Source: Escherichia coli
GTDB lineage: Bacteria > Pseudomonadota > Gammaproteobacteria > Enterobacterales > Enterobacteriaceae
Length of the DNA stretch: 64,000 bases
Reading direction: 5' to 3' (one strand)
NCBI RefSeq assembly: GCF_965641715.1
Contig: NZ_OZ282455.1
Part shown: piece after piece, positions 1 through 64,000 of the stretch
Numbering within the stretch: position 1 is the stretch's first letter
How the letters are laid out: the number at the start of each line of letters is the position of its first letter
Translations under genes and position numbers: made by a program
Notes under the pieces: model-generated
What the model saw: the letters and a program-made list of their open reading frames with translations, nothing else
Databases searched by the model: none
What the model was told of the DNA's origin: nothing

Positions 1-390
1 CTCATCTCCCTTTTCTATTGCTGTATGCATATACAGTATTCTAATAACTGAATCCACACACAGTCAAATGTCATTATTGTGACTAAAAAACGCTCAATTC
101 TCTGAGCGTGTGGCTGTATGCCTGCTGTGGACTGCTGTGTCCAGCTTATCCACAGCATTTTGCGCACGGTTCTGTGGACAAAATACCTGGTTACCCAGGC
201 CGTGCCGGCACGTTAACCGGGCTGCATCCGATGCAAGTGTGTCGCTGTCGCCGGCCTCCTCACCCGGTCACGTTTCGTCGTTCCTCCTCCACGCGCTGCG
301 GCTTCGGGGCCGCACCTGCATTCGTATGCGGTCGCCCGGTTACAGGTGCGGCACGGCCTGATGGAGGCCGCATGTGAGAGGAGAATTCCC

Positions 391-1317
391 ATGCCAAACT
401 GGTGCTCGAATCGTATGTATTTTTCTGGTGAACCGGCACAGATCGCTGAGATTAAACGACTGGCCAGCGGCGCAGTCACACCGTTTTATCGCCGCGCCAC
501 AAATGAAGGTATTCAGCTGTTTCTGGCCGGAAGTGCCGGACTTCTGCAGACCACTGAAGATGTGCAGTTTGAACCGTGCCCCGGACTGACGGCTGCCGGA
601 CGTGGTGTTGTATCGCCGGAGAATATCGCGTTCACACGCTGGCTGACACACCTGCAGAACGGTGTGCTACTGGATGAACAAAACTGCCTGATGCTGCATG
701 AACTCTGGCTGCAGAGCGGTACTGGACAGCGTCGCTGGGAAGGATTACCGGACGATGTCAGGGATACCATCACCGCACTTTTCACCGCAAAAAGAGGTGA
801 CTGGTGTGGCTTCTGGAGTAACGAGGATGTATCGGTGTGGTGGAACCGTCTTTGTGACAACGTACTGCCGGAAAAAACCATGCCGTTTGACCTGCTGACG
901 GTTCTGCCCACCCGCCTGGATGTTGAAGTGAATGGCTTTAACGGTGGTGTTCTGAACGGTGTTCCTTCTGCATATCACTGGTATACGGAACAGTATGGCG
1001 TGAAGTGGCCTGTGGGGTATGAGGTGAATATCAGCAGTCAGGGAGACAACTTCATTCAGGTTGATTTCGACACGCCGTGGTGTCAGCCGGAAAGCGACGT
1101 TATTGCAGAATTAAGCCGCCGTTTCAGCTGCACGCTGGAGCACTGGTATGCCGAACAGGGCTGTGATTTCTGTGGCTGGCAGTTGTATGAGCGCGGAGAG
1201 CTCGTTGATGTGCTGTGGGGGGAACTGGAATGGTCTTCCCCGACAGATGACGATGAGCTGCCGGAAGTCACCGGACCTGCGTGGATAGTCGACAATGTGG
1301 CGCATTATGGCGGATGA
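391..1317 (+). CDS. hypothetical leading-region protein (308 aa)
   Basis: Track ORF 346..1317; first ATG at 391 preceded by GAGAGGAG; Cys/Trp-rich; no motif I recognise. Confidence 0.55.
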   Translation: MPNWCSNRMYFSGEPAQIAEIKRLASGAVTPFYRRATNEGIQLFLAGSAGLLQTTEDVQFEPCPGLTAAGRGVVSPENIAFTRWLTHLQNGVLLDEQNCLMLHELWLQSGTGQRRWEGLPDDVRDTITALFTAKRGDWCGFWSNEDVSVWWNRLCDNVLPEKTMPFDLLTVLPTRLDVEVNGFNGGVLNGVPSAYHWYTEQYGVKWPVGYEVNISSQGDNFIQVDFDTPWCQPESDVIAELSRRFSCTLEHWYAEQGCDFCGWQLYERGELVDVLWGELEWSSPTDDDELPEVTGPAWIVDNVAHYGG

Positions 1318-1700
1318 AGTATGACGGAGACGGGCGGGAAACCGCCCGTTTCTTTTCCGACAAAGGATGTCGCCGTGCTCCTCTTTTTACTGCGCCGGCT
1401 GACGCGGCGCGGCATAAACGCTGCCTGTGGTCAGTGTCCCGCGTCCGGCGGGCACGGGACGGGCGCTTTTACCGCTCCCGGCTGGCGTCGGTGACAGTGT
1501 ACGCCAGCCCGTCGCCCTTTTCTGATGAACGCCCTTCAAGCCGCTTTCGCGGCATAACCTCGCCGTCAAAAAGACGACGGCTGCGGTATTCCACGGTCGG
1601 CCTGACCCGTTACCGGACGCGGTGAACAGCCCACAGGCAGCGGGGAACGGGCGCCACAGGGGTGCCCTCCCGGTGCCCTCTGTAAGAGAAGGAGTTTTGT

Positions 1701-2384
1701 ATGTCCCGTTTTATCCAGGGTAACTGCGTGCGTGTTATGGCCACGTTTCCGGGCAATGCTGTCGATTTCATCCTTACCGACCCGCCATATCTCGTCGGTT
1801 TTCGTGACCGACAGGGGCGTACCATCGCCGGCGATAAAACCGATGAATGGCTGCAACCGGCCTGTAATGAAATGTACCGCGTACTCAAAAAAGACGCGTT
1901 AATGGTGAGCTTCTATGGCTGGAACCGCGTCGATCGCTTTATGGCCGCCTGGAAAAATGCGGGATTCAGCGTGGTTGGCCACCTGGTCTTCACCAAAAAC
2001 TACACATCGAAGGCCGCATATGTGGGCTATCGCCACGAATGCGCCTACATCCTGGCAAAAGGCCGTCCACGTCTGCCACAAAACCCGCTGCCGGACGTGC
2101 TGGGCTGGAAATATTCAGGCAATCGCCATCACCCGACGGAAAAGCCCGTTACCAGCCTGCAACCGCTGATTGAGAGCTTCACACACCCGAACGCAATTGT
2201 GCTGGACCCGTTTGCAGGCAGCGGCTCAACCTGCGTCGCCGCCCTCCAGTCCGGACGCCGGTATATCGGTATCGAGCTGCTTGAGCAGTATCACCGTGTC
2301 GGGCAGCAACGCCTTGCCGCCGTGCAACGGGCCATGCAGCAGGGGGCCGCGAATGATGACTGGTTTATGCCGGAGGCTGCGTAA
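1701..2384 (+). CDS. orphan DNA amino-methyltransferase (N6-adenine/N4-cytosine class)
   Basis: DPPY catalytic motif near N-terminus and FAGSGST SAM-binding motif near C-terminus; no restriction endonuclease gene adjacent. Confidence 0.85.
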   Translation: MSRFIQGNCVRVMATFPGNAVDFILTDPPYLVGFRDRQGRTIAGDKTDEWLQPACNEMYRVLKKDALMVSFYGWNRVDRFMAAWKNAGFSVVGHLVFTKNYTSKAAYVGYRHECAYILAKGRPRLPQNPLPDVLGWKYSGNRHHPTEKPVTSLQPLIESFTHPNAIVLDPFAGSGSTCVAALQSGRRYIGIELLEQYHRVGQQRLAAVQRAMQQGAANDDWFMPEAA

Positions 2385-2606
2385 ATGAACTATGCCGGAC
2401 ACGAAAAACTTCGCGCCGAAGTGGCGGAGGTGGCCAATGCCATGTGTGACCTGCGTACAACCATGAATGAGATGGAGCGGCGGTACAGCTTTAATGCTGA
2501 CACCCTGCCGGAACGTCTGGTGCGTCAGACGTTGTTTCGCGCAAACCGCCTCCTGATGGAGGCATATACCGAAATTCTTGAACTGGATGCGTGCTTCAAA
2601 GATTAA
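2385..2606 (+). CDS. hypothetical protein (73 aa)
   Basis: Track ORF; start overlaps stop of methyltransferase gene (TAAATG), suggesting translational coupling. Confidence 0.45.
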   Translation: MNYAGHEKLRAEVAEVANAMCDLRTTMNEMERRYSFNADTLPERLVRQTLFRANRLLMEAYTEILELDACFKD

Positions 2607-2618
2607 GGAGGAGACGAA

Positions 2619-3053
2619 ATGTACGGAACATGCGAAACGCTCTGCCGTGAGCTGGCAGCAAAGTATCCGGGAAACACGCCGCTGATGCTGCTTATCTGGT
2701 CCCCGGAAGAGATTCAGGCACTGGCCGACGGTATGGAAATTTCTCTGACCGATCATGAAATCAGGACTGTCCTGGCGCACCTGGAGGACATCCCGGAAGA
2801 CCAGCGGACTGAGTCCGGTATTTCTTCCGCCGCGGCGATGGAGATTATCAGCAACGTGAGCGAAAACCGCCTGGTGACCGTCCCTGCTGAACTGCTGGCG
2901 TCCCTGATTCAGACCGCTGAACAGGCACTGTGGAAACGTGAATGGGCCGCCCGTGATAACGGCCTTGCCGTCCCGGAATGTGTTACCCGCCGTCAGGCAG
3001 TGATTAATCAGGCCCGCACCCTGCTGAAAAACAACACACACGAAAACAACTGA
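2619..3053 (+). CDS. hypothetical protein (144 aa), paralog of 4762..5184
   Basis: Track ORF with AGGAGG-like SD; shares SLTD.E..TV...L.D and VTVPA motifs with ORF 4762..5184. Confidence 0.6.
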
Positions 3054-3103
3054 TGTTATCGCCGCCTGCCCTGCGGGCGGCGATACAGGGAGAACGCTTA
3101 ATC

Positions 3104-3874
3104 ATGAACAAAACGCTGAATGCACTGGTTTGTCGTCACGCCCGTAACCTGCTGCTGGCGCAGGGCTGGCCGGAAGAGACGGATGTTGACCAGCGAAATC
3201 CGAACTATCCGGGCTGGATCAGCATTTACGTGCGGCTGGATGCGCCCCGGCTGGCGACGTTACTTATCAACCGTCACGGCGGCGTACTGCCGCCGCTCCT
3301 GGCCTCCGCCATTCAGAGACTGACCGGAACCGGGGCGGAACTGGTACTGTCCGGCAGTCAGTGGCAATCGCTGCCGGTACTTCCGGCAGACGGAACGCAG
3401 GTGTCTTTCCCGTATGCCGGAGAATGGCTGACCGAAGACGAAATCAGGGCTGTTCTTGATGCGGTGCACGATGCGGTACGAAGCATCTGTTACCAGGTGG
3501 CAGACGATGCGCGGCGTATCCGTGCGGCGCTGACCACCACCGGTCAGACGTTGCTGACCCGCCAGACGCGCCGCTTTCGCCTGGTCGTGAAGGAAAGCGA
3601 TCACCCCTGCTGGCTCGATGAAGATGACGAAAACCTGCCCGTGGTGCTCGATGCCATCGTGAACCGGGGAGCACGTTTTTCGTCGGTGGAAATGTACCTG
3701 GTCAGCGATTGTATTGAGCATATCCTGTCCAGTGGGCTGGCCTGCGATGTGCTGCGTATACCTGATGAATCGCCCCGCCGCTGGTTTGACCGTGGTGTTC
3801 TGCGGGAGGTGGTCCGGGAAGCCCGGACCGAAATCCGCAGCATGGCGGATGCCCTGGCAAAAATCCGGAAATGA
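3104..3874 (+). CDS. hypothetical protein (256 aa)
   Basis: Track ORF 3053..3874; ATG at 3104 follows a stem-loop (3056..3082) and a GGGAGA SD-like sequence. Confidence 0.55.
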
Positions 3875-3882
3875 TGACACTG

Positions 3883-3905
3883 GCGGGGAAAATCCCCGCC
3901 TTTTT
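3883..3905 (+). terminator. Rho-independent terminator
   Basis: GGCGGGG-aaaat-CCCCGCC hairpin followed by TTTTT directly after stop of 3104..3874. Confidence 0.5.
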
Positions 3906-3932
3906 CCTGCCGGTCCCCGGACAGAGCACAAA

Positions 3933-4270
3933 GGAAGTCGCCGCCGGCTCCGCTTTACCCGGCCATGCAGAGCATGGCCTTGTGGTTTTCAGTTATGTGG
4001 CCTCAGCGTCGTGTGCGGGCTGTGCCGTGCCTCCATCTTAGCCGGGCTGGCGTTGATGCAAGGGTACGCTTCGCCGCTGCGGTCACCCGGTCCCTCCTTC
4101 CCGTCTGCCGTGATTTTCCGGTCGTTCACCCGCTCAGATTTCGCGGTCTCACCCTCCAACTCCCGCCAGCCGTGTGCGTCAGGCTGCGGCTTCCCTTGCG
4201 CCCCTGCATCCCCGCCTTATCGCCCGGCTTTTCTGGAGGCACGGCACCGCCCGGTGTCGCGGAATATGTG
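3933..4270. repeat. dispersed leading-region repeat, family A copy 1 (candidate ssDNA promoter / ssi element)
   Basis: About 340 nt nearly identical to 10878..11218; GC-rich, non-coding, ends about 20 nt before klcA start. Confidence 0.7.
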
Positions 4271-4289
4271 AACAACGGAGGAAAACATC

Positions 4290-4715
4290 ATGCAATATGC
4301 GAAACCTGTCACTCTGAACGTTGAAGAGTGCGACCGTTTGTCTTTTCTGCCTTACCTGTTTGGCCAGGATTTTCTGTATGCCGAAGCGTCTGTATACGCG
4401 CTGGCGAAACAAATGATGCCGGAATATGAAGGCGGATTCTGGCACTTCATCCGCCTGCCGGACGGTGGCGGTTACATGATGCCGGACGGTGACCGTTTCC
4501 ACATGGTGAACGGTGCAAACTGGTTTGACCGTACCGTGAGTGCTGATGCCGCAGGCATCATCCTTACCTCCCTTGTGATTAACCGCCAGTTGTGGCTGTA
4601 CCACGACAGCGGGGATGCAGGACTGACCCAGCTTTACCGGATGCGCGATGCGCAGTTGTGGCGTCACATCGAATTTCACCCTGAATGCAACGCGATTTAC
4701 GCAGCACTGGACTGA
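4290..4715 (+). CDS. klcA: KlcA/ArdB-family antirestriction protein
   Basis: 141 aa; RLSFLP, GGFWHF and C-terminal AIYAALD motifs matching my memory of KlcA/ArdB. Confidence 0.8.
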
Positions 4716-4761
4716 TTAACGGACGGGGCGGCAATGCCGCCCCTGTAAAGGAGACGAGAAC

Positions 4762-5184
4762 ATGTACTGTACTGTTAAAGAAATTATCCGTGATGTACTG
4801 GATACAGACGTGCCGGACAGTGAATGCGTTTTTGCCGTGGTGCTGACCCGTGGGGATGTGCGTCACATAGCCCAGGACTGGAGTCTGACAGACGATGAGC
4901 TGGAAACCGTCATGCAGCGGCTGGACGATGCCTTTGAATATGGTGCGGATGTCAGCGTTGTTCACGGCGTTGTTCGTGAACTGATGGAAGAAAAGCGCGC
5001 CAGCCGTCAGGTGACAGTCCCGGCGGTGATGCTGGAAAAAGTGATGGCGCTGGCAGGCAGTGAAATGAAGCGCCTGTATGCCGTCGGGAGTGAGAACGGG
5101 GGCGACGGTGACGCATTCGTCAGGGAGGAACGCGAAGCAATGGACGTTGTGTTACAGGCGCTGGACGGGGAGACGATGTCATGA
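4762..5184 (+). CDS. hypothetical protein (140 aa), paralog of 2619..3053
   Basis: Track ORF with GGAGACGAG SD; shared motifs with 2619..3053. Confidence 0.6.
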   Translation: MYCTVKEIIRDVLDTDVPDSECVFAVVLTRGDVRHIAQDWSLTDDELETVMQRLDDAFEYGADVSVVHGVVRELMEEKRASRQVTVPAVMLEKVMALAGSEMKRLYAVGSENGGDGDAFVREEREAMDVVLQALDGETMS

Positions 5185-5372
5185 ATATCAGCACAGAAAC
5201 CCGCGAAATTCTGCGCAATTACAAAGCCGTGATTAATGCGCGGCGTCGTGAAATGGGGCAGAAACCGCTCACCACTGCGCAGATTGTTGATGAAATCTGC
5301 GATTTTGTGGCGAATCAGCAGGCGGTTTTCCTCGGTGGTCACTATATCCTTCAGGGCAGCAGAAACAGGTGA
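5181..5372 (+). CDS. hypothetical protein (63 aa)
   Basis: Track ORF; start overlaps upstream stop (ATGTCATGA). Confidence 0.4.
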   Translation: MNISTETREILRNYKAVINARRREMGQKPLTTAQIVDEICDFVANQQAVFLGGHYILQGSRNR

Positions 5373-5411
5373 TACAGGGCAGGCGGTAGAGGCCGCCTGT
5401 CAGCCCGCGCG

Positions 5412-6125
5412 AAAACCCCTGGCAGGCTGACGCCTGCCGGAAATGCGGGGTGCAGCGCCTGCGGCGCTGCCGGCCCGGCTTTCCGGTCAGAAGGTAGTGT
5501 ATGGCTGTATGCAGGGAACAGGTGTGATATTCCGTGACACTGTCACTGTTTCTGGCTGTCTTTTATTGCGCCCACTTCGGCTCCCGGCTGCCTGGCGGCA
5601 TCCGGTCGTCAGGCCCGACTCCGACAGGCAGCTGCTGGCGCACCCGCCAGTCTCCGCCGAACCCGCTGGCGCGGTTTCGGGCTGCCGCTACGGTCCGATG
5701 CGTGAAAACCCGGCTTGCAGCGACCGTTCCGGTCGCGCCGCCCCTGTCGCGCCGTGACCTGCGCTCCCTGCACACCTGACGGTGTGTGAGGAAACTGCGC
5801 CTGATGGCGCAGCAGTCTTCCCTCCTGCCGCCACCCCTGCGGCCTGTTTCCCGCTGTGGACTTTCCGGGGGGCAGACGTAACCCCCTCCCGTTCCATCTG
5901 TCCAGGGTGAGATGCACCGGCCACAAAATTTTTAGCCATGAACCCGGCTAAAAATTTTGCGTCCGCCCCCGGACAGCTGTCCCGTGAGGCGGTAAACGGG
6001 CCCCCATCGGAAAGGTCCACTGCGGGGAGAAACCCCTGTGAAGTGGACGGCAGGAGGAGCTTTCGCTCCTCTGAAGGGGCACATGAACGTCCCGTCGCCG
6101 GTATCCGGTTTATCTCACATCTTTC
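5412..6125. repeat. dispersed leading-region repeat, family B copy 1 (candidate ssDNA promoter / Frpo-ssi-like element)
   Basis: About 700 nt highly similar to 11782..12445; 3' part (about 5745..6125) also shared with 14961..15315; contains AT-rich palindrome CAAAATTTTTAGCC-N9-GGCTAAAAATTTTG; ends at ssb SD. Confidence 0.7.
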
Positions 6126-6140
6126 AGTCAGGAGGTTCTT

Positions 6141-6668
6141 ATGAGTGCACGTGGTATCAACAAGGTCATCCTCGTCGGGCGTCTGGGCAATGATCCGGAA
6201 GTCCGTTACATCCCCAACGGGGGCGCAGTGGCAAACCTGCAGGTGGCCACATCAGAAAGCTGGCGTGACAAACAGACGGGGGAGATGCGGGAGCAGACGG
6301 AATGGCACCGCGTGGTGCTGTTCGGCAAGCTCGCGGAAGTGGCAGGTGAATATCTGTGCAAGGGTGCGCAGGTCTACATCGAAGGTCAGCTTCGCACCCG
6401 TAGCTGGGAAGATAACGGTATCACCCGTTACGTCACTGAAATTCTTGTTAAGACCACGGGCACCATGCAGATGCTGGGGAGTGCACCACAGCAGAACGCT
6501 CAGGCGCAACCGAAGCCTCAGCAGAATGGGCAGCCACAGAGTGCTGACGCGACGAAAAAAGGTGGCGCGAAAACGAAAGGCCGTGGACGTAAGGCCGCGC
6601 AGCCCGAGCCTCAGCCGCAACCGCCGGAGGGGGAGGATTACGGGTTTTCAGACGATATCCCGTTCTGA
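6141..6668 (+). CDS. ssb: single-stranded DNA-binding protein (plasmid SSB)
   Basis: 175 aa; OB-fold N-terminus ([16 protein letters not shown]...), Gln/Pro-rich linker, acidic tail DDIPF. Confidence 0.95.
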
Positions 6669-6686
6669 CTGGCCTGACTGTGATAA

Positions 6687-6959
<273 letters not shown>

Positions 6960-7011
6960 GAGAGGTGCCGGACGCGCGAACGTCCGGCAGGACATAAGCA
7001 ATTATAAGGGG

Positions 7012-8976
7012 ATGATTATGCCTGTAACGAAGTGTGAACCAGAAACCACCCGCAAAGCAAGCCGTAAATCTGCAAAAACGCAGGAAACAGTCCTGTCTGC
7101 CCTGCTGGCGCAGACGGAGGAAGTGAGCGTGCCGCTGGCCTCACTGATTAAGTCACCGCTGAATGTGCGCACGGTGCCGTATTCTGCGGAGTCCGTCAGC
7201 GAACTGGCAGGGTCCATTCAGGGCGTCGGACTGCTGCAGAATCTGGTCGTGCATACCCTGCCTGGTGAGCGCTACGGTGTCGCCGCAGGTGGTCGCAGAC
7301 TGGCAGCACTCAATATGCTGGCTGAGCGTGGAATCATTCCGGCTGACTGGCCTGTCCGCGTGAAAATTATTCCGCAGGAACTGGCGACGGCTGCATCGAT
7401 GACCGAGAACGGTCATCGCCGGGATATGCACCCTGCCGAACAGATTGCCGGATTCCGCGCAATGGCGCAGGAAGGCAAAACAGCGGCACAAATCGGTGAT
7501 TTGCTGGGCTATTCACCCCGCCACGTTCAGCGAATGCTGAAACTGGCAGACCTTGCGCCTGTCATCCTTGATGCGCTGGCAGAAGACCGCATCACCACAG
7601 AGCACTGTCAGGCGCTGGCGCTGGAGAACGACACCGCGCGTCAGGTGCAGGTGTTTGAAGCTGCCTGTCAGTCGGGATGGGGCGGAAAACCGGAAGTACA
7701 GACCATTCGTCGTCTGGTGACCGAAAGTGAAGTGGCGGTGGCGGGGAACACTAAATTCCGCTTCGTGGGGGCTGATGCCTTCTCGCCAGATGAACTGCGC
7801 ACTGATTTGTTCAGCGACGATGAGGGTGGCTATGTGGACTGTGTTGCGCTCGATGCCGCCCTGCTGGAAAAACTCCAGGCTGTTGCAGAGTACCTTCGGG
7901 AAGCTGAGGGCTGGGGATGGTGTGCCGGACGCATGGAGGCCGTTGGTGAGTGCCGTGAAGATGCCCAGGCATACCGCAACCTGCCGCAGCCGGAAGCAGT
8001 GCTGACGGAGGCGGAAGAAGAACGCCTGAACGAACTGATGGCACGTTACGACGCACTGGAAAACCAGTGTGAGGAATCTGACCTGCTGGAAGCAGAAATG
8101 AAGCTGATGCGCTGCATGGCGAAGGTCAGAGCGTGGACGCCGGAGATGCGTGCCGGAAGCGGTGTGGTGGTGTCCTGGCGTTATGGCAACGTGTGTGTCC
8201 AGCGTGGTGTGCAGTTGCGCAGCGAGGATGACGTGGCTGACGACGCTGACCGCACGGAACAGATGCAGGAGAAAGCGTCAGTGGAGGAAATCAGTCTGCC
8301 ACTGCTGACGAAAATGTCTTCCGAACGCACGCTGGCAGTCCAGGCGGCACTCATGCAGCAACCGGACAAATCTCTGGCACTGCTGGCATGGACGCTCTGC
8401 CTGAATGTGTTTGGCAGCGGGGCGTACAGTAGTCCCGCCAGAATTTACCTGGAATGTGGGCATTACTCACTGACCAGCGCTGCGCCGTCAGGGAAGGAAG
8501 GTACCGCATTCATGGCGCTGATGGCAGAGCACTTTCGCCTTGCTGCCCTGCTGCCGGATGAATGGGAACGGGACATGACGACGTTCCTGTCACTCAGCCA
8601 GGAGGTGCTGTTATCCCTGCTCAGTTTCTGCACTGCATGCAGCATCCACGGCGTTCAGACCCGTGAGTGTGGTCACACGTCACGCAGTCCGCTGGACTCG
8701 CTGGAAACCGCCATCGGCTTTCACATGCGCGACTGGTGGCAGCCGACAAAAGCAAACTTCTTCGGACACCTGAAAAAGCCGCAGATTATCGCAGCCCTGA
8801 ATGAGGCAGGACTGTCCGGTGCCGCACGGGACGCGGAGAAGATGAAGAAAGGTGATGCGGCTGAACATGCAGAGCACCATATGAAAGACAACCGCTGGGT
8901 TCCAGGCTGGATGTGTGCACCACATCCACAGACAGATGCCACTGAACGCACCGATAACCTGGCTGATGCCGCCTGA
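7012..8976 (+). CDS. ParB-like nuclease-domain protein (large leading-region ParB/Srx homolog)
   Basis: Track ORF 6928..8976; ATG at 7012 after AAGGGG; N-terminal ParB box (VAAGGRRLAAL) followed by HTH-like segment. Confidence 0.8.
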   Translation: MIMPVTKCEPETTRKASRKSAKTQETVLSALLAQTEEVSVPLASLIKSPLNVRTVPYSAESVSELAGSIQGVGLLQNLVVHTLPGERYGVAAGGRRLAALNMLAERGIIPADWPVRVKIIPQELATAASMTENGHRRDMHPAEQIAGFRAMAQEGKTAAQIGDLLGYSPRHVQRMLKLADLAPVILDALAEDRITTEHCQALALENDTARQVQVFEAACQSGWGGKPEVQTIRRLVTESEVAVAGNTKFRFVGADAFSPDELRTDLFSDDEGGYVDCVALDAALLEKLQAVAEYLREAEGWGWCAGRMEAVGECREDAQAYRNLPQPEAVLTEAEEERLNELMARYDALENQCEESDLLEAEMKLMRCMAKVRAWTPEMRAGSGVVVSWRYGNVCVQRGVQLRSEDDVADDADRTEQMQEKASVEEISLPLLTKMSSERTLAVQAALMQQPDKSLALLAWTLCLNVFGSGAYSSPARIYLECGHYSLTSAAPSGKEGTAFMALMAEHFRLAALLPDEWERDMTTFLSLSQEVLLSLLSFCTACSIHGVQTRECGHTSRSPLDSLETAIGFHMRDWWQPTKANFFGHLKKPQIIAALNEAGLSGAARDAEKMKKGDAAEHAEHHMKDNRWVPGWMCAPHPQTDATERTDNLADAA

Positions 8977-9030
8977 TGAACAACCACACCGCCCCGCCGG
9001 AGACGGGGCGGCAGCAAGGGAGATACCGTG

Positions 9031-9465
9031 ATGAAAACTGAACTGACCCTGAATGCCCTGCAGTCCATGAACGCACAGGAATATGAAGATATCCGTGCTG
9101 CGGGAAGCGATATGCGCCGTAATCTCACTCACGAGGTGATGCGTGAAGTGGACGCACCGGCTAACTGGATGATGAATGGCGAGTATGGCAGTGAGTTCGG
9201 GGGCTTTTTCCCCGTCCAGGTTCGTTTCACGCCAGCCCACGAACGTTTCCACCTGGCATTATGTTCGCCGGGAGACGTCTCTCAGCTCTGGATGCTGGTT
9301 CTGGTGAATTGTGGTGGACAGCCTTTCGCCGTCGTTCAGGTGCAACATATCTTCACGCCTGTCGCTATCAGTCACACGCTGGCGCTTGCCGCGACACTTG
9401 ATGCGCAGGGGTACAGTGTTAACGACATCATCCATATCCTGATGGCAGAAGGAGGTCAGGCATGA
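9031..9465 (+). CDS. psiB: plasmid SOS inhibition protein PsiB
   Basis: About 144 aa; [27 protein letters not shown]... matches PsiB as I recall it. Confidence 0.95.
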
Positions 9466-10181
9466 GCGCACGTTCACGGGCACTGATCCCCCTCAGCGCA
9501 GAGCAACAGGCCGCCATGCAGGCTGTGGCTGTCACCGAACAACGTCGTCGTCAGGGACGCACACTTTCAGCATGGCCTTATGCCAGCGCTTTCTTTCGCT
9601 GCCTGAATGGCAGTCGCCGGATTTCGCTGACCGATCTCCGCTTTTTTGCTCCTGCGCTGACGAAGGAGGAATTTCATGGCAACCGTCTCCTGTGGCTGGC
9701 TGCCGTGGATAAACTGATTGAAAGTTTTGGTGAAGTCTGTGTTCTTCCCCTGCCATCCGATGCGGGGCATCGTCTGTTCCCGTCCGTTCCTTTTCGTGAA
9801 GGTGAGCGGCGTCGTCAGAAAACCACGCTGACAGAGCAGAAATACAGCCGCCAGCGGGAACGTGAGGCAGAACGACGGGAACTGGAATACCAGACATGTT
9901 TTGCTCAGGCGCAGATTGACCTTGCGTTTCATACTCCCGCCACGGTCGGAAGCTGGTTGTCCCGCTGGTCTGGTGTTGTTGAGGAGCATGATCTGGAAAC
10001 GATTTTCTGGGGGTGGTGCGGGCGTTTTCCATCACTGTCATCATTTGACCGGTTTTTCTGGCAGGAGGAACCACTCTGGCGGCTGATTTTTGAAGCCGGT
10101 GAGGCCGGTCGTGGTGCACCGGTACAGGTACGTGCACTTGAGCAGTGGATGATCCCGAACAAGCTGGAGAACGCAATATGA
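9462..10181 (+). CDS. psiA: plasmid SOS inhibition protein PsiA
   Basis: 239 aa, start overlaps psiB stop; matches PsiA as I recall it. Confidence 0.9.
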
Positions 10182-10774
10182 TGAAATCAGACGAACAATA
10201 TCACGTTCCCGTGTGGATGCGACCTCTGTTGCCGTTGCTCTGCAATACCGGTGGTAATGATCCGGAGGAACTGCTGAATGATACAGAAACCACCGCCAGT
10301 GCGAATATTGTCCGTTATGTACTGATAGTTGCAGTGCGGTCGCAGATTGATCTGCTGCAGCTACTGTACAGGAAAGGACTGTTGCGCACAGAGATACCAG
10401 GTGGCTTTTCACCGGAAGAAGCGCAGGAACTCCTGGATAATCTGGTGCGCAGCCATATCAGCAAGGCGCTGTCGGGTGAGCGAATGGCAGCCCGTGACAG
10501 AAATGCCGATCTGACCTGGATTCGCCAGCAACTGGTCGATGCCGCCTGGTTTGTCCGTGCCACACTGGAAGCGCATGGGATGGGCGTCGGAAATGAGAGT
10601 CCCTCTGCTCCGCCGGAGACAATGCCGGACATACAGACACGGGAACTGGTTATGTTGATCAAGCGACTGGCATCATCGCTGAAAGCGGTGAAACCCGACA
10701 GTAGCGTGGTGCGTGAAGCGCAGGACTGGCTGTGCGACAGAAAACTTGTGGATATCACAGATATTCTCCGGTGA
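10178..10774 (+). CDS. hypothetical protein (198 aa)
   Basis: Track ORF 10145..10774; ATG at 10178 overlaps psiA stop. Confidence 0.55.
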   Translation: MMKSDEQYHVPVWMRPLLPLLCNTGGNDPEELLNDTETTASANIVRYVLIVAVRSQIDLLQLLYRKGLLRTEIPGGFSPEEAQELLDNLVRSHISKALSGERMAARDRNADLTWIRQQLVDAAWFVRATLEAHGMGVGNESPSAPPETMPDIQTRELVMLIKRLASSLKAVKPDSSVVREAQDWLCDRKLVDITDILR

Positions 10775-10877
10775 ACCAGACATGTATATTTTACGCAGGG
10801 ACACGCCGATCATGATCGTTTCATATCAGGGGTGGTCTGGAGGTCATGCGGCGTGTCCTCTGCACTCGCCGGAATAA

Positions 10878-11218
10878 GGAAGTCGCCGGCGGCTCCGCTT
10901 TTACCCGGCCATGCGGGGCATGGCCTTGTGGGTTTTCAGCTCTGTGGCCTCAGCGTCGTGTGCGGGCTGTGCCGTGCCTCCATCTTAGCCGGGCTGGCAG
11001 GGATGCAAGGGTACGCTTCGCCGCTGCGGTCACCCGGTCCCTCCTTCCCGTCTGCCGTGATTTTCCGGTCGTTCACCCGCTCAGATTTCGCGGTCTCACC
11101 CTCCAACTCCCGCCAGCCGTGTGCGTCAGGCTGCGGCTTCCCTTGCGCCCTGTGCATCCCCGCCTTATCGCCCGGCTTTTATGGAGGCACGGCACCGCCC
11201 GGTGCCGCAGAACATGTG
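10878..11218. repeat. dispersed leading-region repeat, family A copy 2 (candidate ssDNA promoter / ssi element)
   Basis: Near-identical to 3933..4270; ends about 18 nt before ardA start. Confidence 0.7.
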
Positions 11219-11236
11219 ACTATGGAGGATTCGGGA

Positions 11237-11737
11237 ATGTCTGTTGTTGCACCTGCTGTATACGTTGGAACCTGGCACAAATACAACTGTGGAAGTATCG
11301 CCGGACGCTGGTTTGACCTGACCACGTTTGATGATGAGCGCGACTTTTTCGCCGCCTGCCGTGCTCTTCACCAGGATGAAGCCGATCCTGAACTGATGTT
11401 TCAGGATTATGAGGGATTCCCGGGGAATATGGCCTCTGAATGCCATATCAACTGGGCCTGGGTTGAAGGCTTCCGCCGGGCACGGGATGAAGGCTGCGAA
11501 GAGGCTTATCGTCTCTGGGTGGATGATACCGGTGAGACGGATTTTGACACCTTCCGCGATGCCTGGTGGGGCGAGGCTGACAGTGAGTAGGCTTTTGCGG
11601 TTGAGTTCGTCAGTGATACCGGCCTGCTGGCTGACGTGCCGGAGACGGTGGCGCTCTATTTTGACTATGAGGCGTATGCGCGGGATTTATTCCTGGACTC
11701 CTTCACCTTTATTGACGGTCATGTGTTCCGTCGGTGA
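11237..11737 (+). pseudogene. ardA: ArdA antirestriction gene interrupted by in-frame TAG at codon 118
   Basis: [20 protein letters not shown]... matches ArdA; reading frame stops at TAG 11588..11590 (…GEADSE*) and resumes in frame with the ArdA C-terminus (AFAVEFVSDTGLLADVPETVALYFDYEAYARD…RR*) to TGA 11735..11737. Confidence 0.85.
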
Positions 11738-11781
11738 TTTACTCCCCCGCTCCGGCGGGGGTATGGCCTGCCAGGCCGCCG

Positions 11782-12445
11782 GAAAACCCTGGCAGGCTTA
11801 CGCCTGCCTGAAATGCAGGAGGGCCGCGCCTGCGGCGCTGCCCTTCCTGCCCGTCATGGTGTGAGGCATTTTTCTGTTATGTCGTTTCTGTTGTTCTGAT
11901 TTCCGGAGGCGGGGACACCTTCGGCTCCCGGCTGCCTGGCGGCATCCGGTCGTCAGGCCCGACTCCGACAGGCAGCTGCTGGCGCACCCGCCAGTCTCCG
12001 CCGAACCCGCTGGCGCGGTTTCGGGCTGCCGCTACGGTCCGATGTCTGAAAAACCAGGCTTGCAGCGACCGTTCCGGTCGCGCCGCCCCTGTCGCGCCGG
12101 AAACGGCGCTCCCTGCACACCTGACGGTGTGTAAGGCCACTGCGCCTGATGGCGCAGTCAACCCTTCCGCCGCCACCCCTGCGGCCTGTTTCCCGCTGTG
12201 GACTTTCCGGGGGCTGGAGTAACCACATCCCGTTTCAGCAGTCTAGGGGAAGATATACCGTCCACAAAATTTTTAGCCATAAACCCGGCAAAAAATTTTG
12301 CGTCCGCCCCCGGACAGCTGCCCCGTGACGTGGTGACGGACGCCCCATCGGAAAGGTCCACTGCGGGGAGAAACCCCGAAGAAGTGGACGGCAGAAGGGG
12401 CTTTCGCCCCTCCGGGGAGCAACCGGTCGGCCCGGCGACCTGATT
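11782..12445. repeat. dispersed leading-region repeat, family B copy 2
   Basis: Similar to 5412..6125 over about 660 nt; ends at SD of ORF 12466. Confidence 0.7.
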
Positions 12446-12465
12446 CAGCAGAAGGAGACGTTTTC

Positions 12466-12900
12466 ATGACAGTCAGCAGCACGATTTCCGTTTTTTGCCG
12501 CGACGGGGTGTTCCGTACCGTTTACTGCCACCTGCACGGGGAGCCGACCTGGAACGGTCGCATCCTGCATACCCACTATGCCACCGGTCAGCAGGCCGAA
12601 GCCCTGGTTGAACACGGTGATATCCGTTGCCTCGGTCCCCGTTGCGACAAACCCGCCGGGCATACGCTTCAGAACCCGGTGGACGGTGTGACGGCTTATT
12701 ACGGACGTGACAGTGGTTTCCGGATGGACAGTGAGGCGCGTGAGTACCGTTCTTTCAGGGAGGCTATTGCCACTGAAAGCACTGAAGAGGTGCGCTTCCA
12801 TTATGTGTTCATCGACGGCTACTGGAAGGTGATGTACCGCACGCCGGAAGGCTGGAAGATGAAAGCGCTCGCGCTGGCACTGCGTCGCTGTCCGAAATGA
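12466..12900 (+). CDS. hypothetical protein (144 aa)
   Basis: Track ORF with GAAGGAGA SD; immediately downstream of family B repeat; hairpin after stop. Confidence 0.6.
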   Translation: MTVSSTISVFCRDGVFRTVYCHLHGEPTWNGRILHTHYATGQQAEALVEHGDIRCLGPRCDKPAGHTLQNPVDGVTAYYGRDSGFRMDSEAREYRSFREAIATESTEEVRFHYVFIDGYWKVMYRTPEGWKMKALALALRRCPK

Positions 12901-12993
12901 AAAAAAGGCAGGGCGATAAACCCTGCCTCTCTCCGCCGGCGCTTCCCCGCCAGGAAGTCCGGCATCTCAATCACTATCTATGGAGATTATGCC

Positions 12994-13260
12994 ATGAGAC
13001 CATCAATTATCTTCGCAACCGCCGAGTATGTAAAGCGTCTGCGTGAAGAGTGCCTGCGGGAGAATAAACCCCTGCACCGCCATACCCGCTTCAGACGTCA
13101 GGAGCTGGCACAGGATGAGATTAACCCGGACGTCCTGGCGATGAGCGGCCATATCGCCAGACGCTGCAGTGAGCAGAAGCGGGTGCGTATCCCCGCTATG
13201 AAAGTCAGCGAATGGGGCCACCTGCTCCGCGCGCTTGAAATTGAGCGGGTCTGCCACTGA
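12994..13260 (+). CDS. hypothetical protein (88 aa)
   Basis: Track ORF with GGAG SD. Confidence 0.5.
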   Translation: MRPSIIFATAEYVKRLREECLRENKPLHRHTRFRRQELAQDEINPDVLAMSGHIARRCSEQKRVRIPAMKVSEWGHLLRALEIERVCH

Positions 13261-13324
13261 TTAACCCTTGCCGTCTGCCTGTGCAGGCGGCAGGATACGT
13301 TCAGACATCTCACCAGGAGGAACC

Positions 13325-14251
13325 GTGAGTAAGAAGAAAACCACCACGACGCCCACGCCGCATGATGCCGCGTTCCGGTCGTTCCTGGCGAATCCCGACG
13401 TCGCCAGAGATTTTCTGGAACTGCATCTTCCGGCGGAGTACCGGCAGTTGTGCGACCTGTCCACGCTGAAGCTGGAACCCGCCACCTTTGTTGAGCCGGA
13501 CCTGCATCAGTACGCCAGCGATATCCTCTGGAGTGTGAAAACCACCGGGGGTGAAGATGGCTATGTTTATACGCTCATCGAGCACCAGAGCACCGAAAAT
13601 CTGTACATGCCTTTCCGCATGTTACGTTACAGTGTGGCGGCGATGCAGAGACATCTGGAGCAGCACAAAACGTTGCCACTGGTCATTCCGGTGCTGTTCT
13701 ATCACGGTGAGCGCAGCCCGTACCCGTACAGCATGAACTGGCTGGACTGTTTTGAGAATCCGGCGCTTGCGGCTAAAATATACACAAAGCCGTTTCCGCT
13801 GGTTGATATCACTGTCGTTGATGACAATGAAATCATGAACCATCGCCGGATGGCCGCACTGACGCTGCTGATGAAGCATATCCGCCATCGTGACATGATG
13901 GAGCTGCTGGACAAACTCCCGCAGGTCATGGTGGAAATTTCAGACGAGCAGGTGCGTGTTCTGATTCATTACATCGTTAACGCAGGGGACTCTGTATCAC
14001 CGGAATTTATGCGGGCGCTGGCTGAGCGTCTGCCGCAGCATGAGGATAAACTGATGACTATCGCAGAACGTCTTGAGCAAAAAGGTCGCCAGGAAGGCAG
14101 GATGGAAGGACGCATGGAAGGACGCATGGAAGGAGCGCTTGAAAAAGCCCTGGCTATTGCGTGCCAGCTTCAGAAAATGGGGATGACGCCGGAGCAGATT
14201 AAGCAGGCTACCGGACTTTCCGATGACGAACTGAAGAAAATCACTCACTGA
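13325..14251 (+). CDS. Rpn-family recombination-promoting nuclease (YhgA-like, PD-(D/E)xK)
   Basis: Track ORF 13268..14251; GTG at 13325 after CAGGAGG; YhgA-like N-terminal region; C-terminal tandem GRMEGRMEGRMEG repeat (about 14096..14134). Confidence 0.75.
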   Translation: MSKKKTTTTPTPHDAAFRSFLANPDVARDFLELHLPAEYRQLCDLSTLKLEPATFVEPDLHQYASDILWSVKTTGGEDGYVYTLIEHQSTENLYMPFRMLRYSVAAMQRHLEQHKTLPLVIPVLFYHGERSPYPYSMNWLDCFENPALAAKIYTKPFPLVDITVVDDNEIMNHRRMAALTLLMKHIRHRDMMELLDKLPQVMVEISDEQVRVLIHYIVNAGDSVSPEFMRALAERLPQHEDKLMTIAERLEQKGRQEGRMEGRMEGRMEGALEKALAIACQLQKMGMTPEQIKQATGLSDDELKKITH

Positions 14252-14262
14252 GTAAACATCAC

Positions 14263-14288
14263 AGCCCGGCAAAATGCCGGGCTTTTTT
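14263..14288 (+). terminator. Rho-independent terminator
   Basis: AGCCCGGC-aaaat-GCCGGGC followed by TTTTTT after Rpn stop. Confidence 0.6.
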
Positions 14289-14312
14289 GTCAGCAGGAGC
14301 AGAGCAAACAGC

Positions 14313-14471
14313 ATGACGATTGCAGAACGTCTTATTCAAAAAGGCGCACTTGAAGTGGCGCGGGAAATAGCCTGCCGGCTGCGGGATATGGGCTGGACGC
14401 CGGAACGGATTCAGGAGGCAACCGGACTTTCCGGTGAAGAACTGAAAAAGCTGTTTCCTGATGAGCAGTAG
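14313..14471 (+). CDS. small protein homologous to the Rpn C-terminal tail (RpnS/YpaA-like)
   Basis: 52 aa (MTIAERLIQKGALEVAREIACRL…) aligns with the last about 60 aa of the upstream Rpn protein but lacks the GRMEG repeats. Confidence 0.5.
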   Translation: MTIAERLIQKGALEVAREIACRLRDMGWTPERIQEATGLSGEELKKLFPDEQ

Positions 14472-14501
14472 CCTGGCATTCAGCCAGGCTGTGAATCACG
14501 C

Positions 14502-14753
14502 TCACACATCCTCTGCCGTTTCCCCCAGTTCATTTTCCAGTCGCCTGATGATATCTGCCTTACGCATCCCCTGCATGTGAGGCAGCAGGTCACGGACTGA
14601 AAGTGCCTGGGTGGTCCTCCAGACGGTGACGTCCACCTGTTCCGCATTTTCCCAGGCGTGCCATGTTCTCTGCGTCACGCCAAATTCTCTGGCCGCTTTT
14701 TCGCGTGACCAGAGCATGCTTTTTCGCCAGATTCGCAGTTCCCAGCCGGTCAT
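14502..14753 (-). CDS. small HTH DNA-binding protein (XRE/Cro-like candidate regulator)
   Basis: 83 aa; HTH-like segment SREKAAREFGVTQRTWHAWEN; AAGGTG SD; divergent from leading genes. Confidence 0.6.
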   Translation of the reverse strand: MTGWELRIWRKSMLWSREKAAREFGVTQRTWHAWENAEQVDVTVWRTTQALSVRDLLPHMQGMRKADIIRRLENELGETAEDV

Positions 14754-14767
14754 AAAACACCTTTAAA

Positions 14768-14788
14768 AAAGTGAAAAAACTTCACTTT
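14768..14788. promoter_or_regulatory. operator-like palindrome AAAGTGAA-N5-TTCACTTT (site 1)
   Basis: Perfect 8-bp inverted repeat about 15 nt upstream of the HTH gene start. Confidence 0.5.
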
Positions 14789-14834
14789 ATTTTATCATCA
14801 TAATCACCAAATTAACGCGATAAATAAGTGTGAA

Positions 14835-14855
14835 AAAGTGAAGAAATTTCACTTT
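14835..14855. promoter_or_regulatory. operator-like palindrome AAAGTGAA-N5-TTCACTTT (site 2)
   Basis: Second identical palindrome 67 bp from site 1 in an AT-rich divergent promoter region. Confidence 0.5.
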
Positions 14856-14960
14856 TTTTGCTTGTAAATGTCGTGCGGTTTTCTCTGTTTTCACCTGTGC
14901 GGGAGTGGTGTGCCAGTGACCACCACATGCCATTGTTGTGCCGTCGTTTTTCTTCAGTCG

Positions 14961-15315
14961 CGCCGTATGCGGCGCTCCCTGCACACCTTACGGTGTGTAA
15001 GGCCACTGCGCCTGATGGCGCAGCTGTCTCTGCCTGTCTGCCGCCGCACTGCGGCCTGTTCTCCGCAGACGGACTTTCCGGGGGTACATACATGACCACA
15101 TCCCGTTTCAGTCGTCCAGGGGAGAGATGTACCAGCCACAAAACTTTTTGCCGCAGGCGTCAAAAACTTTTGCGTCTGCCCCCGGACAACTGCCCCGTGA
15201 CGTGGTGAGCGTCCCCCGTCGGAAAGGTCCACTGCGGGGAAATCCCCGAAGACCCGGACGGCAGAAGGAGCTTCGCTCCTCCGGGAAATGACCTGGCTGA
15301 CCCGGCAGTCGTGAC
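14961..15315. repeat. dispersed leading-region repeat, family B copy 3 (3' unit only)
   Basis: Matches only the 3' about 355 nt of copies 1 and 2; ends at SD of ORF 15330. Confidence 0.65.
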
Positions 15316-15329
15316 GATGAGGAGACAAT

Positions 15330-16181
15330 GTGATGAATCAGACTTTACCCACTGCTGACCTGAATACTGCCGGCACGACAGATGTTATTCCGTCTGTGGC
15401 TATCGACCGCATCATCGCGCAGCGTAACGAAGGTATTGCACTGTTCATGCAGGCGATGGAATGCCTGGCGACAGCGCGCAAGATTCTGCTCGATGCGTCA
15501 GGTGATATTTTTCTTTACGGGTTTGAAGACTGCGTGACTGATTCCGTTCGTCGCATAGATAAACCGGAAGAAGCGAAAAGGAATATCACCCGTCTTGCCG
15601 ACCGGAAAATCTGGGATCGCCTGATGACAGATACGGGCATGTACACCTTCATGAGTTCATGCCAGCGTGATGAGTGGAACAGCCAGCTGATGAGCGACAC
15701 CTGTCCTGAAATCACCCTGGACAATGTACTGGCAACATTCCGCCATCTGAATGCCTGCAAGATGCAGACATTTGAACAGGGACTGATTGATGTCTACCGG
15801 AAATTGTCATGGGATTACAGAACCAATAATCCCTGCCGTCTGGGTAAGAAAATCATTATTGAAAACCTGCTGTACCGCTGGAGTAACGGGCGTGTGACGC
15901 TGGACTGCAGCGGACGGGAGGCACTGGATGACCTGGTACGTCCGTTTTATCTGCTGGAGGGGCGCAACGTTCCTGACTTCAGGAACAGTATCGGGGCGCA
16001 GTATGGTGAATTTCTCGGGAACGGCGACAATGTCGGTAAGCTGTTAGAAGGGGAATATTTTACGGTGCGTGGCTACCAGAAAGGGACCGTACACATTGTC
16101 TTTAAGCGTTCTGACCTTGTTGAAAAACTGAATGATATTATTGCACGGCATTATCCAGGTGCATTGCCGCCACGAGTCTGA
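15330..16181 (+). CDS. hypothetical protein (283 aa), oriT-proximal leading gene
   Basis: Track ORF with GAGGAGA SD; hairpin plus T-run after stop. Confidence 0.6.
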   Translation: MMNQTLPTADLNTAGTTDVIPSVAIDRIIAQRNEGIALFMQAMECLATARKILLDASGDIFLYGFEDCVTDSVRRIDKPEEAKRNITRLADRKIWDRLMTDTGMYTFMSSCQRDEWNSQLMSDTCPEITLDNVLATFRHLNACKMQTFEQGLIDVYRKLSWDYRTNNPCRLGKKIIIENLLYRWSNGRVTLDCSGREALDDLVRPFYLLEGRNVPDFRNSIGAQYGEFLGNGDNVGKLLEGEYFTVRGYQKGTVHIVFKRSDLVEKLNDIIARHYPGALPPRV

Positions 16182-16266
16182 TTAAACAGAAAAGCCCTGG
16201 TATTTATGCCGGGGCTTTTTTTTCTGTAATCATCATAATCTCAGAACACGATGTGACATTGTCACA

Positions 16267-16602
16267 TCAATTGTTGTTCATATCGATGCCATCTTTCCTG
16301 CCTGAATCTGTCTTTTTAGGTGCTGTTTTAGAGGAAGAACGGCGGGATGGTTTTTTCGATTCTGCTTCCCGAATAATGTCACGAAGTGCCTTCTCTCCTA
16401 CTTCATACCCTGCATTTTTGAGCGTGTCACGAACATCTGCCAGTGTATAACCCTTTGTCCTTACCAGGACAATAATGTCATCACGAATGGCATCAAGAAA
16501 ATCACGCAATGTTTTCCGTTGAGCGGTGAGATCTGGCAATTCCGATAAAGCAGCTTTTGCCAGCTGGATGTCATCATCTGAGTAAAATTTTTTAGAAGCC
16601 AT
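16267..16602 (-). CDS. hypothetical small protein with basic C-terminal tail (111 aa)
   Basis: Track ORF 16267..16608 (GTG); ATG at 16602 with GGAGAG SD; tail SKKPSRRSSSKTAPKKTDSGRKDG suggests nucleic-acid binding. Confidence 0.5.
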   Translation of the reverse strand: MASKKFYSDDDIQLAKAALSELPDLTAQRKTLRDFLDAIRDDIIVLVRTKGYTLADVRDTLKNAGYEVGEKALRDIIREAESKKPSRRSSSKTAPKKTDSGRKDGIDMNNN

Positions 16603-16660
16603 TGGCACTTTCTCTCCGTTTCATGTTGAAGTCTGATTTTATCATCAAAAACTGACTCCT

Positions 16661-16791
16661 GGCAGGGCTGCGCCCTGCCTCTGCCGTCTGCATAAGACTA
16701 TGATGCACAAAAATAACAGGCTATAATGGCCTGAAAAACGGGACAGGATGTGCAATTGTAATACCGTCACACGCGACGCTATTACAATTGC
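16661..16791 (-). other. oriT: oriT (origin of transfer) with predicted nic site on the - strand
   Basis: 12-bp inverted repeat GCAATTGTAATA / TATTACAATTGC (16752..16763, 16780..16791); on the - strand the repeat is followed by ACATCCTG then TCCC, matching the IncP-type nick consensus ATCCTG|Y, which places the nick between + coordinates 16744/16743, 8 nt from the repeat; second palindrome GGCAGGGCTGCGCCCTGCC at 16661..16679; directly upstream of nikA. Confidence 0.7.
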
Positions 16792-16835
16792 CATCTGGTC
16801 AGGGCTTCGCCCCGACACCCCGTAAGGAGCCTGAA

Positions 16836-17168
16836 GTGAGTGATAGTGCGGTAAGAAAGAAAAGTGAGGTACGGCAAAAGACAGTTGTCAGGACACTCAG
16901 ATTCTCTCCTGTTGAGGATGAAACCATCAGGAAAAAAGCTGAAGATTCCGGACTTACTGTATCTGCTTACATCCGAAATGCAGCACTGAATAAGCGAATT
17001 AACTCCCGTACAGATGATGCTTTTCTGAAGGAGTTAATGAGACTGGGAAGGATGCAGAAGCATCTGTTTGTTCAGGGAAAAAGAACCGGTGACAAGGAAT
17101 ACGCAGAAGTGCTTGTTGCCATAACCGAACTTACAAATACATTGCGTAAACAGTTAATGGAAGGTTGA
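16836..17168 (+). CDS. nikA: relaxosome accessory protein NikA
   Basis: Track ORF 16788..17168; GTG at 16836 after AAGGAG gives 110 aa; adjacent to oriT and nikB. Confidence 0.85.
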   Translation: MSDSAVRKKSEVRQKTVVRTLRFSPVEDETIRKKAEDSGLTVSAYIRNAALNKRINSRTDDAFLKELMRLGRMQKHLFVQGKRTGDKEYAEVLVAITELTNTLRKQLMEG

Positions 17169-17178
17169 GGATTCTCCG

Positions 17179-19878
17179 GTGAATGCAGTCATTCCAAAAA
17201 AGAGAAGGGACGGCAAGTCTTCGTTCGAAGACCTGGTATCCTACGTCTCTGTCCGGGATGACATGACCGATGAGGAACTGGATTTATCTTCTTCTTCGCA
17301 GGCTGAACAACCGCACCGAAGCCGTTTCAGTCGCCTTGTTGATTATGCGACACGTCTTCGAAATGAGTCATTCGTGGCGCTGGTTGATGTCATGAAGGAC
17401 GGCTGCGAATGGGTCAACTTTTATGGTGTCACCTGCTTTCATAACTGTACTTCTCTTGAAACTGCCGCTGCAGATATGGAGTACATTGCCCGGCAGGCAC
17501 ACTATGCAAAAGATGACACTGATCCTGTTTTTCACTACATTCTTTCCTGGCAGTCACATGAAAGCCCGCGTCCGGAACAGATTTATGACAGTGTACGTCA
17601 TACGCTGAAATCACTCGGCCTTGCCGACCATCAGTATGTCTCTGCCGTGCATACTGATACAGATAATCTGCACGTCCATGTGGCTGTTAACCGGGTACAC
17701 CCTGAAACGGGTTATCTGAACCGGTTATCCTGGAGTCAGGAAAAACTCAGTCGTGCCTGCCGTGAGCTTGAACTGAAGCATGGTTTTGCTCCGGATAACG
17801 GTTGCTGGGTCCATGCACCGGGAAATCGTATCGTTCGCAAAACCGCCGTTGAACGTGATCGCCAGAACGCGTGGACACGCGGGAAAAAACAAACTTTTCG
17901 CGAGTATGTCGCGCAGACAGCGGTCGCTGGTTTACGCAGTGAACCTGTAAATGACTGGTTATCCCTGCATCGTCGTCTTGCGGAAGATGGTCTGTACCTG
18001 TCTCAGATGGACGGAAAATTTCTGGTGATGGATGGCTGGGATCGCAACAGGGAAGGTGTACAGCTTGACTCGTTTGGTCCCTCCTGGTGTGCAGAAAAAC
18101 TCATGAAAAAAATGGGTGACTACACGCCAGTACCAAAAGACATTTTCAGCCAGGTGGAAGCACCAGGACGCTATAATCCGCACTTCATTGCCGCTGATGT
18201 TCGCCCGGAAAAAATCGCTGAAACAGAAAGTCTGCAGCAGTATGCCTGTCGTCATCTTGGAGAACGTCTGCCGGAAATGGCACGGGAAGGACGGCTGGAA
18301 AACTGCCAAGCTATTCACCGCACACTGGCTGAAGCGGGATTATGGATGCGTGTTCAGCATGGTCACCTGGTTATCTGTGACGGTTATGATCATAACCAGA
18401 CTCCCGTTCGTGCTGACAGCGTATGGTCGCTGCTGACGCTCGACAATGTGAATCAACTCGATGGTGGCTGGCAGCCTGTACCAACAGATATTTTCCGCCA
18501 GGTTACGCCAACAGAACGCTTCCGTGGTCGTCGTATGGAGAGCTGTCCTGCGACCGATAAAGAATGGCACCGTATGCGTACAGGCACGGGGCCGCAGGGG
18601 GCTATCAAACGCGAACTGTTTTCTGACAAAGAAAGTCTGTGGGGATACAGCATCAGCCATTGTAGCCCTCAGATTGAAGAAATGATCACACAGGGTGAGT
18701 TTACCTGGCAGCGTTGTCATGAGCTGTTTGCACAACAGGGACTGATGCTACAGAAACAACATCACGGGCTTGTTGTCGTTGATGCCTTTAATCATGAGCA
18801 AACGCCGGTGAAGGCCAGCAGCATTCATCCTGATCTGACACTGGGGCGTGCAGAGCCACAGGCCGGACCTTTTGTGAGTGCCCCAGCAGATTTGTTTGAC
18901 AGGGTGCAACCTGAAAGTCGCTATAACCCGGAGCTGGCTGTCAGTGACAGGTACGGGGTCAGCAGTAAACGTGACCCAATGCTGCGCCGGCAGCGACGTA
19001 AAGCCAGAGCTGAGGCCCGTGCTGACCTGCGTGCCCGCTATCTGGCATGGCGTGAACAATGGCGTAAACCAGATCTGCGTTATGGGGAACGTTGTCGGGA
19101 AATTCATCAGGCATGCCGTCTGCGGAAGTCACACATTCGTGCGCAGTACGATGATCCGGCATTACGTAAGCTGCATTATCACATTGCAGAAGTTCAGCGA
19201 ATGCAGGCATTGATCAGGCTGAAAGAAGACATCAGGGATGAGCGACAGAAACTTATTGCTGACGGGAAGTGGTATCCACCCTCTTACCGTCAGTGGGTCG
19301 AAACTCAGGCTGCTCAGGGAGACAGGGCTGCTGTATCGCAGCTGAGAGGCTGGGATTATCGCGATCGCCGTAAAGACAGGTCACGCACAACGACGACAGA
19401 CCGCTGTGTCGTGCTTTGTGAACCGGGCGGAACGCCGGTATACGGTAATACCGGTGATCTCGAGGCCCGTCTGCAGAAGAACGGGAGTGTTCGTTTCCGT
19501 GACCGTCGGACGGGAGAGTTTGTCTGTACGGATTATGGTGACAGGGTTGTTTTCCGTAATCACCATGACCGCAATGCGCTGGCAGATAAACTGGATTTGA
19601 TTGCACCGGTATTATTCGGGCGTGATCCTCGCATGGGTTTTGAACCAGAAGGAAACGACAAACAATTTAACCAGGTCTTTGCTGAAATGGTTGCCTGGCA
19701 TAATGTGACAGGCCGTACCGGTCACGAAGACTACAGGATTACGCGACCGGACGTGGATCATCACCGTGAAGGAAGTGAACGCTACTACCGCGATTATATC
19801 GCGGCGAACAGCAACGATGACGCATCACTGCCTCCGCCGGAGCAGGATAAACGCTGGGAACCGCCTTCTCCAGGTTAA
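17179..19878 (+). CDS. nikB: relaxase NikB (MOBP family)
   Basis: 899 aa; histidine triad HTDTDNLHVHVAVN typical of relaxases. Confidence 0.95.
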   Translation: MNAVIPKKRRDGKSSFEDLVSYVSVRDDMTDEELDLSSSSQAEQPHRSRFSRLVDYATRLRNESFVALVDVMKDGCEWVNFYGVTCFHNCTSLETAAADMEYIARQAHYAKDDTDPVFHYILSWQSHESPRPEQIYDSVRHTLKSLGLADHQYVSAVHTDTDNLHVHVAVNRVHPETGYLNRLSWSQEKLSRACRELELKHGFAPDNGCWVHAPGNRIVRKTAVERDRQNAWTRGKKQTFREYVAQTAVAGLRSEPVNDWLSLHRRLAEDGLYLSQMDGKFLVMDGWDRNREGVQLDSFGPSWCAEKLMKKMGDYTPVPKDIFSQVEAPGRYNPHFIAADVRPEKIAETESLQQYACRHLGERLPEMAREGRLENCQAIHRTLAEAGLWMRVQHGHLVICDGYDHNQTPVRADSVWSLLTLDNVNQLDGGWQPVPTDIFRQVTPTERFRGRRMESCPATDKEWHRMRTGTGPQGAIKRELFSDKESLWGYSISHCSPQIEEMITQGEFTWQRCHELFAQQGLMLQKQHHGLVVVDAFNHEQTPVKASSIHPDLTLGRAEPQAGPFVSAPADLFDRVQPESRYNPELAVSDRYGVSSKRDPMLRRQRRKARAEARADLRARYLAWREQWRKPDLRYGERCREIHQACRLRKSHIRAQYDDPALRKLHYHIAEVQRMQALIRLKEDIRDERQKLIADGKWYPPSYRQWVETQAAQGDRAAVSQLRGWDYRDRRKDRSRTTTTDRCVVLCEPGGTPVYGNTGDLEARLQKNGSVRFRDRRTGEFVCTDYGDRVVFRNHHDRNALADKLDLIAPVLFGRDPRMGFEPEGNDKQFNQVFAEMVAWHNVTGRTGHEDYRITRPDVDHHREGSERYYRDYIAANSNDDASLPPPEQDKRWEPPSPG

Positions 19879-19884
19879 AAAAAA

Positions 19885-19909
19885 GGCCGCGCCAGAATCC
19901 GGCGCGGCC
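19885..19909 (-). terminator. Rho-independent terminator (for trbC; sits between convergent nikB and trbC)
   Basis: GGCCGCGCC-agaatcc-GGCGCGGCC hairpin with A-run on + strand (U-run on - strand). Confidence 0.5.
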
Positions 19910-19914
19910 ACTGT

Positions 19915-22206
19915 TCAGTACATTCCGTCCCAGTCCGGACGGTTGGTTTTTTTATGATGAAACCCGTTTACAGGACGCCCTGTCGGGTGGTTATTGTCCT
20001 GTGGAAGCGTTAACAGGTTTATACCTGCTCTTTCTGCTCTCACTGATATCTGATTTTCCTCTTTTGTTTCAGGTAGTTCTGGTCTGTTCAGCGTGATATA
20101 GCGAATTCGTCGCTCTTCCCGTGTGGTCGTTTTAAGCGTATTCACCGCTGTTTCCCACAAGGCACTTTCACGTGCGTTGATATCTGTGTCGTACTCTTCC
20201 AGCATTGCCATAGCCGCCTGACGTCCTGCAATGCGTTGCTGGAATGTATCCACGATCGTGTGCGGCTCTGTGCGAATTTTTCGTCTTTTTCTGGAGGGTT
20301 TTGCAGTCAGGACGCCAATGATGGCACTGACATTTTCCGGTGACGGTATTCGACGTTGAGTAGTACGGGGAACAAGACGGCGGAGACGGTCCAGGCGTGG
20401 CGCATCCACGCTGATATACCTGTTTATAACAACGGGATCGCTGCTGCAGCTTTTCTCATCGTCAGGGATGAAGAATGATGCTGATGGTACGGTTTCTCCC
20501 CGGAAAATAGAAAAGAACTCGCCAGGATGAAGTTCAATCAACTCCTGAACATTTATCTTGCTTTCCATCAGGATGCTGATTTGTGGGCTGTCAATCCATG
20601 ATTCACCAAATATGCCGTCCTGACGCTGCAGGTTGTTCATTCTCGCCCTGGCTTCTTCACCGGCGGCGCTTTTCAGCGTTCTGGCCGTACTACCCTCGCT
20701 GACAATCCTGCCGGCAAATTTTGTCCCCGTGTTCTGCATCAGTGTTGCAGTATTCGTGGCTGTTGTCTGTCCTTCTATACGTTCCTGGTCCTGTGCCATC
20801 AAAATCAGAGCAAAATCCAGTGAACGCACCTGAGTGGCTTCCACAGCAATACGGTCCGTATAGTATGCCCCCACTTCATCAAGGAAACACAGATAAGGGA
20901 AACGCCCCTTATATTTTTTGACTTCCAGTGCATCGGAATCAGTTCCTTCGAGGCGGTAGCCCAAATCACGGGCGAGAATCATACTTTTCTGGGTGATAAA
21001 CATTCGTCCAAGAGCAGACGTTGTATGCGCTGATGTATCCAGAGCGGGGATCATTACCATCAGAATCCTGTCGCTGTGAATGCTGTCACGGATATCGATA
21101 TCACCGGAATCTTCAGCAAAAATATCCCCGAATGCTTCCGTGAATGTGCTGAAAGTTTCAGAAAACTGCCCGGAGAGATAAGCATGTTGTTTTCTGGGTT
21201 CTTCCGTCCAGGCTGATGGTGTCCTGACCAGCGACAGGTCGAAACCGGGAACGTCCTGAAGGTAGTTACGTAACGGTGCGATAGCTTCTTCCGGCCACTG
21301 ATCATCGAGGCCACGACAGTAAAGTTTGGCCATCCCTTCGAGAGTCATATGTTCACGGAGCATCTGCAGCGACATTGTTTTGCCTTCGCGCACACACCAG
21401 AATTTAGTACCAAATACCAGTGCCTTATTCATGGCAATGGCCCGGGACTGCCACTCGCCCCCCTGGACGTTCTGGGGCAGCATTGACTGCATTGTCTCCG
21501 CTGTGAATGCCTCAGTGCTGTAACAGAAGGGATTCCAGGTATTTGACTGAGGACGCGTTTTTTCACCACTCAGAATGATTTCACTGCGGGATTTTCCTCC
21601 GTTCATGAAGTTAATGACTTCCACATCGTCTTCACGTCCAAAGCGTCTGGCCAGATACCAGATCGTTCTTGCCGTATCATTCTGTGCCTTGCCATCGACA
21701 AGGGTGAATCCTCTTGCCCAGCAAAGTGGGTTAATCGCCCAGGCAAAGATGGTTTCCGTTTTACCGCCACCGGTGGTGGCGAAAAACATTATATGGCGGG
21801 TCAGATCGTCCATACTCAGCCATAACTCCCTGCCAATATCCCTGACGCGTTGATAACCAACATAGAATATGCCGCTGGCCGGTGATTCCAGAATGACCTC
21901 ATACTGGAACAGGGTTGGCCAGAAGCTGAAAAGACTTCTTTTAATCATTCTGTCCTGTGACGGGTCAGCACATTCCAGCGTCATGGGCATACGAAGAGGG
22001 CAGCGCCATCGCTGCAGACTAAATACCAGCATTGTTATCAGTGTGAACAACAGACATGCCGGTAATGCAAGTGGCCAGATAAAACTGGCCACAAGACTTG
22101 CCACCAGGCAAAAGCCATAGATATTGAGACTCTGGAGTGCATTCCAGACAGGATTTCCCCAGGCTGTACGGTGTAAAAGCTCGGGGTTAACGCGATGTTC
22201 ACTCAT
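19915..22206 (-). CDS. trbC: conjugal transfer protein TrbC (NTP-binding)
   Basis: 763 aa; Walker A-like ATTGGGKTE; N-terminal TM segments; position matches R64 trbC. Confidence 0.8.
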   Translation of the reverse strand: MSEHRVNPELLHRTAWGNPVWNALQSLNIYGFCLVASLVASFIWPLALPACLLFTLITMLVFSLQRWRCPLRMPMTLECADPSQDRMIKRSLFSFWPTLFQYEVILESPASGIFYVGYQRVRDIGRELWLSMDDLTRHIMFFATTGGGKTETIFAWAINPLCWARGFTLVDGKAQNDTARTIWYLARRFGREDDVEVINFMNGGKSRSEIILSGEKTRPQSNTWNPFCYSTEAFTAETMQSMLPQNVQGGEWQSRAIAMNKALVFGTKFWCVREGKTMSLQMLREHMTLEGMAKLYCRGLDDQWPEEAIAPLRNYLQDVPGFDLSLVRTPSAWTEEPRKQHAYLSGQFSETFSTFTEAFGDIFAEDSGDIDIRDSIHSDRILMVMIPALDTSAHTTSALGRMFITQKSMILARDLGYRLEGTDSDALEVKKYKGRFPYLCFLDEVGAYYTDRIAVEATQVRSLDFALILMAQDQERIEGQTTATNTATLMQNTGTKFAGRIVSEGSTARTLKSAAGEEARARMNNLQRQDGIFGESWIDSPQISILMESKINVQELIELHPGEFFSIFRGETVPSASFFIPDDEKSCSSDPVVINRYISVDAPRLDRLRRLVPRTTQRRIPSPENVSAIIGVLTAKPSRKRRKIRTEPHTIVDTFQQRIAGRQAAMAMLEEYDTDINARESALWETAVNTLKTTTREERRIRYITLNRPELPETKEENQISVRAERAGINLLTLPQDNNHPTGRPVNGFHHKKTNRPDWDGMY

Positions 22207-23269
22207 GGCCAGACTCGCTGTCGGTGGTTTTCAGGAATAAATTAAGCGTGCCAGTTTCCTGCAGAATTCCTGTAGGCAGATGCCAGCCGGTGTCGGACAG
22301 CACCCATGGGGTACCGGCAAATCCGAACTTACGGAAGGCGACATTGTTAACATCAATCGCAGCTCTGGCTGCTTTCAGGCATGTTTCATCTGCAGGCGTT
22401 GTTTCTTCTGATGGCGTCATCATTCCGTTATCTGCGGAATACAGTCGGTGCCAGCCGGCAGCACGTTTCTGAGCATCTTTTTCACACAGCAGTGGTGCCA
22501 CACGGTCGGTGGATTCCTCTCCACCAATAACTGAAACCGGGTAGATAACGACATTGAAGTCGCTGGCCAGGCGTTTTAAGGCCGGCTCCAGAAGTCTGCA
22601 GTTAGGACAGGCAGGATCGAGAAATGCGAACAGGGTTCGTTCATGACCGGATGACAGGTTGATGGTAAACATGCCCCGATCGGCGTTCCGCTTCAGAACA
22701 GTAGCCAGATTATGTCGCGCAGCTGCGGCTTCCGGATTTTTGCTTGTGATTGTTTTCTCCGGGACCTGGACGTCTTTTTTCGGGGGAACCGGGAGTTGAA
22801 TGCCTTCATTTAATGGCACAGTGTGATTCAGGTGAGGGGGTAGCAGTCGTGGCTCACCTGCTGTCTGTACTGCTTCAGGCGTTGTATCATCCCAGAATAC
22901 ACGATCAACATAGCGGAACAGAGAGAAGCCAATCGTTGCCATTACGAACAGCACAACGCTGGCGATTATGCCACGGAACAAAGGTGTTCTGCTGAAGCGG
23001 CGTTCCATCAGATATTCAAGGCGCAGGCAGGAATCAATAGCTGTAAGTATCTGGTCAGCGTTATGCTCCTGTTTATCAATCAGGACGGTTTCTCTGTTAC
23101 GGGTGCCCATGGCGTCAAAGGCTATATGAATCAGTTGATTATTTCGTGTTACCAGCCCTGACAGGGCATCCCGTGGAAGGACGGCAATAATTTCTGTCCT
23201 GCCATCCGGCCAGATTGCCTGCACGGAAATATGTTTTGCAATGCGTGTTGCAAAGTACTCGATTGTCAT
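22199..23269 (-). CDS. trbB: TrbB thioredoxin-fold disulfide isomerase-like protein
   Basis: 356 aa; CPNC active-site motif; N-terminal TM segment. Confidence 0.8.
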   Translation of the reverse strand: MTIEYFATRIAKHISVQAIWPDGRTEIIAVLPRDALSGLVTRNNQLIHIAFDAMGTRNRETVLIDKQEHNADQILTAIDSCLRLEYLMERRFSRTPLFRGIIASVVLFVMATIGFSLFRYVDRVFWDDTTPEAVQTAGEPRLLPPHLNHTVPLNEGIQLPVPPKKDVQVPEKTITSKNPEAAAARHNLATVLKRNADRGMFTINLSSGHERTLFAFLDPACPNCRLLEPALKRLASDFNVVIYPVSVIGGEESTDRVAPLLCEKDAQKRAAGWHRLYSADNGMMTPSEETTPADETCLKAARAAIDVNNVAFRKFGFAGTPWVLSDTGWHLPTGILQETGTLNLFLKTTDSESGHE

Positions 23270-23287
23270 TTTCAGTTCTCCGGATAA

Positions 23288-24496
23288 TCAGAATTCGTTG
23301 TCTGTAGCAGGTGTGCGGGGCAGGATGTCGTCGGTGAGGGACCAGTTGGTCAGGATGCGGCGTTTCCGGTCGCGATCTGGTTGTGGTTCATCCCAGATAA
23401 GACCGAGACTGAGCATATCCCGCCGTAAGCCTTCCACCGCTTCATCAACACAGGGTTCAGGGCAGGGAAGACCAAAACGCATGGCTTCGGCCTCTGCACG
23501 TGCAACGGCCACCACGCCAGCGCCTTCAATAAATCCTTTCGTGGTATTGGCGCGGTGTAATGCATAAAACAGCGTCCTGTCCACGCCTTTCAGCCAAATC
23601 CAGTTGGGTGGCGTAAGCCGCAGGTCATGTGCATACAGCCAGACCAGCCCACTGCGGACGTAGCGATGTTGTTTCAGCCATTGCTGTGCTCCGTTGCTTT
23701 TAATCACTCTCTGGAAAGCTGATTTGGCCAGTGAATAAACAGGGGTACAGAATTTCCCACTGTCCCGTTTGCTTTTAATTCTGCATGAGAGGTTCAGTGT
23801 ATCCATGAGCTTTAATGCTGCCTTACGATCATCCAGGAAATACTGAAGACCAAATATGGCAAAGAGCGCTTTTTCATGTGGTGCCATGTCTTTCCAGGAC
23901 GTTAAAGGTTTACCCAACTGGGCCATGAAACATCGTCTTGCAGCTGCAACATCGAGCTGCATATTGGTGATGAGAGTATGCTGCTCGACAAATGCTTCCG
24001 GGGTGAGAGCAACCCGCCGTTCAGGTCGTTTGCCACCATGAAAGAGTTTTTCCGGATCACCATCTGCCAGTACAGGGGCGATAGCAGGGGACAACGAAGC
24101 AAAGATGTGTGGCAGTCGGGTAATATCTACTGGTCTGCGGGTGAAACGGCTTTGTCCCGGATGTTGATACCATTCCCACAAACACCAGAGTGTCACAGGT
24201 AAGAGGTACATCCACAGAATACCTATGGTCTGCTCCATGACGTTAACCCACTGGCTATAGCTTATGTTGGCGGCGTTGTTACCGGTCATGGCAAGCAGGT
24301 TGTATCGTGGTGCTGCATAGTTATGAAATGGCCCCCAGTCGACCAGTCCCCATAAGGTATGAAGAATCAGGCAGCTGGCGTAAACCACTTCCGGCAAGAA
24401 TAACCATATGACGAATAGCAGCAGGATAAGAAGGACACCAACAGCGCCCCATATCTGCATAGGATCTTCTGCGACAGGCTGTCGATTGTAAGACAT
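23288..24496 (-). CDS. trbA: conjugal transfer membrane protein TrbA
   Basis: 402 aa; N-terminal hydrophobic segments; synteny. Confidence 0.75.
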   Translation of the reverse strand: MSYNRQPVAEDPMQIWGAVGVLLILLLFVIWLFLPEVVYASCLILHTLWGLVDWGPFHNYAAPRYNLLAMTGNNAANISYSQWVNVMEQTIGILWMYLLPVTLWCLWEWYQHPGQSRFTRRPVDITRLPHIFASLSPAIAPVLADGDPEKLFHGGKRPERRVALTPEAFVEQHTLITNMQLDVAAARRCFMAQLGKPLTSWKDMAPHEKALFAIFGLQYFLDDRKAALKLMDTLNLSCRIKSKRDSGKFCTPVYSLAKSAFQRVIKSNGAQQWLKQHRYVRSGLVWLYAHDLRLTPPNWIWLKGVDRTLFYALHRANTTKGFIEGAGVVAVARAEAEAMRFGLPCPEPCVDEAVEGLRRDMLSLGLIWDEPQPDRDRKRRILTNWSLTDDILPRTPATDNEF

Positions 24497-24648
24497 GACA
24501 AAGTCTCCATTTCTGGAATTTAAATCAAACGGAAAGGTTAAAAATTTATTTGCAGGCGATAAGAGCTAACCAGAGGAATTAGCCGTGCGATAAAAGGATT
24601 GTTGCAGATACGAAAGTCGTTAGAATAGCTGCGGGCGCTTGAGGCTGT

Positions 24649-24933
24649 ATGCCGAAAGCGTTTTGTGGACGGTATACAGCAGAAAGCCCCTGGAGATTTT
24701 TTTATCAATCAACCAAGGGCTCTACTGTAATGCCTAGACAACATTATAGTAGCCCGATAACCGCCGTAAGGCAATGGAGGGGCTATGATGCCACAGCGAA
24801 CGTTTTTAATGATGTTAATCGTCATCTGTGTGACGATTCTGTGTTTTGTCTGGATGGTGAGGGATTCGCTTTGCGTACTCCGGCTCCAGCAGGGAAACAC
24901 AGTGCTTGTGGCAACGTTAGCCTACGAAGTTAA
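24649..24933 (+). CDS. pndC: PndC-like (Mok-equivalent) overlapping reading frame
   Basis: Track ORF overlapping pndA in another frame, as in hok/mok loci; true start probably internal. Confidence 0.4.
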   Translation: MPKAFCGRYTAESPWRFFYQSTKGSTVMPRQHYSSPITAVRQWRGYDATANVFNDVNRHLCDDSVFCLDGEGFALRTPAPAGKHSACGNVSLRS

Positions 24934-24940
24934 ACGTTAA
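24788..24940 (+). CDS. pndA: PndA, Hok/Gef-family type I toxin
   Basis: 50-aa ORF found by hand (MPQRTFLMMLIVICVTILCFVWMVRDSLCVLRLQQGNTVLVATLAYEVKR); Hok-family hallmarks SLC…G…LAYE; GGAGGGG SD. Confidence 0.8.
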   Translation: MPQRTFLMMLIVICVTILCFVWMVRDSLCVLRLQQGNTVLVATLAYEVKR

Positions 24941-25011
24941 CGGGCAACACGGCGGCAGGTTTTCTGCCGCCGCTTTGTTGCGAAGGCTGACCTCATTGCG
25001 CCCTTTCTTCT

Positions 25012-25263
25012 TCAATGAAGCGTATCCGGTATTGTTTCATTTCCCCTGAAGCCGATTAGCTCCAGCCGAATGCCTTTGCCATCGGGGGCCACGTTCTGCA
25101 TTTCGCAGATACCACGTCGGGTCATGAGTGTGAAGGCTGTCATTGCCAGCATGGCTAACGCGTTTTCCTCGCTTCCGCTGCGTTTCTCGAGAGCATCGGC
25201 AATTTCTTCTATGCTCCCCACCTGAAAGCAAGAGTCGAATTCTTTACTCCACTTTTCTGACAT
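25012..25263 (-). CDS. hypothetical protein (83 aa)
   Basis: Track ORF; ATG with GAGAG SD. Confidence 0.45.
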   Translation of the reverse strand: MSEKWSKEFDSCFQVGSIEEIADALEKRSGSEENALAMLAMTAFTLMTRRGICEMQNVAPDGKGIRLELIGFRGNETIPDTLH

Positions 25264-25416
25264 CGGATTTTCTCTCTGTATTTATGGGTAGTTATCGAAC
25301 TGAATGTGCCAGTTTTTTCAGGAGACGGCAAAGTTGAGATGATTGGTTCTGATTCAGAGCATGAGTTTCCTCGGTGTGACGGGCATGTCGGGCGGATTTT
25401 GAGAAACAACAGATGT

Positions 25417-25503
25417 AAAAAAACCGACTGGTGAGGTCGGTTTTTTTACTGTTCCGTTACAGAGTGGGTGGCCCTGACCGGAGGAAATCTCTTTTCAACT
25501 AAC
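25417..25503 (-). ncRNA. candidate trans-acting antitoxin sRNA (about 87 nt)
   Basis: - strand promoter TTGCTA-17 nt-TATTAT (about 25510..25540); 5' 24 nt complementary to 25667..25690; terminator A7-CCGAC-loop-GTCGG-T7 at 25417..25447. Confidence 0.45.
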
Positions 25504-25761
25504 GTTCTTATAATAGCGAGCTGTTCATTTGATAGCAACCATCCTTATAATCCGCAGGTTAGCTCTGTCTGGCGACACTTCTGCCGTGATATCCATCGGG
25601 ACTATGGATGCAAGATTTTAAGTCCTGGCTGAACAAACAGGTGGTGCTGTGTTCAGTGCTCTGGCAGGAGGAAGTCTCTTTTCAACTAACACTGAAAGTG
25701 CCGTTGTGACAGGCAATGTAAGAGTAAGCAACGGTGATTTCCTCCAGTGATGGAGAAGCGG

Positions 25762-25857
25762 ATGATTAATCTGTTAATCATCGTTCTCAGGGCAGTAGTT
25801 GCCGTTGCAAACGCGCTGATTGCTGTTCTGGAACTGATCCGGGAACTTGTCGACTGA
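25762..25857 (+). CDS. candidate type I toxin, 31-aa hydrophobic peptide
   Basis: ORF found by hand: MINLLIIVLRAVVAVANALIAVLELIRELVD; GGAG 8 nt upstream; long 5' UTR holding the sRNA target site; hairpin after stop. Confidence 0.45.
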   Translation: MINLLIIVLRAVVAVANALIAVLELIRELVD

Positions 25858-25921
25858 TAAGCCTGGAAACGTAACTAAGGGCAGGGAGTTACCGCTTCCT
25901 GCCCTTTAACAAAAAGAGATC

Positions 25922-26098
25922 TCACGTTAAAAATTTGTACCCTTCTTTAACTTCCAGTGCCTGCTCCTTTGACTCAAACATCAGTCTTGTTTTCCCGGGA
26001 ACACCCCATGAAATGTATTCAACATCTATCCACCATTTTCCATATTCTTCATATGGCCCGGATATTACTTTTTTGACAAAGGCGTCTACCAGATTCAT
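25922..26098 (-). CDS. hypothetical small protein (58 aa)
   Basis: Inside track ORF 25922..26206; ATG at 26098 follows AAGGAAAA; AT-rich context. Confidence 0.35.
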   Translation of the reverse strand: MNLVDAFVKKVISGPYEEYGKWWIDVEYISWGVPGKTRLMFESKEQALEVKEGYKFLT

Positions 26099-26483
26099 TA
26101 TTTTTTCCTTTTTGTGTTGAAAATAATTAATGCCAGAGCACAGCGAAAATAATGAATGCGCTGGCTGTGATAATTGCGATTTTCTCCCATATGATATTTT
26201 TCTCATGGGGGATTCTACGGAGATTATTTCTTCGCATTGAGATACCGGTATTCATGTTTTATCTTGGACTTTTGTTTTGTTGTCTGTCTGGCAGGCTGTT
26301 CTGCGCCCGTTTGTGACAAGGTTAGCTTATGGGGTTAAATGGTCACGGACATCATGCGGACGGTTCCCTGTCACATGCCATCTGGTTTTTTCATTCAAAT
26401 TGAGAGATATTGCTAAGTTGAGTCGCTTGCGATAGTGGACTCCTGTTTGTAAGTGAGTGCCATTGTTTATTTCATGAAGAGGA

Positions 26484-26699
26484 TTGATTATGAGCATGCC
26501 TCCTGCGATAGCTAATACTTTCTTGTTTGAAATGATGAAGAGTAAATCAAAAGACGTTACACTTGCTGCGATCTATGCATTAGGTGAAGGCCGGTGTCAG
26601 GCGGAGAACATTACTCGTGAATTACATAGATTGAGTCAAAGTGATGATATGGAAATAAAAATTGCTGCGATTAAAGCACTTGGTCGAATTTATCGGTAA
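26484..26699 (+). CDS. hypothetical small protein (71 aa) with HEAT-like repeats
   Basis: Track ORF with GAGGA SD; two AAI.ALG helical repeats; AT-rich. Confidence 0.35.
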   Translation: MIMSMPPAIANTFLFEMMKSKSKDVTLAAIYALGEGRCQAENITRELHRLSQSDDMEIKIAAIKALGRIYR

Positions 26700-26770
26700 C
26701 GGCATAAGTTATCTGTTGTAATGAACAAAAGCCGGCTCATTTGAACCGGCTGTTATGGAGGGAGCTTATC

Positions 26771-27445
26771 TTAAAATACTTCGGCTACAGGCATGCCTGC
26801 AATCTGCTCCCACTCCTTACGCTTCTCCTGAATTAGGCGAGGAAAGTCGACAGGGTAATCATATCCTCTTTCTGCCATTGCATGCATTGTATCCGCCATC
26901 ATTTTGGGATGGATGCATCCTGACGGAATTGAGACCATTGGTATATTTATGTATTTTGTATAAATCTCTAGTGTCTTGGCGTCGGTCACAGTGCGTGTGA
27001 AGTTGTCAATGTCAAAGCCGATAATATCCATTATATTTCCAGGGTAAGCACGAGCATACAGCATAGTGCCTTTTTTGGTATCCACGCCAAAATAGACGCC
27101 CTGAGTAAAAGACAGTCCCTCATATTCTTTGTCAGGTGAATAAAAACCGGTGTTTTTTATCTCCGCGACAATTTTTTTTATTTTGTCTTTTCTTGAGCTT
27201 GCTCGGGAATACATCAATATTGCAGGGGCAATTAGTAAAAACAGACAGACGCAAGTATAAATATAATCTTCTTGCGTCACATATCTTGAAGATGTAATGG
27301 AGAGCACTCCGAAAAGAATAAAAATGGATAACACTGGTATGCTTATGAAATATATAAATCTAAGGGCGTAATATAATGTCCACCAAGCAGGATATCTATT
27401 GATTGTTTTTACCATTTGCATAATAAACCCTCCATAAACACTCAT
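26771..27445 (-). CDS. excA: entry exclusion protein ExcA
   Basis: 224 aa inner-membrane protein immediately downstream of traY as in R64; strongly AT-rich. Confidence 0.7.
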
Positions 27446-27494
27446 CGATATTTTAATGCGATTGAGTGTTTATGGCAAGGTTGTTTTATTAAAA

Positions 27495-29732
27495 TTATCC
27501 TTTTATTCCATCTTTATTATCATCCTTTGTGACATTTTTTAGTCTGTCCTCTCTAACTCCAGGGCTGTGTCTAATATTTCTATTAGAACCTGCAAAAATA
27601 TCTTTTACTGATGAGGTGAGGTTGCCAAGAGTATTTACACCATCTCTACCACCCAAGAAATTGATAACATGGTCAGGAAGATATGCTTGTAAAGCAAATA
27701 TTGCAGCTACAGACGTTGTACACATACGGGCGTAAATTAGCAGGAACCCGGCAAGGCTGAATATCCCTGTTAATGATTTTACCTGTACGTTAACTAGTGC
27801 TGCGCCAAACAGTGAGTTTAATATTGTGCCGACGGCAATGATGGCGACAGAGGCAAAAAAGAAACCGAATACCATGAGAGGTGGTCTTATCATGCTGTCA
27901 ATTAAGTATATATATCCGTAAGCTGCTCGACTTCCTCTGTCCTCTGATGTTCCTAGATGTGTTGCTGCCCACAGAGGCCCGGCGGTGCATCCTATTAATA
28001 CGCTTACTATCCAGTTCCCAATGCCTGTCATCCAGAAAATGAATGGTATAAATGGTAGGTAAATTGATAAGGAAAAACCCGCACAAAACAACAGGAACAA
28101 CAAGAAATATATTGGGGGAGCTGCAGCATCCAGCAGAGCAACAAATCCTTTAGGTAATCCAGAGAACAAATTAACAGCCTTTCCGAAAATAGAGTTATCA
28201 CCCATTGTCGCGAGAACTCTGACAGTTGTATATCCTGTCCAGAGAATTTCTGTTGTACCCAATGTATAATCGCCGATGTTTTTCATCTTAATTAATGGGT
28301 TAACTTGGTTGCTGGTTGTTCCTGTTCCTGACCATTCAGTAGCAGCTTGGTTTGTCCATTTTAATATGGTTGGCGCTATACTTTTCATGACCACACTTTG
28401 TGGGTCTGTGCTATTAGCTGCATTACTTTCATCTTGAGTTGTTATCGTTCCTATCGTTGGAGTATATGTGGAGTTCTGCAATTGAGTCTTGTATGCCCCC
28501 ATAACAGCACTAAATAAATCAGTATCGCCAACTTCCCCAAGTGATGACATTGAAGTTACAGCTGGAGCTCGGTCTGCCAGCTCTGCCAGACGTTGGTTAG
28601 CAGTGGCAAAGGTCTGATACCACGCGCCAAGCGTCACCCATCCATAGGTTGTGAGATAAGACTTGAGAGCTTCTTTCCTGGATTGTTCTCCGTTATCAAT
28701 AGGTAATGATTTTTGTACAGCACGTTCATACTCGTCGGCTGCTCTCTGAATCCGTGTCTCGATATCCGGCAATGTTCCGTTGCCAGAATTTCTTTTTTCC
28801 AGAAATGTTGTCACAAACTCACTGGCAGCGTTGTCCATGTCGCTAATCATATTATCCATGGCTGCACGTTGTGCTGAGATAACACCGCTGTATTCGTTTT
28901 TACTGAAGGGATTAAAGAATTTTCCAATCGTCGATTGATCTGTTGTTCCGTTTCCTTCTACTGACAGGCTGGCTGAACCACAGATACCGCTGCCATTGGA
29001 TACCGTGACAGTGTAATTACCACTGGCGGTTTTAGCTGATTCTGTCATCAGTGAAGTCGAGGATTTGACCGTCTGATTAAAATCATTTAGTCCTGCGTTA
29101 ACCGCATACTTACACAGTTCCATTTCAAAAATGCCACGCGCTGCTGTTCGTGTGGATGCCTGAACTGGCTGTACAGTCATTGAATAACCATTTGCGATAT
29201 TATCAGCGGCAAGTTGCACCATCACATTGGCGGACCCAACCCCCATTATCGATGCGCCCCATAACATAATGAGCTGAGCGATACTCCAGCCATTTCCGGT
29301 TGGAACGATCATCAGAAAACCTGCAACGACACTCAGTGTGCCGACGATATCGCGTCCGGTGCTGAATACCTGTCCCTGATGCCCCGAACGCACAACATGA
29401 CGGATACCAATGAACATAAACCAGACAACGGCAAGTACGGCGATGATACTGTTGAACGCCCCGAACATGCTTCCGATCAGAGTGGGGGCGCTGGTTGACA
29501 GTGGATTGGTGACTACATCACCGAATATCGTGACCAGCGCCTGACGGGACAGATCGTCAGGATTGGTTGCGGCAGACACAATATCCTGATAGGTCACTGA
29601 AGCCATTGCCGGCAGTGAGGATATAGCAAGGCCTGCACAGAGTGCGCGAAGTAAAATTTTCACAGTAACTCCGGAATAGAATTGCGTATGGGCAAAGGCC
29701 ACACAGGATTTAATTAAGGGGGATGGCGACAT
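27495..29732 (-). CDS. traY: conjugal transfer integral membrane protein TraY
   Basis: 745 aa polytopic membrane protein; size and position match R64 TraY. Confidence 0.85.
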   Translation of the reverse strand: MSPSPLIKSCVAFAHTQFYSGVTVKILLRALCAGLAISSLPAMASVTYQDIVSAATNPDDLSRQALVTIFGDVVTNPLSTSAPTLIGSMFGAFNSIIAVLAVVWFMFIGIRHVVRSGHQGQVFSTGRDIVGTLSVVAGFLMIVPTGNGWSIAQLIMLWGASIMGVGSANVMVQLAADNIANGYSMTVQPVQASTRTAARGIFEMELCKYAVNAGLNDFNQTVKSSTSLMTESAKTASGNYTVTVSNGSGICGSASLSVEGNGTTDQSTIGKFFNPFSKNEYSGVISAQRAAMDNMISDMDNAASEFVTTFLEKRNSGNGTLPDIETRIQRAADEYERAVQKSLPIDNGEQSRKEALKSYLTTYGWVTLGAWYQTFATANQRLAELADRAPAVTSMSSLGEVGDTDLFSAVMGAYKTQLQNSTYTPTIGTITTQDESNAANSTDPQSVVMKSIAPTILKWTNQAATEWSGTGTTSNQVNPLIKMKNIGDYTLGTTEILWTGYTTVRVLATMGDNSIFGKAVNLFSGLPKGFVALLDAAAPPIYFLLFLLFCAGFSLSIYLPFIPFIFWMTGIGNWIVSVLIGCTAGPLWAATHLGTSEDRGSRAAYGYIYLIDSMIRPPLMVFGFFFASVAIIAVGTILNSLFGAALVNVQVKSLTGIFSLAGFLLIYARMCTTSVAAIFALQAYLPDHVINFLGGRDGVNTLGNLTSSVKDIFAGSNRNIRHSPGVREDRLKNVTKDDNKDGIKG

Positions 29733-29759
29733 GCCAGTGGTACTGGCATCTGGACGTGA

Positions 29760-30344
29760 TCAGTATTGTTTACTGGTTACGGCAATTAATGTGGCATTGC
29801 GCCAGCCATTGCGGTCGTTCAGAAAATCACGGAAAGTCCCCTGCTCGGGTTCGCTGACTTTTCGTTCATGCAACTGCCAGAGGCGGTATGTAACAATCAG
29901 TGCTCTGGAAGCACAAAGAGCGACGCCTGACAGTATCAACACAAGAGTGCTGATGGCGCGTACCAGAGTCGTAAGAGGTAATGAAGAGGCGGCAAAGAGC
30001 ATACCACTGAGAAACAAAGCGATGGCCAGCAGACTCCAGCAACAGAATCGCCATACTGTTCTGCGCCGGCGGAAACGACGATCCAGATCGTCTACTGACA
30101 TATGGCTGGCCTGCAGAGCTTCTTCCCACGTGAGGTGGAGTTGCGCCTTTTTATTATTTACCTGACGAAATCTGTCCAGCCTGCGTTTTTGTTGTTCCAG
30201 CATATGCTGTACAGAATTCGTTATCAGGCGAGTCTCCATCAGAGGAACAAAAATGTTAATAATCCCCCGGGTGGCTATGCGGGTTATGGATGGTGATTTT
30301 TTGACGTTTTTCGTCTGGTCTGAATTTTCCGGTAACTTATTCAT
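29760..30344 (-). CDS. traX: conjugal transfer protein TraX
   Basis: 194 aa with TM segments; synteny. Confidence 0.7.
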   Translation of the reverse strand: MNKLPENSDQTKNVKKSPSITRIATRGIINIFVPLMETRLITNSVQHMLEQQKRRLDRFRQVNNKKAQLHLTWEEALQASHMSVDDLDRRFRRRRTVWRFCCWSLLAIALFLSGMLFAASSLPLTTLVRAISTLVLILSGVALCASRALIVTYRLWQLHERKVSEPEQGTFRDFLNDRNGWRNATLIAVTSKQY

Positions 30345-30372
30345 TTTTTCAGTCCTGTTCTGACGTCAGCTT

Positions 30373-31575
30373 TCAACGTGCGTTTGCCTGATTGATTGTT
30401 TTCTCAAGGCTACCGAGTTGTTTTTCATAATACTGGCGGGCGGTCAGAGCCAGTTGCTGTCCAGAGATGACATTACCCTGGCGGATCTGTTCTTTCAGGT
30501 CGTTCAGTTGCCAGTTCATTTGCGCAGTGATTCTTACCAGTTCACGGAGCAGGTTATCTCCCTGCATTTCCTGTAAATCCACCAGGTATGCTGTGTTGGC
30601 GTAGCGCCGGCCAGCCTCAAAAGCTTCAAACTCACGGGTACTCATATATCCCCGTGCTTTTGCTTCTGGTGAAGCCACCTGGTCGAAGTAAGCGGCCGCT
30701 GAGTCTGACTGCAGTGTTTCAGCCAGTGCTTTACGTGTGCTTTCATTAGGCGTGCTGTCAGCAATCAGCGTCAGTTGGGGATTCGACGCAGAATCAATGA
30801 TGCCGTTGTATTCGTTCTGGAGTCCGACGTAGGTTCGCCCACTCTGGGTATTCACTTCTCCTTTACCCAGAGCACGACCGGCAGAGGGGCGGGAAGTGTT
30901 TTTCATGTAAGCCGTCGCTGCATCTATTTGCTTCTGATCCCATGTCAGTGCTGCAGGTGTGTCCGCTGTACCTGCGCCGTGGTAAATCGAGCGTACCTGA
31001 CTGTCTCCACCTGGTATTTCGCCCACAGAAGGACAAACGGCGGTTCCTCCAAAACGTGCATATTCTGCTTCTGTACAGTAACTGGCGTGTATGGCCGCGC
31101 CATCATAAGCTTCCCGCACGGGAGAGTTTGCTGCGCTGGCCAGACGGTCGCGGATGCTACGGTTGCTCACACCGCCACCTTTACTGAGTTTTGAGGCTGC
31201 GGATGCTGAGGCACTTTTGCTTTCTGTTGCAATCCCTGATGCGGATTCACTGCAGATGGAGTCTGGCACGGTGAAGCTTTTCCGTGCCTCCTCGAGGCGC
31301 TGAGTTTCATTACTGAAAATCATCTGCTGACGTGTCGCCTGTCCGTTCTGGGCAATGACACTTGCCAGCTTTTCAGAGTTCTGATTGATAGCGGTACCCG
31401 TGGCTGTCTGGGTACTCAGTATGTTGCCAAGGACATCTTTGATGGCTTCCATTCTGGGGATGACCTGCTCTTCAACAGGCCGGCTGGCGACGACGGTGAC
31501 TGAATAAGCATGAGCCTGGCATGCCGTTCCACTCAGGGTGGCTATAAGGGCTGCGAGTAATGTTTTTCTTTGCAT
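30373..31575 (-). CDS. traW: conjugal transfer protein TraW
   Basis: 400 aa with signal peptide; synteny. Confidence 0.7.
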   Translation of the reverse strand: MQRKTLLAALIATLSGTACQAHAYSVTVVASRPVEEQVIPRMEAIKDVLGNILSTQTATGTAINQNSEKLASVIAQNGQATRQQMIFSNETQRLEEARKSFTVPDSICSESASGIATESKSASASAASKLSKGGGVSNRSIRDRLASAANSPVREAYDGAAIHASYCTEAEYARFGGTAVCPSVGEIPGGDSQVRSIYHGAGTADTPAALTWDQKQIDAATAYMKNTSRPSAGRALGKGEVNTQSGRTYVGLQNEYNGIIDSASNPQLTLIADSTPNESTRKALAETLQSDSAAAYFDQVASPEAKARGYMSTREFEAFEAGRRYANTAYLVDLQEMQGDNLLRELVRITAQMNWQLNDLKEQIRQGNVISGQQLALTARQYYEKQLGSLEKTINQANAR

Positions 31576-32156
31576 TTTATTGTCTCCTGCTCGGGATGGA
31601 GCACAAGGTCAGGAAGGCTGTCGTATTTTCTGTTTTCAGGTAGTGGGGCCAGTGGGAAACACTGAAATCGCCTGGTGATATAACCTTTCCTGTTCCGGTT
31701 ATCGATGATGCTGAAAGAACGACGTCTGACGCGCCGTAAGGTGGAAGGGTCAGTATCCATAACAGGCCAGTCACCGGCACTCAGTGCCGGCGTTCCGGGA
31801 ACGGATGGCCATAACCAGGTATCATCGGACATCAGCGAAGCCAGCGGTGAAGGGAGTATCCACTGGATGACATGCTGAACGTCGAATGGTGCTTCATCCG
31901 GGACAGAAACCTGCCATATTGCCGTTGTTATCAGCTCATCTGTGCTGGACGGCAACAACAACCGCATGCCTGTAACCTTTCCCTGTGTTCTGGCATCCGA
32001 GGCGTATATCACTCTGGGATTGGGGGCCGGATGTAATCTGAAGACACGTGACGGCAGAGTGAATGAGAAACTGTCACCTTTTACCTCAAGTTTTTTAAGA
32101 AATACCTGCCCTCTGGCAGGTCTCCGGCAGCGTGGGGTGATATGAATTGTACACAT
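31542..32156 (-). CDS. traV: conjugal transfer protein TraV
   Basis: 204 aa; overlaps traW start; synteny. Confidence 0.7.
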   Translation of the reverse strand: MCTIHITPRCRRPARGQVFLKKLEVKGDSFSFTLPSRVFRLHPAPNPRVIYASDARTQGKVTGMRLLLPSSTDELITTAIWQVSVPDEAPFDVQHVIQWILPSPLASLMSDDTWLWPSVPGTPALSAGDWPVMDTDPSTLRRVRRRSFSIIDNRNRKGYITRRFQCFPLAPLPENRKYDSLPDLVLHPEQETIKCKEKHYSQPL

Positions 32157-35100
32157 CAGAGATTGTATCCCTGTTTTCGGATGAGCTCCGAGGCCAGTTC
32201 TTCAATAACATTGTCACTGTTATGTTGGCCCGCCCGGTGCTCAATTAATGACGTTGCAGAACCTCTGGGGAAGTTTTCGGCCAGAATCTTACGTGCCCGA
32301 ACTGAACCTAACTTATTTGTCAGTGTTTTACGCAGGGCACTGTCTTTTGGCGATGAGTTCAGCGCCCATAGCTCCAGTGGACCGACGGTAAATTTGAGTA
32401 TTCTCGCAAGCGTGCCACTTTTTACCCTGAATACTCCCAGAACAGGAACACCACTACCATCTGGTGCCGGGCCTTCCGGCATTTTCAGGAAGCGTTTCAG
32501 CATAAATTCAGGAACGTTGAAGTTATCCCTCAGTACGGGGATATCTTCGGGTTTGTAGCGCAGTAACCAGAGAGTATTTGCTGACTTAAGAACGCTTTCC
32601 GGGTAGTCCCTCAGATACTGCGTACTCAGAACCGTGCGGATAGCAAACTTGCGTTGCTCACGCTCCTGGGTATCCAGATTTTCCCAGATGAAGTCAATGC
32701 CCCGGGCGTTATGCAGTTCATCATAAACTTTTGTCTTAACCTCCTGATCAAGTTGGTTAATACGTTTAAGAGCGATTTCATGGTATTCCCGTGGAAGCTG
32801 CTTTAACACTTCATCCCTGTATTGTGGCAGGGTGAAGTCACCACCGGCGATCTGACCTGCAAGCAGGTACATGATGCCGGTTTTAAGCCTGCCTGCAGGC
32901 GTTTTGTCACCGGCAACATTATTCAGATCGACAGCGATGACCCGGGTTTCCGGGTTGATCATAAACCGGGTATACCCGGATATCATGGGGTAGTCGTTAT
33001 GTCCCTGCTCCAGGGCGCGGCGGATGTAGTCCAGCAGAAGCTCGTTTGAACCATCACGCTGAACAGTACCGAAAACATCCCTGAGACTGGTATGGCCCAG
33101 CATCGAGGACACTTCGGGAAGCTGGGGCATTGCCTGATAATGTGCCCGCTGAGCCGCCATGATATACCCGGCATTGTGGAGCATATCCCGGACTTCAAAC
33201 CAGGTTGATCTGGCCCACCAGGCTGCATCATGTTTTTCATACAGTCCCGAGTCCTGCAGTGCTGAATCCACCAGTTCTTCCGTTGAGGCGCGATAAAGTC
33301 GCGGATTATTTTCACCGTACTCTTTAAAAGCCAGCTCGATAAGCTGGTTGATAATTTGTCGGGTGTCTCCGGGGTTACAGGGTTGACCGGTACCGGTATC
33401 GACACAGAGAGCACACAGCACCGATGACATGAAATTCTTTTCCGGCGTAATAGGCTTTTTAGCGCCGTACATCACGTCAAAAAGGTTACGGGTGTAGTCC
33501 GGATCATTGCTCAGAATAATACCGACAGCTTCGTCTTTTCTTTCCTGAGGAAGACTGTCGCGAATAAGCTGAACCAGTCCCTGAGCACTGTATCCCTTAT
33601 CGATATAGGCAATGAAGGGCAGGTTTTTCTGAGCAGATGATATCTGTATTTCCGACAACGTATTAATCAGAACTGATTTACCCAGTCCCGGATCGCCTGG
33701 TGCCAGTTCTGTATGTTTATTTTGTTGGGATGACGCCAGACCAACCTCAAATGCGGAACCGTCTTCTGTATGTAACATCAGATTCCCTTTGCCTCGCCAG
33801 ACAGAGCCTGCCCTGTTAAGCGGGAAAAGCGAGATGGCATGTGACAACGGGGGATACAGGGGAACCGGGCCGGAGCCTCCGGATGCCGCGAGAATGGTAT
33901 TCACCCAGGCGCGTCGGGGATCGCCAAATGTTGTCGTGGTGCCACATACGCCCCAGCCTTCAATGGCCGATTTCAGAATGGCCTGGTTTCGTGTGCATAT
34001 TTCACGTGTTTTTCCCCACGTGGAGGCCATGATGGTCATTATGCAGACAGGTTCTTTTTCATCCGTTGCCGCCAGGGTCATAACGGATTCATACATTGGA
34101 CGAACGGCAGAAATGAAGCTGCTGTAAGTCAGAAGCGTTTTCTTCAGATTAAGAGCCTTCATCCCGCCGGGCATCAGATCCATTCTGATGCGCCAGGGGA
34201 CTGCGCGGGGGACGGCACGGACCAGTTCGTTAAACGTCTGCAGATTTTGCGGAGGTAAAGTAATCGATACCATTCCGTGCCAGAGTCCACCCGCCTGAAC
34301 CAGGTTGCCCTGTGTGGTCACCTGAGTGTTGAATAACTGCAAATGCAATGAAGGAGCATGTAGTACGGATTCATCGTCAGTCCAGCGATATCCCGCTGGC
34401 TGGGCATCTTCAGGCAGGTGGGGTTGCCAGTTACGCGGTGTGCTGTGCCGTTCTGTCTGACGACGTATTTCACGCCCGACCTCGTGTATATCCAGTAGCC
34501 GGAGAATCAGGCCATCAGATGAATGTCTCAGTGCCTGTTCCACATTATCAAGAAAAGCTTCGTGGCGGATTTTCAGTGCAGATAAGGTCCACTGCCAGGG
34601 GGACTGGGCAAAGCGTGCTTTCGGTACCCGTTCAGCCAGTCTTCTGACAAGCTCATCATGGGCGGTGCGATCGCTGTTGCTGATAAGGTCGGGTCCACTC
34701 CAGATCGCCAGCCAGCAACGCTCCCGGACCAGCCATGGGGACAGTGTTGTGACTTTCTCATCGACCACATCCTGTAACTGGATACCTGTATTAGCCAGTG
34801 AGCGCTTTTGTGGGGCGACCATGTCTTCGATTTCTTCTTTCCCCATGTCAGGATCACGCTCAAAAACGAAGCTGATTTTATGACCGCTGTTTTTATATGC
34901 CGTATTCAGGCTGTCACTCATGCTGGTGATCAGCGATTCCAGTGAACCTGGGCCAGTCTGGTCGGATGCTTCATCCATTTCCCTGAAAGCACCGCTGACT
35001 TCAAAGACAGAGAGATATTCTCCACGCTTTGTGGCTGCAATATAGGGCGAATTCAGCCATGGGCGACGTTCACGATCCTGTCTGTCCAGACCTATTACAG

Positions 35101-35293
35101 TACGTAAATCGCAATACTCAACAAAACTGCTTGCGACAGAGAAACGGGATAGCGTGTTCAGACAGTCTTCGATAGTGAAGATTAAACGGTTTATGTTCAT
35201 AGGTGAGGGAACTCCGGACTTACAGGAGGGAGGTTTGTGCAGTTTGATTTTTTTAATGCCACCCCGCGCTGGAGTGGCATGAAGAAAAATCAA
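32156..35293 (-). CDS. traU: conjugal transfer ATPase TraU
   Basis: 1045 aa; Walker A-like GDPGLGKS; synteny. Confidence 0.8.
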   Translation of the reverse strand: MIFLHATPARGGIKKIKLHKPPSCKSGVPSPMNINRLIFTIEDCLNTLSRFSVASSFVEYCDLRTVIGLDRQDRERRPWLNSPYIAATKRGEYLSVFEVSGAFREMDEASDQTGPGSLESLITSMSDSLNTAYKNSGHKISFVFERDPDMGKEEIEDMVAPQKRSLANTGIQLQDVVDEKVTTLSPWLVRERCWLAIWSGPDLISNSDRTAHDELVRRLAERVPKARFAQSPWQWTLSALKIRHEAFLDNVEQALRHSSDGLILRLLDIHEVGREIRRQTERHSTPRNWQPHLPEDAQPAGYRWTDDESVLHAPSLHLQLFNTQVTTQGNLVQAGGLWHGMVSITLPPQNLQTFNELVRAVPRAVPWRIRMDLMPGGMKALNLKKTLLTYSSFISAVRPMYESVMTLAATDEKEPVCIMTIMASTWGKTREICTRNQAILKSAIEGWGVCGTTTTFGDPRRAWVNTILAASGGSGPVPLYPPLSHAISLFPLNRAGSVWRGKGNLMLHTEDGSAFEVGLASSQQNKHTELAPGDPGLGKSVLINTLSEIQISSAQKNLPFIAYIDKGYSAQGLVQLIRDSLPQERKDEAVGIILSNDPDYTRNLFDVMYGAKKPITPEKNFMSSVLCALCVDTGTGQPCNPGDTRQIINQLIELAFKEYGENNPRLYRASTEELVDSALQDSGLYEKHDAAWWARSTWFEVRDMLHNAGYIMAAQRAHYQAMPQLPEVSSMLGHTSLRDVFGTVQRDGSNELLLDYIRRALEQGHNDYPMISGYTRFMINPETRVIAVDLNNVAGDKTPAGRLKTGIMYLLAGQIAGGDFTLPQYRDEVLKQLPREYHEIALKRINQLDQEVKTKVYDELHNARGIDFIWENLDTQEREQRKFAIRTVLSTQYLRDYPESVLKSANTLWLLRYKPEDIPVLRDNFNVPEFMLKRFLKMPEGPAPDGSGVPVLGVFRVKSGTLARILKFTVGPLELWALNSSPKDSALRKTLTNKLGSVRARKILAENFPRGSATSLIEHRAGQHNSDNVIEELASELIRKQGYNL

Positions 35294-36090
35294 TCAACGT
35301 ATTCTTTTTTGATGAATGAATCTGGTGTCAGAATCAGGGCAATCCCGTTCATTTTTTCACGCAGGGGCGAACGACCGGAAGGTGGATAGCGACGAAAAAC
35401 GTCAGCGAAATCGGCCGGGCGGAAACTGCGGAATTTATCCTCAACCGCCAGTCTGTTTTGCATCAGTGCAGAGAGCGCTTCCCGTCCCCGCCGGACCCGG
35501 AACTTATCATTACTGAAAACTTCCTGTAATGAACGACGGTTAAGGGCCACGACCGTGGATGGATGAAGGTCGGGTAGCCACACCATAACGCCCTGTGCTG
35601 CGGCATAACCATTCAGTGAATGCCAGGCGTGGCAGAAAGCACATAAGCTGTAAGGCGGGCCGTCTTCATGAAACAGTTCCTGCTCTTTCTCTGACAACGA
35701 CTCTGTACTGGTGATTTCAGCTTTCTGTACATGGCGGAGTGAAAGACGTCTGGCAGACAGACGGGCCTGCTCAAGCGCCCGTTCAGCGGCTTTTACTGCC
35801 GTGTTGTACTTTTCCTTTTCGCCGGTTGCGACTGGTTCACCACGCTTTTTTAACTTATCCAGATGTTCTGTGGCCTTATTAAGACGAACTCGTGTGTCAC
35901 TGATTGTGTCGGTAAGCTGTCTGAGTGGCCATGAGTCATCCAGTCTGAAACGGTGCCTGACGTTTTGCCGGCAGCAGATACATCGACCGGGCGTTGTTAA
36001 TTCCGGTTCCGGTAACAGTGGCTCCTGTGTATGAACCACATCAATTTCTGGAAAGGGATACAACCACAAGTCTTTAATGCTGTGTTGCAT
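35290..36090 (-). CDS. traT: conjugal transfer protein TraT
   Basis: 266 aa; synteny. Confidence 0.7.
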   Translation of the reverse strand: MQHSIKDLWLYPFPEIDVVHTQEPLLPEPELTTPGRCICCRQNVRHRFRLDDSWPLRQLTDTISDTRVRLNKATEHLDKLKKRGEPVATGEKEKYNTAVKAAERALEQARLSARRLSLRHVQKAEITSTESLSEKEQELFHEDGPPYSLCAFCHAWHSLNGYAAAQGVMVWLPDLHPSTVVALNRRSLQEVFSNDKFRVRRGREALSALMQNRLAVEDKFRSFRPADFADVFRRYPPSGRSPLREKMNGIALILTPDSFIKKEYVD

Positions 36091-36262
36091 GAGCAGGCTC
36101 CGTACTGGTGTAACGTTTCACGGCTTCCAGAATGATGTTTGCGATTTCATCGGAACAGCATTCTGCAAAAATGAATTCCTGATCGTCCCGACTGTCGTGG
36201 GCAATCACATTGCCGTTTTCTGTTCGTCGTAACGTTATGTGCTCCGGGCTCCAGGCAGACAT
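36074..36262 (-). CDS. traS: conjugal transfer protein TraS
   Basis: 62 aa; synteny. Confidence 0.55.
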   Translation of the reverse strand: MSAWSPEHITLRRTENGNVIAHDSRDDQEFIFAECCSDEIANIILEAVKRYTSTEPAHATQH

Positions 36263-36325
36263 ATGTGCCTCCTTGTATTGCCGAACAGGAAGGGCACCGG
36301 ATAAATGCCAGTGCCCTGGACAAGA

Positions 36326-36730
36326 TTAGCCAATGGAAATTGTGGAAATCCCCAGCTGTTTCTGGCTGCGACTCATCATTTCAGGTCCGGCGACAAGTAG
36401 CGCCCCAATGACGATAGATACAATGCAACCAGCCAGTCCCATCCCCCCTTGTTTCCCAACTTTTTTCAGGCCAATCAGGCCCCCGAGAAACAGAATTACG
36501 CCGATGAACTGCGCAATAGTCAGTGATGATGACTGTGCTGTTTTGGCACCTTGTTCGACATTGCGAACCATATCGGCAAGATCTCCATCGGCAAGAACGG
36601 CTTTGGGCAGCAACATCATGGGAATGAGCAGCAGGAACTTAGTCAGTTTGCTCCGGCATGACATTACAAACAGTTGTGCGTGGATAAATGCGGCGTACAG
36701 ACGGGCCGCTACGACACGAATACGTGACAT
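36326..36730 (-). CDS. traR: conjugal transfer membrane protein TraR
   Basis: 134 aa with TM segments; synteny. Confidence 0.65.
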   Translation of the reverse strand: MSRIRVVAARLYAAFIHAQLFVMSCRSKLTKFLLLIPMMLLPKAVLADGDLADMVRNVEQGAKTAQSSSLTIAQFIGVILFLGGLIGLKKVGKQGGMGLAGCIVSIVIGALLVAGPEMMSRSQKQLGISTISIG

Positions 36731-36780
36731 AGTTTCTCCTTAAATGGATATATCAGTGGTTTATATGAAGGTGAAAAAAA

Positions 36781-37308
36781 TCAGAAGACGATTCCAATGC
36801 TTGCCAGCAGGGCATTGAGGACACGATCGATAAAGACCAGCAGGACGCCGGCAATAAATTTGACGTTTCCCTTACTGACGGATTCACTGGCACTCAGTGC
36901 GGTATGTCCATCGAGTCCGGCCTTGCGCCAGATGGATATCCCGTTCATTACAAATCCAACACCGGCCAGCTTGGCCAGCGACAGAACTGCATTTGCTGCG
37001 CCAGCAGCAGCGCCAAACGTCTGAGGTTGTACATATGCAATCGGGCCAAATGAGTCAGCCCTGAATCCCATTTGTACGCCTCCGGCGTTAATCATTGCCG
37101 GGAGTGATACGAGCATGCAGCTGGTTAACATCCCCGCAATAAATTTTCCGGGAGACATTTTTACCGGACCGGCTGAACGGGCGCGGGCAAACAGGGTAAT
37201 CATGCTGATCACCCCGATGAATTCTCCCCAGGTAAACAGGAAATCCATTCCGGCACTGAAAATACTGCTGGCAAAGTTCTCAATGGCGGTCAGGGCATCC
37301 ATGTTCAT
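36781..37308 (-). CDS. traQ: conjugal transfer membrane protein TraQ
   Basis: 175 aa hydrophobic; synteny. Confidence 0.7.
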   Translation of the reverse strand: MNMDALTAIENFASSIFSAGMDFLFTWGEFIGVISMITLFARARSAGPVKMSPGKFIAGMLTSCMLVSLPAMINAGGVQMGFRADSFGPIAYVQPQTFGAAAGAANAVLSLAKLAGVGFVMNGISIWRKAGLDGHTALSASESVSKGNVKFIAGVLLVFIDRVLNALLASIGIVF

Positions 37309-38012
37309 CAGCGTAACGTCCCTGCACTGGTGATGATGGTCCGGGTCGTCGGATCAATCCGCTGGATCACCACATTGCCCAGAGTCTGACCTTCTCTGAC
37401 AGCCCAGGTACTACCCTGCCAGCGAATCCAGGCCATGCCAGTTTCCATCGACATGATTTTCATTCCGTTAAGTACAGACGACGTTTTTTTCTTTGCTGGA
37501 TGCGGTGTGGAAGAGGATTCGGTGACGCTTTTCTGTGTCATCATTCCGTTCAGGTGGCTCCGGATATCATCCAGCTGACGGCGCGTTTCCTGTGCGTATT
37601 CTTCATCCTTTTTTATAGCTTCGCCCAGCTTGTTAATGCTGTCGTGAAGCATATTCAGTGTTGCCTGAATTTTTTCATCGCGGTTATCCAGCTCTGTTTT
37701 TACATCCCGGGCAAGCTGGCTCATATCTTCTCCTGTCCGGACAGTCATGGTCTCAGTGGACTGAACGGAAGGTGATGATTCTTGTGTGGTTTGCCAGGTC
37801 TGTACGCCAGCATCCGCATCATTAAACGGAGGCATGCCTGTTTCCGATGGTGCTCTCAGGAACAGATACCATATGGCTGCGAGCAATACTACTGCACATA
37901 GCCCCCATGTTGCTACAGATATCCCCCAGACGGAACGTTTCCAGAAAGGGGCGGGTTTCTCTTCGGGTTCACCGAAGCTGCCGGTTTCATCTATTTCTGT
38001 TTCAGGTTTCAT
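37308..38012 (-). CDS. traP: conjugal transfer protein TraP
   Basis: 234 aa with N-terminal TM segment; synteny. Confidence 0.7.
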   Translation of the reverse strand: MKPETEIDETGSFGEPEEKPAPFWKRSVWGISVATWGLCAVVLLAAIWYLFLRAPSETGMPPFNDADAGVQTWQTTQESSPSVQSTETMTVRTGEDMSQLARDVKTELDNRDEKIQATLNMLHDSINKLGEAIKKDEEYAQETRRQLDDIRSHLNGMMTQKSVTESSSTPHPAKKKTSSVLNGMKIMSMETGMAWIRWQGSTWAVREGQTLGNVVIQRIDPTTRTIITSAGTLR

Positions 38013-39301
38013 TATGGTGTCTCCGGTTGTTCATCATACCGACGTTGCATCACAGCTTTTCTTTGCTCCATGGCTGTCTGCATTCGTGCCTGCGAGCGTT
38101 GTTCCGTCTGTGATGTACGATTAACTGAAGGGGAAATGCCACTGGAAAGGGAAGATGACCTGGCGTCGTTTGTCATTACCGGGTCAACAAACAGAATTGA
38201 TACGACTTCATGCTGATACACTTCTACCTGTTTATAGGGCTCACTTTCTGCCTGGCGGGTTAATATCTGACTTCCTCTTTCCGCCATACCACCGGCAATA
38301 ACGCCCGCAACAGCTTCACCACTGGGCATTCCCACGCGTCCGGTAACCGTGCCATAGTTACCCTGAATAACCTGCGTGTTGGCATCTTTATAAAGTGTGC
38401 CAATACTGCCCACACCTCCTAACACTGACGGCAGAATGATATGTTTAAACCAGCGTGTATTCACATTGCTGGCCACGGATGACATCAGGTTGTCTTCCCG
38501 TTGAGCATATGCATTGACCTTAAGGTCCATGCCGTTCCAGCTCATCCGGTCGAAATGGATCTCCACGCCGTTACCCACCAGTTTGACTCCCGGACTGAAC
38601 AGCGTTGCCCCTGCCCAGGGGCCAGCGGGAATGGTTGCGATAACCTTGGATGACGGGTTATCAGAATCCACTGCCGTATCAATATATGCTGGTATACGGG
38701 TCAGAGCAGGTATCAGTTGTATCCCTTTTTCTGCTACCGGCGTGGACAGGCTGGCATTCTGTAATGCGAATTGCTGCGTACCATTCTGCCCTGTTGTTTC
38801 TGCCGGAGATTTATTCCACATAGCCGTTGCTATGGTTGGTGTACTACCGGCAGGATGCTGATCTTTTATTCTTACAATCAGCTTTTGCAGCCGCTCCATA
38901 CGTTTTTCACTGGCTGCTCGATCCTCCTGTGGTGTGCCGGAAGCCTGGCGATGAGCATAGTTTTCCGGTTTTGCTGCAGGCTGTTGTTGCTTTTCCGGAG
39001 TGTCCGGAATATCAAGCCCCTGTGGAAGACTGGCAATGAACGTCTGATTATTGCGGGCTGCAGCTGCGGCCCCTCGTTCATTATCAGCTCTTAACAGTTC
39101 ACGATAGTGAGGCGTTTCGGTAACGCTGCGCGTTCCGCCGCTTGCTGCACTGTTAATGTTCACGGCTGACTGCATATCGCTGTTACTCCCTGATATTTTG
39201 GAAAACGCGATATAGCCGACGCCAAATAAGATGATGCTGCCCAGTCCAAGCAGGGCAGCCAGTTTCTTTCCGGATTTACCGGCATCCTGTTCAGCACTCA
39301 T
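38012..39301 (-). CDS. traO: conjugal transfer protein TraO
   Basis: 429 aa; TM segment then Pro/Gln-rich region; synteny. Confidence 0.75.
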   Translation of the reverse strand: MSAEQDAGKSGKKLAALLGLGSIILFGVGYIAFSKISGSNSDMQSAVNINSAASGGTRSVTETPHYRELLRADNERGAAAAARNNQTFIASLPQGLDIPDTPEKQQQPAAKPENYAHRQASGTPQEDRAASEKRMERLQKLIVRIKDQHPAGSTPTIATAMWNKSPAETTGQNGTQQFALQNASLSTPVAEKGIQLIPALTRIPAYIDTAVDSDNPSSKVIATIPAGPWAGATLFSPGVKLVGNGVEIHFDRMSWNGMDLKVNAYAQREDNLMSSVASNVNTRWFKHIILPSVLGGVGSIGTLYKDANTQVIQGNYGTVTGRVGMPSGEAVAGVIAGGMAERGSQILTRQAESEPYKQVEVYQHEVVSILFVDPVMTNDARSSSLSSGISPSVNRTSQTEQRSQARMQTAMEQRKAVMQRRYDEQPETP

Positions 39302-39303
39302 GA

Positions 39304-40287
39304 TTACTCCAGTTCTGGTGTCACGTGAACGGACTGGCCATTCACAGAGAAAGTCAGTAGTGGGGTGACGGGAAGTTTCCAGAGATGAGTTCCGTCGGCA
39401 GAGGACAAGGTCTGTTCAAATTCATCGCGCAACATCGCCCGGGAACGAACCAGTAGGTCATCGCCGTGTTGCCAGATCGTTGTATCCGGGACATTACCTG
39501 TGAATTTCAGCCTCTTAACTGAAGGGTCCCGGGGAGGAATACCATCCAGAAATGCCTGTAATGTTGCATCATGCAGGGCGATTTTATCCGTCGGGATGGA
39601 GACAACCGGGCTGGTTGGTCCCTGCCGTGGTATTCGCAGATCCAGACGACTGTCCATTTCCTGACTGGATGACGGCGTATCTGTTTCGCCACTGGTTACG
39701 TTCAGGATGACCGGTACCGACAGACCTTTCAGGTAGACAGAAATGTTTCCGGATGCCCATGGCCGCAATGGTGTGATTGTCACCATGTTCTCGTTGTACT
39801 GCACATCAAAGAGTTTTGGTGCCGCGTTATAAGGAGGATCGGATTGTGGCCATGGTGAACCGTTGATATCGGTAAATGTCACTACGCTCAGGTTGTTCAT
39901 GGCTGTGCGAACAAGAGGAAGGCTGGCACCGGGGGACAGATTAACTGTCAGAGAGCTGATACGGGGTACAACACTGGTGATGGGCGCATTGATGGCCCGC
40001 TCGTTATCCGCCATGAGACTGCGTAGTGAGCGAATCTCATCGGCGGAGAGCTCAGAATCAAGTCTTGCCGCATCCTGTACCAGCGGGCTGGCCTGCCCGG
40101 GGGCAGGCAGCTCACCTTTTACCAGTGTTGCCGGAACACCTCCGGTGTTTTGGGAGGCGTTCTGAACGTGATCGCTGGCAGAATTTGTCGTTTGTGGTGT
40201 GCGTGCGTTCTGCCATCCTGCGTTATCTGCAGACGTGGCGGCGCTGCACACCAGGAGCAGTGTGCTCAGTAAATAACGTGATTGCAT
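39304..40287 (-). CDS. traN: conjugal transfer protein TraN
   Basis: 327 aa with signal peptide; synteny. Confidence 0.7.
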   Translation of the reverse strand: MQSRYLLSTLLLVCSAATSADNAGWQNARTPQTTNSASDHVQNASQNTGGVPATLVKGELPAPGQASPLVQDAARLDSELSADEIRSLRSLMADNERAINAPITSVVPRISSLTVNLSPGASLPLVRTAMNNLSVVTFTDINGSPWPQSDPPYNAAPKLFDVQYNENMVTITPLRPWASGNISVYLKGLSVPVILNVTSGETDTPSSSQEMDSRLDLRIPRQGPTSPVVSIPTDKIALHDATLQAFLDGIPPRDPSVKRLKFTGNVPDTTIWQHGDDLLVRSRAMLRDEFEQTLSSADGTHLWKLPVTPLLTFSVNGQSVHVTPELE

Positions 40288-40297
40288 ATTACTTATC

Positions 40298-40990
40298 TCA
40301 GGAGTTCGGTCCGGCGTTACGGGAGATCATCTGCCGGATTTCCATACCGGATGGTTTCAGTCTGGGGTCAACACGCTGGATGGTGATTTCGAAAACAAAA
40401 GACTGTTCTGGCTTGCTGGTTGTCTGGCCGACCAGACGCATACGGACAGGATACTGAAATGTCCAGAACCATACGCCGTCGGACATTTGTCCCTGTCGTA
40501 CCAGAACGCCAGCGCCTGTCGTGGCGGTCAGATTCATCTTCTCTTTCTTGATCGTCTCCAGAATGTTAGATGCCTGTAATGCATTCACATATCCGGCAAA
40601 ACCTTCGTCAGAAAAACGCGGAGACAGAGAGGAAATCTGTGAACGATAGTGCACAAAATCCAGGTTGAATGCGGTCGCCAGTGCCTGGCTGCCAAAGGCC
40701 ATTGCGTCATTCTGACTCCATGCTGGCTGATTTGTTGGTGCCAGCCTGACCAGACGACCATTGTCTGTAGCGAAATATTCGCGCTCCACATTCGTTGAGT
40801 GCCAGTACTGAATGGCGTTACCAGTAATACTGATAAGAAGACATGTGCCCGTACATAAAAGCGCTTTTATCAGCGCAGGGACATTATTTGCCCGCTGTTC
40901 TGACTGCTTCATAGCCCTGATTGTGCTCTTCAGTATTTCCGGGTCAGGTGCCGGATGTGATGGCGAGGATGGCTCGGTATTTTCGGTCAT
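40298..40990 (-). CDS. traM: conjugal transfer protein TraM
   Basis: 230 aa; synteny. Confidence 0.7.
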   Translation of the reverse strand: MTENTEPSSPSHPAPDPEILKSTIRAMKQSEQRANNVPALIKALLCTGTCLLISITGNAIQYWHSTNVEREYFATDNGRLVRLAPTNQPAWSQNDAMAFGSQALATAFNLDFVHYRSQISSLSPRFSDEGFAGYVNALQASNILETIKKEKMNLTATTGAGVLVRQGQMSDGVWFWTFQYPVRMRLVGQTTSKPEQSFVFEITIQRVDPRLKPSGMEIRQMISRNAGPNS

Positions 40991-41334
40991 AGGTTGTAGT
41001 CCTTCCAGGGATCAATATTCCCCGGCAGCTTTTCATTCACCTTGTCCACGACCGCGTCGCAGACCTGGTTTTCCAGCTGCGACAGAATGTCGTCAAGGCT
41101 GGGGAACTGGGGGAGGTTTATGCTGATTTTTTTGATTCGTGACAGACAGGACTGCAGGGATGAGGAAACATCGTTTTCACGTTGTGACCATGCATCCGCA
41201 GCTGCACGTGCTCGCTCATATCCTGTATTACTACCGGCCTGTGCCGCGCTACCCGCACGACAGGTTGCAGCACTTGCCGTGGATGAAATCAGGATAAGGC
41301 CGAGCACGGCAACCAGAGACTTATGCATGTTCAT
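40987..41334 (-). CDS. traL: conjugal transfer protein TraL
   Basis: 115 aa with signal peptide; synteny. Confidence 0.7.
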   Translation of the reverse strand: MNMHKSLVAVLGLILISSTASAATCRAGSAAQAGSNTGYERARAAADAWSQRENDVSSSLQSCLSRIKKISINLPQFPSLDDILSQLENQVCDAVVDKVNEKLPGNIDPWKDYNL

Positions 41335-41351
41335 ATGGCTTCCTTACCGGC

Positions 41352-44300
41352 TCATCGGCCGGGGCTGTGGGAGAGATCCTGATGCAGAGTTTTTTCCTGC
41401 CTGTCCTCCGGCTTTTGGCTGTTGGACCACTGCTGCCATGACTGCTCGAAGCCCAGGTTCCGGTACAACGCATCAGGTTGTTTTTCCGGCGTGTAGACAG
41501 CAGCAAAAAGCGGTTCTTCCCGGGTTTTCAGATGAAACTGCATAAGCTCCGGTGCGGGGCGATTCGTGCTGTCAGCATCGTGGTTTACCGCTTCACCATA
41601 ACCTGCAAAGCGTAAACCTTTGTCGGTCAGCGCATTGATAACCAGCTGACTGTTGTCGGCTGATGGGGTGGCCAGTGCCGGATACAATGTGCCGTTCAGC
41701 CGGACCACACCCTGCAGATGTTCATCGGCACTCTGGACAAGTAGCAGGTTGAGTTCACGCGTATCCTTATCCACTGATCCCAGAACAGGTGTCAGCTTGT
41801 CAGGGGCTGCGCTGGTTATTTCTGTTACCTGATTTGCGTTCTGTGGCGCGGAGACCGGATGTCGGTCTTCACCGATAAACAGATGTGAGCCGACGTTTTC
41901 TGGCATACGTAACGTTTTCATCTCTTCGGGCCACCCCTGGCTGATTTGCGCAGCCACTTTCATAAAGGTTTCGACCGGAATCGCCTGAATACGCTGACCT
42001 TTATCCGGATTATCATGTGATACCGAGATCCCGTTGGTAACTGACTCCATGGACCACTTATTCCGGAAACGTGCTTTTTGCTCTCCCGGGAGGATGAATT
42101 GTTCGCGGTTCTGAAGTGTCAGTGTCACCACGTCACCTTTCTGATGGTTTTTGACCAGACTTTCCAGTTGCTCCCCCCAGTAGAGTTTGCTGCCACTGCG
42201 GTTTTTAAGCTCAACAAAGAAACTCTCTCCTTTGCCGGGTGCATATTCAGCACGACCAAAATTGTGCAGTACGGCAGTCACGCTCTCTCCCGGGCGAAGT
42301 TTTCCTGGTGGTTCTTCACCTTGTGCCGCATCTGCCGTTTTGCCAGGTTCAGCCGGTGATGATGCAGGGACGGTGCTGACGGTTGATGCTTCAGGGGCTA
42401 TTGGGGACGCCGGGGATTGTGTGGCTTCTTTTTCCTGAACAGGGTCTGGGACTGCTGGTTGTTCAGGGGTATTCCGGTTAAGTTCCGGTGTTGGCTTATG
42501 GGTGACAACAGCATCCTTACTGACAGCCATTTCCTTGCGTAATTTTTCTAGTTCAGCCCGTTGATCTGGCAATTTCATCCGGACATCGATGTTGTGCTCG
42601 ATAATCAACTGCATTGCTTTTTGCTTAAAGGCATCACTGCCCGTCAGCTCTATGACGCCCCCATAAAATTTGGTGGCCACAGCAAGTGCGGCCAGAACGC
42701 TGCGATCGTCATTGCTGGCACCGTTGACCATTTCCAGCCGGTTTACCCGGTCAATGAAGGCAGGTTTGCCATCCAGTTTGTACAGGACGGTTCTGTCTGC
42801 TCGTTTTTCCCAGTCGAGCTCTTTAAGAATTTCGTCCATGTTGAGCGATATCGGTGCATCAGAACGTTCCGGGGCGTAGACAATACTGTCAGGTATCGGT
42901 GGAGTCGTCGTGGTTTCCGCTGAGGGCGTGGGATCACTGTTCTCATGTGCCTGTGAATCCGTTTTTTTACGCGTAAAAAAGCCACGCGCTTTGTCGAGAA
43001 ACGATGAAGTATTATCAGAAGGTGATGTGCTCTGAACAGGTTGCTGTGGAGTGGGTTCATCCCGGACAGCCGGTTCTGCAGTATCTGTTGTGGCCTGAAG
43101 TTCTGACTCATCTGCCTGAACGTGGTCTGTGTCCGGTTGCGACGGCATATCACTGTTTTCCTGCAGATGCTCAGGATTTTCATTGTTCATCAGCTCCTGA
43201 TATGCGCTGTAGTTTTCGTATTCTTCGGGGCCATCTGACTCAGGAAGGAACGGCTCTGGCTGAAGGGGAATGTCTTCAGTTACATGGTTGACCGCCTCTT
43301 CCCGGGGAGTATCCGGGGATATTCCGGTGCTTTGTTTGTCATCAGGCTCCGTCATCACGGTCATTTCCTCTTTGACTGCATCAGGGGAAGGTGATGGCTC
43401 GGCTGATTCATTCATGGTTTCAGATGAGGGACTGTCTTCAGGGGATGCGGGGGCGGCAGCAGGGGCCGGTATTTCAGGTGAAGTGCCGGATTCCTGTTGT
43501 GACTCGTTTTTTTCCGGTTGTGACAGTTCGGCTTCAAATTCACGCCAGTCTTTATCTGTGGCCACCGAGACAACTTTTTCCGGAGGTTCCGCCGGATGAG
43601 CGGGTTCATCAGGGGCAGATGCCGTTGTACTTTCCGGGGACGCCGGTGATTCTGCAGGGGAGTCCTGAACTACAGAGCTTTCCGTTTGCGCCTGAACGTT
43701 ATCAGCGTGCCGCTCATCTTTGCCGTTATTTTCAGTGGCGTGACTGGTAAATGACTGTGTTTCATCAGCAATGTTACTGCTGGAAGCAGCTGGTTGTTCC
43801 TGCTGCGTGGCGGACGGCAGAGAAGGTCCCTGGTCATGGCTGTGCCCTGTATCGGGTGATGTTTCAGGATATTCTGTCGGAGTCATGGTTTTTTCCTCAG
43901 TGTGGACCGGTGTAAAAACGAGGTTGCCGATCACCAGTGCCTCGCGGATTTCCGGGGTGTTACTGTTGGGGGTGGAAACCCCGATGTGTTCTAACTGGGC
44001 GTTGATGACATGCTGAAAAGCGGCCCGTCCCCGGCTTGCGTCCAGGTCATTGAAATCGGTCAGCCCCTGCGCTTTTTCGGCATCGGTGAACGCAGGAAAG
44101 ATGACCGTTCCTCCTGTCAGTTCTGCGGCTTTTGTTGCACTGACGATACCTTTGTTAACCCGGATTGCATGATCGTTGTCGGCACAGAAGATAAAGGGGC
44201 TTTGCGTCCACTTTTGCCGGGCATTTTCGGCAACGGCAATCATGTTGCCTCCATCCACCGTCATCAGTACCGGAAGGCCCGTGGCTTCGTGCAGGGAGGC

Positions 44301-45155
44301 CGCAGTGGCATAGCCCTCGGCAAACAGTACCGGCTGACCGTTGCGCGGTGTGCCCAGCGCAAACCAGTTACCGGTTTTCTCTGAATCTTTCAGGATGCGG
44401 GCATCCTTCCCCCCGGTGACCGGAATACGCTGGTAAGAGCGTATCGCGCCGTTACGGTTACTGAAGGGAATAACCAGTTCATTTTTGTTGTTTACCCGCA
44501 CCCCCGGTGCAGCCTGAATGCCTTTCCGGGTCAGGTATTCATGTGCTGTGGCCTGCGGCCATTTGTTGACATAGCGGCGGGCATACGCGGCCTGTCGGTT
44601 GTACTGTGCTTTCAGTTCCCGCTCCGCGTCCTCCCTGCGTTGCATTGAATGCGCTTTCAGGTGGAGTCTTGCGCGGGGATCTGTCTGTTCTCCGCCGGAG
44701 AAGGTCCAGGTGATCGGCGAATCATCCGCGCTGCGATAATCCCTGTACCAGCCGGCAGGTCTGCCGTCCAGGAATCCGCGATATGCGCCACTTTTTTGTC
44801 CTTTTTTGTCATCGGCGGTCGGGACACGGTGGATTTTCCCGTCCATGACCGGCAGTTCTTTCAGAACCAGTCCGGCATTCTCCAGAACCTGGGCAAACTC
44901 GGTGACCGGATCACTGCCGTTCATGGAGACGTCCTGTGGCCGGGGCAGCCAGCGGTCCAGCCTGGACAGGTCCGCCCCCGGGCGGGCGAACCAGAGTTTG
45001 TGCTCCTTGTCCCAGATGACGGGCGTGTGCCCGTTCATCGGGGGATGTGCTTTTTTGAGATCTTCTATTTCATCTGCAGGCACGGCAAGCCAGGTGCGGT
45101 AGCGGGATACAGACGGCATGAGTGCTTCTCCTGAAAAAAGACGGAAAAAAACCAC
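41352..45155 (-). CDS. sogL: Sog DNA primase (SogL; SogS expected from in-frame internal start)
   Basis: 1267 aa; N-terminal primase region with EGYATAASL motif; about 350-aa acidic Pro/Ser/Glu/Thr-rich low-complexity linker; size matches IncI1 sog. Confidence 0.9.
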   Translation of the reverse strand: MVFFRLFSGEALMPSVSRYRTWLAVPADEIEDLKKAHPPMNGHTPVIWDKEHKLWFARPGADLSRLDRWLPRPQDVSMNGSDPVTEFAQVLENAGLVLKELPVMDGKIHRVPTADDKKGQKSGAYRGFLDGRPAGWYRDYRSADDSPITWTFSGGEQTDPRARLHLKAHSMQRREDAERELKAQYNRQAAYARRYVNKWPQATAHEYLTRKGIQAAPGVRVNNKNELVIPFSNRNGAIRSYQRIPVTGGKDARILKDSEKTGNWFALGTPRNGQPVLFAEGYATAASLHEATGLPVLMTVDGGNMIAVAENARQKWTQSPFIFCADNDHAIRVNKGIVSATKAAELTGGTVIFPAFTDAEKAQGLTDFNDLDASRGRAAFQHVINAQLEHIGVSTPNSNTPEIREALVIGNLVFTPVHTEEKTMTPTEYPETSPDTGHSHDQGPSLPSATQQEQPAASSSNIADETQSFTSHATENNGKDERHADNVQAQTESSVVQDSPAESPASPESTTASAPDEPAHPAEPPEKVVSVATDKDWREFEAELSQPEKNESQQESGTSPEIPAPAAAPASPEDSPSSETMNESAEPSPSPDAVKEEMTVMTEPDDKQSTGISPDTPREEAVNHVTEDIPLQPEPFLPESDGPEEYENYSAYQELMNNENPEHLQENSDMPSQPDTDHVQADESELQATTDTAEPAVRDEPTPQQPVQSTSPSDNTSSFLDKARGFFTRKKTDSQAHENSDPTPSAETTTTPPIPDSIVYAPERSDAPISLNMDEILKELDWEKRADRTVLYKLDGKPAFIDRVNRLEMVNGASNDDRSVLAALAVATKFYGGVIELTGSDAFKQKAMQLIIEHNIDVRMKLPDQRAELEKLRKEMAVSKDAVVTHKPTPELNRNTPEQPAVPDPVQEKEATQSPASPIAPEASTVSTVPASSPAEPGKTADAAQGEEPPGKLRPGESVTAVLHNFGRAEYAPGKGESFFVELKNRSGSKLYWGEQLESLVKNHQKGDVVTLTLQNREQFILPGEQKARFRNKWSMESVTNGISVSHDNPDKGQRIQAIPVETFMKVAAQISQGWPEEMKTLRMPENVGSHLFIGEDRHPVSAPQNANQVTEITSAAPDKLTPVLGSVDKDTRELNLLLVQSADEHLQGVVRLNGTLYPALATPSADNSQLVINALTDKGLRFAGYGEAVNHDADSTNRPAPELMQFHLKTREEPLFAAVYTPEKQPDALYRNLGFEQSWQQWSNSQKPEDRQEKTLHQDLSHSPGR

Positions 45156-45208
45156 CGCCGGAAGCCGGGGGTGGCTGGGGGGATAGAAAATCGGGGGAGA
45201 AATGTTTG

Positions 45209-45760
45209 TCAGGGTTTCCAGTCTGTACCCTTATTCCAGCGATCCTGCCAGTGTTCAAGATATTGTGCGGCTACATCCGGCATATTCTTGAGCACAACGA
45301 CATTCTCTGAATTCTTGCGTGCAGCAGCACGAGAGAAGTTATAGGAGCCAGTTTCAACCGTGTTTCCGTCAACAATGATGACTTTGTCGTGATGGATGGG
45401 GAAGGCATCTACAGTCCGGAGAGGAATGTCCAGCAGGTTGATATATTTCATCGCTTCCTGACTTGCCCGGTTCGTATTCCCCTTGTCATCAACAACAATA
45501 CGGACGTCCACTCCGCGTTTTTTCGCTTTTGCCAGCGCATGCATTACATCCGGGTCGGTGAAGGAATATGCCATCATCCTGATGGAGCTTTCCGCACTGT
45601 TGATTGTGTCAAGCACCAGAGCGGATGCGCTTCCTTCAGGAGAAAAGCCGACCTTCACGGATGGCGTGTCGATCATTGCAAACGATGGTGTCGTGAACAG
45701 TAACGGGCATGCCAGTAGCGATACCCGGAGCAGAGTAACGATAGTTTTTTTACCTGACAT
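45209..45760 (-). CDS. nuc: Nuc endonuclease (phospholipase D/HKD family), secreted
   Basis: Inside track ORF 45209..46120; ATG at 45760 after GGAG gives signal peptide MSGKKTIVTLLRVSLLACPLLFTTPSFA; HKD motif HDKVIIVDG. Confidence 0.8.
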   Translation of the reverse strand: MSGKKTIVTLLRVSLLACPLLFTTPSFAMIDTPSVKVGFSPEGSASALVLDTINSAESSIRMMAYSFTDPDVMHALAKAKKRGVDVRIVVDDKGNTNRASQEAMKYINLLDIPLRTVDAFPIHHDKVIIVDGNTVETGSYNFSRAAARKNSENVVVLKNMPDVAAQYLEHWQDRWNKGTDWKP

Positions 45761-45774
45761 AAAGACTCCAGAAT

Positions 45775-46065
45775 TTAATCGAGGCCAGTCCAGTCTCGTG
45801 GTGATTCCGTATGGTGGCGATACCACCATGGACGACCGGAGGCGATGGCCCCTCTCAGAATGCTGAAAATGCGTGTACAGATAGTCCTGACAGTCCAGCC
45901 TGAACGGTCGAGAATAACGAAAAATAAAATGATGCCGGTGCAAATCCAGAAGGTTGTTTTGGAGGGAAAGGGGCATATAAACAGATAAATCATGGTGAAC
46001 GGCAGAGGTACGCCCTGGATGTTGACTGGCGGTGTTGCATATCGCCAGAAACCTTCTCTTTTCAT
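45775..46065 (-). CDS. traK: conjugal transfer membrane protein TraK
   Basis: 96 aa hydrophobic; overlaps traJ stop; synteny. Confidence 0.55.
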   Translation of the reverse strand: MKREGFWRYATPPVNIQGVPLPFTMIYLFICPFPSKTTFWICTGIILFFVILDRSGWTVRTICTRIFSILRGAIASGRPWWYRHHTESPRDWTGLD

Positions 46066-47210
46066 GACCGTAACTCCCCTGGCGGGATAAAAAGAATCGC
46101 TTCTCTTCGGTCAACTTCATTCCGGATATACATTTCCAGAATCTGGTCCCGGATACGGCGCTTCTCCTGCCGGATTATGGCATCAATGTGATGCCCCCAC
46201 TCTGCATGCGGCATTCCGGAAAGATTGTCGCGAAGCTCATCGTTAATGACGATATATTCCCGGACGGCTTTACGACCACCGTCATTTGTTCTGACCAGAA
46301 CCTGAACCAGAATGAACTGCAACAGTGACAGGACAGCCCAGGCCATCGAATCCCTGATGACAGGGGGAAACAGCCCAAGAAGACGTGCCAGCGTTTCACC
46401 AGGAGATTTCGTATGCATGGTGCTCAGGCAGTAATGCCCGGTGTTGCCTGCCTGTACCGCTGCGTCGGCGGTTTCGTTATCCCTGATCTCACCAACACCG
46501 ATAATTTCGGGATTACGTCGTACAGCAGAACGCAGTCCGGCAGCAAAACTGACCACATCACGCCCGATTTCTGCCTGATGCGGTGGGAGCAGATCGTTTT
46601 CATTTCCCAGGATATATTCCACCGGGTCTTCATATGTCACGATTTTGGCGTCGGGGAAATTGTCCATAATGTAACGGTACAGTGCTGAACACAGCGTTGA
46701 TTTTCCTGACCCGGTTTCACCACATACAAATCCCAGACCGCTTTTGCAGACCATTGCTTCAAGCAGGTCTGGTTCAATGTTCATGGAGAGAATGTCCGGT
46801 ATTTCTGTCGGGATGACACGCATGGTTATTGAGATTGCTTTCTCCTCCGCACCAGATGTGCCCTGAATGAGGTGAGAGCGTAACCGGATGCGTTCTCCGC
46901 GTTTAAGACCATAGCGCCCGGATGCATCCCCGTTAATCTGTATCGTCCTGTCAACCGGATTGCCTGCCAGAACGCGGGGAATGACTTCCCGACCGAACAG
47001 TTCATCAATCAGGGAGGACATGAGTGTGGTTGGTAACGTTGCACTGGAACAACGCACCCGTCGGCCAAAGCGACTGACAGATACAGGTGACCCGCCGGTC
47101 AGATCCACATCACTGACTTTATGTGCGGCACACCAGACAAAGAAATGCCGTAGTTCATCTGCAGTGAAACGCTGAAACGGAAAAAGACCAAACTCATCAG
47201 GAATATTCAT
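46062..47210 (-). CDS. traJ: conjugal transfer ATPase TraJ
   Basis: 382 aa; Walker A GETGSGKST; synteny. Confidence 0.8.
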   Translation of the reverse strand: MNIPDEFGLFPFQRFTADELRHFFVWCAAHKVSDVDLTGGSPVSVSRFGRRVRCSSATLPTTLMSSLIDELFGREVIPRVLAGNPVDRTIQINGDASGRYGLKRGERIRLRSHLIQGTSGAEEKAISITMRVIPTEIPDILSMNIEPDLLEAMVCKSGLGFVCGETGSGKSTLCSALYRYIMDNFPDAKIVTYEDPVEYILGNENDLLPPHQAEIGRDVVSFAAGLRSAVRRNPEIIGVGEIRDNETADAAVQAGNTGHYCLSTMHTKSPGETLARLLGLFPPVIRDSMAWAVLSLLQFILVQVLVRTNDGGRKAVREYIVINDELRDNLSGMPHAEWGHHIDAIIRQEKRRIRDQILEMYIRNEVDRREAILFIPPGELRS

Positions 47211-48025
47211 CGGGAGCCTCCTTCAGTGCCTATAAGCGGACGCCAGTGAGATTTCTGAAGATTGAATTCCGCATGATTTTTAAGGCGACGAACACGATCT
47301 CCAGTGACCAGTTTTTTCCCGTCACCTGTAACGGTTTGCATTTGATCAGAAACATCCGGACGGGTGATCATGCCCTGACGCCAGAGAAGTGAGTACAGCA
47401 TCATGCCCCGGTAATCACGGGTGAGGGTTTTCTGGTTGGCTTCAAGCGTCAGGTCGGCGTTTTGTCTTCCTTCCTGCCATCCCTGCCGTAATGCGGTTTC
47501 CCACACTTTTCGTTGCACGCTGTCTTCTGGAACGACGCTGCCTTCTGTACCCGGAGTGGCTGTTGTTGAAAGCCCCCGGAGAAGCCAGTCACGCCAGCCC
47601 GGTGGATTGCTGACAAAGCGTTCAGGGCGAATGATGGTCCAGACCCGGGAAGAGGTCCGGATTTGATCTGGCGTGATATGAGCTACGTCCTGTGCTTCAT
47701 CAATAACCGGTGGTAGCCAGCCTTCCGGGCTAATCAGTGGCCGGAAATCGTATAAGGCATTAAGTGTGCTTTCCCGGGCGTTGAGCGCCTGAATCAGCTC
47801 CCATGAACGCTGAGCCTTGCCACCACGAAATCCAAGCGTTTTACCTGCGTCGGTCAGCATTTTCCAGCGTGTTTCTGACAGACTATCCGGCTTTTCACTT
47901 CGTGGTTTAAGCCATGCATTAATGTCAGGTGGTGGCGTATTGACACCACCTGGCGAGATGGTAGGGGAAGAAGAACAACCAGTAAGCAGTATTACTGGCA
48001 AAAGGAGAGAGGTGAGTGCTTTCAT
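47207..48025 (-). CDS. traI: conjugal transfer lipoprotein TraI
   Basis: 272 aa; lipobox LLTGC; synteny. Confidence 0.7.
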   Translation of the reverse strand: MKALTSLLLPVILLTGCSSSPTISPGGVNTPPPDINAWLKPRSEKPDSLSETRWKMLTDAGKTLGFRGGKAQRSWELIQALNARESTLNALYDFRPLISPEGWLPPVIDEAQDVAHITPDQIRTSSRVWTIIRPERFVSNPPGWRDWLLRGLSTTATPGTEGSVVPEDSVQRKVWETALRQGWQEGRQNADLTLEANQKTLTRDYRGMMLYSLLWRQGMITRPDVSDQMQTVTGDGKKLVTGDRVRRLKNHAEFNLQKSHWRPLIGTEGGSR

Positions 48026-48480
48026 TTTTTCCGGTTCTCCGGCTGCATGAAGCTGACCTGTAACAAGCCCGGATATTGATGGATTGTTGCTCTCCAGGCT
48101 GTCTGGGCTTCAATAAGTCTCAACGTATTGGAAAACGTCATATCCCGGACGTGAAGGTTGACTGGTAACGGCAGGCGGACACCATTGTAGTTAAACTGCA
48201 TCCCCCTGACTCTGGCCAGTTCGTTCAGTAATTCAATTGCATCACCTTCCCAGTCAAAGGAAAGGCGATCGCTGTTAGCTGTCAGAAGATGAGACCCCGT
48301 TGAAACCGGAAGTTGGCCGGAAAATACACCTTTGTCCCATAATGTGTACTGAGTGTGCCGGGTAACCGCCACATCAGAGGCAGCACCGTAGTTACGCGGA
48401 ACAGGAGTATGCTGAGAAGGGGAGTTGCAGCCAGCCAGAAAAAGGGCGGCAAGACACCCCGCAGGTATAATACGGTTCAT
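48022..48480 (-). CDS. traH: conjugal transfer lipoprotein TraH
   Basis: 152 aa; lipobox LAGC; synteny. Confidence 0.7.
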   Translation of the reverse strand: MNRIIPAGCLAALFLAGCNSPSQHTPVPRNYGAASDVAVTRHTQYTLWDKGVFSGQLPVSTGSHLLTANSDRLSFDWEGDAIELLNELARVRGMQFNYNGVRLPLPVNLHVRDMTFSNTLRLIEAQTAWRATIHQYPGLLQVSFMQPENRKK

Positions 48481-48874
48481 AATAATTCCTGAGCAGTTAA
48501 ATCAGAATGGGATATACCGGTGCTCCGGTACAGACAGGATGATGTTTGTTTCCGGCTATACTTGCGTTACCGGAAATAAATGCCAGTGTGGCCAGGTAAA
48601 TAGCCTCATAGTTTACTGAAGGTGATTATTCCTGATACTGGCTGGTTGATGTGTCGTCAGACATAAAACGAATATGAGCGTAATCTTTAACGCTCCGCGC
48701 CGAATCGATCCATGATGGATGACTCGACGATTTATGAATCGAACGTACCGGCGCTTGTCCCTGAAACAGTTCCCGGCCCTCGTCCGGATAACCTGCAATT
48801 CAGACAGGCACATGTGCCCGTACACTCTTGTATCTTACTGAGTATATCAGAATTTATGTAAATTCAAATATCCT

Positions 48875-49459
48875 CTATGCCTCTTTGTTGTATTTTCCGT
48901 CAAGTATGAGCCGGGTACCATCGTAATGCATGATCAGGGCATCAAGGTACGCCGGTTTGAATTTCTTGCCGAGCCTATCTCTGGCCAGAAATGATAAACA
49001 ATGATTATGTGTCATTATTACTATGTTCCTTTTATGAGATTCTCTTGCGATTGATTCAAGCGTCTTATAAAGATCATTATTGCAGTCTGATAAACTGTCC
49101 ATAACGACGGGTTCTTTACCGGAGAAGAATTTTGCAGTTTGTATGGTTCTTACCGCATTGCTGGAGTAAATATCATATTCACTGAAGATTGTTGCGAACT
49201 TAATACCTTCCTGCTGTGCTTTCTCTGTACCGGTAATAGTGATTCCGCTTTTATCCGAATAGCATGGCATATCTGAACGGTCGCAACGTTCTCCATGGCG
49301 GAAAAGGAAAATAACGGTGTTATCAGCATTAATTTCTTTTGCCTGTTCCAGGGTGATATCGGGAAGCGAGCTTTTTGCTTTTGTCACTGCCGCTACCAGG
49401 AAAACAGAAAATAAAAGAATGAATGCTGTTTTTGAATAAGAAGAACGTGGTTTCATCAT
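48875..49459 (-). CDS. secreted histidine phosphatase, Ais/PmrG-like (occupies the traG position)
   Basis: 194 aa; signal peptide; RHG-type catalytic motif LFRHGERCDRS and later HNHC histidine; resembles Ais from memory; AT-rich. Confidence 0.7.
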   Translation of the reverse strand: MMKPRSSYSKTAFILLFSVFLVAAVTKAKSSLPDITLEQAKEINADNTVIFLFRHGERCDRSDMPCYSDKSGITITGTEKAQQEGIKFATIFSEYDIYSSNAVRTIQTAKFFSGKEPVVMDSLSDCNNDLYKTLESIARESHKRNIVIMTHNHCLSFLARDRLGKKFKPAYLDALIMHYDGTRLILDGKYNKEA

Positions 49460-49518
49460 GTTATTTAAACTGAATATAAAAATACCCCCGGGTTTAGTGC
49501 CGGGGGCGGGGACAGTAA

Positions 49519-50721
49519 TCAGAAAGTGAACTGAAGTTGTGCCATTGCACCGTAATCGTGGTCAGTTCCTACCAGGCCGGAAACATCGATATGTACGACG
49601 TCAAATGGAGAGATACCAACGCCAGCGGTGAAGGCGCTTCCGGAGTTTGATGCCATGTTCTGACGATAACCGGCACGCAATTGCGCCCATTTCCATGCGT
49701 TAAATTCAGCACCAACACTTGCAAACTGACGTTTGCTGTCAGAAGTGAAGCCACTGGCAGGAGTCAGATCAATGTCAAGAGCAGTGGTAAACAGGTCATT
49801 ATGCCAGGATACACCGGCGGTTGCCTGCGGACGAACTTTGAAGGTTTCTTTAAAGCCATTGACGACTTTAGTATCAATACTGCGTGGAATGATGTTCTGG
49901 GCAACAAGACCGACAGTCCAGTTGTCATTCAGGTCTGTATAAGCACCAATATCGGCGTTGAATCCGTTTTTCGTGTTGTGGTACTTGTCACCGTCAAAAT
50001 CGTCTTTGTCGTAATCACGAACCGTTACGTTGTAGTTAAACAGGTCCACACGCTGATATTTTGGTGTGACGCCAAGAGACCATTTTTGTCCGGCCGTTTC
50101 CAGTTCTTTGGCAAATGAAATTCCGACGTCGGTAATTACAGCTGCACGCCCGAATGCGCGTGAGGTCAGGGCATTCTTATCGACGTCGGTAATTGTTCCA
50201 TTGGCAACTTTGTCCAGATAATCCAGGTCTGCATCGTTTACTTTTCCGTTTACGCTGACAGTTCCGTAAGACTTGACCATAAGGGCAAACGGCAGAGTGT
50301 CATTTGCCATGGCTGCTACAGCTGATACACCTACCTGAGCATCTGCATTGATATTGCGGAATTCCTGCAGACGATGTTTAAGATTTGCCGCTGCCTGTTG
50401 TACGCCATGCTGGTTATCTACAGCACTGTCAAACAAATCCCAGTCATCTTTAACATCATCAGCTTTATTTGATACATCATCAGGATCAGCAACTTGTGCC
50501 CCAACAGACGGCAGAAGAAGGCTGAAATCATCATTGCTGTTGTGCTTTGTCAGTAAAGCCGGGTTTGCCAGAGGTGCCACACCATAATGGGAAGATGCTA
50601 CCCCGGTACCACCCATTGCATCGTTACGCGCTTCAAAATATGACGTCGCTGCTGCAGCGTTAAAGGAAAATAATACAGCAGATGCAATGATGGTGCGGGT
50701 AATATGATTTTTCTTCATCAT
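49519..50721 (-). CDS. traF: conjugal transfer outer-membrane protein TraF
   Basis: 400 aa; signal peptide; C-terminal aromatic residue (…QFTF) typical of beta-barrel OMPs; synteny. Confidence 0.7.
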   Translation of the reverse strand: MMKKNHITRTIIASAVLFSFNAAAATSYFEARNDAMGGTGVASSHYGVAPLANPALLTKHNSNDDFSLLLPSVGAQVADPDDVSNKADDVKDDWDLFDSAVDNQHGVQQAAANLKHRLQEFRNINADAQVGVSAVAAMANDTLPFALMVKSYGTVSVNGKVNDADLDYLDKVANGTITDVDKNALTSRAFGRAAVITDVGISFAKELETAGQKWSLGVTPKYQRVDLFNYNVTVRDYDKDDFDGDKYHNTKNGFNADIGAYTDLNDNWTVGLVAQNIIPRSIDTKVVNGFKETFKVRPQATAGVSWHNDLFTTALDIDLTPASGFTSDSKRQFASVGAEFNAWKWAQLRAGYRQNMASNSGSAFTAGVGISPFDVVHIDVSGLVGTDHDYGAMAQLQFTF

Positions 50722-50805
50722 TTAATTTCCTGTTTATCAGAATTTAGACAAAACAACGCTATGACACGGATGTGCCGTAATTTTTACTTTGGTACTATCT
50801 GGTAT

Positions 50806-51630
50806 TTACCAGGGTAATAAAGACGTATTAAATAAGCTAACAGGTAGTATTTGCCCTGTAATAAGGTTCCCGGCAAGGCCAGGTCTCAACGTGACGCGTC
50901 GCAAAGACATTGTTGTATTCTGCCTGGTTGTATATTCAGTTAACCATTTTCTTTTTTCATCGTTCAGAAGTGTTGGTGATAATGATAGTGCCGGATATAT
51001 TACAGAGCCATTTATTTCTTTTTTCTGTCTCAATATTACCCCGCAATATTCTCTTTTCGTGTTTCCGGCGAAGGGGAAACTATGCCAGAAAATAACTTCA
51101 GTGTTGCTGCTATCACTAATAAGCATTCTGAAATTATCAGCAGTATCTGGCCATTCACCGGACAACGCTATCGGATAGTTTTCATGGCCATTCAGCCAGT
51201 CCGGATTGAGATTAAAACATTCAGCAAGATGTTCGAGAGCGTCAGCTGAAAGATAGTCTGCAAGTCTGGCCGGGTCCTGTATAACCGTGGAGCGGATATT
51301 CCATGGCGACAGCAATGTTGCCAGTAATGGCGCATTTATATCATGCGACAGCATGATGTATTCAATTCTGCTTATTATGTTTCCTGTGGTGTTATCCGCA
51401 GGCATAAACATATTATGAAGAGCATCCTCAAGCAGGATTCGGGTTAAATCAGCGGTGGATATGGCTAATTGTTCGCTCATTATCCCCAGAACTTCTCTTA
51501 CCCCTTGGGGGTAACGGACCTGCAGAGGTGTCGGGTTTATCTGACGACCGTTGATGAGTTTTTCGCCGATTGCTTTTTTGTCCAGCGAGAGCATCATTCG
51601 GGCCGCAATACCGGTCGTATTCAGTCTCAT
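50806..51630 (-). CDS. traE: conjugal transfer protein TraE
   Basis: 274 aa; synteny (between rci and traF). Confidence 0.65.
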   Translation of the reverse strand: MRLNTTGIAARMMLSLDKKAIGEKLINGRQINPTPLQVRYPQGVREVLGIMSEQLAISTADLTRILLEDALHNMFMPADNTTGNIISRIEYIMLSHDINAPLLATLLSPWNIRSTVIQDPARLADYLSADALEHLAECFNLNPDWLNGHENYPIALSGEWPDTADNFRMLISDSSNTEVIFWHSFPFAGNTKREYCGVILRQKKEINGSVIYPALSLSPTLLNDEKRKWLTEYTTRQNTTMSLRRVTLRPGLAGNLITGQILPVSLFNTSLLPW

Positions 51631-51780
51631 TGTTCCTCCGACTGAAAAAGTCTTTTCAGCTCATGTGGTTATTGTATCTTCGGTGTTTTTTCTGGTGAAA
51701 CGAATAATTTCGATCATGCAGATCGAATGTGTTTGGCGAGTTGTTGCAACTCGCCTTTCTGTATGTGTTTTGAATGATGT

Positions 51781-52935
51781 TTACAGCGGGGTGCTGCCCG
51801 GGTTCAGAGGGCAAATCATAATGTAGTCAGGGTCGTTAACAGGTAACGCTCCGGGAGATGGGACACGTTCGCCTTTCTGTGCTGCAATGGCCAGTGTACG
51901 CAACAAAACCTCACTGGCGCGGTGAACTGCTTCCTCTTTCGTTGTGGCAGTGACGTGAAGGTTATCAAAATCACCGATCTCAATACGATGCGCTTTCTGC
52001 CCATTTTCTTCATCGATGGTCGTGATATGGGCAGGATACGGCACAAACCATGCTGCCACTTTTTGTGTCTGCCGCCGGCGGGCATCAAGCTTACTGACCA
52101 GTTGCCATGCACGAAGATGAGTATACCGTTTCAGCATATTCATGGAACGATGTCCTGATATTGCAGCAATCTCCATTACATTCAGGCTACCCAGTTCGAA
52201 GAAGCGGCTTATTGCTTCATGCCGTAGATCGTGAAAATGCAGGTCCTCGATGCGAAGTCGTTGTGTGGCTATTCTCCAGGCATTTTTAAAGCCGGATGCG
52301 GTGTAATCAAAAACATTGCCGTGGAGATTAACGGGCATCATCTGAAGAAAGTTACGGGCACGTCTGGACAGAGGAACATCCCGTGAGTGACCGTTTTTGG
52401 TTTCAGGTAAATGAGCCACACCGTGGCGCAAATCAATGTGCTCCCAACGTAAGGCCAGTATTTCGCCCTGCCGCATGGCTGTCTCAAGGGCAAGATGGAA
52501 AATGACATACAACATCAGATTTTTTTCGCGGAAATAGCGAGAAAGGCGACGTTCTTCTGAAGACGTTAGCCGGCGATCTCGTCCCGAGGATACTTTCGGC
52601 TTGCGAACCAGTTCAACCGGGTTAGTACGACAGGTTCCCCATTCAACACGAGCAATATTGAACAGAGATGACAGAAGGGCGAGTTCAAGACGTACAGTAT
52701 TACCTGTAATGGGTTTACCCGTTCGGGGGTTGATTTCTGCTAAACGAACGTCTCTGTATGTAGCAATATCAACGGTTGTTATTTCGTCCATATTCCGAAG
52801 GGCAATGGGATATCGCTTGATAACATTGCTCCGGTAAAACTCCTGTTGATGCCCTTTCTTGTGAACAGAAACTGTTTTCAGGTACTTATCCAGTGCGCGT
52901 GACAGGGACATTTTACGGATGCGTGGAGACGGCAT
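51781..52935 (-). CDS. rci: shufflon-specific tyrosine recombinase Rci
   Basis: Track ORF 51781..52971; ATG at 52935 gives 384 aa; C-terminal HxxR…Y integrase signature; adjacent shufflon. Confidence 0.9.
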
Positions 52936-52986
52936 GCTAACCTCAAAAGAGGCAAAAAATAATGCCAACAATCATTCTCTGCAAGC

Positions 52987-54595
52987 GTGCCAATCCGGTA
53001 CCTGGGGCGCTCCTAAAATTCAATTCACAACGCAGACCTACAACATAGCTAAAAACACTCGTAATTTAAGGCTCGGGGTCCATGCATATTGCTCATGGAC
53101 TTACCTGAATGGCTCACCCTTTGGTGGTTTTCAACAGGTATATTCCGACCAAAACAACGTTTGGTATGTGAGTAATTATGCTTGGGGAAATTATGAGTCT
53201 GGTGGGACCATATCAGTCACATGCCTCAATCTTCCTGGTGCTGGAGCTTAATTAAAGGGGCAACAGTAGGCATCGACATGTTCCTCATCAACACCATCAC
53301 CAATACCGTACATGCGTGTTCCAGTCATAATGTATCCAGTCGGACATTGAATCGGCTTGTAATAGATCGAACCACCACTCTTACCGCCGATAAAGTGATT
53401 CATTGCTACGGATGATTTGTACCAATTACATGCTGAGTAATTAATTTTATTACCCCCTGACCACCGACCGGATTGGCACTGGCCTACGTGCCAATCCGGT
53501 ACCTGGAAATCATCATCAGCGTCGATATGGACGAATATAAAAACATTTACGTTATATCCCAAAAACACACAGGTCTTAGGGAGGTTTAAACTGTGTATTA
53601 ACACCTATCGTATTGACGGGCGTGAAATGGCAGAAACAGAAGTCGTTCCTATTGACATGCCTGACTCTAACGGCGAGATGACTTGGCAAGCCAAAAACTA
53701 CACACAGTATTCGTCCTACTTTATGAAGATTACTTGCTTGAAATAGCTTATTGGCAAATGGCATATACAGTTATTGAACCATTCTGATCTTCGGTTGTAT
53801 CGCACGCAGCCGACCATGAGTTATTGGCTGATGGGAATGACCTGGTAAGCCATATGTAACCAGTTCGTGAGGTGCATATTCCGCCGCCACCTGTAACACG
53901 TTTTCCAGTTGGACAGGTAGCTGTTGCTCCAGGAAAGCGCCAACCTGTGGCCTGTGCTGTAGCAATTTGAAGCTCACCAGATCCTACCTTTCTCCAGGTA
54001 CCGGATTGGCACGTAGGCCAGTGCCAATCCGGTACGTGGGGGACAATAGGTGGAAAACTCAAAGTTACTCAGCTTTCCACCACAGGTTATCTGGGGCAAT
54101 TCGACTTCTGTGCCATTGCCAGAATGGGCAACGCAGAGGATGCCCACTACTGCCAGGTAGTTGAGAGCCCAGCAGGTTCACGCAAATGGTACAAATACGA
54201 GCATAAGACAGGTTGTATTGCGTCGTGTGTAACGCTCAATTAAGTTTGATATCCAAATACTGAAAATACCCCGGCACCACATGATGTATTTTCTGTTGGA
54301 TAGGATGTTATCTGATAGGAAGTACCTGCAGGTACAGCAAAGCTGATAAAGGCTGTTTTTCCATATGCAGGGTTATTACTGGCATTCACGCTAATTAGCG
54401 TCCCACCAACATATCCCTGCAGTCGGGATGTATTTGCACATGCACCTCCGGCAGATCCTCCATTACCTCCAGATGCATAAATAAACAATGTACTGCCCCC
54501 TGAATTCCGCCCTGAGAATGAACCTCTATGTGAACCTAAGTTTGTGTAAGAACCATTGAGCGAACCAGAAGTCTTCCACGTACCGGATTGGCACG
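52987..54595. other. shufflon (clustered multiple-inversion region for PilV C-termini)
   Basis: At least six copies of the sfx core GTGCCAATCCGGT(N3)TGG in alternating orientation (about 52987-53005 +, 53461-53479 -, 53488-53506 +, 53994-54012 -, 54021-54039 +, 54576-54594 -) bounding three segments; partial ORFs on both strands all read CQSG(T/R)W across the repeats. Confidence 0.85.
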
Positions 54596-55676
54596 AAAGT
54601 ATTGCCCCTGTATTATCGCGGCCTACAAGGCCGTTAGGCGAACATGATGCGCCAGCAACGGCAGTTCTTTCCAGTTGTAAGTATTCACCAGTATAAAGGC
54701 GACCATCAGCCCGAACAGTACCGCCTTTCACCTGACCGCCGGTATAGATGCCCTTGTTGTTTACACTTCGAACCCATGATCCGTCGGACATATAAAATCC
54801 GCCACCGTGAGTTTCATTGAGCCAGCCTTTGCTGTTACGAGTAATTAACCAACCATTATTACTTCTGATATCACCGCCAGCGGTGACATTTACGTCAAAG
54901 TTTCCGCTATTGCCTTTTACCTGACCGCTGAAAGTGCCATTTACACCATTCACATTGCCGCTGAAATTACCAGTCTGGGCATTTACTGCCCCAATGTTAT
55001 TCAGGTTATTTGATCCCATATCAATGGCCGTGTGCATTTTGTTTAAGTCAGGGCGACCATTGACCTGGAATCTGTAAAGACGATCAGTGTCCTCTGCTGC
55101 ACCACTAAGTTCATCTGTCGATAACAGTACGGCAATATGCCCGTTACCGCTTTTGGCACCATAATTACTTAAAGCTACTGACCAGGAACGTAATGCACCT
55201 GTGGCTGTTTTGCCGTCCTGGATATATCCACCAAGACCAGTGGTAATATCCTTAGCCATCTGGATAAGTGCTTTCACTGGATAAGGGGTGCCACCACTGG
55301 ATACAACCATTGCCTGTAGTAATTCCGGGTTTTGGGCGTTTCGAACTACATATGCCTGTAACCGCTGCCCCTCGCTGTTTGTCTCAATAAAGCCGCTGGA
55401 CAAAAAGCCGGTATTTTTCAGCATGGTTGTCGTGATAACGGCAGGGGTTGATGTGGTACTACTTGCCTGGAGAGTTGTGTAGTTTTTCCCTATATAAGAG
55501 CGGGCTGCACTGGCCCAGTTGCTGACAAGACGAGCTTCAGCCTGCCAACCTTTGGTTTTTAAATAGTCCTGCCATATGCCTGCTCCCCAGGCAACTATGA
55601 TCATAACAATCAATAAAGCCGCGCCAATTTCCAGCGATGCCCAGCCTCGGTCATATTTTTTCATCAGATTACCCAT
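54240..55676 (-). CDS. pilV: thin-pilus adhesin PilV (prepilin-like); C-terminus set by current shufflon arrangement
   Basis: 478 aa; prepilin-like N-terminus (RG|WASLE); CQSGTW encoded across the sfx repeat at about 54576..54593; variable segment 54240..54575. Confidence 0.85.
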
Positions 55677-56347
55677 AGTGGTTGATAAAGATTATCCAGT
55701 AGCAAAAGGACATGGCCAAGACACAGCCATGGACCCAGTGGGCCTTCTTTATGTCCTTTTATGCACCATGTTGAATGCCATAAGACAAATCCTCCTGCGC
55801 CCAGCAACACACTCCATATGGCGTTATATAGCCCTGACCATGCGGTAATACCTGCAATAAGCCACAGGTCTCCTGTGCCAATATTAAGACGATGGCGGTT
55901 AACCAGTTTATGCAGACAGAATAAGACAATTGCGGCAGAGACAATTTCTGTTGCACGGAGCCACCATATATCAGTTGTGATTTGTGATAATATTCCAGCG
56001 ATTAAAAAACGCCTGGTGAATGTACCAGGTAAGAGGCCTGTTAGTGCATCCGTTACTGCCATTTGCAGCATGAACGAAAGAATAAGAACAGCATGAATAC
56101 GGTAGAGAAGTTGGGATGGCGATAAAATAATTAATGCCACAGCTATACTATATAGCCATATTCCTGACAGAACTGCAGTGTGTGTCTTATACCAGAGATG
56201 TTCTGTATCAGATAAAAAATAACGAACTCTGAATAACAGAGTTCGTCCAATAATGGAAAATATGAACATCAATGGGAGGATATAAACAGGGGAGAGACTT
56301 ATGCCTACGATTGTCTGCATTGTCTGCCTCCCTGCCCGGGAAGGCAT
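55664..56347 (-). CDS. pilU: prepilin peptidase PilU
   Basis: 227 aa polytopic membrane protein; position downstream of pilT. Confidence 0.75.
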
Positions 56348-56865
56348 ATCCCTTTCATGTCACGATAAATTCTCCATACTTTATTAGCATATTGCTCTCT
56401 TGTTTCATGTCTGTCCTTACGGAATCCGGCATTGTATGATCCAAGGCAATTCCAGCTGACGCCACATATCTGAAAATGTCTTGCCAGTATCCAGCTTCCT
56501 ATATGGATATTAAGACATGGTTTGGTAATTAAATCCTCAGACTTTTTGATTACGCCCATCTTTATAAGCTTTGGAATATGGGTTGAGTTTATTTGCATCA
56601 ACCCATAATCCGTACTACTGGCTTTGCCTGTTTTTCTGTCCTTATTTATGTTAATTGCGCCCGGCTTCAATGAAGATTCCCCGGCAGAAATGGCCTTCAA
56701 CAATAATGGTTCAATTTGATAGCGTGCGCCGGCGGCGGCAAAGCAATTGTCCCACTTGTTAGTCCAGATTTGTTTGGGGGCGATGTATGAAGCTCGGGCG
56801 GGATAAATAAGAGAACAAAGCAGGATTAATGAAATAAGTCTGAGGGGCACTTTACCCCCGGACAT
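56305..56865 (-). CDS. pilT: lytic transglycosylase PilT
   Basis: 186 aa; signal peptide; SLT-domain motifs ES…GLMQIN. Confidence 0.8.
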   Translation of the reverse strand: MSGGKVPLRLISLILLCSLIYPARASYIAPKQIWTNKWDNCFAAAGARYQIEPLLLKAISAGESSLKPGAININKDRKTGKASSTDYGLMQINSTHIPKLIKMGVIKKSEDLITKPCLNIHIGSWILARHFQICGVSWNCLGSYNAGFRKDRHETREQYANKVWRIYRDMKGICLPGQGGRQCRQS

Positions 56866-56874
56866 TAAAACTCC

Positions 56875-57489
56875 TTAGCCATTGATGGTGAAGATTAGTT
56901 TGTTTGTACCGGTGCTGCCATTATCAGCTGTGCATTGCGCACTGGCTTCTTCAGTAGTGACTTTTCCATCATTGTGAGTCGTACTGTTCAGGGTAATACC
57001 GTTAGTTAAACCAGTACGACTGATTTGTGTGGCAATCTGGATACAGGCATCCTGTGGGACTTTTTCATAGGTGACGGTAAAACCATTGTTGAAACCTGAT
57101 GTTGAAGCCGGAGCAACAGTTACGGCACCGCCCCATGAGTTATAGAGCGTTGCAGTACCTGATGATGGAGTACCACGCACTGTCATAGTCTTGGGTACGC
57201 CACCCATCTGAATGAGAGCACCCGTCATTTTGGTTCCACTGGTAAACGTATATCCATCGCTACCTTTTAGCAGCCCCTGAGTACTTGTGATGATTGTCTG
57301 TATGTTCGAGCTTTCATTTGCCACACCGGTTCGTGAACGCAACATATACAATCCACCAAAAACAAGGGCAAGTACGATAATTACAACAAGTGCTATTGCA
57401 CCCTGTTCCATAATACCCCAGCCTTTGTCATGAGACGTTTCTTTCTCATTTTTCTTCAGAGCGTTAACATCAATATTTTGGATTAACAT
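56875..57489 (-). CDS. pilS: type IV (IVB) major pilin PilS
   Basis: 204 aa; long leader then hydrophobic helix (GWGIMEQGAIALVVIIVLALVFGG). Confidence 0.85.
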   Translation of the reverse strand: MLIQNIDVNALKKNEKETSHDKGWGIMEQGAIALVVIIVLALVFGGLYMLRSRTGVANESSNIQTIITSTQGLLKGSDGYTFTSGTKMTGALIQMGGVPKTMTVRGTPSSGTATLYNSWGGAVTVAPASTSGFNNGFTVTYEKVPQDACIQIATQISRTGLTNGITLNSTTHNDGKVTTEEASAQCTADNGSTGTNKLIFTING

Positions 57490-57505
57490 AAATACCTCGT
57501 TTTAT

Positions 57506-58591
57506 TTAAAGATTACCCATACTGTTGTCGCCAATAGACTGAATGTCTACAACGGCCATGACCAGTAACAGGAGTGACATGACAAGAAATATCAGCATAA
57601 TTAAACGCACAACAGCTGCTCGTTTTTTTACTCGCTCCAGCGTTTGTACAAGCCACCGTTGGCCATAATTGCCGATTAGCTCCGTTGCGCCATCTCCCTG
57701 TAATAAAGACAGGAAGTTGGCTGCTTCCCTGGATGGGAACTGATAACCGCACTGACGCAAAGCCAGCCCAAGGTGATCCCCCTGGCGTACGCGGTAAATA
57801 ATGCTGTCAAGGCGTGTGCTTAACCATGGTGATGCAAAGTCCTGAAGAACGTTCAGTGAGTTGAGCGTTGTCATTTTGGCTTTCAGAAGTGCAGCCATAT
57901 TCAGGAGGAATGCTGCCCCCTGTATATCCTTATAAATACTCCATGGCATTATATTGTCAGCCAAAGAGCGGCTTTTCCAGTTTTTCAGAGACCATGATAT
58001 TACACCTGTGACCACTGCAAAAAGAACGGCACATATAGCGCCGTAATTATCGACAAACAAAGATAATCCATAGAGAAAACCAAGAGCACCACTCCATGAA
58101 TCAGGGGAGCTTATTTTGCTCAGTACAGGTATTAGCTCTGTATTAAGAACATATAATGTCCCCGTCATCATGATTAACAACCCCACCGGGTAAATAGCCA
58201 TTTGCCATATGGCCTGATGGAGTTGCTTTTTGGCATCTGTAAGTGTGGTGGCAAATTGTAATGCATCCACAATGGAACCACTTCTTATTCCGGCACTGAT
58301 TACTGCAGCCTCTTCCTGGGGAACCCATAAACCAAGAGTATATTCCAGAGAGTTTTCGCCACTGTTTTCACGAAGAGACTCAATACAGTCTGTGGCCAGT
58401 TCAGCAAAGGGATGCCATTTTCGTCCAAAGTCTGTCCAGGCATCCCGCATCTGTTCCAGTGCGGTCTTTAATGGCTGTTTATTTTCCAGCAGAAAACGCA
58501 GAGCTTCGTAAAACTGCACCCTGTAGGGGGCGCTGAACGTTTTTCTGACAATGAAACGTCTCAGCCGTTGACTGAAATTCATTTCACGCAT
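57506..58591 (-). CDS. pilR: type IV pilus inner-membrane platform protein PilR (GspF/PilC-like)
   Basis: 361 aa polytopic membrane protein. Confidence 0.8.
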   Translation of the reverse strand: MREMNFSQRLRRFIVRKTFSAPYRVQFYEALRFLLENKQPLKTALEQMRDAWTDFGRKWHPFAELATDCIESLRENSGENSLEYTLGLWVPQEEAAVISAGIRSGSIVDALQFATTLTDAKKQLHQAIWQMAIYPVGLLIMMTGTLYVLNTELIPVLSKISSPDSWSGALGFLYGLSLFVDNYGAICAVLFAVVTGVISWSLKNWKSRSLADNIMPWSIYKDIQGAAFLLNMAALLKAKMTTLNSLNVLQDFASPWLSTRLDSIIYRVRQGDHLGLALRQCGYQFPSREAANFLSLLQGDGATELIGNYGQRWLVQTLERVKKRAAVVRLIMLIFLVMSLLLLVMAVVDIQSIGDNSMGNL

Positions 58592-58603
58592 GTTGTTCTC
58601 CTG

Positions 58604-60157
58604 TTAGGCATCATCGATGCTGAGGCGTTCGTCTTCGTCCAGAGGGATGATTCTGTCGGCTTCAAGAGGGTCCACCAGGCCTTCATTGATACGGCGAAGA
58701 AGATGCTCTACACGACTGATGCCATGCATGTTTTCAAGCCAGTATTTACGTGCTGCAACTTTGCCGCGTGTTTTCAGAATCTGAAATAAGCGATTATCAG
58801 GTTCTATCACTTCAGCAATTACGGTCCTGCCGGTGAGGCCTTTACCTATTTCACCGCGCTTTCTGCCGTTAATAATTACGTCGTGATTACAGTCGGAGCA
58901 TCCGTGAGGATTTCGGAACCAGATATTATCTGTACTGCAGAGTGAATCTTTATTGCAGTGCCGCTCAAGGTAAGCGCGGTCGTCTTCGCTAAGTTCTGGT
59001 ACTCGCTTTTCCCATGGAATACGGCAGGAGGGACACAGAGTTGGTACAAGACGCTGGCTGATCATCCCAATCAGTAATTGCGCATCGCAAATAAGATCGG
59101 CATTCATACCCATCGTAATCATCCGCTCCGGTATACCCAGAGCTGAGTTTGTATGTAATGTCGTCAGAACGATGTGACCGGTCTGAGCCGCGTAGGTTGT
59201 TGACATCATCGAGACAAGATCGCGCATTTCCCCTTCCATGATGGCATCGGGGTCAAGTCGCATTGCCGATGAAATAGCACGACTCCATGCCAGTTTGACG
59301 GCCTCTTCGTCGGATTTGTCACAGATAATCGGGGTTTGTGTTGCCCCCAGAATCTGTCCTTCCAGCGGATCTTCGATCGTCAGCAGGTGTCGCCCCTGAT
59401 TATCGTCAAGATATACACGGCAGGCACTGCGTAACGTTGTTGATTTACCTGAACCTGTTGGACCAGACAGAACTATTTTCCCTTCCGGGCGGCGCAGCAT
59501 GACGTTCAGCAACCGGATTTGCTCCGGTATAAAGCCCAGTTGCTTAAACGTGGGAACTTTGTCTCCGTCATCGGGTATCAGGCGCATAACTGCAATCAGA
59601 CCATCTCCCGTAGGTCTGTGACTGTATCGTGCACCAAATATTCCTATTTTTCGCATTAATTGTGGGGACAGGCGCGCATCCTGTTCCCTTTGAGGGAAGA
59701 AACTGGTTTCAGTCACATCAGCCATTGACAGAATGGCTGTTGCGCAAAGTGAATAACCCAACGCAGGTTGATCTTCATCTACAGTTTGCAGTTCACCGAA
59801 TATTCTCATGCGAACTTTGAAAATAGACTCTGAAATTAAAAAATGAATATCTGAAGCACCAAGTTTTCTGGCTGTTTCAAAATAGGAGAGAACTTTCTTC
59901 TCACTTTCACTAACATCTGCAAGATCTTTCAGATGAATAATCCGTTCTTTCGGACCTTTATTTTCATCATCCTGACCGGCTTCCTGTAACTCAGACAGCG
60001 AGACTACTTTTGGGGTGATGTCAGGGTATAAGTTTAGCAGTTCCTGGAGATTACTCTGTACGTCAGGTCTTGTTCGCTGATTTGTTTCGATGAGAATTTC
60101 ATGGGTGTCTCCCCGGGATATAAAAAGGAGAGCATCCTTCAAATTATATTTGTCCAT
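58604..60157 (-). CDS. pilQ: type IV pilus assembly ATPase PilQ (GspE-like)
   Basis: 517 aa; Walker A GPTGSGKST; tetracysteine-like motif. Confidence 0.9.
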   Translation of the reverse strand: MDKYNLKDALLFISRGDTHEILIETNQRTRPDVQSNLQELLNLYPDITPKVVSLSELQEAGQDDENKGPKERIIHLKDLADVSESEKKVLSYFETARKLGASDIHFLISESIFKVRMRIFGELQTVDEDQPALGYSLCATAILSMADVTETSFFPQREQDARLSPQLMRKIGIFGARYSHRPTGDGLIAVMRLIPDDGDKVPTFKQLGFIPEQIRLLNVMLRRPEGKIVLSGPTGSGKSTTLRSACRVYLDDNQGRHLLTIEDPLEGQILGATQTPIICDKSDEEAVKLAWSRAISSAMRLDPDAIMEGEMRDLVSMMSTTYAAQTGHIVLTTLHTNSALGIPERMITMGMNADLICDAQLLIGMISQRLVPTLCPSCRIPWEKRVPELSEDDRAYLERHCNKDSLCSTDNIWFRNPHGCSDCNHDVIINGRKRGEIGKGLTGRTVIAEVIEPDNRLFQILKTRGKVAARKYWLENMHGISRVEHLLRRINEGLVDPLEADRIIPLDEDERLSIDDA

Positions 60158-60167
60158 ATCACATCAC

Positions 60168-60620
60168 TCAGAAAGTAAGGGTGGTGCCATCACTTAACGT
60201 GACGCCAGACAATGAGATCGACTTCACCGTGACGGATGTACCCGGAAGCTGGCTACCAGTGGTGACGCTTGTCTGACGTCCATCAGCCATGCGAAGAACG
60301 GCATGAAGACGTTTATCTTTGCCGTTTATTTCCATAATAACGGGCAATTCCTTTCTGTTTTTAGATGTCGGCTGCTCTGAAACTGATGGCAAAGAGGCAG
60401 TCATACCAGAGAAACCTGAAACAGTTTCAGATGACAGATTAACATCTGATTCTTCGAGTTGTTTCTGTAGCTGTGCGCCCTGAACTTTTGCCTGTAAAAG
60501 AATATTCCGGTTTTGTTGTGCTTCAAGTTCTCCTATTGTGACAAGAGGTTGTGTTGTTGCAAATGAAAAACCGGAGAAGAAAAATATGGATGGAATAATG
60601 AGTGATTTACCTGGACGCAT
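60168..60620 (-). CDS. pilP: pilus biogenesis protein PilP
   Basis: 150 aa with signal peptide; synteny. Confidence 0.7.
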   Translation of the reverse strand: MRPGKSLIIPSIFFFSGFSFATTQPLVTIGELEAQQNRNILLQAKVQGAQLQKQLEESDVNLSSETVSGFSGMTASLPSVSEQPTSKNRKELPVIMEINGKDKRLHAVLRMADGRQTSVTTGSQLPGTSVTVKSISLSGVTLSDGTTLTF

Positions 60621-61902
60621 AAATATGACCTTCTGAGGAATAACTGAAAGTACCGCCGTTTAATTCAAAATGGATATTGCTCAGACGAACGCCGGTATCC
60701 TGAAATAAAGGGAACAACTCATCAGGATTTACAGGCGTTGATAAACTGAACTGATATTCTTTCCATTTCTGAACAGGGGCTGGTTCACCATCGTTACCTG
60801 GTAATGGTTCCGGTATGGCTATTTCATTAATGGCCGGCGTTAACTGTTTTTTCTGAAACCACGTGAACACCCGCATCAGTTGTTCTGAGGGGGCAGGGAC
60901 TGCCTCATCCCTGCGGGGCAGGGAAGGCAGTGGTCGGGTTACAGAAGCCAGGCGTGCACCATCTTTAAGGTTAAAGTCAGGAATAACATTAAAGATTTCT
61001 TTGCTTCTTGCCAGAAAGCCTTCAATAGTTCCTCCTGGCTGTCGTTCGTAAATCAGTGTGAATGTCTCGGGAGTACATGTTCCACCGGTAAGTTTCCAGC
61101 CTTCTAGCGCGACCGGTGATGGTTTTCGAAGGTCCGCGCAGGCTTTCAGAAAATCACTGATTACAGGTTGTGACGCCCATGGATGCGGGAGCTCCGGTGG
61201 TGGTTCGAGCTTTTTAAACTGTAATCTTGCCCGTGCAGCTATCTCCTCGGCGGTCGGTCCGACATCAGGCTCTGGCTGAGTCATCCAGAATACTGTGCCT
61301 GCGCCGGCTGCTACTAAAAACAGTACGGCAGGAAGTGTGAATTTGCTGCGATTGCCGACAGTAAGTTTGCAACGGCGGAGGTCTGCTGATGATAACCGGG
61401 TAATAATACTTTCCCAGTTATCAGGATGTTCCAGAGACGATACAACCTGCCATTTTTCGGGGGGCTCTTCGTTCATCGCCAGAAAAAGGCTGACCTTTTG
61501 GGCAACGTCGGCATCATTTCCTGATAAGTCAGCCATAACGGCAGGCTGGCCATTAATGGAAGCAAGGAATAAGAGCTCCTTATCGCTGTACCGGAAGACA
61601 CCGTATCCATTTCTGACCCATGAGCAGAAAGCCAGTGCCAGGGAAAAATAATGATTGCGTTCTGGCCTGGTCAGTATTCCTGTGCCGGTAAGGCGGCTGA
61701 TCTTTCCACGGGAATTTCTGCTGCCTACAGTCACTTTCAGGGAGGTAAGCCGTCTGGGTTTTACATGAGACTTGTGTTTATGATGTGAGGGGACGCGCTG
61801 TTTTTTTACGACAGGAGTCCATTTAAGACAGGCAGCCCACACGCGATGATTTACTTTAGGATCTGCGAGAAGCACTACCGGGTTGATATCTTCATCAGCC
61901 AT
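60607..61902 (-). CDS. pilO: pilus biogenesis protein PilO
   Basis: 431 aa; synteny. Confidence 0.7.
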   Translation of the reverse strand: MADEDINPVVLLADPKVNHRVWAACLKWTPVVKKQRVPSHHKHKSHVKPRRLTSLKVTVGSRNSRGKISRLTGTGILTRPERNHYFSLALAFCSWVRNGYGVFRYSDKELLFLASINGQPAVMADLSGNDADVAQKVSLFLAMNEEPPEKWQVVSSLEHPDNWESIITRLSSADLRRCKLTVGNRSKFTLPAVLFLVAAGAGTVFWMTQPEPDVGPTAEEIAARARLQFKKLEPPPELPHPWASQPVISDFLKACADLRKPSPVALEGWKLTGGTCTPETFTLIYERQPGGTIEGFLARSKEIFNVIPDFNLKDGARLASVTRPLPSLPRRDEAVPAPSEQLMRVFTWFQKKQLTPAINEIAIPEPLPGNDGEPAPVQKWKEYQFSLSTPVNPDELFPLFQDTGVRLSNIHFELNGGTFSYSSEGHIYASR

Positions 61903-63577
61903 TATTGCCTCCTGACGGGAAAGTCGGGGTAATGATGATCACAAGCGTGCTGCGTTCATTTTTCCCGGTTTGTGAACCACCAAATAATGGATTTGCTGGC
62001 GTAAATGTACCGGCTTTACTTGTCGTCGTATTGTTCTGATCGAAACCAGTAACGACAAGTGATTGCCCTTCTTTCAGATTGACCTTCTGGCTCAGTGAAC
62101 GCAGTTTGGTATATGGCATTTCGATGTAACTGTTTCCGTCTTTTGACGTAAAGCTACGGATAGTTGGGGGATCAGACAGATTAAAGTTCATCTGCAACTG
62201 GAGATTGCCTGTTTTCTGAATTAAAGGCAGCAGGGTCATATTGAATCCAGTGGTGATCATGCCCGGTGTTAATGTTGTTGTTGCTCCTACATCCGTAGTC
62301 GTAGTTGTTGCTGACTGGGCGACGTAAACTGTCTGATCTGCCATCTGGATAGGTACCGGCGTCAGGTTTGTGACAGTGCTTTCTTGTGAAGTTACAACGC
62401 TGACATCGCCTTGTTCACTCAGTGCTTTAATCAGAAGGCTGGAACCGCTGAATTTGGCGGCATTCCCTGTTGCCGTATCCAGAATTGATACGCCTGCAGA
62501 TGTAGCGCCTGTAAAATCTCCGCTTGCATTGTTCAACGTTGCTCCGGCGGAATGTAGCGATTTATAAACAAGGTTCCAGTCCAGACCGAACTGTTCGTTT
62601 CTGGTATTGCTGACGCTCAGAACCTGTACGTTCAGGGCTACCTGGCGGTTCATAATACTGTTTTGTTCGTCTACATATCGTGCGACGGCTTCCTGGACAG
62701 CTGGAGTATCAGTGACTGTCAGCGTTGAGCTCGATGCAGATAACCAGTAACGGCCTTTTTCTGGTGTCAGCATTGCTTCAATAGTTTTCCGGATATCTTC
62801 ATACAGATCGTATTCCTGACCAACGGTTGTGCTCTGAGAGGACGTTGCATCACCGGATGCTGAGTTATCCTGGCCTCCTGTTGCCCCCATTGTGCTTGTT
62901 GAGCCAGAGCTGACACTGGAACTGCTGCTGGTTTTGGTGTTCAGCATATGAAGTGGATACGTTCTGGTTTCAGTCAGATAGAATACAATCCGACCATTAT
63001 CCATGCGCCAGTACAGACCACTCCGGCTGGCCATCAGATCCAGAAGACCATTGATATCTCCCTGCCACATGAGGTTATTCAGCGTTAATGGCTGAGTGGA
63101 GGTAGCCATTGTTGTGCTGCCCAGGCTGCTTAACGGTAGACGTCCATTTTCATCTGGTGCTGGTAGTGTTCCTGTCATCTGGCGGGTAGCGCCTCCTTCA
63201 AGAGTTGAATTGGCTGCGTCAGGCGTGATGATCACAGGGATGCCGCATACGGCAGTAATACGTTGCCCCAGTTCCTGCAGAGTGATCTCTCCTTTTCTTG
63301 CCTGCGTGATGTAGCAGGCTGGAGCTGTTTGTTTTTTCTCTCTTGATACCTGAGCGACCGGAACAGGGTTTATCCATTGATTATCGAGCCAGGTAAGAGC
63401 CTGCGATTTACGGGCCGAAAGGGCTGATACCTTTTCCCGTGCATGTGCTGAGTCTTCCTGTGCTTTTTTCTGCATTTTGTTGATTTCGCTGAAAGTACAT
63501 CCGGAGATGGAAAGAGCGACGGCGATCATGCAGGGGAGCACCGCCAGCTTCATTGAACGCTGGTGTGATTTTTTCAT
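61895..63577 (-). CDS. pilN: secretin-like outer-membrane lipoprotein PilN
   Basis: 560 aa; lipobox LSISGC; Ser/Thr-rich region; secretin-like C-terminus. Confidence 0.8.
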   Translation of the reverse strand: MKKSHQRSMKLAVLPCMIAVALSISGCTFSEINKMQKKAQEDSAHAREKVSALSARKSQALTWLDNQWINPVPVAQVSREKKQTAPACYITQARKGEITLQELGQRITAVCGIPVIITPDAANSTLEGGATRQMTGTLPAPDENGRLPLSSLGSTTMATSTQPLTLNNLMWQGDINGLLDLMASRSGLYWRMDNGRIVFYLTETRTYPLHMLNTKTSSSSSVSSGSTSTMGATGGQDNSASGDATSSQSTTVGQEYDLYEDIRKTIEAMLTPEKGRYWLSASSSTLTVTDTPAVQEAVARYVDEQNSIMNRQVALNVQVLSVSNTRNEQFGLDWNLVYKSLHSAGATLNNASGDFTGATSAGVSILDTATGNAAKFSGSSLLIKALSEQGDVSVVTSQESTVTNLTPVPIQMADQTVYVAQSATTTTTDVGATTTLTPGMITTGFNMTLLPLIQKTGNLQLQMNFNLSDPPTIRSFTSKDGNSYIEMPYTKLRSLSQKVNLKEGQSLVVTGFDQNNTTTSKAGTFTPANPLFGGSQTGKNERSTLVIIITPTFPSGGNNG

Positions 63578-63590
63578 GAATATATCCAGA

Positions 63591-63959
63591 TTAGTTAACG
63601 TAGACGACAGAACCAGCAGTAATGCCTGCCGGGGGTGTCAGACCGGTTGCAGTTCCTGATAGCCAGGTGAGTTGCCCGTTTTGGAAGATCCCTATTAGTG
63701 CAGAACCACGACTTTTTGAACGCAAAGTTTCAACAAGTCCTGGTTGTTCAGGCATCCATACCCACAGACGCCCCTGTTGTAACTGATGTTTAATTCGGGA
63801 GTCCGGAGTGACAGGGAGAGCCAGTTTATCTGAGGAAATTACTCCGTCCTGCTGGCCTGATACGTATCTGATATCATTGATTCTATTAGCAATCATTAGT
63901 ATCTGACTTGCCCATACAGACGCACTTGCATATTGCTGGGCGTTTGTGGTTTCAGACAT
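63591..63959 (-). CDS. pilM: pilus biogenesis protein PilM
   Basis: 122 aa; synteny; upstream gene runs off the window end. Confidence 0.6.
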   Translation of the reverse strand: MSETTNAQQYASASVWASQILMIANRINDIRYVSGQQDGVISSDKLALPVTPDSRIKHQLQQGRLWVWMPEQPGLVETLRSKSRGSALIGIFQNGQLTWLSGTATGLTPPAGITAGSVVYVN

Positions 63960-64000
63960 CTTCTGATTCTGGTAGCTACCAGTGATAATCAGAATGGTCA

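Follow-up and report, generated by a model that had tools for sequence, protein, structure and literature searches.

Leading-region genes of an Escherichia coli IncI plasmid form three modules with a plausible anti-defence role

Four families of leading-region proteins, namely YubB, YubE, YubF and YubG of plasmid F and their pESBL orthologues Hp8, Hp9, Hp10 and Hp11, were placed by Samuel & Burstein (Nature 2024), as families 27, 11, 7 and 10 respectively, among the 30 largest leading-region families and given as uncharacterised and probably anti-defence (PMC11541004). Their enrichment in leading regions is statistically supported, their strand ('1') is the one open to transcription from the T-strand, and each has thousands of members, at median gene positions 18-22 from oriT (PMC11541004). 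Against anti-CRISPR and anti-restriction sets they were scored as 'NA', except for 10 of 3556 YchA members that matched ArdA (PMC11541004) and that are probably gene fusions. The anti-defence idea for these families is therefore already published, being the stated conclusion of that work. Our search of the literature under the names yubB/E/F/G, ychA and ngrC returned no functional study. TnSeq of pESBL gave each of Hp8-Hp11 a probability of 1.00 of being non-essential for both maintenance and K-12 transfer (PMC4288162). Six operons of pESBL, including that of the methyltransferase M.EcoGIX, are induced up to ~500-fold at 15 min; induction of the M.EcoGIX operon is strong and transient in transconjugants, the operon is reported silent in established donors, and its F homologue is also enriched (PMC12672017). 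In recipients, M.EcoGIX itself reportedly gives protection from EcoRI and EcoGIII (PMC4288162).

Orthologues of all four families are found in the window analysed here, a stretch of 64,000 nucleotides from E. coli (contig NZ_OZ282455.1) that shows 100% identity to the IncI plasmid pRKI3099a and is collinear with pESBL at 95% identity over 5.4 kb; at least 5000 plasmid records match the region. The ORF list confirmed the four ORFs where the initial annotation had put them, all on the + strand (Table 1), and its assignment of the block to a leading region proved right. Thus, nikA/nikB (oriT) lie ~13 kb downstream of the block, at about 16.8 kb, impCAB is placed divergently at the left end of the window, and klcA, ssb, psiB/psiA, ardA and the methylase gene are co-oriented and interleaved with the block ORFs. 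The position of nikA/oriT together with the gene strands indicates that the transferred strand is the template for the block genes. Their proteins share 90-99% identity with Hp8-Hp11 and 77-94% with those of F, whose gene order, promoter regions and terminators are alike, as are the Pfam assignments (DUF1281, YubE/PF27407 and DUF1380); nothing substantive sets the block apart from its F and pESBL counterparts. When compared with diverged plasmid copies, at synonymous divergences of up to 0.6, the four ORFs showed pN/pS values of 0.16-0.35 (0.10-0.13 for klcA and 0.13-0.26 for the methylase). They are, thus, real conserved genes under purifying selection.

Table 1. Features of the block and its surroundings (positions in the window; strand - denotes the T-strand fold)
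Feature	Position	Strand	Basis or remark
Conserved structured non-coding stretch 5' of the DUF1281 gene	108..390	-	identity, T-strand fold
DUF1281/Api92-like protein, 308 aa (F YubB, pESBL Hp8)	391..1317	+	Pfam and PDB matches
Terminator-like hairpin with U-run	1326..1353	+	fold -24.3 kcal/mol, z=-5.2, followed by UUUUCC
T-strand (ssDNA) promoter region of the methylase operon	1357..1700	-	fold, orthology
M.EcoGIX-type orphan adenine methyltransferase, ssDNA-specific	1701..2384	+	PRK13699; first gene of the operon, context only
YubE, 73 aa (pESBL Hp9)	2385..2606	+	start abuts methylase stop
DUF1380 protein, 144 aa (F YubF, pESBL Hp10)	2619..3053	+	PF07128
Stem-loop without U-run, junction of the DUF1380 and 256-aa genes	3057..3087	+	fold -25.3 kcal/mol, z=-3.7
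YchA/YubG protein, 256 aa (pESBL Hp11)	3104..3874	+	full-length homology, shared predicted fold
Intrinsic terminator, end of the methylase operon	3882..3905	+	terminator scan; fold -16.7 kcal/mol, followed by UUUUU
DUF1380 paralogue, 3' of klcA	4762-5184		DUF1380 in RefSeq; net charge -16
198-aa ORF	10178..10774	+	overlaps psiA stop codon by 4 nt

The four proteins had been described as bearing no recognisable motif. This holds for YchA/YubG, the sole product of the block that matched no Pfam family, but not for the DUF1281 protein (also matched by PDB entry 2IJR), for the DUF1380 protein, or for YubE, whose Pfam-A scan was empty yet whose relatives at 97-99% identity carry the precomputed annotation PF27407 ('YubE'). 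Since all the domains matched are of unknown function, the proteins can still be called uncharacterised. Sequence and profile searches of NCBIfam, Pfam, PHROGs and PDB matched none of the four ORFs to a known anti-defence protein, PDB returning 2IJR for the DUF1281 ORF and nothing for the other three, YubE included. Neither the four ORFs nor the 198-aa ORF nor the DUF1380 paralogue matched a PADLOC model at E<=0.1, and fold comparison, with models of DUF1380 and YchA/YubG, detected no similarity to known anti-defence proteins (ArdA, ArdB/KlcA, anti-CRISPRs, Ocr-like mimics and PsiB). AcrIE9 and AcrIE10, common plasmid anti-CRISPRs, are both placed near flmC in the literature. The initial annotation had named housekeeping or maintenance homology as grounds for giving up its anti-defence proposal, and NCBIfam, Pfam and PDB searches found none. 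The 198-aa ORF, which it had listed with the block, matched no NCBIfam, Pfam or PDB entry and gave only weak C-terminal matches to PHROGs of unknown function. The Rfam scan of window positions 1-17000 produced no match.

The DUF1281 protein matches the full PF06924 model (1e-49) as well as DUF1281_C (PF18406, 3e-15), and aligns with residues 3-274 of Api92 from Yersinia pseudotuberculosis (2IJR, E=1.4e-50) at 34% identity. Both proteins have NWCxNR at the N-terminus, and many Trp, Gly and Pro positions are invariant between them, while the plasmid protein additionally carries an acidic C-terminal tail ending in VAHYGG. Api92 is a structural-genomics protein whose solved structure has yielded no function. 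The plasmid protein is strongly acidic (pI 4.35, net charge -25), contains 16 Trp, and is encoded by a gene with a pN/pS of 0.16. Its start at 391, with GAGGAG 7 nt upstream of the ATG, is favoured over the RefSeq start at 415 because MPNWCSNR aligns from Api92 residue 3.

This gene is monocistronic, the hairpin that follows it closing its transcription unit. It also sits 5' of the last of the six reported ssDNA promoters and carries a frameshift in plasmid F, so the block is not one unit. DUF1281 is outside all six induced operons described for pESBL (PMC12672017), which, together with the frameshift in F, suggests that it may not act early, or not matter. The non-coding stretch upstream of it shares 96.5% identity with plasmid F and 98.3% with pESBL, and its T-strand fold reaches z=-5.05, a value to be read with one coding control that was equally structured in the same ssDNA-promoter check. 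The regions 5' of the DUF1281 homologues in leading regions L003 and L005 are likewise structured. A -35/-10 pair was sought in the hairpin arm of this stretch, and no convincing one was seen. The stretch may act in cis on the transferred strand.

On the contrary, the other three block genes (YubE, DUF1380 and YchA/YubG) fall within the M.EcoGIX operon. Its first gene encodes a protein matching NCBIfam PRK13699 (5e-150) with 91% amino acid identity to M.EcoGIX of pESBL. As in zygotically induced ssDNA-promoter operons, a hairpin-forming promoter region lies upstream; its single strand folds at -97 kcal/mol (z=-5.5), and it shows 96.9% identity to the 'class 3' ssDNA promoter region of pESBL, where 5' RACE located the promoter and the transcription start (PMC12672017), and 96.3% to the F region (ssp3). 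RefSeq ORF 1314-1625, which overlaps this region, is probably spurious.

YubE and DUF1380 follow the methylase closely. The YubE start is preceded by GGAGG and forms a TAA-ATG junction with the methylase stop, while in locus L015 both genes overlap by 4 nt; the YubE allele is of the pESBL type (98.6%) rather than the F type (77%). The DUF1380 protein matches positions 1-137 of the 137 of PF07128 (E=1.8e-50), and its gene start at 2619 has AAGGAGGAG before it. It is acidic (net -9) and all-helical, with a structure model of only moderate confidence (pTM 0.46). When genome collections were scanned for divergent relatives of DUF1380, nothing but near-identical plasmid contigs came back, some belonging to assemblies that are mislabelled or contaminated. 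In the window and in all seven other loci checked (pESBL, F, L010, L015, L016, L018/L020 and L021) the methylase gene (or its remnant), YubE and DUF1380 follow one another without interruption, and YubE and DUF1380 are missing from the leading regions that have no methylase (L003, L005 and L007).

YchA/YubG (92.5% identical to Hp11) is 92% identical to UniProt YchA proteins, with whose models it superposes at a TM-score of 0.97, and it matches phrog_8919 at 3e-136. Its start at 3104 is preceded by AGGGAG; an alternative ATG at 3053 (273-aa ORF) was rejected, being inside the -25 kcal/mol intergenic hairpin and having no Shine-Dalgarno sequence. A small alignment sufficed for a high-confidence model (pLDDT 91.5), and the fold search found no structural relative outside its own family, which is confined to Enterobacterales. 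Some plasmids have lost the gene or keep it in decayed form (L015, L016 and L021; it is absent from L015 and L016), and several plasmid lineages retain in-frame DUF1380::YchA fusions. In L003, L005 and L007 it occurs without the methylase-YubE-DUF1380 trio and is always beside Antirestrict/ArdA genes. Homologues of only 23-30% identity still adjoin KlcA/ArdA, synteny being held at 23-40% protein identity. Among the four proteins, YchA/YubG is the strongest candidate for a novel mechanism.

Considering these arrangements in about ten contexts, the block is best described as three modules: (i) DUF1281 (YubB/Hp8), which is a stand-alone gene with its own terminator 5' of the last reported ssDNA promoter, (ii) YubE and DUF1380 (YubF), which lie distal to the promoter in the M.EcoGIX operon and whose linkage to the ssDNA methyltransferase is obligate, and (iii) YchA/YubG, which is a fourth gene appended to that operon and elsewhere travels alone beside KlcA/ArdA. 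The operon would be transcribed from the hairpin promoter on the incoming single strand in the first minutes in the recipient, and would be silenced once the DNA becomes double-stranded. All four proteins are soluble and acidic to neutral; they carry no recognisable catalytic motifs and none is enzyme-like. They might then bind proteins in the new host, the incoming DNA thereby escaping restriction-type barriers. YubE/YubF would back up or protect the methylase route, whether by serving M.EcoGIX as cofactors or regulators or by blocking modification-dependent restriction (e.g. Mrr), whereas YchA/YubG and DUF1281 could be independent inhibitors of recipient factors. Partners linked to the methylase make sense because M.EcoGIX-modified DNA becomes Mrr-sensitive (PMC7736820). 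We regard this reading, of establishment genes in three modules that act through protein binding and help the DNA past restriction-type barriers, as having about an even chance of being correct.

The anti-restriction proteins ArdA and KlcA/ArdB share with the block ORFs the region, the strand and the logic of early expression, all of them being small, acidic and soluble, and are their immediate neighbours in many plasmids, although no similarity was detected at the level of sequence, profile or fold. The anti-defence reading of the four ORFs is plausible: strand, early operon induction, dispensability, leading-region enrichment and KlcA/ArdA neighbours all speak for it, and the missing match to any known anti-defence protein speaks against it. 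A more specific version is offered tentatively, as the less probable part of our interpretation. According to it, YchA/YubG would found an Enterobacterales-restricted anti-restriction or anti-defence family with a fold unlike any solved, and YubE and DUF1380 would be dedicated partners of M.EcoGIX, acting as subunits or as inhibitors of the Mrr-type, modification-dependent restriction to which the newly methylated incoming strand would otherwise be exposed.

The alternative that best survives is that the role of YubE and DUF1380 is confined to regulating or aiding the methyltransferase, e.g. by keeping toxic over-methylation in check, directing the enzyme to the incoming strand or making it more stable, without acting directly on host defence. 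Their position directly 3' of the methylase or its remnant in every context examined, with abutting or overlapping codons, and their absence from methylase-less leading regions are what such helpers would show, and M.EcoGIX, which loses activity on purification, has been described as a weak enzyme and over-methylation as potentially lethal (PMC7736820). [quoted passage not shown] In addition, in a widespread Salmonella element IS110 truncates the methylase while YubE, DUF1380 and YchA are intact, which speaks against these genes depending strictly on methylase activity. We consider a pure helper role possible, with a clear minority share of the probability.

A second alternative, rather unlikely in our view, is that the four proteins are establishment factors unrelated to defence, which adjust host physiology, DNA processing (single- to double-strand conversion, priming or recombination) or the SOS response after entry, like SSB, PsiB and HerB/YfjB. 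The ssb and psiB genes of the same region are indeed not anti-restriction genes, the M.EcoGIX study connects that enzyme with DNA polymerase I where DNA is single-stranded (PMC7736820), and none of the four proteins resembles known anti-defence proteins. HerB/YfjB, encoded ~3 kb downstream (window 6928/7018-8976), is, like the products of the block, a leading-region protein that long had no assigned function; its induction is zygotic and, rather than countering defence, it reportedly reprogrammes transcription and metabolism of the host (PMC13370423). Nevertheless, it contains ParB CTPase and HTH domains, while Pfam scans detected no DNA-binding or nucleotide-binding domain in the four ORFs. 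Moreover, their immediate neighbours are all restriction-evasion genes (methylase, KlcA/ArdB and ArdA), for YchA homologues down to 23% identity, and the genes are dispensable in K-12 x K-12 matings, where a general establishment role might show (PMC4288162).

That the ORFs are dispensable passengers without current function beside useful neighbours would agree with their being non-essential in TnSeq (PMC4288162), with the frameshift of DUF1281 in F and with the loss or decay of YchA. Such a reading is very improbable given (i) the low pN/pS values at considerable synonymous divergence, (ii) the thousands of members per family at positions fixed relative to oriT (PMC11541004), (iii) the synteny kept among distant homologues, and (iv) the confident structure prediction for YchA. 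A maintenance or housekeeping role (partition, replication control or stability), suggested by the ParM/StbA-type and ParA/ParB-type genes found a few kb away in this and several related plasmids, is hardly credible, as no homology to maintenance families was found, TnSeq gave a probability of 0.00 for 'essential for maintenance' (PMC4288162), and the operon is reportedly not expressed in established donors, its induction being limited to entry (PMC12672017).

These observations bear on the published deletion of M.EcoGIX, whose phenotype is ascribed to M.EcoGIX itself (PMC4288162, PMC7736820). The deletion was a cassette replacement, for which the portions of text searched report no complementation, and it may have had a polar effect on the downstream genes. 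If YubE and DUF1380 are partners of M.EcoGIX, part of the published protection phenotype might be theirs, and the deletion merits another look for polar effects.

The four families are among the commonest genes on the IncF/IncI plasmids that spread antibiotic resistance in Enterobacteriaceae. Three of the four are reportedly synthesised within the first minutes of plasmid entry, when the fate of the plasmid is decided, and the block is better treated as three modules than as one. If these proteins do neutralise host barriers, they would partly explain plasmid host range and would offer targets for blocking plasmid spread.

The four open reading frames (ORFs) of 308, 73, 144 and 256 aa that the initial annotation had proposed on the + strand are present where it placed them, each with a plausible Shine-Dalgarno sequence upstream on sequence inspection, and the known leading-region genes, namely the methylase, a klcA-type antirestriction gene, ssb, a ParB-like gene, psiB, psiA and ardA, are interleaved and co-oriented with them, as it had also claimed for klcA, ardA, psiB, ssb and the methyltransferase. 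The first 12 kb of the window match at least 5000 plasmid records and are 100% identical to IncI plasmid pRKI3099a, in whose record the region sits between a divergent impCAB/umuDC-like operon and nikA/nikB (oriT), ~13 kb rightward. Since oriT lies downstream and the leading region is the first to enter the recipient, the transferred strand (T-strand) must be the minus strand, which is the template for all these genes. At the left end, a LexA-box-like palindrome, CTGTATGCATATACAG, at window positions 21-36 overlaps a minus-strand promoter-like site (TTGACT-18-TAGAAT, 67..38) and presumably serves the divergent impCAB operon as its SOS operator.

Features of the four-ORF block and of its surroundings
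Feature	Positions	Strand	Basis or property
Non-coding stretch upstream of DUF1281	108-390		
DUF1281 ORF, 308 aa from ATG at 391	391-1317	+	ORF list
12-bp stem and U-run, 3' of DUF1281 stop	1326-1353		-24.3 kcal/mol
344-nt spacer	1357-1700		folding; -97 kcal/mol on T-strand, z = -5.5
73-aa ORF (YubE)	2385-2606	+	ORF list
DUF1380 ORF, 144 aa	2619-3053	+	ORF list
Stem-loop without U-run, between DUF1380 and 256-aa gene	3057-3087		-25 kcal/mol
YchA/YubG ORF, 256 aa	3104-3874	+	ORF list
Clean intrinsic terminator, after 256-aa gene	3882-3905		
Intergenic direct repeat pair	3954-4271 / 10900-11219		
DUF1380 paralogue	4762-5184		
Intergenic direct repeat triplet	~5410-6071 / 11780-12412 / 14916-15247		

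The first ORF carries the Pfam domains DUF1281 and DUF1281_C and matches the structural-genomics protein Api92 (PDB 2IJR, E=1.4e-50) in an alignment that begins at residue 3, supporting the assigned start. Its product is extremely acidic (net charge -25, pI 4.35) and tryptophan-rich. Acidity is shared by the DUF1380 protein (net -9), assigned by Pfam, and by its paralogue right behind klcA (22% identical, net -16), while YubE and YchA are near neutral. Nothing was returned by the Pfam scan for the 73-aa ORF; near-identical proteins bear the precomputed PF27407, named YubE. For the 256-aa ORF no Pfam, NCBIfam or PDB match was obtained, its family being small (178 representatives among 1.84 billion proteins) and named YchA, NgrC or YubG in databases. 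None of the ORFs matched any defence-system model. AlphaFold2, provided with a 22-sequence alignment reaching down to 24% identity, modelled the 256-aa protein confidently (pLDDT 91.5, pTM 0.84) as two alpha/beta domains plus a connecting helix of 33 residues and a long helix at the C-terminus, a structure for which no relative was found beyond its own family. Residues conserved in the alignment include a GWP motif, a few Arg/Glu positions and a WFDR stretch, among which no obvious catalytic constellation was seen. Altogether, the four proteins are soluble, small to mid-sized and, it appears, non-enzymatic.

Two further ORFs of the window deserve mention. For a 198-aa ORF (10178-10774), a 4-nt overlap with the psiA stop suggests translational coupling; searches of Pfam, NCBIfam and the PDB gave no match to it, and its PHROG matches are weak, C-terminal and to families of uncharacterised function. 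A 63-aa ORF (5181-5372) follows the DUF1380 paralogue, and relatives with ~55% identity lie directly 3' of ArdA in distant plasmids (comparison loci L007, 6088-6294; L018, 13617-13808; L021, 10512-10703); it is one more small, conserved gene of leading regions with an uncharacterised role.

Regarding transcription, the stem and U-run behind the DUF1281 stop indicate that this gene is monocistronic. The spacer that follows is 96.9% identical to the class-3 promoter region of pESBL; beyond it, the 73-aa ORF begins immediately behind the methylase stop (TAA-ATG), and 12 nt lie between its own stop codon and the DUF1380 start. RefSeq annotates a 103-aa hypothetical protein at 1314-1625, overlying the class-3 ssDNA promoter hairpin; lacking any family match or coding-constraint signal, it was rejected as a gene and is probably spurious. 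Wen et al. reported six leading-region operons of pESBL that were induced up to ~500-fold 15 min post mating. Upstream of each lies a hairpin ssDNA promoter whose start was mapped; three of these promoters are of class 1 (ssi/Frpo type), the two ahead of klcA and ardA are of class 2, and the one ahead of M.EcoGIX is of class 3 (PMC12672017). The repeat pair of the window corresponds to class 2, and the triplet to the ssi/Frpo-like class 1. Upstream of DUF1281, the non-coding stretch shares 96.5-98.3% identity with F and pESBL and is strongly structured on the T-strand; structure is likewise present upstream of distant DUF1281 homologues. The stretch could represent a seventh single-strand element not reported so far, but clear promoter boxes were not seen in it.

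Comparison of ~10 independent contexts leads us to infer that the block comprises three modules rather than one. Where present, the 73-aa gene is found directly 3' of the methylase or its remnant, with DUF1380 next, an order observed in the window, pESBL, F, a Klebsiella scaffold (L010), an Enterobacter IncFIB plasmid (L015, with methylase stop and 73-aa start overlapping by 4 nt), two Salmonella elements (L016, L018-L020) and an Erwinia plasmid (L021). The 256-aa gene is missing from L015 and L016, and homologues at 23-30% identity occur without the trio of methylase, YubE and DUF1380 (L003, L005, L007); in every case the surroundings resemble a leading region and the next gene downstream is Antirestrict (KlcA) or ArdA, frequently with a DUF1281 gene upstream of the homologue. 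Intergenic regions upstream of these 256-aa homologues are strongly structured too (z -3.7 to -5.3), although, with one coding control at -4.8, this is only suggestive. Proteins of 375 aa in which DUF1380 and YchA are fused in frame (P0070 and P0098, relatives of the 2619-3874 segment), found in two diverged lineages and ~20 contigs and with the junction at an ARxLL microhomology (…QAR(S/N)LL|LAQGWP…), hint that the two can act jointly. The methylase of L018-L020 (5069-9551; a Salmonella plasmid or chromosomal element) is cut short by IS110, with YubE, two DUF1380 genes in tandem, a homologue of YchA (39% identity) and KlcA all remaining intact; an exact copy of the YubE sequence is indexed for 837 blocks of the collection.

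Between plasmids, no gene of the operon diverges more than YubE (aa identity to F of 77%, versus 92-98% for its neighbours; 79.5% nt identity in L010, L011 and L013), and recombination seems to exchange two allele classes. Enterobacterial plasmid contigs with 88-91% identity to the region (L011-L014) come from assemblies assigned to Streptomyces morookaense, Oscillibacter, Oscillospiraceae and Collinsella, most likely through contamination or a binning error.

Plasmid pESBL-EA11 is collinear with this region (95% identity over 5.4 kb), with protein identities of 97% (DUF1281/Hp8), 99% (73 aa/Hp9), 90% (DUF1380/Hp10) and 92.5% (256 aa/Hp11, 'YchA'). Plasmid F keeps the same gene order, except that its DUF1281/YubB copy is split over two reading frames (L017, NC_002483, 3856-4778) and is apparently a pseudogene in the reference plasmid. 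Experiments on pESBL and F thus apply to this region. In pESBL transposon sequencing, the 'non-essential' score, both for maintenance and for transfer to E. coli K-12, was 1.00 for each of Hp8, M.EcoGIX, Hp9, Hp10 and Hp11. In that work, cassette replacement of M.EcoGIX reduced transfer by up to 1000-fold into EcoRI or EcoGIII recipients (PMC4288162). No complementation or polarity control for this replacement was found in the text of that paper, so that downstream genes may contribute to the phenotype. Mutants of leading-region promoters display defects with the natural isolates HS, IAI1, B and ED1a as recipients.

Considering that (i) three of the four proteins are reported to be made solely while the plasmid is single-stranded in its new host (pESBL/F, PMC12672017), and (ii) all four are dispensable in laboratory mating (PMC4288162), they are most economically read as establishment proteins acting by binding other proteins, with their neighbours pointing to restriction evasion, a family of explanations to which we give an even chance. 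Strict linkage to the methylase suggests that YubE and DUF1380 act in connection with it, perhaps as cofactors or regulators; alternatively, they could protect against modification-dependent restriction, because M.EcoGIX-modified DNA becomes sensitive to Mrr (PMC7736820). For YchA/YubG and DUF1281, our best guess would be an independent inhibitory role. The main rival is an establishment role outside defence, as just reported for the neighbouring ParB-like HerB; a purely methylase-regulatory role of YubE and DUF1380 also competes. Maintenance functions are unlikely, and so is passenger status; pN/pS against diverged copies is 0.16 for DUF1281, 0.08-0.35 for the 73-aa ORF, 0.27-0.45 for DUF1380 and 0.24-0.35 for the 256-aa ORF, compared with 0.10-0.13 for klcA and 0.13-0.26 for the methylase.

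The anti-defence reading put forward in the initial annotation is reasonable and already published: Samuel and Burstein list DUF1380, YchA/YubG, 'Cytoplasmic/YfcA' and DUF1281 as families 7, 10, 11 and 27, all 'uncharacterized', on the T-strand-transcribable strand and at median positions 18-22 from oriT, and argue that many such leading-region families are probably anti-defence (PMC11541004); family 11 is taken as the 73-aa ORF from its placement between DUF1380 and the methylase. What the present analysis contributes is thus not a function for these proteins; it is the lack of a structural relative for YchA/YubG, the caveat on the methylase deletion phenotype, and the modular dissection of the block.

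What the first reader, a model, noticed from the sequence alone, without database searches (positions are those of the whole stretch)
1701..2384. Orphan DNA methyltransferase at the distal end of the leading region
A 227-aa beta-class amino-methyltransferase (DPPY then FxGxG) has no partner endonuclease nearby. In a leading region it could protect incoming plasmid DNA from recipient restriction or modify host DNA; its target sequence is unknown. The next gene (2385..2606) starts at its stop codon, suggesting an operon of unknowns.
Basis: partly seen in the sequence, partly recalled or inferred. Interest (0 to 1): 0.5.

Follow-up and report, generated by a model that had tools for sequence, protein, structure and literature searches.

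The report
Known plasmid single-strand DNA methylase
This gene is an intact copy of a well-studied plasmid enzyme (the M.EcoGIX family) that methylates the incoming single DNA strand during conjugation so the new host's restriction enzymes cannot cut it; it is real but already known.

Summary
The ORF at 1701-2384 (+) is real. It encodes a 227-aa beta-class N6-adenine DNA methyltransferase, with DPPY at residues 27-30 and FAGSG at 171-175. The window matches IncI-gamma/K1 plasmid pRKI3099a at 100% over its first 9 kb. The protein is 91% identical to M.EcoGIX of pESBL and 98% identical to the plasmid F homologue. Gene order around it matches both plasmids.

M.EcoGIX has been characterised experimentally. 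It puts m6A on single-stranded DNA in the loose context SAY. It is silent in donors and is expressed in the recipient from the entering strand. It protects the plasmid from recipient restriction.

Here the oriT nick motif places the minus strand as the transferred strand, which is the template of this operon. The gene lies about 14.4-15.4 kb from the nick. No restriction endonuclease is found in the 64 kb.

The 380 nt upstream (about 1320-1700) is 92-99% identical to pESBL and F in 100-nt windows, more conserved than much of the gene. It folds far better than shuffles (z -6.5). It shows compensatory base-pair changes in Serratia and Pectobacterium plasmids. It corresponds to the published "class 3" single-strand promoter.

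"Target unknown" is outdated at the family level, although this allele's own target has not been measured.

Verdict: already known, low interest.

The parts
1701..2384 (+). Methyltransferase gene, 227 aa: F-type allele of the M.EcoGIX family (beta-class N6-adenine DNA MTase)
   Evidence: ORF. Pfam PF01555 at 2.4e-39. NCBIfam NF010253 at 497 bits, full length. PADLOC PDLC03228 MTase_II at 3e-140, full length. 91% identity to pESBL M.EcoGIX with no gaps and 98% to the plasmid F homologue.
1779..1790 (+). Codons for DPPY (motif IV, catalytic), residues 27-30
   Evidence: Read from the sequence. Invariant in the window, pESBL and F. DPPY to APPA abolishes activity in M.EcoGIX (PMC7736820).
2211..2225 (+). 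Codons for FAGSG (motif I, AdoMet binding), residues 171-175
   Evidence: Read from the sequence. Invariant in the three plasmids.
1380..1690 (-). Structured element on the transferred (minus) strand upstream of the MTase. It is the homologue of the pESBL 'class 3' single-strand promoter. The main long-range stem pairs 1419-1448 with 1613-1642.
   Evidence: 92-99% identical to pESBL and F in 100-nt windows, while adjacent coding DNA drops to 76%. Present at 95% identity or more in nearly all of the 5000 best-scoring plasmid records. ssDNA fold of 1318-1700 gives -109.3 kcal/mol, z -6.46, with 0/100 shuffles as good. It is one of six strong T-strand minima in a sliding-window scan. Inverted repeat of 30 nt, 83% complementary. 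16 of 90 pairs carry compensatory changes against 6.3+-1.8 in shuffles. The transcription start site was mapped only in pESBL (PMC12672017).
1327..1352 (+). Terminator-like GC hairpin followed by TTTCTTTT, just after the DUF1281 gene stop. It would insulate the MTase operon from upstream read-through.
   Evidence: Inverted repeat I9, 11-nt arms, 91% complementary, 4-nt loop; sequence. The terminator scan did not list it, so its function is inferred.
1686..1694 (+). Ribosome-binding site (GAGAAGGAG) of the MTase gene
   Evidence: Sequence. Conserved in pESBL and F.
2385..2606 (+). 73-aa ORF (YubE family). It starts at the base after the MTase stop codon, and GGAGG lies 7 nt upstream inside the MTase gene, which suggests translational coupling.
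   Evidence: The same gene follows the MTase in pESBL, F, Serratia and Pectobacterium plasmids and carries PF27407 YubE in precomputed hits. No hit in the Pfam copy of profile_search.
2619..3053 (+). 144-aa DUF1380 protein, third gene of the operon
   Evidence: Pfam DUF1380 at 1.8e-50. Syntenic in all relatives.
3053..3874 (+). 273-aa ORF of unknown function, last gene of the operon (RefSeq annotates a shorter form starting at 3104)
   Evidence: No Pfam, NCBIfam or PADLOC match. Equivalents of 258-267 aa are present in pESBL, F and Pectobacterium.
3882..3900 (+). Terminator-like hairpin plus T-run, the likely 3' end of the MTase operon. The next single-strand promoter repeat begins at about 3954.
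16741..16795 (-). oriT core: inverted repeat followed by CATCCTG|T (MOBP-type nick motif) on the minus strand. It defines the minus strand as the transferred strand and the MTase as about 14.4-15.4 kb from the nick.
   Evidence: Sequence. Located between mobC and nikA/nikB. The nick position is recalled from the R64/IncP literature and was not tested here.

Best explanation
The gene encodes an orthologue of M.EcoGIX, the plasmid-borne orphan DNA adenine methyltransferase specific for single-stranded DNA. During conjugation the minus strand of this region enters the recipient 5' end first from oriT. About 15 kb in, the 380-nt element upstream of the gene folds on that single strand into a large stem-loop that RNA polymerase uses as a promoter. 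The methylase operon (MTase, YubE, DUF1380, 273-aa ORF) is then transcribed before the complementary strand is made. The enzyme puts m6A on adenines in a loose context (SAY in M.EcoGIX) on the entering single strand, probably together with host DNA polymerase I. The duplex formed next is therefore hemimethylated at many restriction sites and partly escapes the recipient's restriction enzymes. Once the plasmid is double-stranded the hairpin promoter disappears and the gene falls silent. Shown here: gene identity, motifs, orthology, synteny, strand and orientation relative to oriT, absence of a nuclease partner, and conservation, stability and covariation of the upstream structure. Taken from published experiments on the orthologue: single-strand specificity, SAY context, expression in the recipient and protection from restriction. 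Inferred: that this allele behaves the same way.
For: Identity and family. Orthology: 207/227 residues identical to pESBL M.EcoGIX with no gaps and 98% to the F homologue. PMC4288162 states that the F homologue YfeA is 91% identical to M.EcoGIX, which matches. Synteny with pESBL and F along the whole leading region. Same arrangement and no nuclease in Erwinia, Serratia and Pectobacterium plasmids. Strand: the nick motif is on the minus strand at about 16744 and all leading genes are on the + strand. Upstream element. No sigma-70-type duplex promoter was found between 1200 and 4400. Purifying selection: 31 synonymous against 19 non-synonymous codon differences in the segment that diverges from pESBL. 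Published function of the orthologue: a knockout lowers transfer into EcoGIII or EcoRI recipients by up to 1000-fold (PMC4288162). Activity is single-strand-specific, in SAY context, m6A, and lost with DPPY to APPA; inverting oriT abolishes protection (PMC7736820). The gene is induced in transconjugants within 15 min, and a class 3 ssDNA promoter with a 5'RACE-mapped start lies 5' of M.EcoGIX and is conserved in F (PMC12672017).
Against: No experiment exists for this allele. It differs from M.EcoGIX at 20 residues, 19 of them within residues 5-127, so context preference could differ. The upstream element folds equally well on the + strand (-110.3 against -109.3 kcal/mol). Folding alone therefore does not identify the active strand; that rests on oriT orientation and on the pESBL 5'RACE. 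I could not locate convincing -35/-10 hexamers in either arm (and manual inspection), and the supplement showing them is not held. The covariation test used only 5 sequences, 3 of them nearly identical, on a structure predicted from the same sequences. The PolI partnership is itself only partly established in the source paper.
Confidence: 0.85

Rival explanations
1. It is a conventional sequence-specific orphan methylase acting on duplex DNA, like Dam, CcrM or YhdJ. It would methylate plasmid or host DNA continuously for gene regulation or replication control.
For: It shares the beta-class fold and motifs with CcrM and YhdJ (partial hits). The nearest solved structures are CcrM, M.RsrI and similar enzymes.
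Against: Scores against the CcrM and YhdJ models are far below their cut-offs (84.5 against 830 and 77.4 against 292) and cover only the C-terminal 70 residues. The 91%-identical enzyme leaves neither plasmid nor host modified in the donor and does not act on duplex DNA in vitro (PMC7736820). A 99%-identical copy in ST131 gave no assignable motif (PMC4659465). No duplex promoter was found upstream.
Confidence: 0.04
2. It is a leftover of a decayed type II restriction-modification system whose nuclease was lost. It would be kept only by chance or hitch-hiking.
For: PADLOC labels the best-matching model 'MTase_II'. No nuclease is present.
Against: The same nuclease-free arrangement (MTase, YubE, DUF1380, then an anti-restriction gene, then ssb) recurs in more than 5000 plasmid records and in Erwinia, Serratia and Pectobacterium plasmids. 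The ORF is intact, with catalytic motifs invariant and mostly synonymous divergence. Homologue clusters hold thousands of members.
Confidence: 0.02
3. Its main benefit is competition rather than anti-restriction. By methylating single-stranded replication intermediates it would depress PolI-dependent (ColE1/p15A-type) plasmids and filamentous ssDNA phages in the new host.
For: Active M.EcoGIX lowers the copy number of ColE1 and p15A replicons and handicaps M13 growth. Both effects are abolished by catalytic mutations (PMC7736820).
Against: Those effects were seen with constitutive artificial expression. In the native plasmid the gene is expressed only transiently after entry (PMC12672017). The measured native phenotype is protection from restriction. 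It may be a side effect or a secondary role and does not exclude the main explanation.
Confidence: 0.08
4. The conserved upstream 380 nt is a protein-coding gene (annotated 'hypothetical protein', 1314-1625) or an mRNA leader structure. It would then not be a single-strand DNA promoter.
For: RefSeq annotates an ORF there in this plasmid, pESBL and F. The + strand, and hence an RNA leader, folds as well as the minus strand.
Against: A 1-nt indel in F puts the first ~45 codons in another frame although the DNA there is about 97% identical. Only the last 57 residues align. No family matches were sought or found for it. A terminator-like hairpin precedes the element and no duplex promoter lies upstream. 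5'RACE in pESBL places the start at the predicted hairpin promoter.
Confidence: 0.05

Closest known systems
M.EcoGIX of plasmid pESBL-EA11 (E. coli O104:H4; WP_000086153.1)
   Same: 227 aa and 91% identical without gaps. Same motifs. Same position in an IncI-type leading region with the same neighbours on both sides. The upstream structured element is 96-99% identical in 100-nt windows.
   Different: 20 substitutions, 19 of them in residues 5-127. The 5' two-thirds of the gene is of the F-type allele: 76-81% nucleotide identity to pESBL there against 96-97% to F. The host plasmid is IncI-gamma/K1, not IncI1. The activity of this allele has not been measured.
Plasmid F homologue (WP_000085939.1; called YfeA in PMC4288162)
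   Same: 98% identical protein. Same operon order and same upstream element. It is induced in transconjugants, and PMC12672017 reports the class 3 promoter as conserved in F.
   Different: F is an IncF/MOBF plasmid. The 3' third of the window's gene and its yubE are pESBL-like rather than F-like, at 77-78% identity to F in yubE. The F enzyme has not been characterised biochemically in the papers read.
M.BceJIII of Burkholderia cenocepacia plasmid pBCA072
   Same: Reported as a homologous beta-class enzyme with the same single-strand SAY m6A activity and PolI association (PMC7736820).
   Different: Different host and plasmid. The sequence was not compared here.
DpnA of the Streptococcus pneumoniae DpnII system (from my own knowledge; distant DpnA-named homologues appear among solved structures)
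   Same: A beta-class adenine methylase that acts on single-stranded DNA and protects incoming plasmid DNA from restriction while it is still single-stranded. The logic is the same.
   Different: DpnA is host-encoded, competence-induced, GATC-specific and part of an R-M locus. It serves transformation, not conjugation. Only the C-terminal ~65 residues align.
CcrM and YhdJ (beta-class orphan adenine methylases)
   Same: Same Pfam family and motif order; CcrM is the nearest solved structure (6pbd).
   Different: They are chromosomal, larger, sequence-specific and act on duplex DNA. The window protein scores far below their family cut-offs.
Frpo/ssi single-strand promoters of F and ColIb-P9 (class 1)
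   Same: A large hairpin on the transferred strand upstream of a leading-region operon, used for early transcription (PMC11541004, PMC12672017).
   Different: The element before the MTase shares no repeat family with the three class 1 copies or the two class 2 copies in this window. This agrees with its published assignment to a separate class 3.

Membership tests
M.EcoGIX-type plasmid single-strand DNA methyltransferase (NCBIfam NF010253 / PRK13699) | Full-length match to the family model above the curated cut-off | tested here: met
   497.3 bits against a cut-off of 244; residues 1-227 on profile positions 1-226.
M.EcoGIX-type plasmid single-strand DNA methyltransferase (NCBIfam NF010253 / PRK13699) | Beta-class order with catalytic DPPY before AdoMet-binding FxGxG | tested here: met
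   DPPY at 27-30 and FAGSG at 171-175, invariant in the window, pESBL and F.
M.EcoGIX-type plasmid single-strand DNA methyltransferase (NCBIfam NF010253 / PRK13699) | Close sequence identity to the characterised enzyme over the whole length | tested here: met
   207/227 identical with no gaps.
M.EcoGIX-type plasmid single-strand DNA methyltransferase (NCBIfam NF010253 / PRK13699) | Located in the leading region, with the transferred strand as template | tested here: met
   Nick motif on the minus strand at about 16744. The gene is on the + strand 14.4 kb away, co-oriented with ardA, psiB and ssb.
M.EcoGIX-type plasmid single-strand DNA methyltransferase (NCBIfam NF010253 / PRK13699) | No cognate restriction endonuclease (orphan) | tested here: met
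   None annotated in the window or its 12-kb upstream flank. Neighbours have no PADLOC hits. The same holds in relatives.
M.EcoGIX-type plasmid single-strand DNA methyltransferase (NCBIfam NF010253 / PRK13699) | Preceded by the class 3 hairpin (single-strand promoter) | tested here: met
   Sequence homology to the pESBL element at 96-99% in 100-nt windows. Stable fold, z -6.46. T-strand energy minimum of -87.9 kcal/mol per 300 nt. Covariation. Promoter activity itself was not testable.
M.EcoGIX-type plasmid single-strand DNA methyltransferase (NCBIfam NF010253 / PRK13699) | m6A on single-stranded DNA only, in SAY context, incomplete and asymmetric | not testable with these tools
   Known for M.EcoGIX and M.BceJIII only (PMC7736820).
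M.EcoGIX-type plasmid single-strand DNA methyltransferase (NCBIfam NF010253 / PRK13699) | Protects the plasmid from restriction when expressed in the recipient | not testable with these tools
   Shown for pESBL (PMC4288162; PMC7736820 Fig. 6).
Type II restriction-modification system (methylase subunit) | An adjacent gene for a cognate restriction endonuclease | tested here: not met
   Flanking genes are DUF1281 and YubE/DUF1380. There is no nuclease and no PADLOC hit.
CcrM / YhdJ equivalogs | Score above the curated equivalog cut-off over the full length | tested here: not met
   CcrM 84.5 against 830 and YhdJ 77.4 against 292, covering only residues ~139-214.
Class 1 Frpo/ssi single-strand promoter | Sequence similarity to the Frpo/ssi repeats | tested here: not met
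   The window's three class 1-like copies (5410-6071, 11780-12412, 14916-15247) and two class 2-like copies (3954-4271, 10900-11219) form repeat families that do not include 1320-1700.

The most novel reading that the evidence does not exclude
The two allele types (F-type and I1-type) differ almost only in residues 5-127 and are reshuffled between Inc groups by recombination. This could reflect different sequence-context preferences, so that plasmids swap methylase 'heads' to evade different sets of restriction enzymes. Separately, the class 3 single-strand promoter, so far reported only in pESBL and F, appears to be an old, structurally constrained element, with compensatory changes in Serratia and Pectobacterium plasmids.
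Probability: 0.12. Interest if true: 0.35.

Novelty: already known. Interest (0 to 1): 0.12.

Why it matters
The family matters. It is one of the commonest leading-region genes of IncF and IncI resistance plasmids and helps them cross restriction barriers, so it bears on the spread of antibiotic resistance. This copy adds nothing new in kind. The enzyme family, its substrate, its timing of expression, its promoter class and its biological role are all published. What this analysis adds is modest:

- It confirms that an IncI-gamma/K1 plasmid carries a mosaic F-type/I1-type allele.
- The RefSeq 'hypothetical protein' annotated over the promoter is probably spurious.
- The promoter structure is supported by covariation in more distant plasmids.

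Tried and rejected
- I looked for canonical -35/-10 hexamers in either arm of the upstream hairpin. The scan found none at 9 of 12 matches or better between 1200 and 4400. My best manual candidate (TATGCC at 1416-1411 on the minus strand) is not conserved in F, so I do not propose box positions.
- The supplement of PMC12672017 that shows the promoter boxes and start site is not held.
- I tried to use folding energy to decide which strand carries the structure. Both strands fold equally well, so this is uninformative.
- I fetched R64 (AP005147.1) for comparison, but it is not in the collections.
- I considered a type II R-M remnant, a Dam/CcrM-like regulatory methylase and a pseudogene. All were rejected on synteny, family scores, intact motifs and published data for the orthologue.
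- No structure prediction or fold search was run, because sequence-level orthology was decisive.

Full report
**Observation**

The window's first 9 kb match E. coli plasmid pRKI3099a (NZ_MN124285.1) at 100%. That plasmid is typed IncI-gamma/K1, MOBP, MPF_I. An ATG-to-TAA ORF of 227 aa occupies 1701-2384 on the + strand, preceded by AGGAG at 1690-1694.

The protein carries DPPY at residues 27-30 and FAGSG at 171-175. That is the beta-class order, with the catalytic motif IV before the AdoMet-binding motif I. Database matches are:

- Pfam N6_N4_Mtase at 2.4e-39.
- NCBIfam NF010253/PRK13699 end to end at 497 bits, cut-off 244.
- A 227-position PADLOC methylase model at 3e-140.

Hits to CcrM and YhdJ are partial and far below their cut-offs. 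The nearest solved structures (CcrM, M.RsrI, DpnA-named proteins) align only over the C-terminal ~70 residues. The next ORF begins at 2385, the base after the stop codon.

**Orphan status and position**

No restriction endonuclease is annotated in the window or in the 12 kb upstream of it. None of the neighbouring proteins hits a PADLOC model.

Between mobC and nikA the minus strand reads an inverted repeat followed by CATCCTG|TCCCG at about 16750-16741. From my memory of R64 and IncP oriT this is the MOBP nick motif. On that basis the minus strand is the transferred strand and lower coordinates enter the recipient first. The genes ardA, psiA, psiB, a ParB-like gene, ssb, a klcA-like anti-restriction gene and then this operon all lie on the + strand, so the transferred strand is their template. 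The methylase gene lies 14.4 kb from the nick. Beyond it come only a DUF1281 gene and then the oppositely oriented dinI/umuDC block. 'Distal end of the leading region' is therefore correct.

**What it is**

pESBL-EA11 (NC_018659.1) has one DNA methylase gene, in the same place with the same neighbours. That gene is M.EcoGIX (PMC4288162). The window protein is 207/227 identical to it, with no gaps. It is 98% identical to the plasmid F homologue. PMC4288162 reports that the F protein is 91% identical to M.EcoGIX, which agrees.

The gene is a recombinational mosaic:

| Segment | Identity to F | Identity to pESBL |
|---|---|---|
| 1699-2097 (5' two-thirds of the gene) | 87-97% | 76-94% |
| 2098-2597 (3' third plus yubE) | falling from 96% to 77% | 97-100% |

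In the segment that diverges from pESBL there are 31 synonymous and 19 non-synonymous codon differences, so the protein is under purifying selection. Homologue clusters hold thousands of member sequences, and more than 5000 plasmid records carry the region.

In Erwinia amylovora, Serratia and Pectobacterium plasmids, at 78-84% protein identity, the order is again MTase, YubE, DUF1380, an anti-restriction gene and (in Erwinia and Serratia) ssb, with no nuclease.

**How it works (from published work on the orthologue)**

- M.EcoGIX makes m6A in the loose context SAY. It acts on single-stranded but not double-stranded DNA, incompletely and on one strand. DPPY to APPA kills it. It co-purifies with DNA polymerase I (PMC7736820).
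- Neither plasmid nor host is modified in the donor.
- Deleting the gene lowers pESBL transfer into EcoGIII or EcoRI recipients by up to about 1000-fold (PMC4288162).
- Inverting oriT abolishes protection, so the enzyme must be made in the recipient from the entering strand.
- RNA-seq of early transconjugants shows six strongly induced leading-region operons in pESBL, each behind a hairpin promoter with a 5'RACE-mapped start. The one 5' of M.EcoGIX is unlike the others ('class 3') and is conserved in F (PMC12672017).

**The upstream element in this window**

Conservation:
- The 380 nt between the DUF1281 stop (1317) and the MTase start are 92-99% identical to pESBL and F in 100-nt windows, while the adjacent coding DNA falls to 76%.
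- Nearly all of the 5000 best-scoring plasmid records match the element at 95% identity or more.

Folding and scans:
- Folded as single-stranded DNA, the minus strand gives -109.3 kcal/mol against -80.2+-4.5 for shuffles. That is z -6.46, with 0 of 100 shuffles as good. The main stem pairs 1419-1448 with 1613-1642.
- I repeated the paper's sliding-window approach on the minus strand of 1-17300 (300 nt, DNA parameters, threshold -75 kcal/mol). It returns six strong sites: 1326-1700, 3951-4250, 5351-6150, 10901-11250, 11701-12450 and 14926-15325. Two marginal sites also appear.
- The direct-repeat analysis sorts five of the six sites into two families. These are 3954-4271 with 10900-11219, and 5410-6071 with 11780-12412 and 14916-15247. 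The MTase element belongs to neither. This matches the published classes 2, 1 and 3.
- No duplex sigma-70-type promoter is found between 1200 and 4400.

Covariation:
- Aligning the element with its Serratia and Pectobacterium counterparts gives a consensus structure in which 16 of 90 pairs carry compensatory double changes.
- Shuffles give 6.3+-1.8 such pairs (0/500 reach 16) and slid controls give 0-3.
- 95.6% of cells are paired, against 37-46% in slid controls.

Caveats:
- Only five sequences were used, three of them nearly identical, and the structure was predicted from them.
- The + strand folds just as well, so the strand assignment rests on oriT orientation and the pESBL 5'RACE.
- I could not place convincing -35/-10 boxes, and the relevant supplement is not held.

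**The operon**

The operon has four genes:

- The methylase gene (1701-2384).
- A 73-aa YubE-family ORF (2385-2606). GGAGG lies 7 nt upstream of its start, inside the MTase gene.
- A DUF1380 gene (2619-3053; Pfam 1.8e-50).
- A 273-aa ORF with no family match (3053-3874).

A terminator-like hairpin with a T-run follows at 3882-3900, and the next hairpin promoter repeat starts at 3954. A terminator-like hairpin at 1327-1352 follows the DUF1281 gene. The functions of the three downstream genes remain unknown.

**Rivals**

- A Dam/CcrM-like duplex methylase. This is rejected on family scores and on the silence of the orthologue in donors.
- A remnant of an R-M system. This is rejected on the conserved nuclease-free synteny and purifying selection.
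- A role in competition against PolI-dependent plasmids or M13-type phages. This has experimental backing only under constitutive expression and is at most a secondary role.
- The annotated 'hypothetical protein' at 1314-1625. This is probably not a gene. In F a 1-nt indel shifts the first ~45 codons into another frame although the DNA is about 97% identical.

**Verdict**

The target context, substrate, expression timing, promoter class and biological role are already published for the family. Novelty: already known. Interest: low.

Noticed in passing
window 1314-1625 (+): RefSeq annotates a 103-aa 'hypothetical protein' lying entirely inside the conserved hairpin element upstream of the methylase. 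In plasmid F a 1-nt indel puts its first ~45 codons in another frame while the DNA stays about 97% identical (only the last 57 aa align). It is probably a spurious ORF call over a non-coding structured element.
   Followed up: yes
window 3954-4271 and 10900-11219: Two ~320-nt direct repeats, 92-98% identical, sit directly upstream of the klcA-like anti-restriction gene (4290) and of ardA (about 11237). Both are strong T-strand folding minima and match the published 'class 2' single-strand promoters of pESBL.
   Followed up: partly
window 5410-6071, 11780-12412, 14916-15247: Three copies of a longer GC-rich repeat family (65-98% identical) lie upstream of ssb, of a 144-aa ORF and of a DUF4942 gene. 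They are the strongest T-strand folding minima (down to -95 kcal/mol per 300 nt) and correspond to the ssi1-3/Frpo-like 'class 1' promoters.
   Followed up: partly
window 76-375 and 7326-7675 (minus strand): Two further segments just reach the -75 kcal/mol folding threshold. One is upstream of the DUF1281 gene and one is inside the ParB-like gene. It is not known whether the first is a weak seventh single-strand promoter.
   Followed up: no
window 1699-2600 compared with L003 (pESBL) and L004 (F): The methylase operon is a recombinational mosaic. The 5' two-thirds of the methylase is F-like (76-81% identity to pESBL in the most divergent stretches), while the 3' third and yubE are pESBL-like (77-78% identity to F).
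   Followed up: yes
database proteins P0083-P0090, P0101, P0104 (not in the window): 280-aa hybrid proteins join methylase residues 1-180 to about 100 C-terminal residues carrying the PsiB Pfam domain (PF06290). They are seen on up to 72 contigs. This implies a recurrent or clonally spread ~6.7-kb deletion that removes yubE through most of psiB in some E. coli plasmids.
   Followed up: partly
L009/L010 11020-11805 (Pectobacterium plasmid); L008 9406-11394 (Serratia plasmid): These relatives carry additional methylase-like genes further along the same leading region. Pectobacterium has a 261-aa PF02384 N6_Mtase protein. Serratia has a 190-aa protein with a weak MTS hit next to a DUF3560 protein. 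This suggests several orphan methylases per leading region.
   Followed up: no
window about 27844-30432 (minus strand): An IS66-family element (tnpA, tnpB and transposase) is inserted between the hok/small-ORF region and excA. It is absent at this position in pESBL.
   Followed up: no
window 14054-14449: Two adjacent direct repeats (109 nt at 75% identity, spaced 211 nt; 32 nt at 84% identity, spaced 259 nt) begin with ATGAC(T/G)AT(C/T)GCAGAACGTCTT. They look like tandem paralogous small ORFs near the Rpn-family nuclease gene.
   Followed up: no

Follow-up and report, generated by a model that had tools for sequence, protein, structure and literature searches.

The window, by which we mean the whole 64-kb stretch of DNA that was analysed, was 100% identical to pRKI3099a, an E. 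coli IncI-gamma/K1 plasmid, and it represents the leading region of this IncI-type conjugative plasmid. The leading region of IncI and IncF plasmids is the part that enters a new cell first. The locus was flanked on one side by a umuDC-type polV (imp-like) operon and on the other side by ssb, psiB, psiA, ardA, and nikAB, towards oriT. It contained 2 operons, both of which were encoded on the strand that is read from the incoming T-strand (Table 1). Operon 1 contained genes for a methylase, a YubE-family protein, a DUF1380 protein here called DUF1380-I (ORF1) and, as the last gene, a 256-aa protein that was missing from some related plasmids (loci L004 and L006). Operon 2 contained genes for KlcA, a second DUF1380 protein, here called DUF1380-II (ORF2), and a protein of 63 aa. 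ORF1 and ORF2 had the coordinates and the lengths of 144 and 140 aa given in the preliminary description of this DNA, and each started with ATG and was preceded by a strong Shine-Dalgarno sequence.

Table 1. Features of the 2 operons and their surroundings in the window.
Feature	Coordinates	Strand	Evidence or remark
Intergenic hairpin region 5' of the methylase operon	1318..1700	-	corresponds in pESBL to a mapped single-stranded-DNA promoter of class 3
M.EcoGIX homologue (orphan DNA methylase) that opens operon 1	1701..2384	+	PF01555 E 1.3e-40; 91% identity to pESBL M.EcoGIX
YubE-family protein, 73 aa	2385..2606	+	phrog_4830 match; PF27407 from precomputed annotations
DUF1380 paralogue I (ORF1; YubF/YceB/YcgB type), 144 aa	2619..3053	+	PF07128 171.2 bits
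256-aa protein (YcfA/YchA/YubG type) at the end of operon 1	3104..3874	+	phrog_8919 E 3.7e-136
Terminator-like hairpin closing operon 1	3882..3900	+	GGCGGGGAAAATCCCCGCC, then TTTTT
'Repeat A', class 2 single-stranded-DNA promoter region 5' of klcA	3984..4271	-	direct repeats, fold and pESBL identity
Anti-restriction protein KlcA/ArdB, opening operon 2	4290..4715	+	PF03230 E 2.2e-26
GC-rich stem-loop between klcA and DUF1380-II, without U tract	4725..4743	+	RNA fold -18.4 kcal/mol
DUF1380 paralogue II (ORF2; YubJ/YcjA/YcgC/YfeC type), 140 aa	4762..5184	+	PF07128 23.5 bits; hhalign vs clade I
Basic 63-aa protein, YffA type, pI 9.62	5181..5372	+	ORF list and sequence
Second copy of repeat A, 5' of ardA	10931-11219		direct repeats D1/D7 94-98% identical

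The 2 operons were adjacent yet separate, and a DUF1380 paralogue was a fixed member of each; the operon membership of the DUF1380 genes was based on gene spacing and on the operon description in PMC12672017. The spacing was tight within both operons, with the YubE-family gene beginning directly after the methylase stop codon and the start codon of the 63-aa protein overlapping the stop codon of DUF1380-II (ATGA). The phrog_8919 match of the 256-aa protein started at residue 19 of a longer ORF, and the annotated start corresponded to window position 3104. A search for a sigma-70-like promoter in positions 1200-6300 identified none. The methylase operon ended at a terminator-like hairpin before the promoter repeat of klcA, and ORF1 was not part of the klcA module. 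The preliminary description had placed one gene upstream of repeat A and klcA and the other directly downstream of klcA, as 2 genes flanking the klcA module. These positions were correct, and ORF2 indeed belonged to the klcA operon, but ORF1 was separated from the repeat by both the gene for the 256-aa protein and the hairpin, and belonged to the neighbouring methylase operon.

Pairwise alignment bore out the earlier proposal that the 2 genes are paralogues. BLASTP aligned 116 aa of ORF1 and ORF2 at 24% identity (E 1e-7), and the Smith-Waterman score was 84, as compared to a mean of 29.3 (sd 5.3) for 2000 shuffles that preserved the composition, none of which (0/2000) reached the score of the native pair (z 10.4). 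The alignment was collinear over the full length, and a comparison of the alignments of both subfamilies with hhalign gave a probability of 95.4% (E 1.7e-8, 100 columns). The motifs reported previously were found in both proteins, namely an SLTD-type stretch of 16 residues in ORF1 that aligned with SLTDDELETVMQRLDD in ORF2, and VTVPA. The Pfam search gave a full match for ORF1, with 171.2 bits to PF07128 (E 1.6e-50) over profile positions 1-137 of 137, whereas ORF2 matched positions 1-102 only, with 23.5 bits (E 6.4e-5), which is below the gathering cut-off of 26 bits. Some 144-aa variants of the ORF2 protein carried a precomputed PF07128 match, distant members located next to KlcA matched the profile weakly or fully, and in a combined alignment the profile was matched by 27 of the 30 members. 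It was also noted that phrog_9024 was matched by both ORF1 (E 3.4e-70) and ORF2 (E 1.2e-5), and that a single profile recovered both groups from 1.84 billion proteins, with intermediate sequences bridging them. As judged from these sequence comparisons, ORF1 and ORF2 are anciently diverged DUF1380 (PF07128) paralogues, of which ORF1 is canonical and ORF2 represents a divergent subfamily. The reading that the similarity reflects chance or composition, for example between 2 unrelated acidic helical proteins, is in keeping with the identity of merely 22-24% and with a score for ORF2 that is 2.5 bits under the Pfam threshold, but it was refuted by the shuffle, hhalign, and linking-sequence tests, and the full-length collinear alignment likewise speaks against it.

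The window contained exactly 2 copies of the family; a search for a third paralogue in the 64 kb gave none, and the 144-aa ORF at 12466-12900 was not a member either. The short motif LT[DE]xEIxxVL was common to the DUF1380 proteins and the 256-aa protein, and a profile comparison gave no support for homology between them (19% over 21 columns). Domain fusions were considered as Rosetta-stone evidence, but the YubE-DUF1380, KlcA-DUF1380, and DUF1380-YcfA fusions and other long proteins were singleton deletions, frameshifts, or chimeras and were discarded as such evidence.

The gene contexts were studied in a sample of 8 exact-protein context look-ups and plasmid BLAST searches, which covered plasmids from Escherichia, Enterobacter, and Pectobacterium. 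A neighbour-joining tree divided the proteins into 2 clades, which matched the gene context exactly. Clade I, the ORF1 type, followed a PF01555 methylase (M.EcoGIX type; N6/N4 DNA methylase) and YubE in loci L004-L008, L012-L014, and L017-L020, and clade II, the ORF2 type, was located immediately after KlcA/ArdB (PF03230) in loci L004-L009, L011, L015, and L017-L020. A YubE protein (PF27407) was encoded at the same position in all of the distant loci examined. The suggestion that this small-protein family travels with anti-restriction genes thus held in every context examined. The suggested duplication also stood, although not as a local or recent event: the paralogues were only 20-28% identical inside each plasmid examined, and the duplication is ancient. 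A segmental duplication of whole operons was rejected, since no other gene pair across the operons was similar. A hairpin between klcA and DUF1380-II was located at the same place, with a different sequence, in 5 divergent plasmids, which suggests that the 2 genes are unequally expressed rather than co-produced at a ratio of 1:1.

The relationship between ORF1 and ORF2 is correct and was already known, because both genes are labelled 'DUF1380 family protein' in RefSeq (ORF2 is WP_058647586.1 in the source record) and both are listed by Samuel et al. (2024). In the supplementary table of that study, both families were significantly enriched in leading regions, with size ranks of 7 and 14, and they counted among the uncharacterised leading-region families of highest prevalence. 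Our analysis reveals no new entity, but it sharpens the question in that the 2 families are one, with a split that is ancient and operon-specific. Each of the DUF1380 genes was present in at least 5000 PLSDB plasmids from Escherichia, Klebsiella, Salmonella, and Shigella, and divergent versions were identified in Enterobacter and Pectobacterium plasmids; a tblastn search of a phage genome collection gave no match for either protein. The proteins in distant plasmids were 24-37% identical to those in the window, as compared to 70-84% for the methylase and 40-46% for KlcA, such that the DUF1380 proteins were the most divergent within the module. The dN/dS ratios were 0.23-0.35 for DUF1380-I and 0.10-0.29 for DUF1380-II, and the genes are real but fast-evolving. 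Searches of NCBIfam and PADLOC gave no meaningful match, and a full-text literature search identified no study on the function of DUF1380, YubF, or YubJ.

Both proteins were acidic, as previously described, with a pI of 4.76 and a net charge of -9 for ORF1 and a pI of 4.32 and a net charge of -16 for ORF2, and the acidic pI was retained in all orthologues. A first structure prediction, made from a shallow alignment (pLDDT 64.7), was too poor for use. The AlphaFold model of ORF1 (pLDDT 86.4) was all-helical and comprised an N-terminal domain and, at the C terminus, a hairpin of helices. Only M1, L12, G67, R84, V86, and L93 were near-invariant across 30 diverse members, and the family alignment contained no conserved catalytic residues. 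Searches among the sequences of solved structures, made with both proteins and with the family profile, were without significant result apart from a de novo designed protein and weak matches to calmodulin (residues 37-67, E 0.04-0.8), and matches to the EF-hand fold were of low probability. A calmodulin-like protein was rejected because both ORFs lacked the acidic residues and the Gly at positions 1, 3, and 6 of the canonical 12-residue Ca-binding loop (D-x-D-x-D-G-x-I-x-x-x-E), and these positions showed no conservation in the family alignment.

Nor do the proteins belong to KlcA/ArdB, since PF03230 was matched by the gene at 4290-4715 only, the Smith-Waterman comparison of DUF1380 with KlcA gave a z of -0.1, and KlcA and ArdB structures were absent from the fold matches. 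A DNA mimic of the ArdA/Ocr type had no match in Pfam, among PDB sequences or in the fold search, and the acidity of the proteins (-9 and -16) is only suggestive of such mimicry. A methyltransferase label is common for these proteins in databases, as for P0105 and other DUF1380 proteins of 139 aa and in UniProt names. Neither DUF1380 ORF had a methyltransferase match in Pfam, the true methylase at 1701-2384 being the gene with PF01555, and the label appears to have been transferred from the annotation of the adjacent gene.

The transferred (minus) strand of the region upstream of the methylase operon (1318..1700) folded at -109.3 kcal/mol (z -6.5 compared to shuffles), and that of positions 3950-4289, upstream of klcA, at -81.8 kcal/mol (z -3.9). 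Both hairpin regions were 96.6% identical to single-stranded-DNA promoter regions of pESBL-EA11. Each DUF1380 gene was thus encoded on the strand for which the T-strand is the template, and 5' of it was a long hairpin of the T-strand with homology to a single-stranded-DNA promoter that has been mapped. According to PMC12672017, transcription starts were mapped to the hairpins of pESBL by 5' RACE, the klcA and ardA hairpins were assigned to class 2, the promoters fire within minutes of entry into the recipient, and transconjugants show induction of the operons of klcA and M.EcoGIX. By analogy, the DUF1380 proteins would be made in the new host during this early burst of expression.

The explanation that we favour, with a modest degree of confidence, is that the DUF1380 paralogues are early, conditional anti-defence or establishment binding proteins of 2 leading-region operons. 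The few near-invariant residues, the all-helical model, and the conserved acidic pI point to non-enzymatic, acidic, helical binding proteins. These would most likely bind a protein target and thereby serve conditionally in anti-defence or establishment, each paralogue having been specialised beside a different anti-restriction arm, methylation for DUF1380-I and KlcA for DUF1380-II. In pESBL, the orthologues Hp10 and Hp12 scored 1.00, 'non-essential', for maintenance and transfer to K-12 in a TnSeq experiment, as did M.EcoGIX, KlcA, and PsiB (PMC4288162 Table 2). This pattern argues for a conditional role, in which the proteins would be dispensable for plasmid maintenance and for transfer into a permissive host. 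Against our explanation, strict and stable synteny with one particular partner characterises accessory subunits more than free-standing anti-defence genes, and known anti-defence genes tend to have a patchy distribution. Furthermore, a recent report on YfjB/HerB, a neighbouring leading-region protein, describes a reprogramming of host physiology instead of an action against defence (PMC13370423).

Such synteny is what would be expected if the proteins were partner-specific accessory factors with no host target, DUF1380-I acting on the single-stranded-DNA methylase, perhaps together with YubE, as a cofactor, modulator, or chaperone, and DUF1380-II serving KlcA as a cofactor. The adjacency to one partner was invariant in all of the Escherichia, Enterobacter, and Pectobacterium plasmids examined, and the tight gene spacing inside each operon is in line with it. 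We nevertheless consider this unlikely. The DUF1380-I proteins were 24-31% identical where the methylases were 70-84% identical, which is hard to reconcile with a tightly co-evolving complex, and the conserved hairpin between klcA and DUF1380-II suggests unequal expression. M.EcoGIX is said to be active from artificial constructs, ArdB/KlcA cloned alone reportedly alleviates restriction in vivo, and IncP and IncN plasmids carry KlcA/ArdB genes without DUF1380.

Rather improbable is a role in establishment unrelated to defence, whereby the proteins would bind the replication, repair, or transcription machinery of the host for the conversion of single-stranded to double-stranded DNA or for host reprogramming. 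The early single-stranded-DNA promoter context would be the same, YfjB/HerB provides a precedent for a non-defence leading-region protein (PMC13370423), and the abstract of PMC7736820 links the action of M.EcoGIX to PolI-dependent replication. However, gene loss affected neither transfer nor maintenance in K-12 (TnSeq), both immediate neighbours have anti-restriction functions, and the fast divergence suits a variable target better than a conserved replication machinery.

Since the genes are located just 3' of anti-defence genes in strong, transient operons, which is the acr-aca layout, they could in principle encode Aca-like regulators that control transcription of their own anti-restriction operons. 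We regard this as very improbable: Pfam gave no helix-turn-helix or ribbon-helix-helix match apart from a weak RHH_5 match (E 0.032) in 2 of 30 members, there was no match to a DNA-binding fold, a pI of 4.3-4.8 and a net charge of -9 to -16 are unfavourable for DNA binding, and shut-off is already accounted for by a single-stranded promoter that is lost on conversion to duplex. A toxin-antitoxin-like pair, in which the acidic DUF1380-II (pI 4.3) neutralises the basic 63-aa protein (pI 9.6), is brought to mind by the ATGA overlap and by the fusion of DUF1380-II to a homologue of the 63-aa protein in the Pectobacterium plasmid pPAR01, but it is hardly credible, given that transposon insertions in Hp12 were fully tolerated (pESBL TnSeq 1.00, a point weakened by polar effects on the downstream gene), that the 63-aa protein matched no toxin family, and that DUF1380-I is without such a partner.

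Returning to the anti-defence or establishment binding proteins that we favour, a bolder version, which we put forward tentatively and with some doubt, is that DUF1380 constitutes an unrecognised class of plasmid anti-defence proteins, whose paralogues neutralise different host barriers that the neighbouring protein cannot handle alone. If so, DUF1380-I might, for example, guard incoming DNA that carries promiscuous m6A methylation against Type IV (methylation-dependent) restriction, and DUF1380-II might broaden or supplement the action of KlcA on Type I or other systems. The family would then be a major determinant of plasmid host range, because thousands of resistance plasmids of the IncF and IncI types carry it. 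Among the anti-defence islands of Enterobacterales resistance plasmids, the one that harbours the DUF1380 pair is probably the most widely disseminated.

Of the known systems, the closest is the DUF1380/PF07128 family itself (YubF of F; YceB/YcgB of IncI and IncF plasmids; phrog_9024), from which ORF1, as a full-length member, does not differ. Both ORFs share with it the size, the Enterobacterales plasmid hosts, and the leading-region position, in single-domain proteins of about 135-145 aa, whereas the last 40 residues of ORF2 differ, with a GGGD loop and an acidic tail instead of the WxxEW..ARD..PVPE motif. The Aca regulators show the same layout, with a small conserved gene immediately 3' of an anti-defence (anti-CRISPR) gene, but the DUF1380 proteins are strongly acidic and without HTH, which makes regulation by DNA binding unlikely. 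YfjB/HerB is likewise a conserved, zygotically induced, and long uncharacterised leading-region protein, but it is ParB-like, associates with DNA, and belongs to another family, and DUF1380 is not known to be linked to transcription. KlcA/ArdB and ArdA of the same leading region resemble the DUF1380 proteins in being small, acidic, encoded on the T-strand-templated side, expressed early from single-stranded-DNA promoters in the recipient, and dispensable for transfer to K-12. Our working model is PsiB, the SOS inhibitor that binds RecA, which is unrelated to DUF1380 in sequence and is a zygotically induced leading-region protein of ~140 aa whose sole mode of action is to bind a host protein.

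The 2 genes ORF1 (DUF1380-I) and ORF2 (DUF1380-II) are both real, each with a strong ribosome-binding site, and the preliminary description was right about their shared motifs and their similar length and acidity (pI 4.76 and 4.32, respectively). Their proposed paralogy was borne out by pairwise alignment, with a BLASTP E-value of 1e-7 and 24% identity over 116 amino acids, and the similarity exceeded chance, with a Smith-Waterman z-score of 10.4 and a score attained by 0 of 2000 composition-preserving shuffles. ORF1 was a full-length member of PF07128 (DUF1380) at 171 bits, ORF2 scored 23.5 bits, slightly below the 26-bit cut-off, and both matched phrog_9024. A profile-profile comparison of the ORF1-type (clade I, methylase-adjacent) and ORF2-type (clade II, KlcA-adjacent) subfamilies gave a probability of 95.4% and an E-value of 1.7e-8. 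According to a family HMM search, the 64-kb window contained exactly 2 DUF1380 copies.

The relationship was already known, and the preliminary description, while correct, repeats existing annotation. Both genes are labeled "DUF1380 family protein" by RefSeq/PGAP in pESBL-EA11 (hereafter pESBL), IncF, Enterobacter, and Pectobacterium plasmids; earlier designations were YubF/YceB/YcgB/YfcB (ORF1 type) and YubJ/YcjA/YcgC/YfeC (ORF2 type). Samuel et al. 2024 (PMC11541004) treat the 2 types, in a supplementary table, as distinct "uncharacterised" families, each with significant leading-region enrichment, namely family 7, with 3957 members at a median of 19 genes from oriT, and family 14, with 3145 members at a median position of 15, beside KlcA at 16. 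Hundreds to thousands of public DUF1380 entries are named "adenine-specific methyltransferase" (e.g. the 139-aa protein P0105, and UniProt names in the same supplementary table), which looks like a carry-over from the adjacent M.EcoGIX-type gene, since Pfam identified no methyltransferase domain in ORF1 or ORF2.

Positions 1-9000 matched the E. coli plasmid pRKI3099a (NZ_MN124285.1; IncI-gamma/K1, MOBP, MPF_I) with 100% identity from record position 40234, and more than 5000 PLSDB plasmids matched the same segment with at least 90% identity. The annotation was that of a classical IncI leading region, where a DNA polymerase V operon of the umuDC type (a related record has it as impA/impC) is followed by genes for DUF1281, a DNA methylase, a 73-aa protein, ORF1, a 256-aa protein, KlcA, ORF2, a 63-aa protein, and lastly ssb, DUF905, a ParB-like protein, psiB, psiA, and ardA, with nikA and nikB further on. 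Every gene named lies on the + strand and is therefore templated by the transferred (-) strand, and the location of oriT near 16.5 kb means that the recipient receives ORF2 ahead of ORF1. We noted that ORF1 is intact in pRKI3099a, yet absent from the PLSDB gene table of that record, in which RS00270 is skipped; "none" was also listed beneath the full-length ORF1 match in several further RefSeq plasmids. The missing entries probably reflect a pseudogene flag or an absent protein accession rather than a true gene defect.

The pair had been described as flanking a klcA module; ORF2 is part of the klcA operon, and ORF1 belongs to a separate methylase operon.

Positions of the 2 operons, associated hairpins, and related repeats in the window
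Feature	Position	Strand	Remarks
Long hairpin before operon 1	1318-1700	transferred strand	-109 kcal/mol, z -6.5
Operon 1 (methylase)	1701-3874	+	genes abutting or 12-50 nt apart
ORF1	2619-3053	+	144 aa; NZ_MN124285.1 42852-43286
256-aa gene	3104-3874	+	
GC hairpin and T run	3882-3900	+	after operon 1
Long hairpin before operon 2 (repeat A)	3950-4289	transferred strand	-82 kcal/mol, z -3.9
Operon 2 (klcA)	4290-5372	+	ORF2 and 63-aa gene overlap by ATGA
Intercistronic stem-loop	4725-4743		-18.4 kcal/mol
ORF2	4762-5184	+	140 aa
12-nt tandem unit in ORF2	4957-4980		
63-aa gene	5181-5372	+	
Repeat A, second copy	10931-11219		upstream of ardA
Second repeat family, copy 1	5575-6071		upstream of ssb
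Second repeat family, copy 2	11919-12412		upstream of 144-aa ORF at 12466
Second repeat family, copy 3	14916-15217		upstream of gene near 15.3 kb

No sigma-70-like promoter consensus was identified on either strand of the 5.1 kb between positions 1200 and 6300 (1.7 expected from shuffles), consistent with operons that are silent in duplex DNA. The counterparts of both long hairpin regions in pESBL were each 96.6% identical. In 15-minute transconjugants of that plasmid, 6 leading-region operons, among them those of M.EcoGIX and klcA, were induced up to about 500-fold as estimated by RNA-seq, and 5' RACE placed the transcription starts at these hairpins, with the M.EcoGIX promoter assigned to class 3 and the klcA and ardA promoters to class 2 (PMC12672017). 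From the operon structure, we infer that both DUF1380 genes share this induction. The second repeat family corresponds to the IncI ssi/Frpo-type (class 1) single-stranded-DNA promoters.

A GC-rich stem-loop without a U tract, GGGGCGGC-AAT-GCCGCCCC, follows the klcA stop codon and precedes the DUF1380-II Shine-Dalgarno sequence. Because a hairpin was retained at this site in 5 divergent plasmids (L004, L006, L008, L011, and L020, the last being Pectobacterium parmentieri pPAR01) despite different stem sequences, we suggest that the 2 cistrons are separated by a conserved RNA element, for example a stability element or an attenuator, which would set how strongly KlcA and DUF1380-II are expressed relative to each other. 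The 63-aa protein is basic (pI 9.6) and translationally coupled to the acidic DUF1380-II by the overlap. It matched no family in Pfam, NCBIfam, PHROGs, or PADLOC, and probably corresponds to the uncharacterised "YffA/AreA" leading-region family 6 (4048 members) of Samuel et al. 2024.

An AlphaFold model of ORF1, based on a diverse alignment of 30 sequences, was confident (pLDDT 86.4, pTM 0.58) and contained 7 helices in 3 parts: an N-terminal domain (residues ~1-82), a conserved linker (R-x-V-T-V-P-A), and a long helical hairpin at the C-terminus (residues 90-142). The clades were alike over the first ~100 residues and unlike in the C-terminal hairpin. Only M1, L12, G67, R84, V86, and L93 were near-invariant over both clades, and the family alignment revealed no conserved constellation of catalytic residues. 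No PDB structure resembled the whole protein, and the sole notable match was that of a 92-aa uncharacterised Erwinia jumbo-phage protein to the N-terminal domain. Weak calmodulin/EF-hand matches to residues 37-67 were rejected, the Ca ligands not being conserved. It was also noted that ORF2 contains a tandemly repeated unit of 12 nt, GTTGTTCACGGC / GTTGTTCGTGAA, translated as VVHG/VVRE. The copy number of this unit is the sole difference among the database variants of 136, 140, and 144 amino acids, suggesting a slippage polymorphism where the protein tolerates variation. Residues ~105-125 of the 256-aa protein include a 15-residue stretch resembling the SLTDxEIxxVL motif of both paralogues (z-score 5.4 in a Smith-Waterman comparison with ORF2; BLASTP E-value 0.013-0.023); hhalign aligned only 21 columns with 19% probability, and shared ancestry with DUF1380 was not established.

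A profile of both clades retrieved only 276 representatives (50% identity level) among 1.84 billion proteins, and the family is therefore small and narrow. Exact-protein look-ups of distant members, with divergent versions from Enterobacter (260 records) and Pectobacterium plasmids, always gave the layout N6_N4_Mtase, YubE (PF27407), and DUF1380, continuing with or without a gene of ~257 amino acids to Antirestrict (KlcA) and a DUF1380-like gene. In a neighbor-joining tree of 33 sequences, all KlcA-adjacent genes formed one clade and all methylase-adjacent genes the other, and the paralogues within any single plasmid were only 20% to 28% identical. Since the clades track context at such low identity, the duplication predates the diversification of this plasmid backbone, and neither copy has left its operon since. 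Additional duplication has also taken place: in pPAR01, klcA and the clade II gene (8614-9210) are separated by a third DUF1380 gene of 125 amino acids (8190-8564). The clade II gene of this plasmid is fused in frame with a homolog of the 63-aa protein, yielding 199 amino acids; of the fusions seen, only this one hints that the 2 proteins act together.

Pairwise dN/dS values against the pESBL and IncF orthologues were 0.23-0.35 for DUF1380-I and 0.10-0.29 for DUF1380-II, compared with 0.10-0.18 for KlcA, 0-0.08 for YubE, and 0-0.14 for PsiB. These values mark the DUF1380 genes as real genes kept by purifying selection, with a constraint towards the relaxed side of what the region shows. Identities between the window and distant plasmids fell from 70-84% (methylase), 53-55% (YubE), and 40-46% (KlcA) to 33-37% for DUF1380-II and 24-31% for DUF1380-I, and the DUF1380 proteins thus diverge fastest in the module. 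The main rival reading, favored by the strict synteny, is a dedicated accessory factor of the adjoining methylase or KlcA. We consider it less likely given the very different divergence rates of the methylase and DUF1380-I and the conserved hairpin between klcA and DUF1380-II; in addition, both neighbors reportedly act alone once cloned.

With the identity, paralogy, two-operon layout, and prevalence of the DUF1380 pair firmly established, the best-fitting function is that of a binding protein, because the proteins are small, acidic, helical, devoid of conserved catalytic residues across the family, probably made in the recipient within the first minutes, conditionally dispensable, fast-diverging, and encoded in 2 different anti-restriction operons. 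They would act by binding, as anti-defence or establishment factors. By analogy with YfjB/HerB, they may alternatively reprogram the host; roles as a regulator or as a toxin-antitoxin component are unlikely.

The pair is a very widespread set of probably early-expressed plasmid genes, and the two-clade, operon-specific pattern offers a clear experimental design. In the transposon sequencing of pESBL, the orthologues Hp10 and Hp12 were rated "non-essential", each scoring 1.00 both in maintenance and in transfer to E. coli K-12; M.EcoGIX, KlcA, and PsiB had the same score (PMC4288162 Table 2). M.EcoGIX was important only with a restriction system in the recipient.

Follow-up and report, generated by a model that had tools for sequence, protein, structure and literature searches.

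The window, by which we mean the whole stretch of 64,000 nucleotides analysed here, constitutes the leading region of a plasmid of the IncI1 type; in the database it matches an IncI-type plasmid best. Its genes run in the order DUF1281, methylase, klcA, ssb, parB-like, psiB, psiA, ardA, and nikA/nikB, which is also their order in pKL53-M and pESBL-EA11. The genes and landmarks needed first are given below.

4290..4715, + strand: klcA/ardB-type antirestriction gene, 3' of the first repeat copy; an open reading frame, annotated 'antirestriction protein' in the same context in pKL53-M and pESBL
11237..11738, + strand: ardA, 3' of the second repeat copy, identified from its translation; in-frame TAG at codon 118
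16743..16755, - strand: putative oriT nick-region motif TTGCACATCCTG/T; an exact match, found once only, beside a 17-nt inverted repeat
5744..6074, 12089..12414, and 14955..15283: family B copies, 99% identical to ColIb-P9 ssi3, ssi2, and ssi1, respectively

We take the last-but-one of these features to be the R64/MOBP oriT nick-region motif. Because it lies on the '-' strand, the '-' strand is the transferred strand; as such, its coordinates fall as it enters, and it serves as the template of all of these genes. In ardA, the TAG codon (11588-11590) replaces Glu118 (GAG in pESBL) and reduces a 166-aa protein to 117 aa; a pseudogene, an amber mutant, and a sequencing error are all possible explanations. 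In pKL53-M, the closest relative, a group II intron reverse transcriptase gene (locus 15720-17387) lies between the klcA operon and ssb, near the ssi3 promoter; this insertion is absent from the window. We also note that Rfam identifies the sok antitoxin RNA (134 bits, 24633-24790) and AgrB (55 bits, 25415-25502), both beyond nikB and trbC.

Directly upstream of klcA and ardA lie two copies of a repeat, termed family A, which an earlier note on this DNA had described as nearly identical over about 340 nt.

3931..4272, - (transferred) strand: class 2 ssDNA-promoter repeat unit, klcA copy; 95.1% identical to the ardA copy and homologous to pESBL
10876..11220, - strand: class 2 ssDNA-promoter repeat unit, ardA copy; from alignment to the klcA copy and homology to pESBL

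Pairwise alignment bears this description out. Counted on the MAFFT alignment, 328 of 345 columns are identical (95.1%), and the differences comprise 14 substitutions and three 1-nt indels. A repeat finder likewise pairs 3984-4203 with 10931-11150 at 98% identity and 4205-4271 with 11153-11219 at 94% identity, segments that MAFFT merges into a single unit. The edges are sharp, as identity falls to only 30-39% in the flanks on both sides, and this drop shows that the coordinates first proposed (3933-4270 and 10878-11218) were right to within 2 nt. The klcA copy stops 18 nt 5' of the klcA ATG (4290) and the ardA copy 17 nt 5' of the ardA ATG (11237). A 342-nt repeat at 95% identity cannot be a chance occurrence, and the element is found in at least 5000 plasmid records. 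At four apical positions (window ~4131-4160 and ~11078-11107), one base occurs in both window copies and another in both pESBL copies, a pattern which suggests gene conversion between the two copies inside one plasmid.

The element is already known, having been published between 2024 and 2026 as the class 2, ssp2, or Frpo3 ssDNA promoter. According to Wen et al. (NAR 2025, PMC12672017), RNA-seq of pESBL revealed six operons induced in early transconjugants, each behind a transferred-strand hairpin; the klcA and ardA hairpins were named class 2 ssDNA promoters, class 1 comprises ssi1-3/Frpo and class 3 the M.EcoGIX promoter, and all six start sites were mapped by 5' RACE and matched the authors' predictions. 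The orthologue in F was independently named Frpo3 (bioRxiv 10.1101/2025.04.03.647016) and is the ssp2 of a 2026 preprint by Fraikin, Yamaichi, and Lesterlin (bioRxiv 10.64898/2026.01.09.698686). In our alignments, the regions upstream of pESBL klcA and ardA match both window copies at ~95% identity or better over the whole unit, and a near-identical family A copy lies 5' of the antirestriction gene of F. The pESBL class 2 elements and F ssp2/Frpo3 are thus alike with the window copies in orthologous sequence, strand, and hairpin, and the pESBL elements also in their positions 5' of klcA and ardA; nothing substantive separates pESBL from the window, in which only the ardA amber codon and a few apical positions differ. 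The window copies share with class 2 their place in the leading region directly 5' of klcA or ardA, the use of the transferred strand as template, sequence homology, and a transferred-strand stem-loop that rebuilds a -35 and a -10 element, albeit with an atypical 15-nt spacer. As such, the proposal that both antirestriction genes share an ssDNA-promoter module separate from the ssb-type element is supported, and Wen et al. classify the pESBL orthologues likewise.

Class 1 elements (F Frpo1/Frpo2 (ssiD) and ColIb-P9 ssi1-3; Masai and Arai 1997, Bates et al. 1999) follow the same principle of a leading-region, transferred-strand hairpin that rebuilds -35 and -10 elements. However, they have no detectable sequence similarity to family A, are less GC-rich, and have an A/T-rich apex. 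When the ssi sequences of Supplementary Table 2 of Samuel et al. 2024 were used as BLAST queries (word size 7), ssi1-3 were all placed in family B, with no match within 3931-4272 or 10876-11220; the two families are therefore unrelated, as had been claimed by eye, and the window copies do not belong to class 1 (Frpo/ssi). A closer relative is Frpo' 4, a candidate that Samuel et al. (Nature 2024, Supplementary Table 2) list from an insect-gut metagenome; it is 82% identical over ~340 nt and also lies 5' of a klcA-type gene. Frpo' 4 belongs to a diverged clade in Enterobacter, Klebsiella, and Raoultella plasmids, and this clade contributes compensatory changes to the stems of the spacer and the start site.

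It might be supposed that the region codes for protein, as one GenBank record (pN17S1265) carries a CDS for a 190-aa 'DUF1472 domain-containing protein' (locus 1017-1589, window ~3747-4319) that runs across the hairpin and overlaps the klcA start, and long ORFs do occur in this GC-rich stretch. Yet no reading frame stays intact across both copies, given the three 1-nt indels that separate them, and the translations match neither Pfam (three translations searched) nor NCBIfam (two searched), findings which together exclude protein coding. Moreover, of 30 records sampled, 29 carry no annotation there, and conservation follows the pattern of paired arms. We regard the likelihood of a coding function as virtually nil, and the 'DUF1472' CDS is probably a legacy mis-annotation, since it has no current Pfam or NCBIfam match.

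The earlier note had also proposed predicting the secondary structure of the transferred strand. When this was done, each copy formed a single long imperfect hairpin that is more stable than its shuffles.

4010..4256, - strand: long imperfect hairpin, klcA copy (~247 nt); DNA fold -84.9 kcal/mol, z -2.8 (a modest score); family-model match 120 bits; covariation
10957..11204, - strand: long hairpin, ardA copy; fold -92.0 kcal/mol, z -4.5; family-model match 116.5 bits

Diverged relatives were sampled from Enterobacter, Erwinia, Pantoea, and Kosakonia plasmids as well as from F. A sequence-only family model was built from ten relatives, on an alignment of 254 columns, and then used to search the fetched loci, and covariation was assessed in an alignment of 22 copies from 8 sequence sources that was not fitted to any structure. 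RNAalifold assigned 29 pairs to this 22-sequence alignment, and 96.7% of the cells across the 22 copies can pair. Compensatory changes on both sides were found in 11 pairs, compared with 5.9 +/- 1.3 in column shuffles (0/500) and with only 1-4 when the 3' partners were slid by 1-3 columns, figures to be read in the knowledge that the structure was derived from the same alignment, that RNA energy parameters were applied to DNA, flattering the slid control, and that the sequences are related. The transferred strand has 16 G.T wobble cells and 2 A.C cells. Since these numbers are reversed on the opposite strand, the transferred strand is the one selected for folding.

The + strand folds too, if slightly more weakly (-77.8 kcal/mol, z -2.5), as would be expected if the element acted at the RNA level through a structured mRNA leader or a small RNA from that strand. 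This is extremely unlikely in light of the wobble count, which favours the '-' strand by 16 to 2, and of an Rfam search of the whole window at gathering score, which matched only sok and AgrB elsewhere and gave no match at the element. In addition, the start predicted below lies in the gene-proximal arm and would yield a transcript without most of the hairpin, and a terminator-like hairpin at 3961-3979 would halt upstream read-through.

If the hairpin acts as a promoter on the transferred strand, its 3' arm would supply the promoter elements, for which we propose the following assignment.

4056..4061, - strand: putative -35 TTGCAT, klcA copy; in the 3' arm, base-paired, with a conserved G.T wobble at its first T
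4035..4040, - strand: putative -10 TAAGAT, klcA copy; in the fold, both outer T's pair, and a 4x4 internal loop holds the four inner bases
11003..11008 and 10982..10987, - strand: putative -35 TTGCAT and -10 TAAGAT, ardA copy
4241, + strand: predicted klcA start, the A of GGAGGCACGGC, 7 nt past the -10 in the invariant GCACGG block; 5' UTR ~49 nt
11189, + strand: predicted ardA start; leader ~48 nt

Among the distinct family rows, the three positions of the 3'-arm TTG are conserved in 20/20, 20/20, and 19/20, and those of TA...T, 15 nt past TTG, in 19/20, 20/20, and 20/20. The inner -10 positions and the bases that face them are variable, while GCACGG, six to eleven nt past the -10, is invariant, as is its complement GCCGTG. 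Both predicted leaders contain GGAGG. Because the four inner bases of the -10 lie in the 4x4 loop, this region would be pre-melted, and because the geometry makes the 5' arm the template, RNA polymerase would leave the stem base toward klcA or ardA. The spacer measures 15 nt on the non-template arm, which is short for sigma-70, but 19 nt on the template arm by way of a conserved 4-nt bulge; since the arms differ in this manner, the hexamers that we infer may differ from the assignment of Wen et al.

These results also bear on the view that each repeat is just a conventional double-strand promoter, or else an inert leftover of a duplication that regulates nothing. The similarity of the copies makes recent duplication or gene conversion certain, and the four apical positions agree within plasmids and differ between them. 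However, a consensus scan of 3700-4400 and 10650-11350 found no sigma-70 -35/-10 pair with a 16-18 nt spacer on either strand. Compensatory changes across genera preserve the hairpin, which would not be expected of an inert relic; nor would the published transconjugant-specific induction, or the loss of early expression and of transfer into restricting hosts that follows deletion of the F copy. We consider this view largely refuted already and highly improbable.

Two smaller motifs accompany the hairpin within the klcA-copy unit.

3961..3979, + strand: small terminator-like hairpin, GGCCATGC-AGA-GCATGGCC followed by TTGTGGTTTT; from a terminator scan
3931..3941, + strand: edge motif AAGGAAGTCGC, the gene-distal border of the unit; exact match

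The ardA copy has an equivalent small hairpin with a T-rich tail at 10907-10925 (+), and in both units it lies on the side of the large hairpin away from the gene. In the Enterobacter copy, the small hairpin persists with changed stem bases. The structure looks like an intrinsic terminator that would insulate the promoter from upstream read-through. Exact matches to the edge motif, written as AAGGAWGTCGC, occur in the window only at 1363-1373, 3931-3941, and 10876-10886 (+), and the fetched loci contain 11 exact matches, every one of them in a leading region. Those that could be placed, in six other plasmids, lie either where a class 2 or class 2-like copy ends on its gene-distal side or within an interval homologous to 1320-1700.

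This last interval is directly 5' of the DNA methylase gene (ATG 1701) and forms a very stable hairpin on the '-' strand (-109 kcal/mol, z -5.6). It is likely the class 3 promoter of Wen et al., and we favour it over a weaker element at 197-357 because that paper sets a cut-off of -75 kcal/mol and speaks of a position '5' of M.EcoGIX'. Class 3 (ssp3, 5' of M.EcoGIX) is likewise a leading-region hairpin promoter before an anti-restriction function, and its window counterpart shares the AAGGAWGTCGC edge, although its hairpin sequence differs from that of family A; a search of the candidate with the family model gave no convincing similarity (8 bits, E 0.24). A RefSeq 'hypothetical protein' CDS spans the homologous stretch in pESBL and F and may be spurious.

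The element at 197-357 is a third member of family A, and the claim that there are only two copies in the window therefore requires correction.

197..357, - strand: third family member, shorter and diverged; 49.1 bits, E 4e-14, with a family model built without this copy
231..236, - strand: its putative -35, TTGCAT
210..215, - strand: its putative -10, TAACGT
353, + strand: its predicted start

This copy lies 34 nt 5' of the ATG (391) of a DUF1281-family gene, retains TTGCAT-N15-TAACGT and the GCACGG block, and folds at -60.5 kcal/mol (z -3.2). It occurs in 4486 plasmid records, with identity reaching at least 99% in 4271, and the family model also finds elements of this third type in pESBL and F. 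The homologue of the DUF1281 gene in F (locus 3811-4781) is split into two overlapping ORFs and is apparently a frameshifted pseudogene. Wen et al. (PMC12672017) mined hairpins with a cut-off of -75 kcal/mol. As the third copy folds more weakly than this, it is probably absent from the six published pESBL promoters and unreported.

Further members were found in Erwinia, Pantoea, and Kosakonia plasmids, 5' of DNA methylase, klcA-type, and DUF1281 genes, and both the third copy and the methylase-type relatives are only ~160-195 nt long. With such varied downstream genes, the family is tied strongly, but not exclusively, to anti-restriction functions. The suggestion that the module is dedicated to antirestriction needs qualification, as relatives precede DUF1281 genes (one of them in the window) and DNA methylase genes and the F copy also acts as a roadblock. 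Whether class 2 is one branch, the most familiar, of a broader superfamily of hairpin promoters on the transferred strand, which would include DUF1281-type members (in IncI1 and F-type plasmids) and methylase-type members, with IncI1 carrying two long-stem, roadblock-type copies and F one, seems to us an evenly balanced question. The pattern GCCGTG...CCGGGCG...GAACGGGTGAG...CCCTTG-N15-TAnnnT-N6-GCACGGC may be common to all members. If this proposal is true, the DUF1281 hairpin would bring the promoters of pESBL-type plasmids to seven and those of F to five.

Taken as a whole, it is very likely that both repeats are class 2 ssDNA promoters that fire klcA and ardA from the incoming single strand. 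The repeat, its homology, strand, fold, covariation, and motif conservation come from the present analysis, and induction, start sites, promoter dependence, and roadblock activity come from the work of others on orthologues and would extend to the window by analogy. During conjugation, the '-' strand of the window would enter the recipient first and in single-stranded form, allowing the GC-rich inverted repeat of ~247 nt to fold into a long imperfect hairpin. The 3' arm, TTGCAT-15 nt-TAAGAT, would then serve as the non-template strand of a sigma-70-type promoter, with the -35 in duplex and the inner bases of the -10 kept open by the 4x4 internal loop. Host RNA polymerase would initiate near the stem base (~4241 and ~11189, +) and run off the hairpin into klcA or ardA. 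Because the hairpin would be transcribed on the single strand, the antirestriction proteins would precede double-strandedness. Synthesis of the complementary strand would then abolish the hairpin and with it the promoter, leaving a transient burst of expression. The stem probably also stalls complementary-strand synthesis until it is unwound by UvrD, which would prolong the single-stranded phase for genes closer to oriT.

This last step raises the possibility that the element is mainly a structural replication roadblock or a priming site on the incoming strand, with transcription secondary. In F, 3' ends of the nascent complementary strand stall at the stem end of ssp2, in a manner that is rifampicin-insensitive and resolved by UvrD, as reported by Fraikin et al. 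(bioRxiv 10.64898/2026.01.09.698686). Moreover, a GC-rich stem of 247 nt exceeds what a promoter needs, given that ~160-195 nt suffices in the third copy and the methylase-type relatives. Contrarily, the conservation of TTG and TA...T on one arm only, together with the invariant start region, points to selection for promoter function. The same preprint reports that F lacking ssp2 makes half as much PsiB and transfers less well into restricting hosts, and that replacing ssp2 with ssp3 restores transfer against a type II system, so that transcription matters. There, ssp3 is reported to have no roadblock activity, and class 1 elements are reported to prime complementary-strand synthesis rather than block it. 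A mainly structural role therefore has only a slim chance of being correct. The roadblock is real for F, and the two functions add to each other without being mutually exclusive; from their homology to the F copy, the window stems probably act as roadblocks as well, and the ardA copy may be presumed to do so on the same grounds.

Hairpin promoters of this kind decide whether an incoming resistance plasmid outlives host restriction in the first minutes. For the window, the outcome is confident annotation rather than discovery: class 2 promoters number two and class 1 promoters three, beside one likely class 3 promoter and a probable further family member 5' of DUF1281. Finally, the family alignment provides a sequence and structure signature with which such promoters, at present unannotated or sometimes mis-called as genes, could be annotated in plasmid databases.
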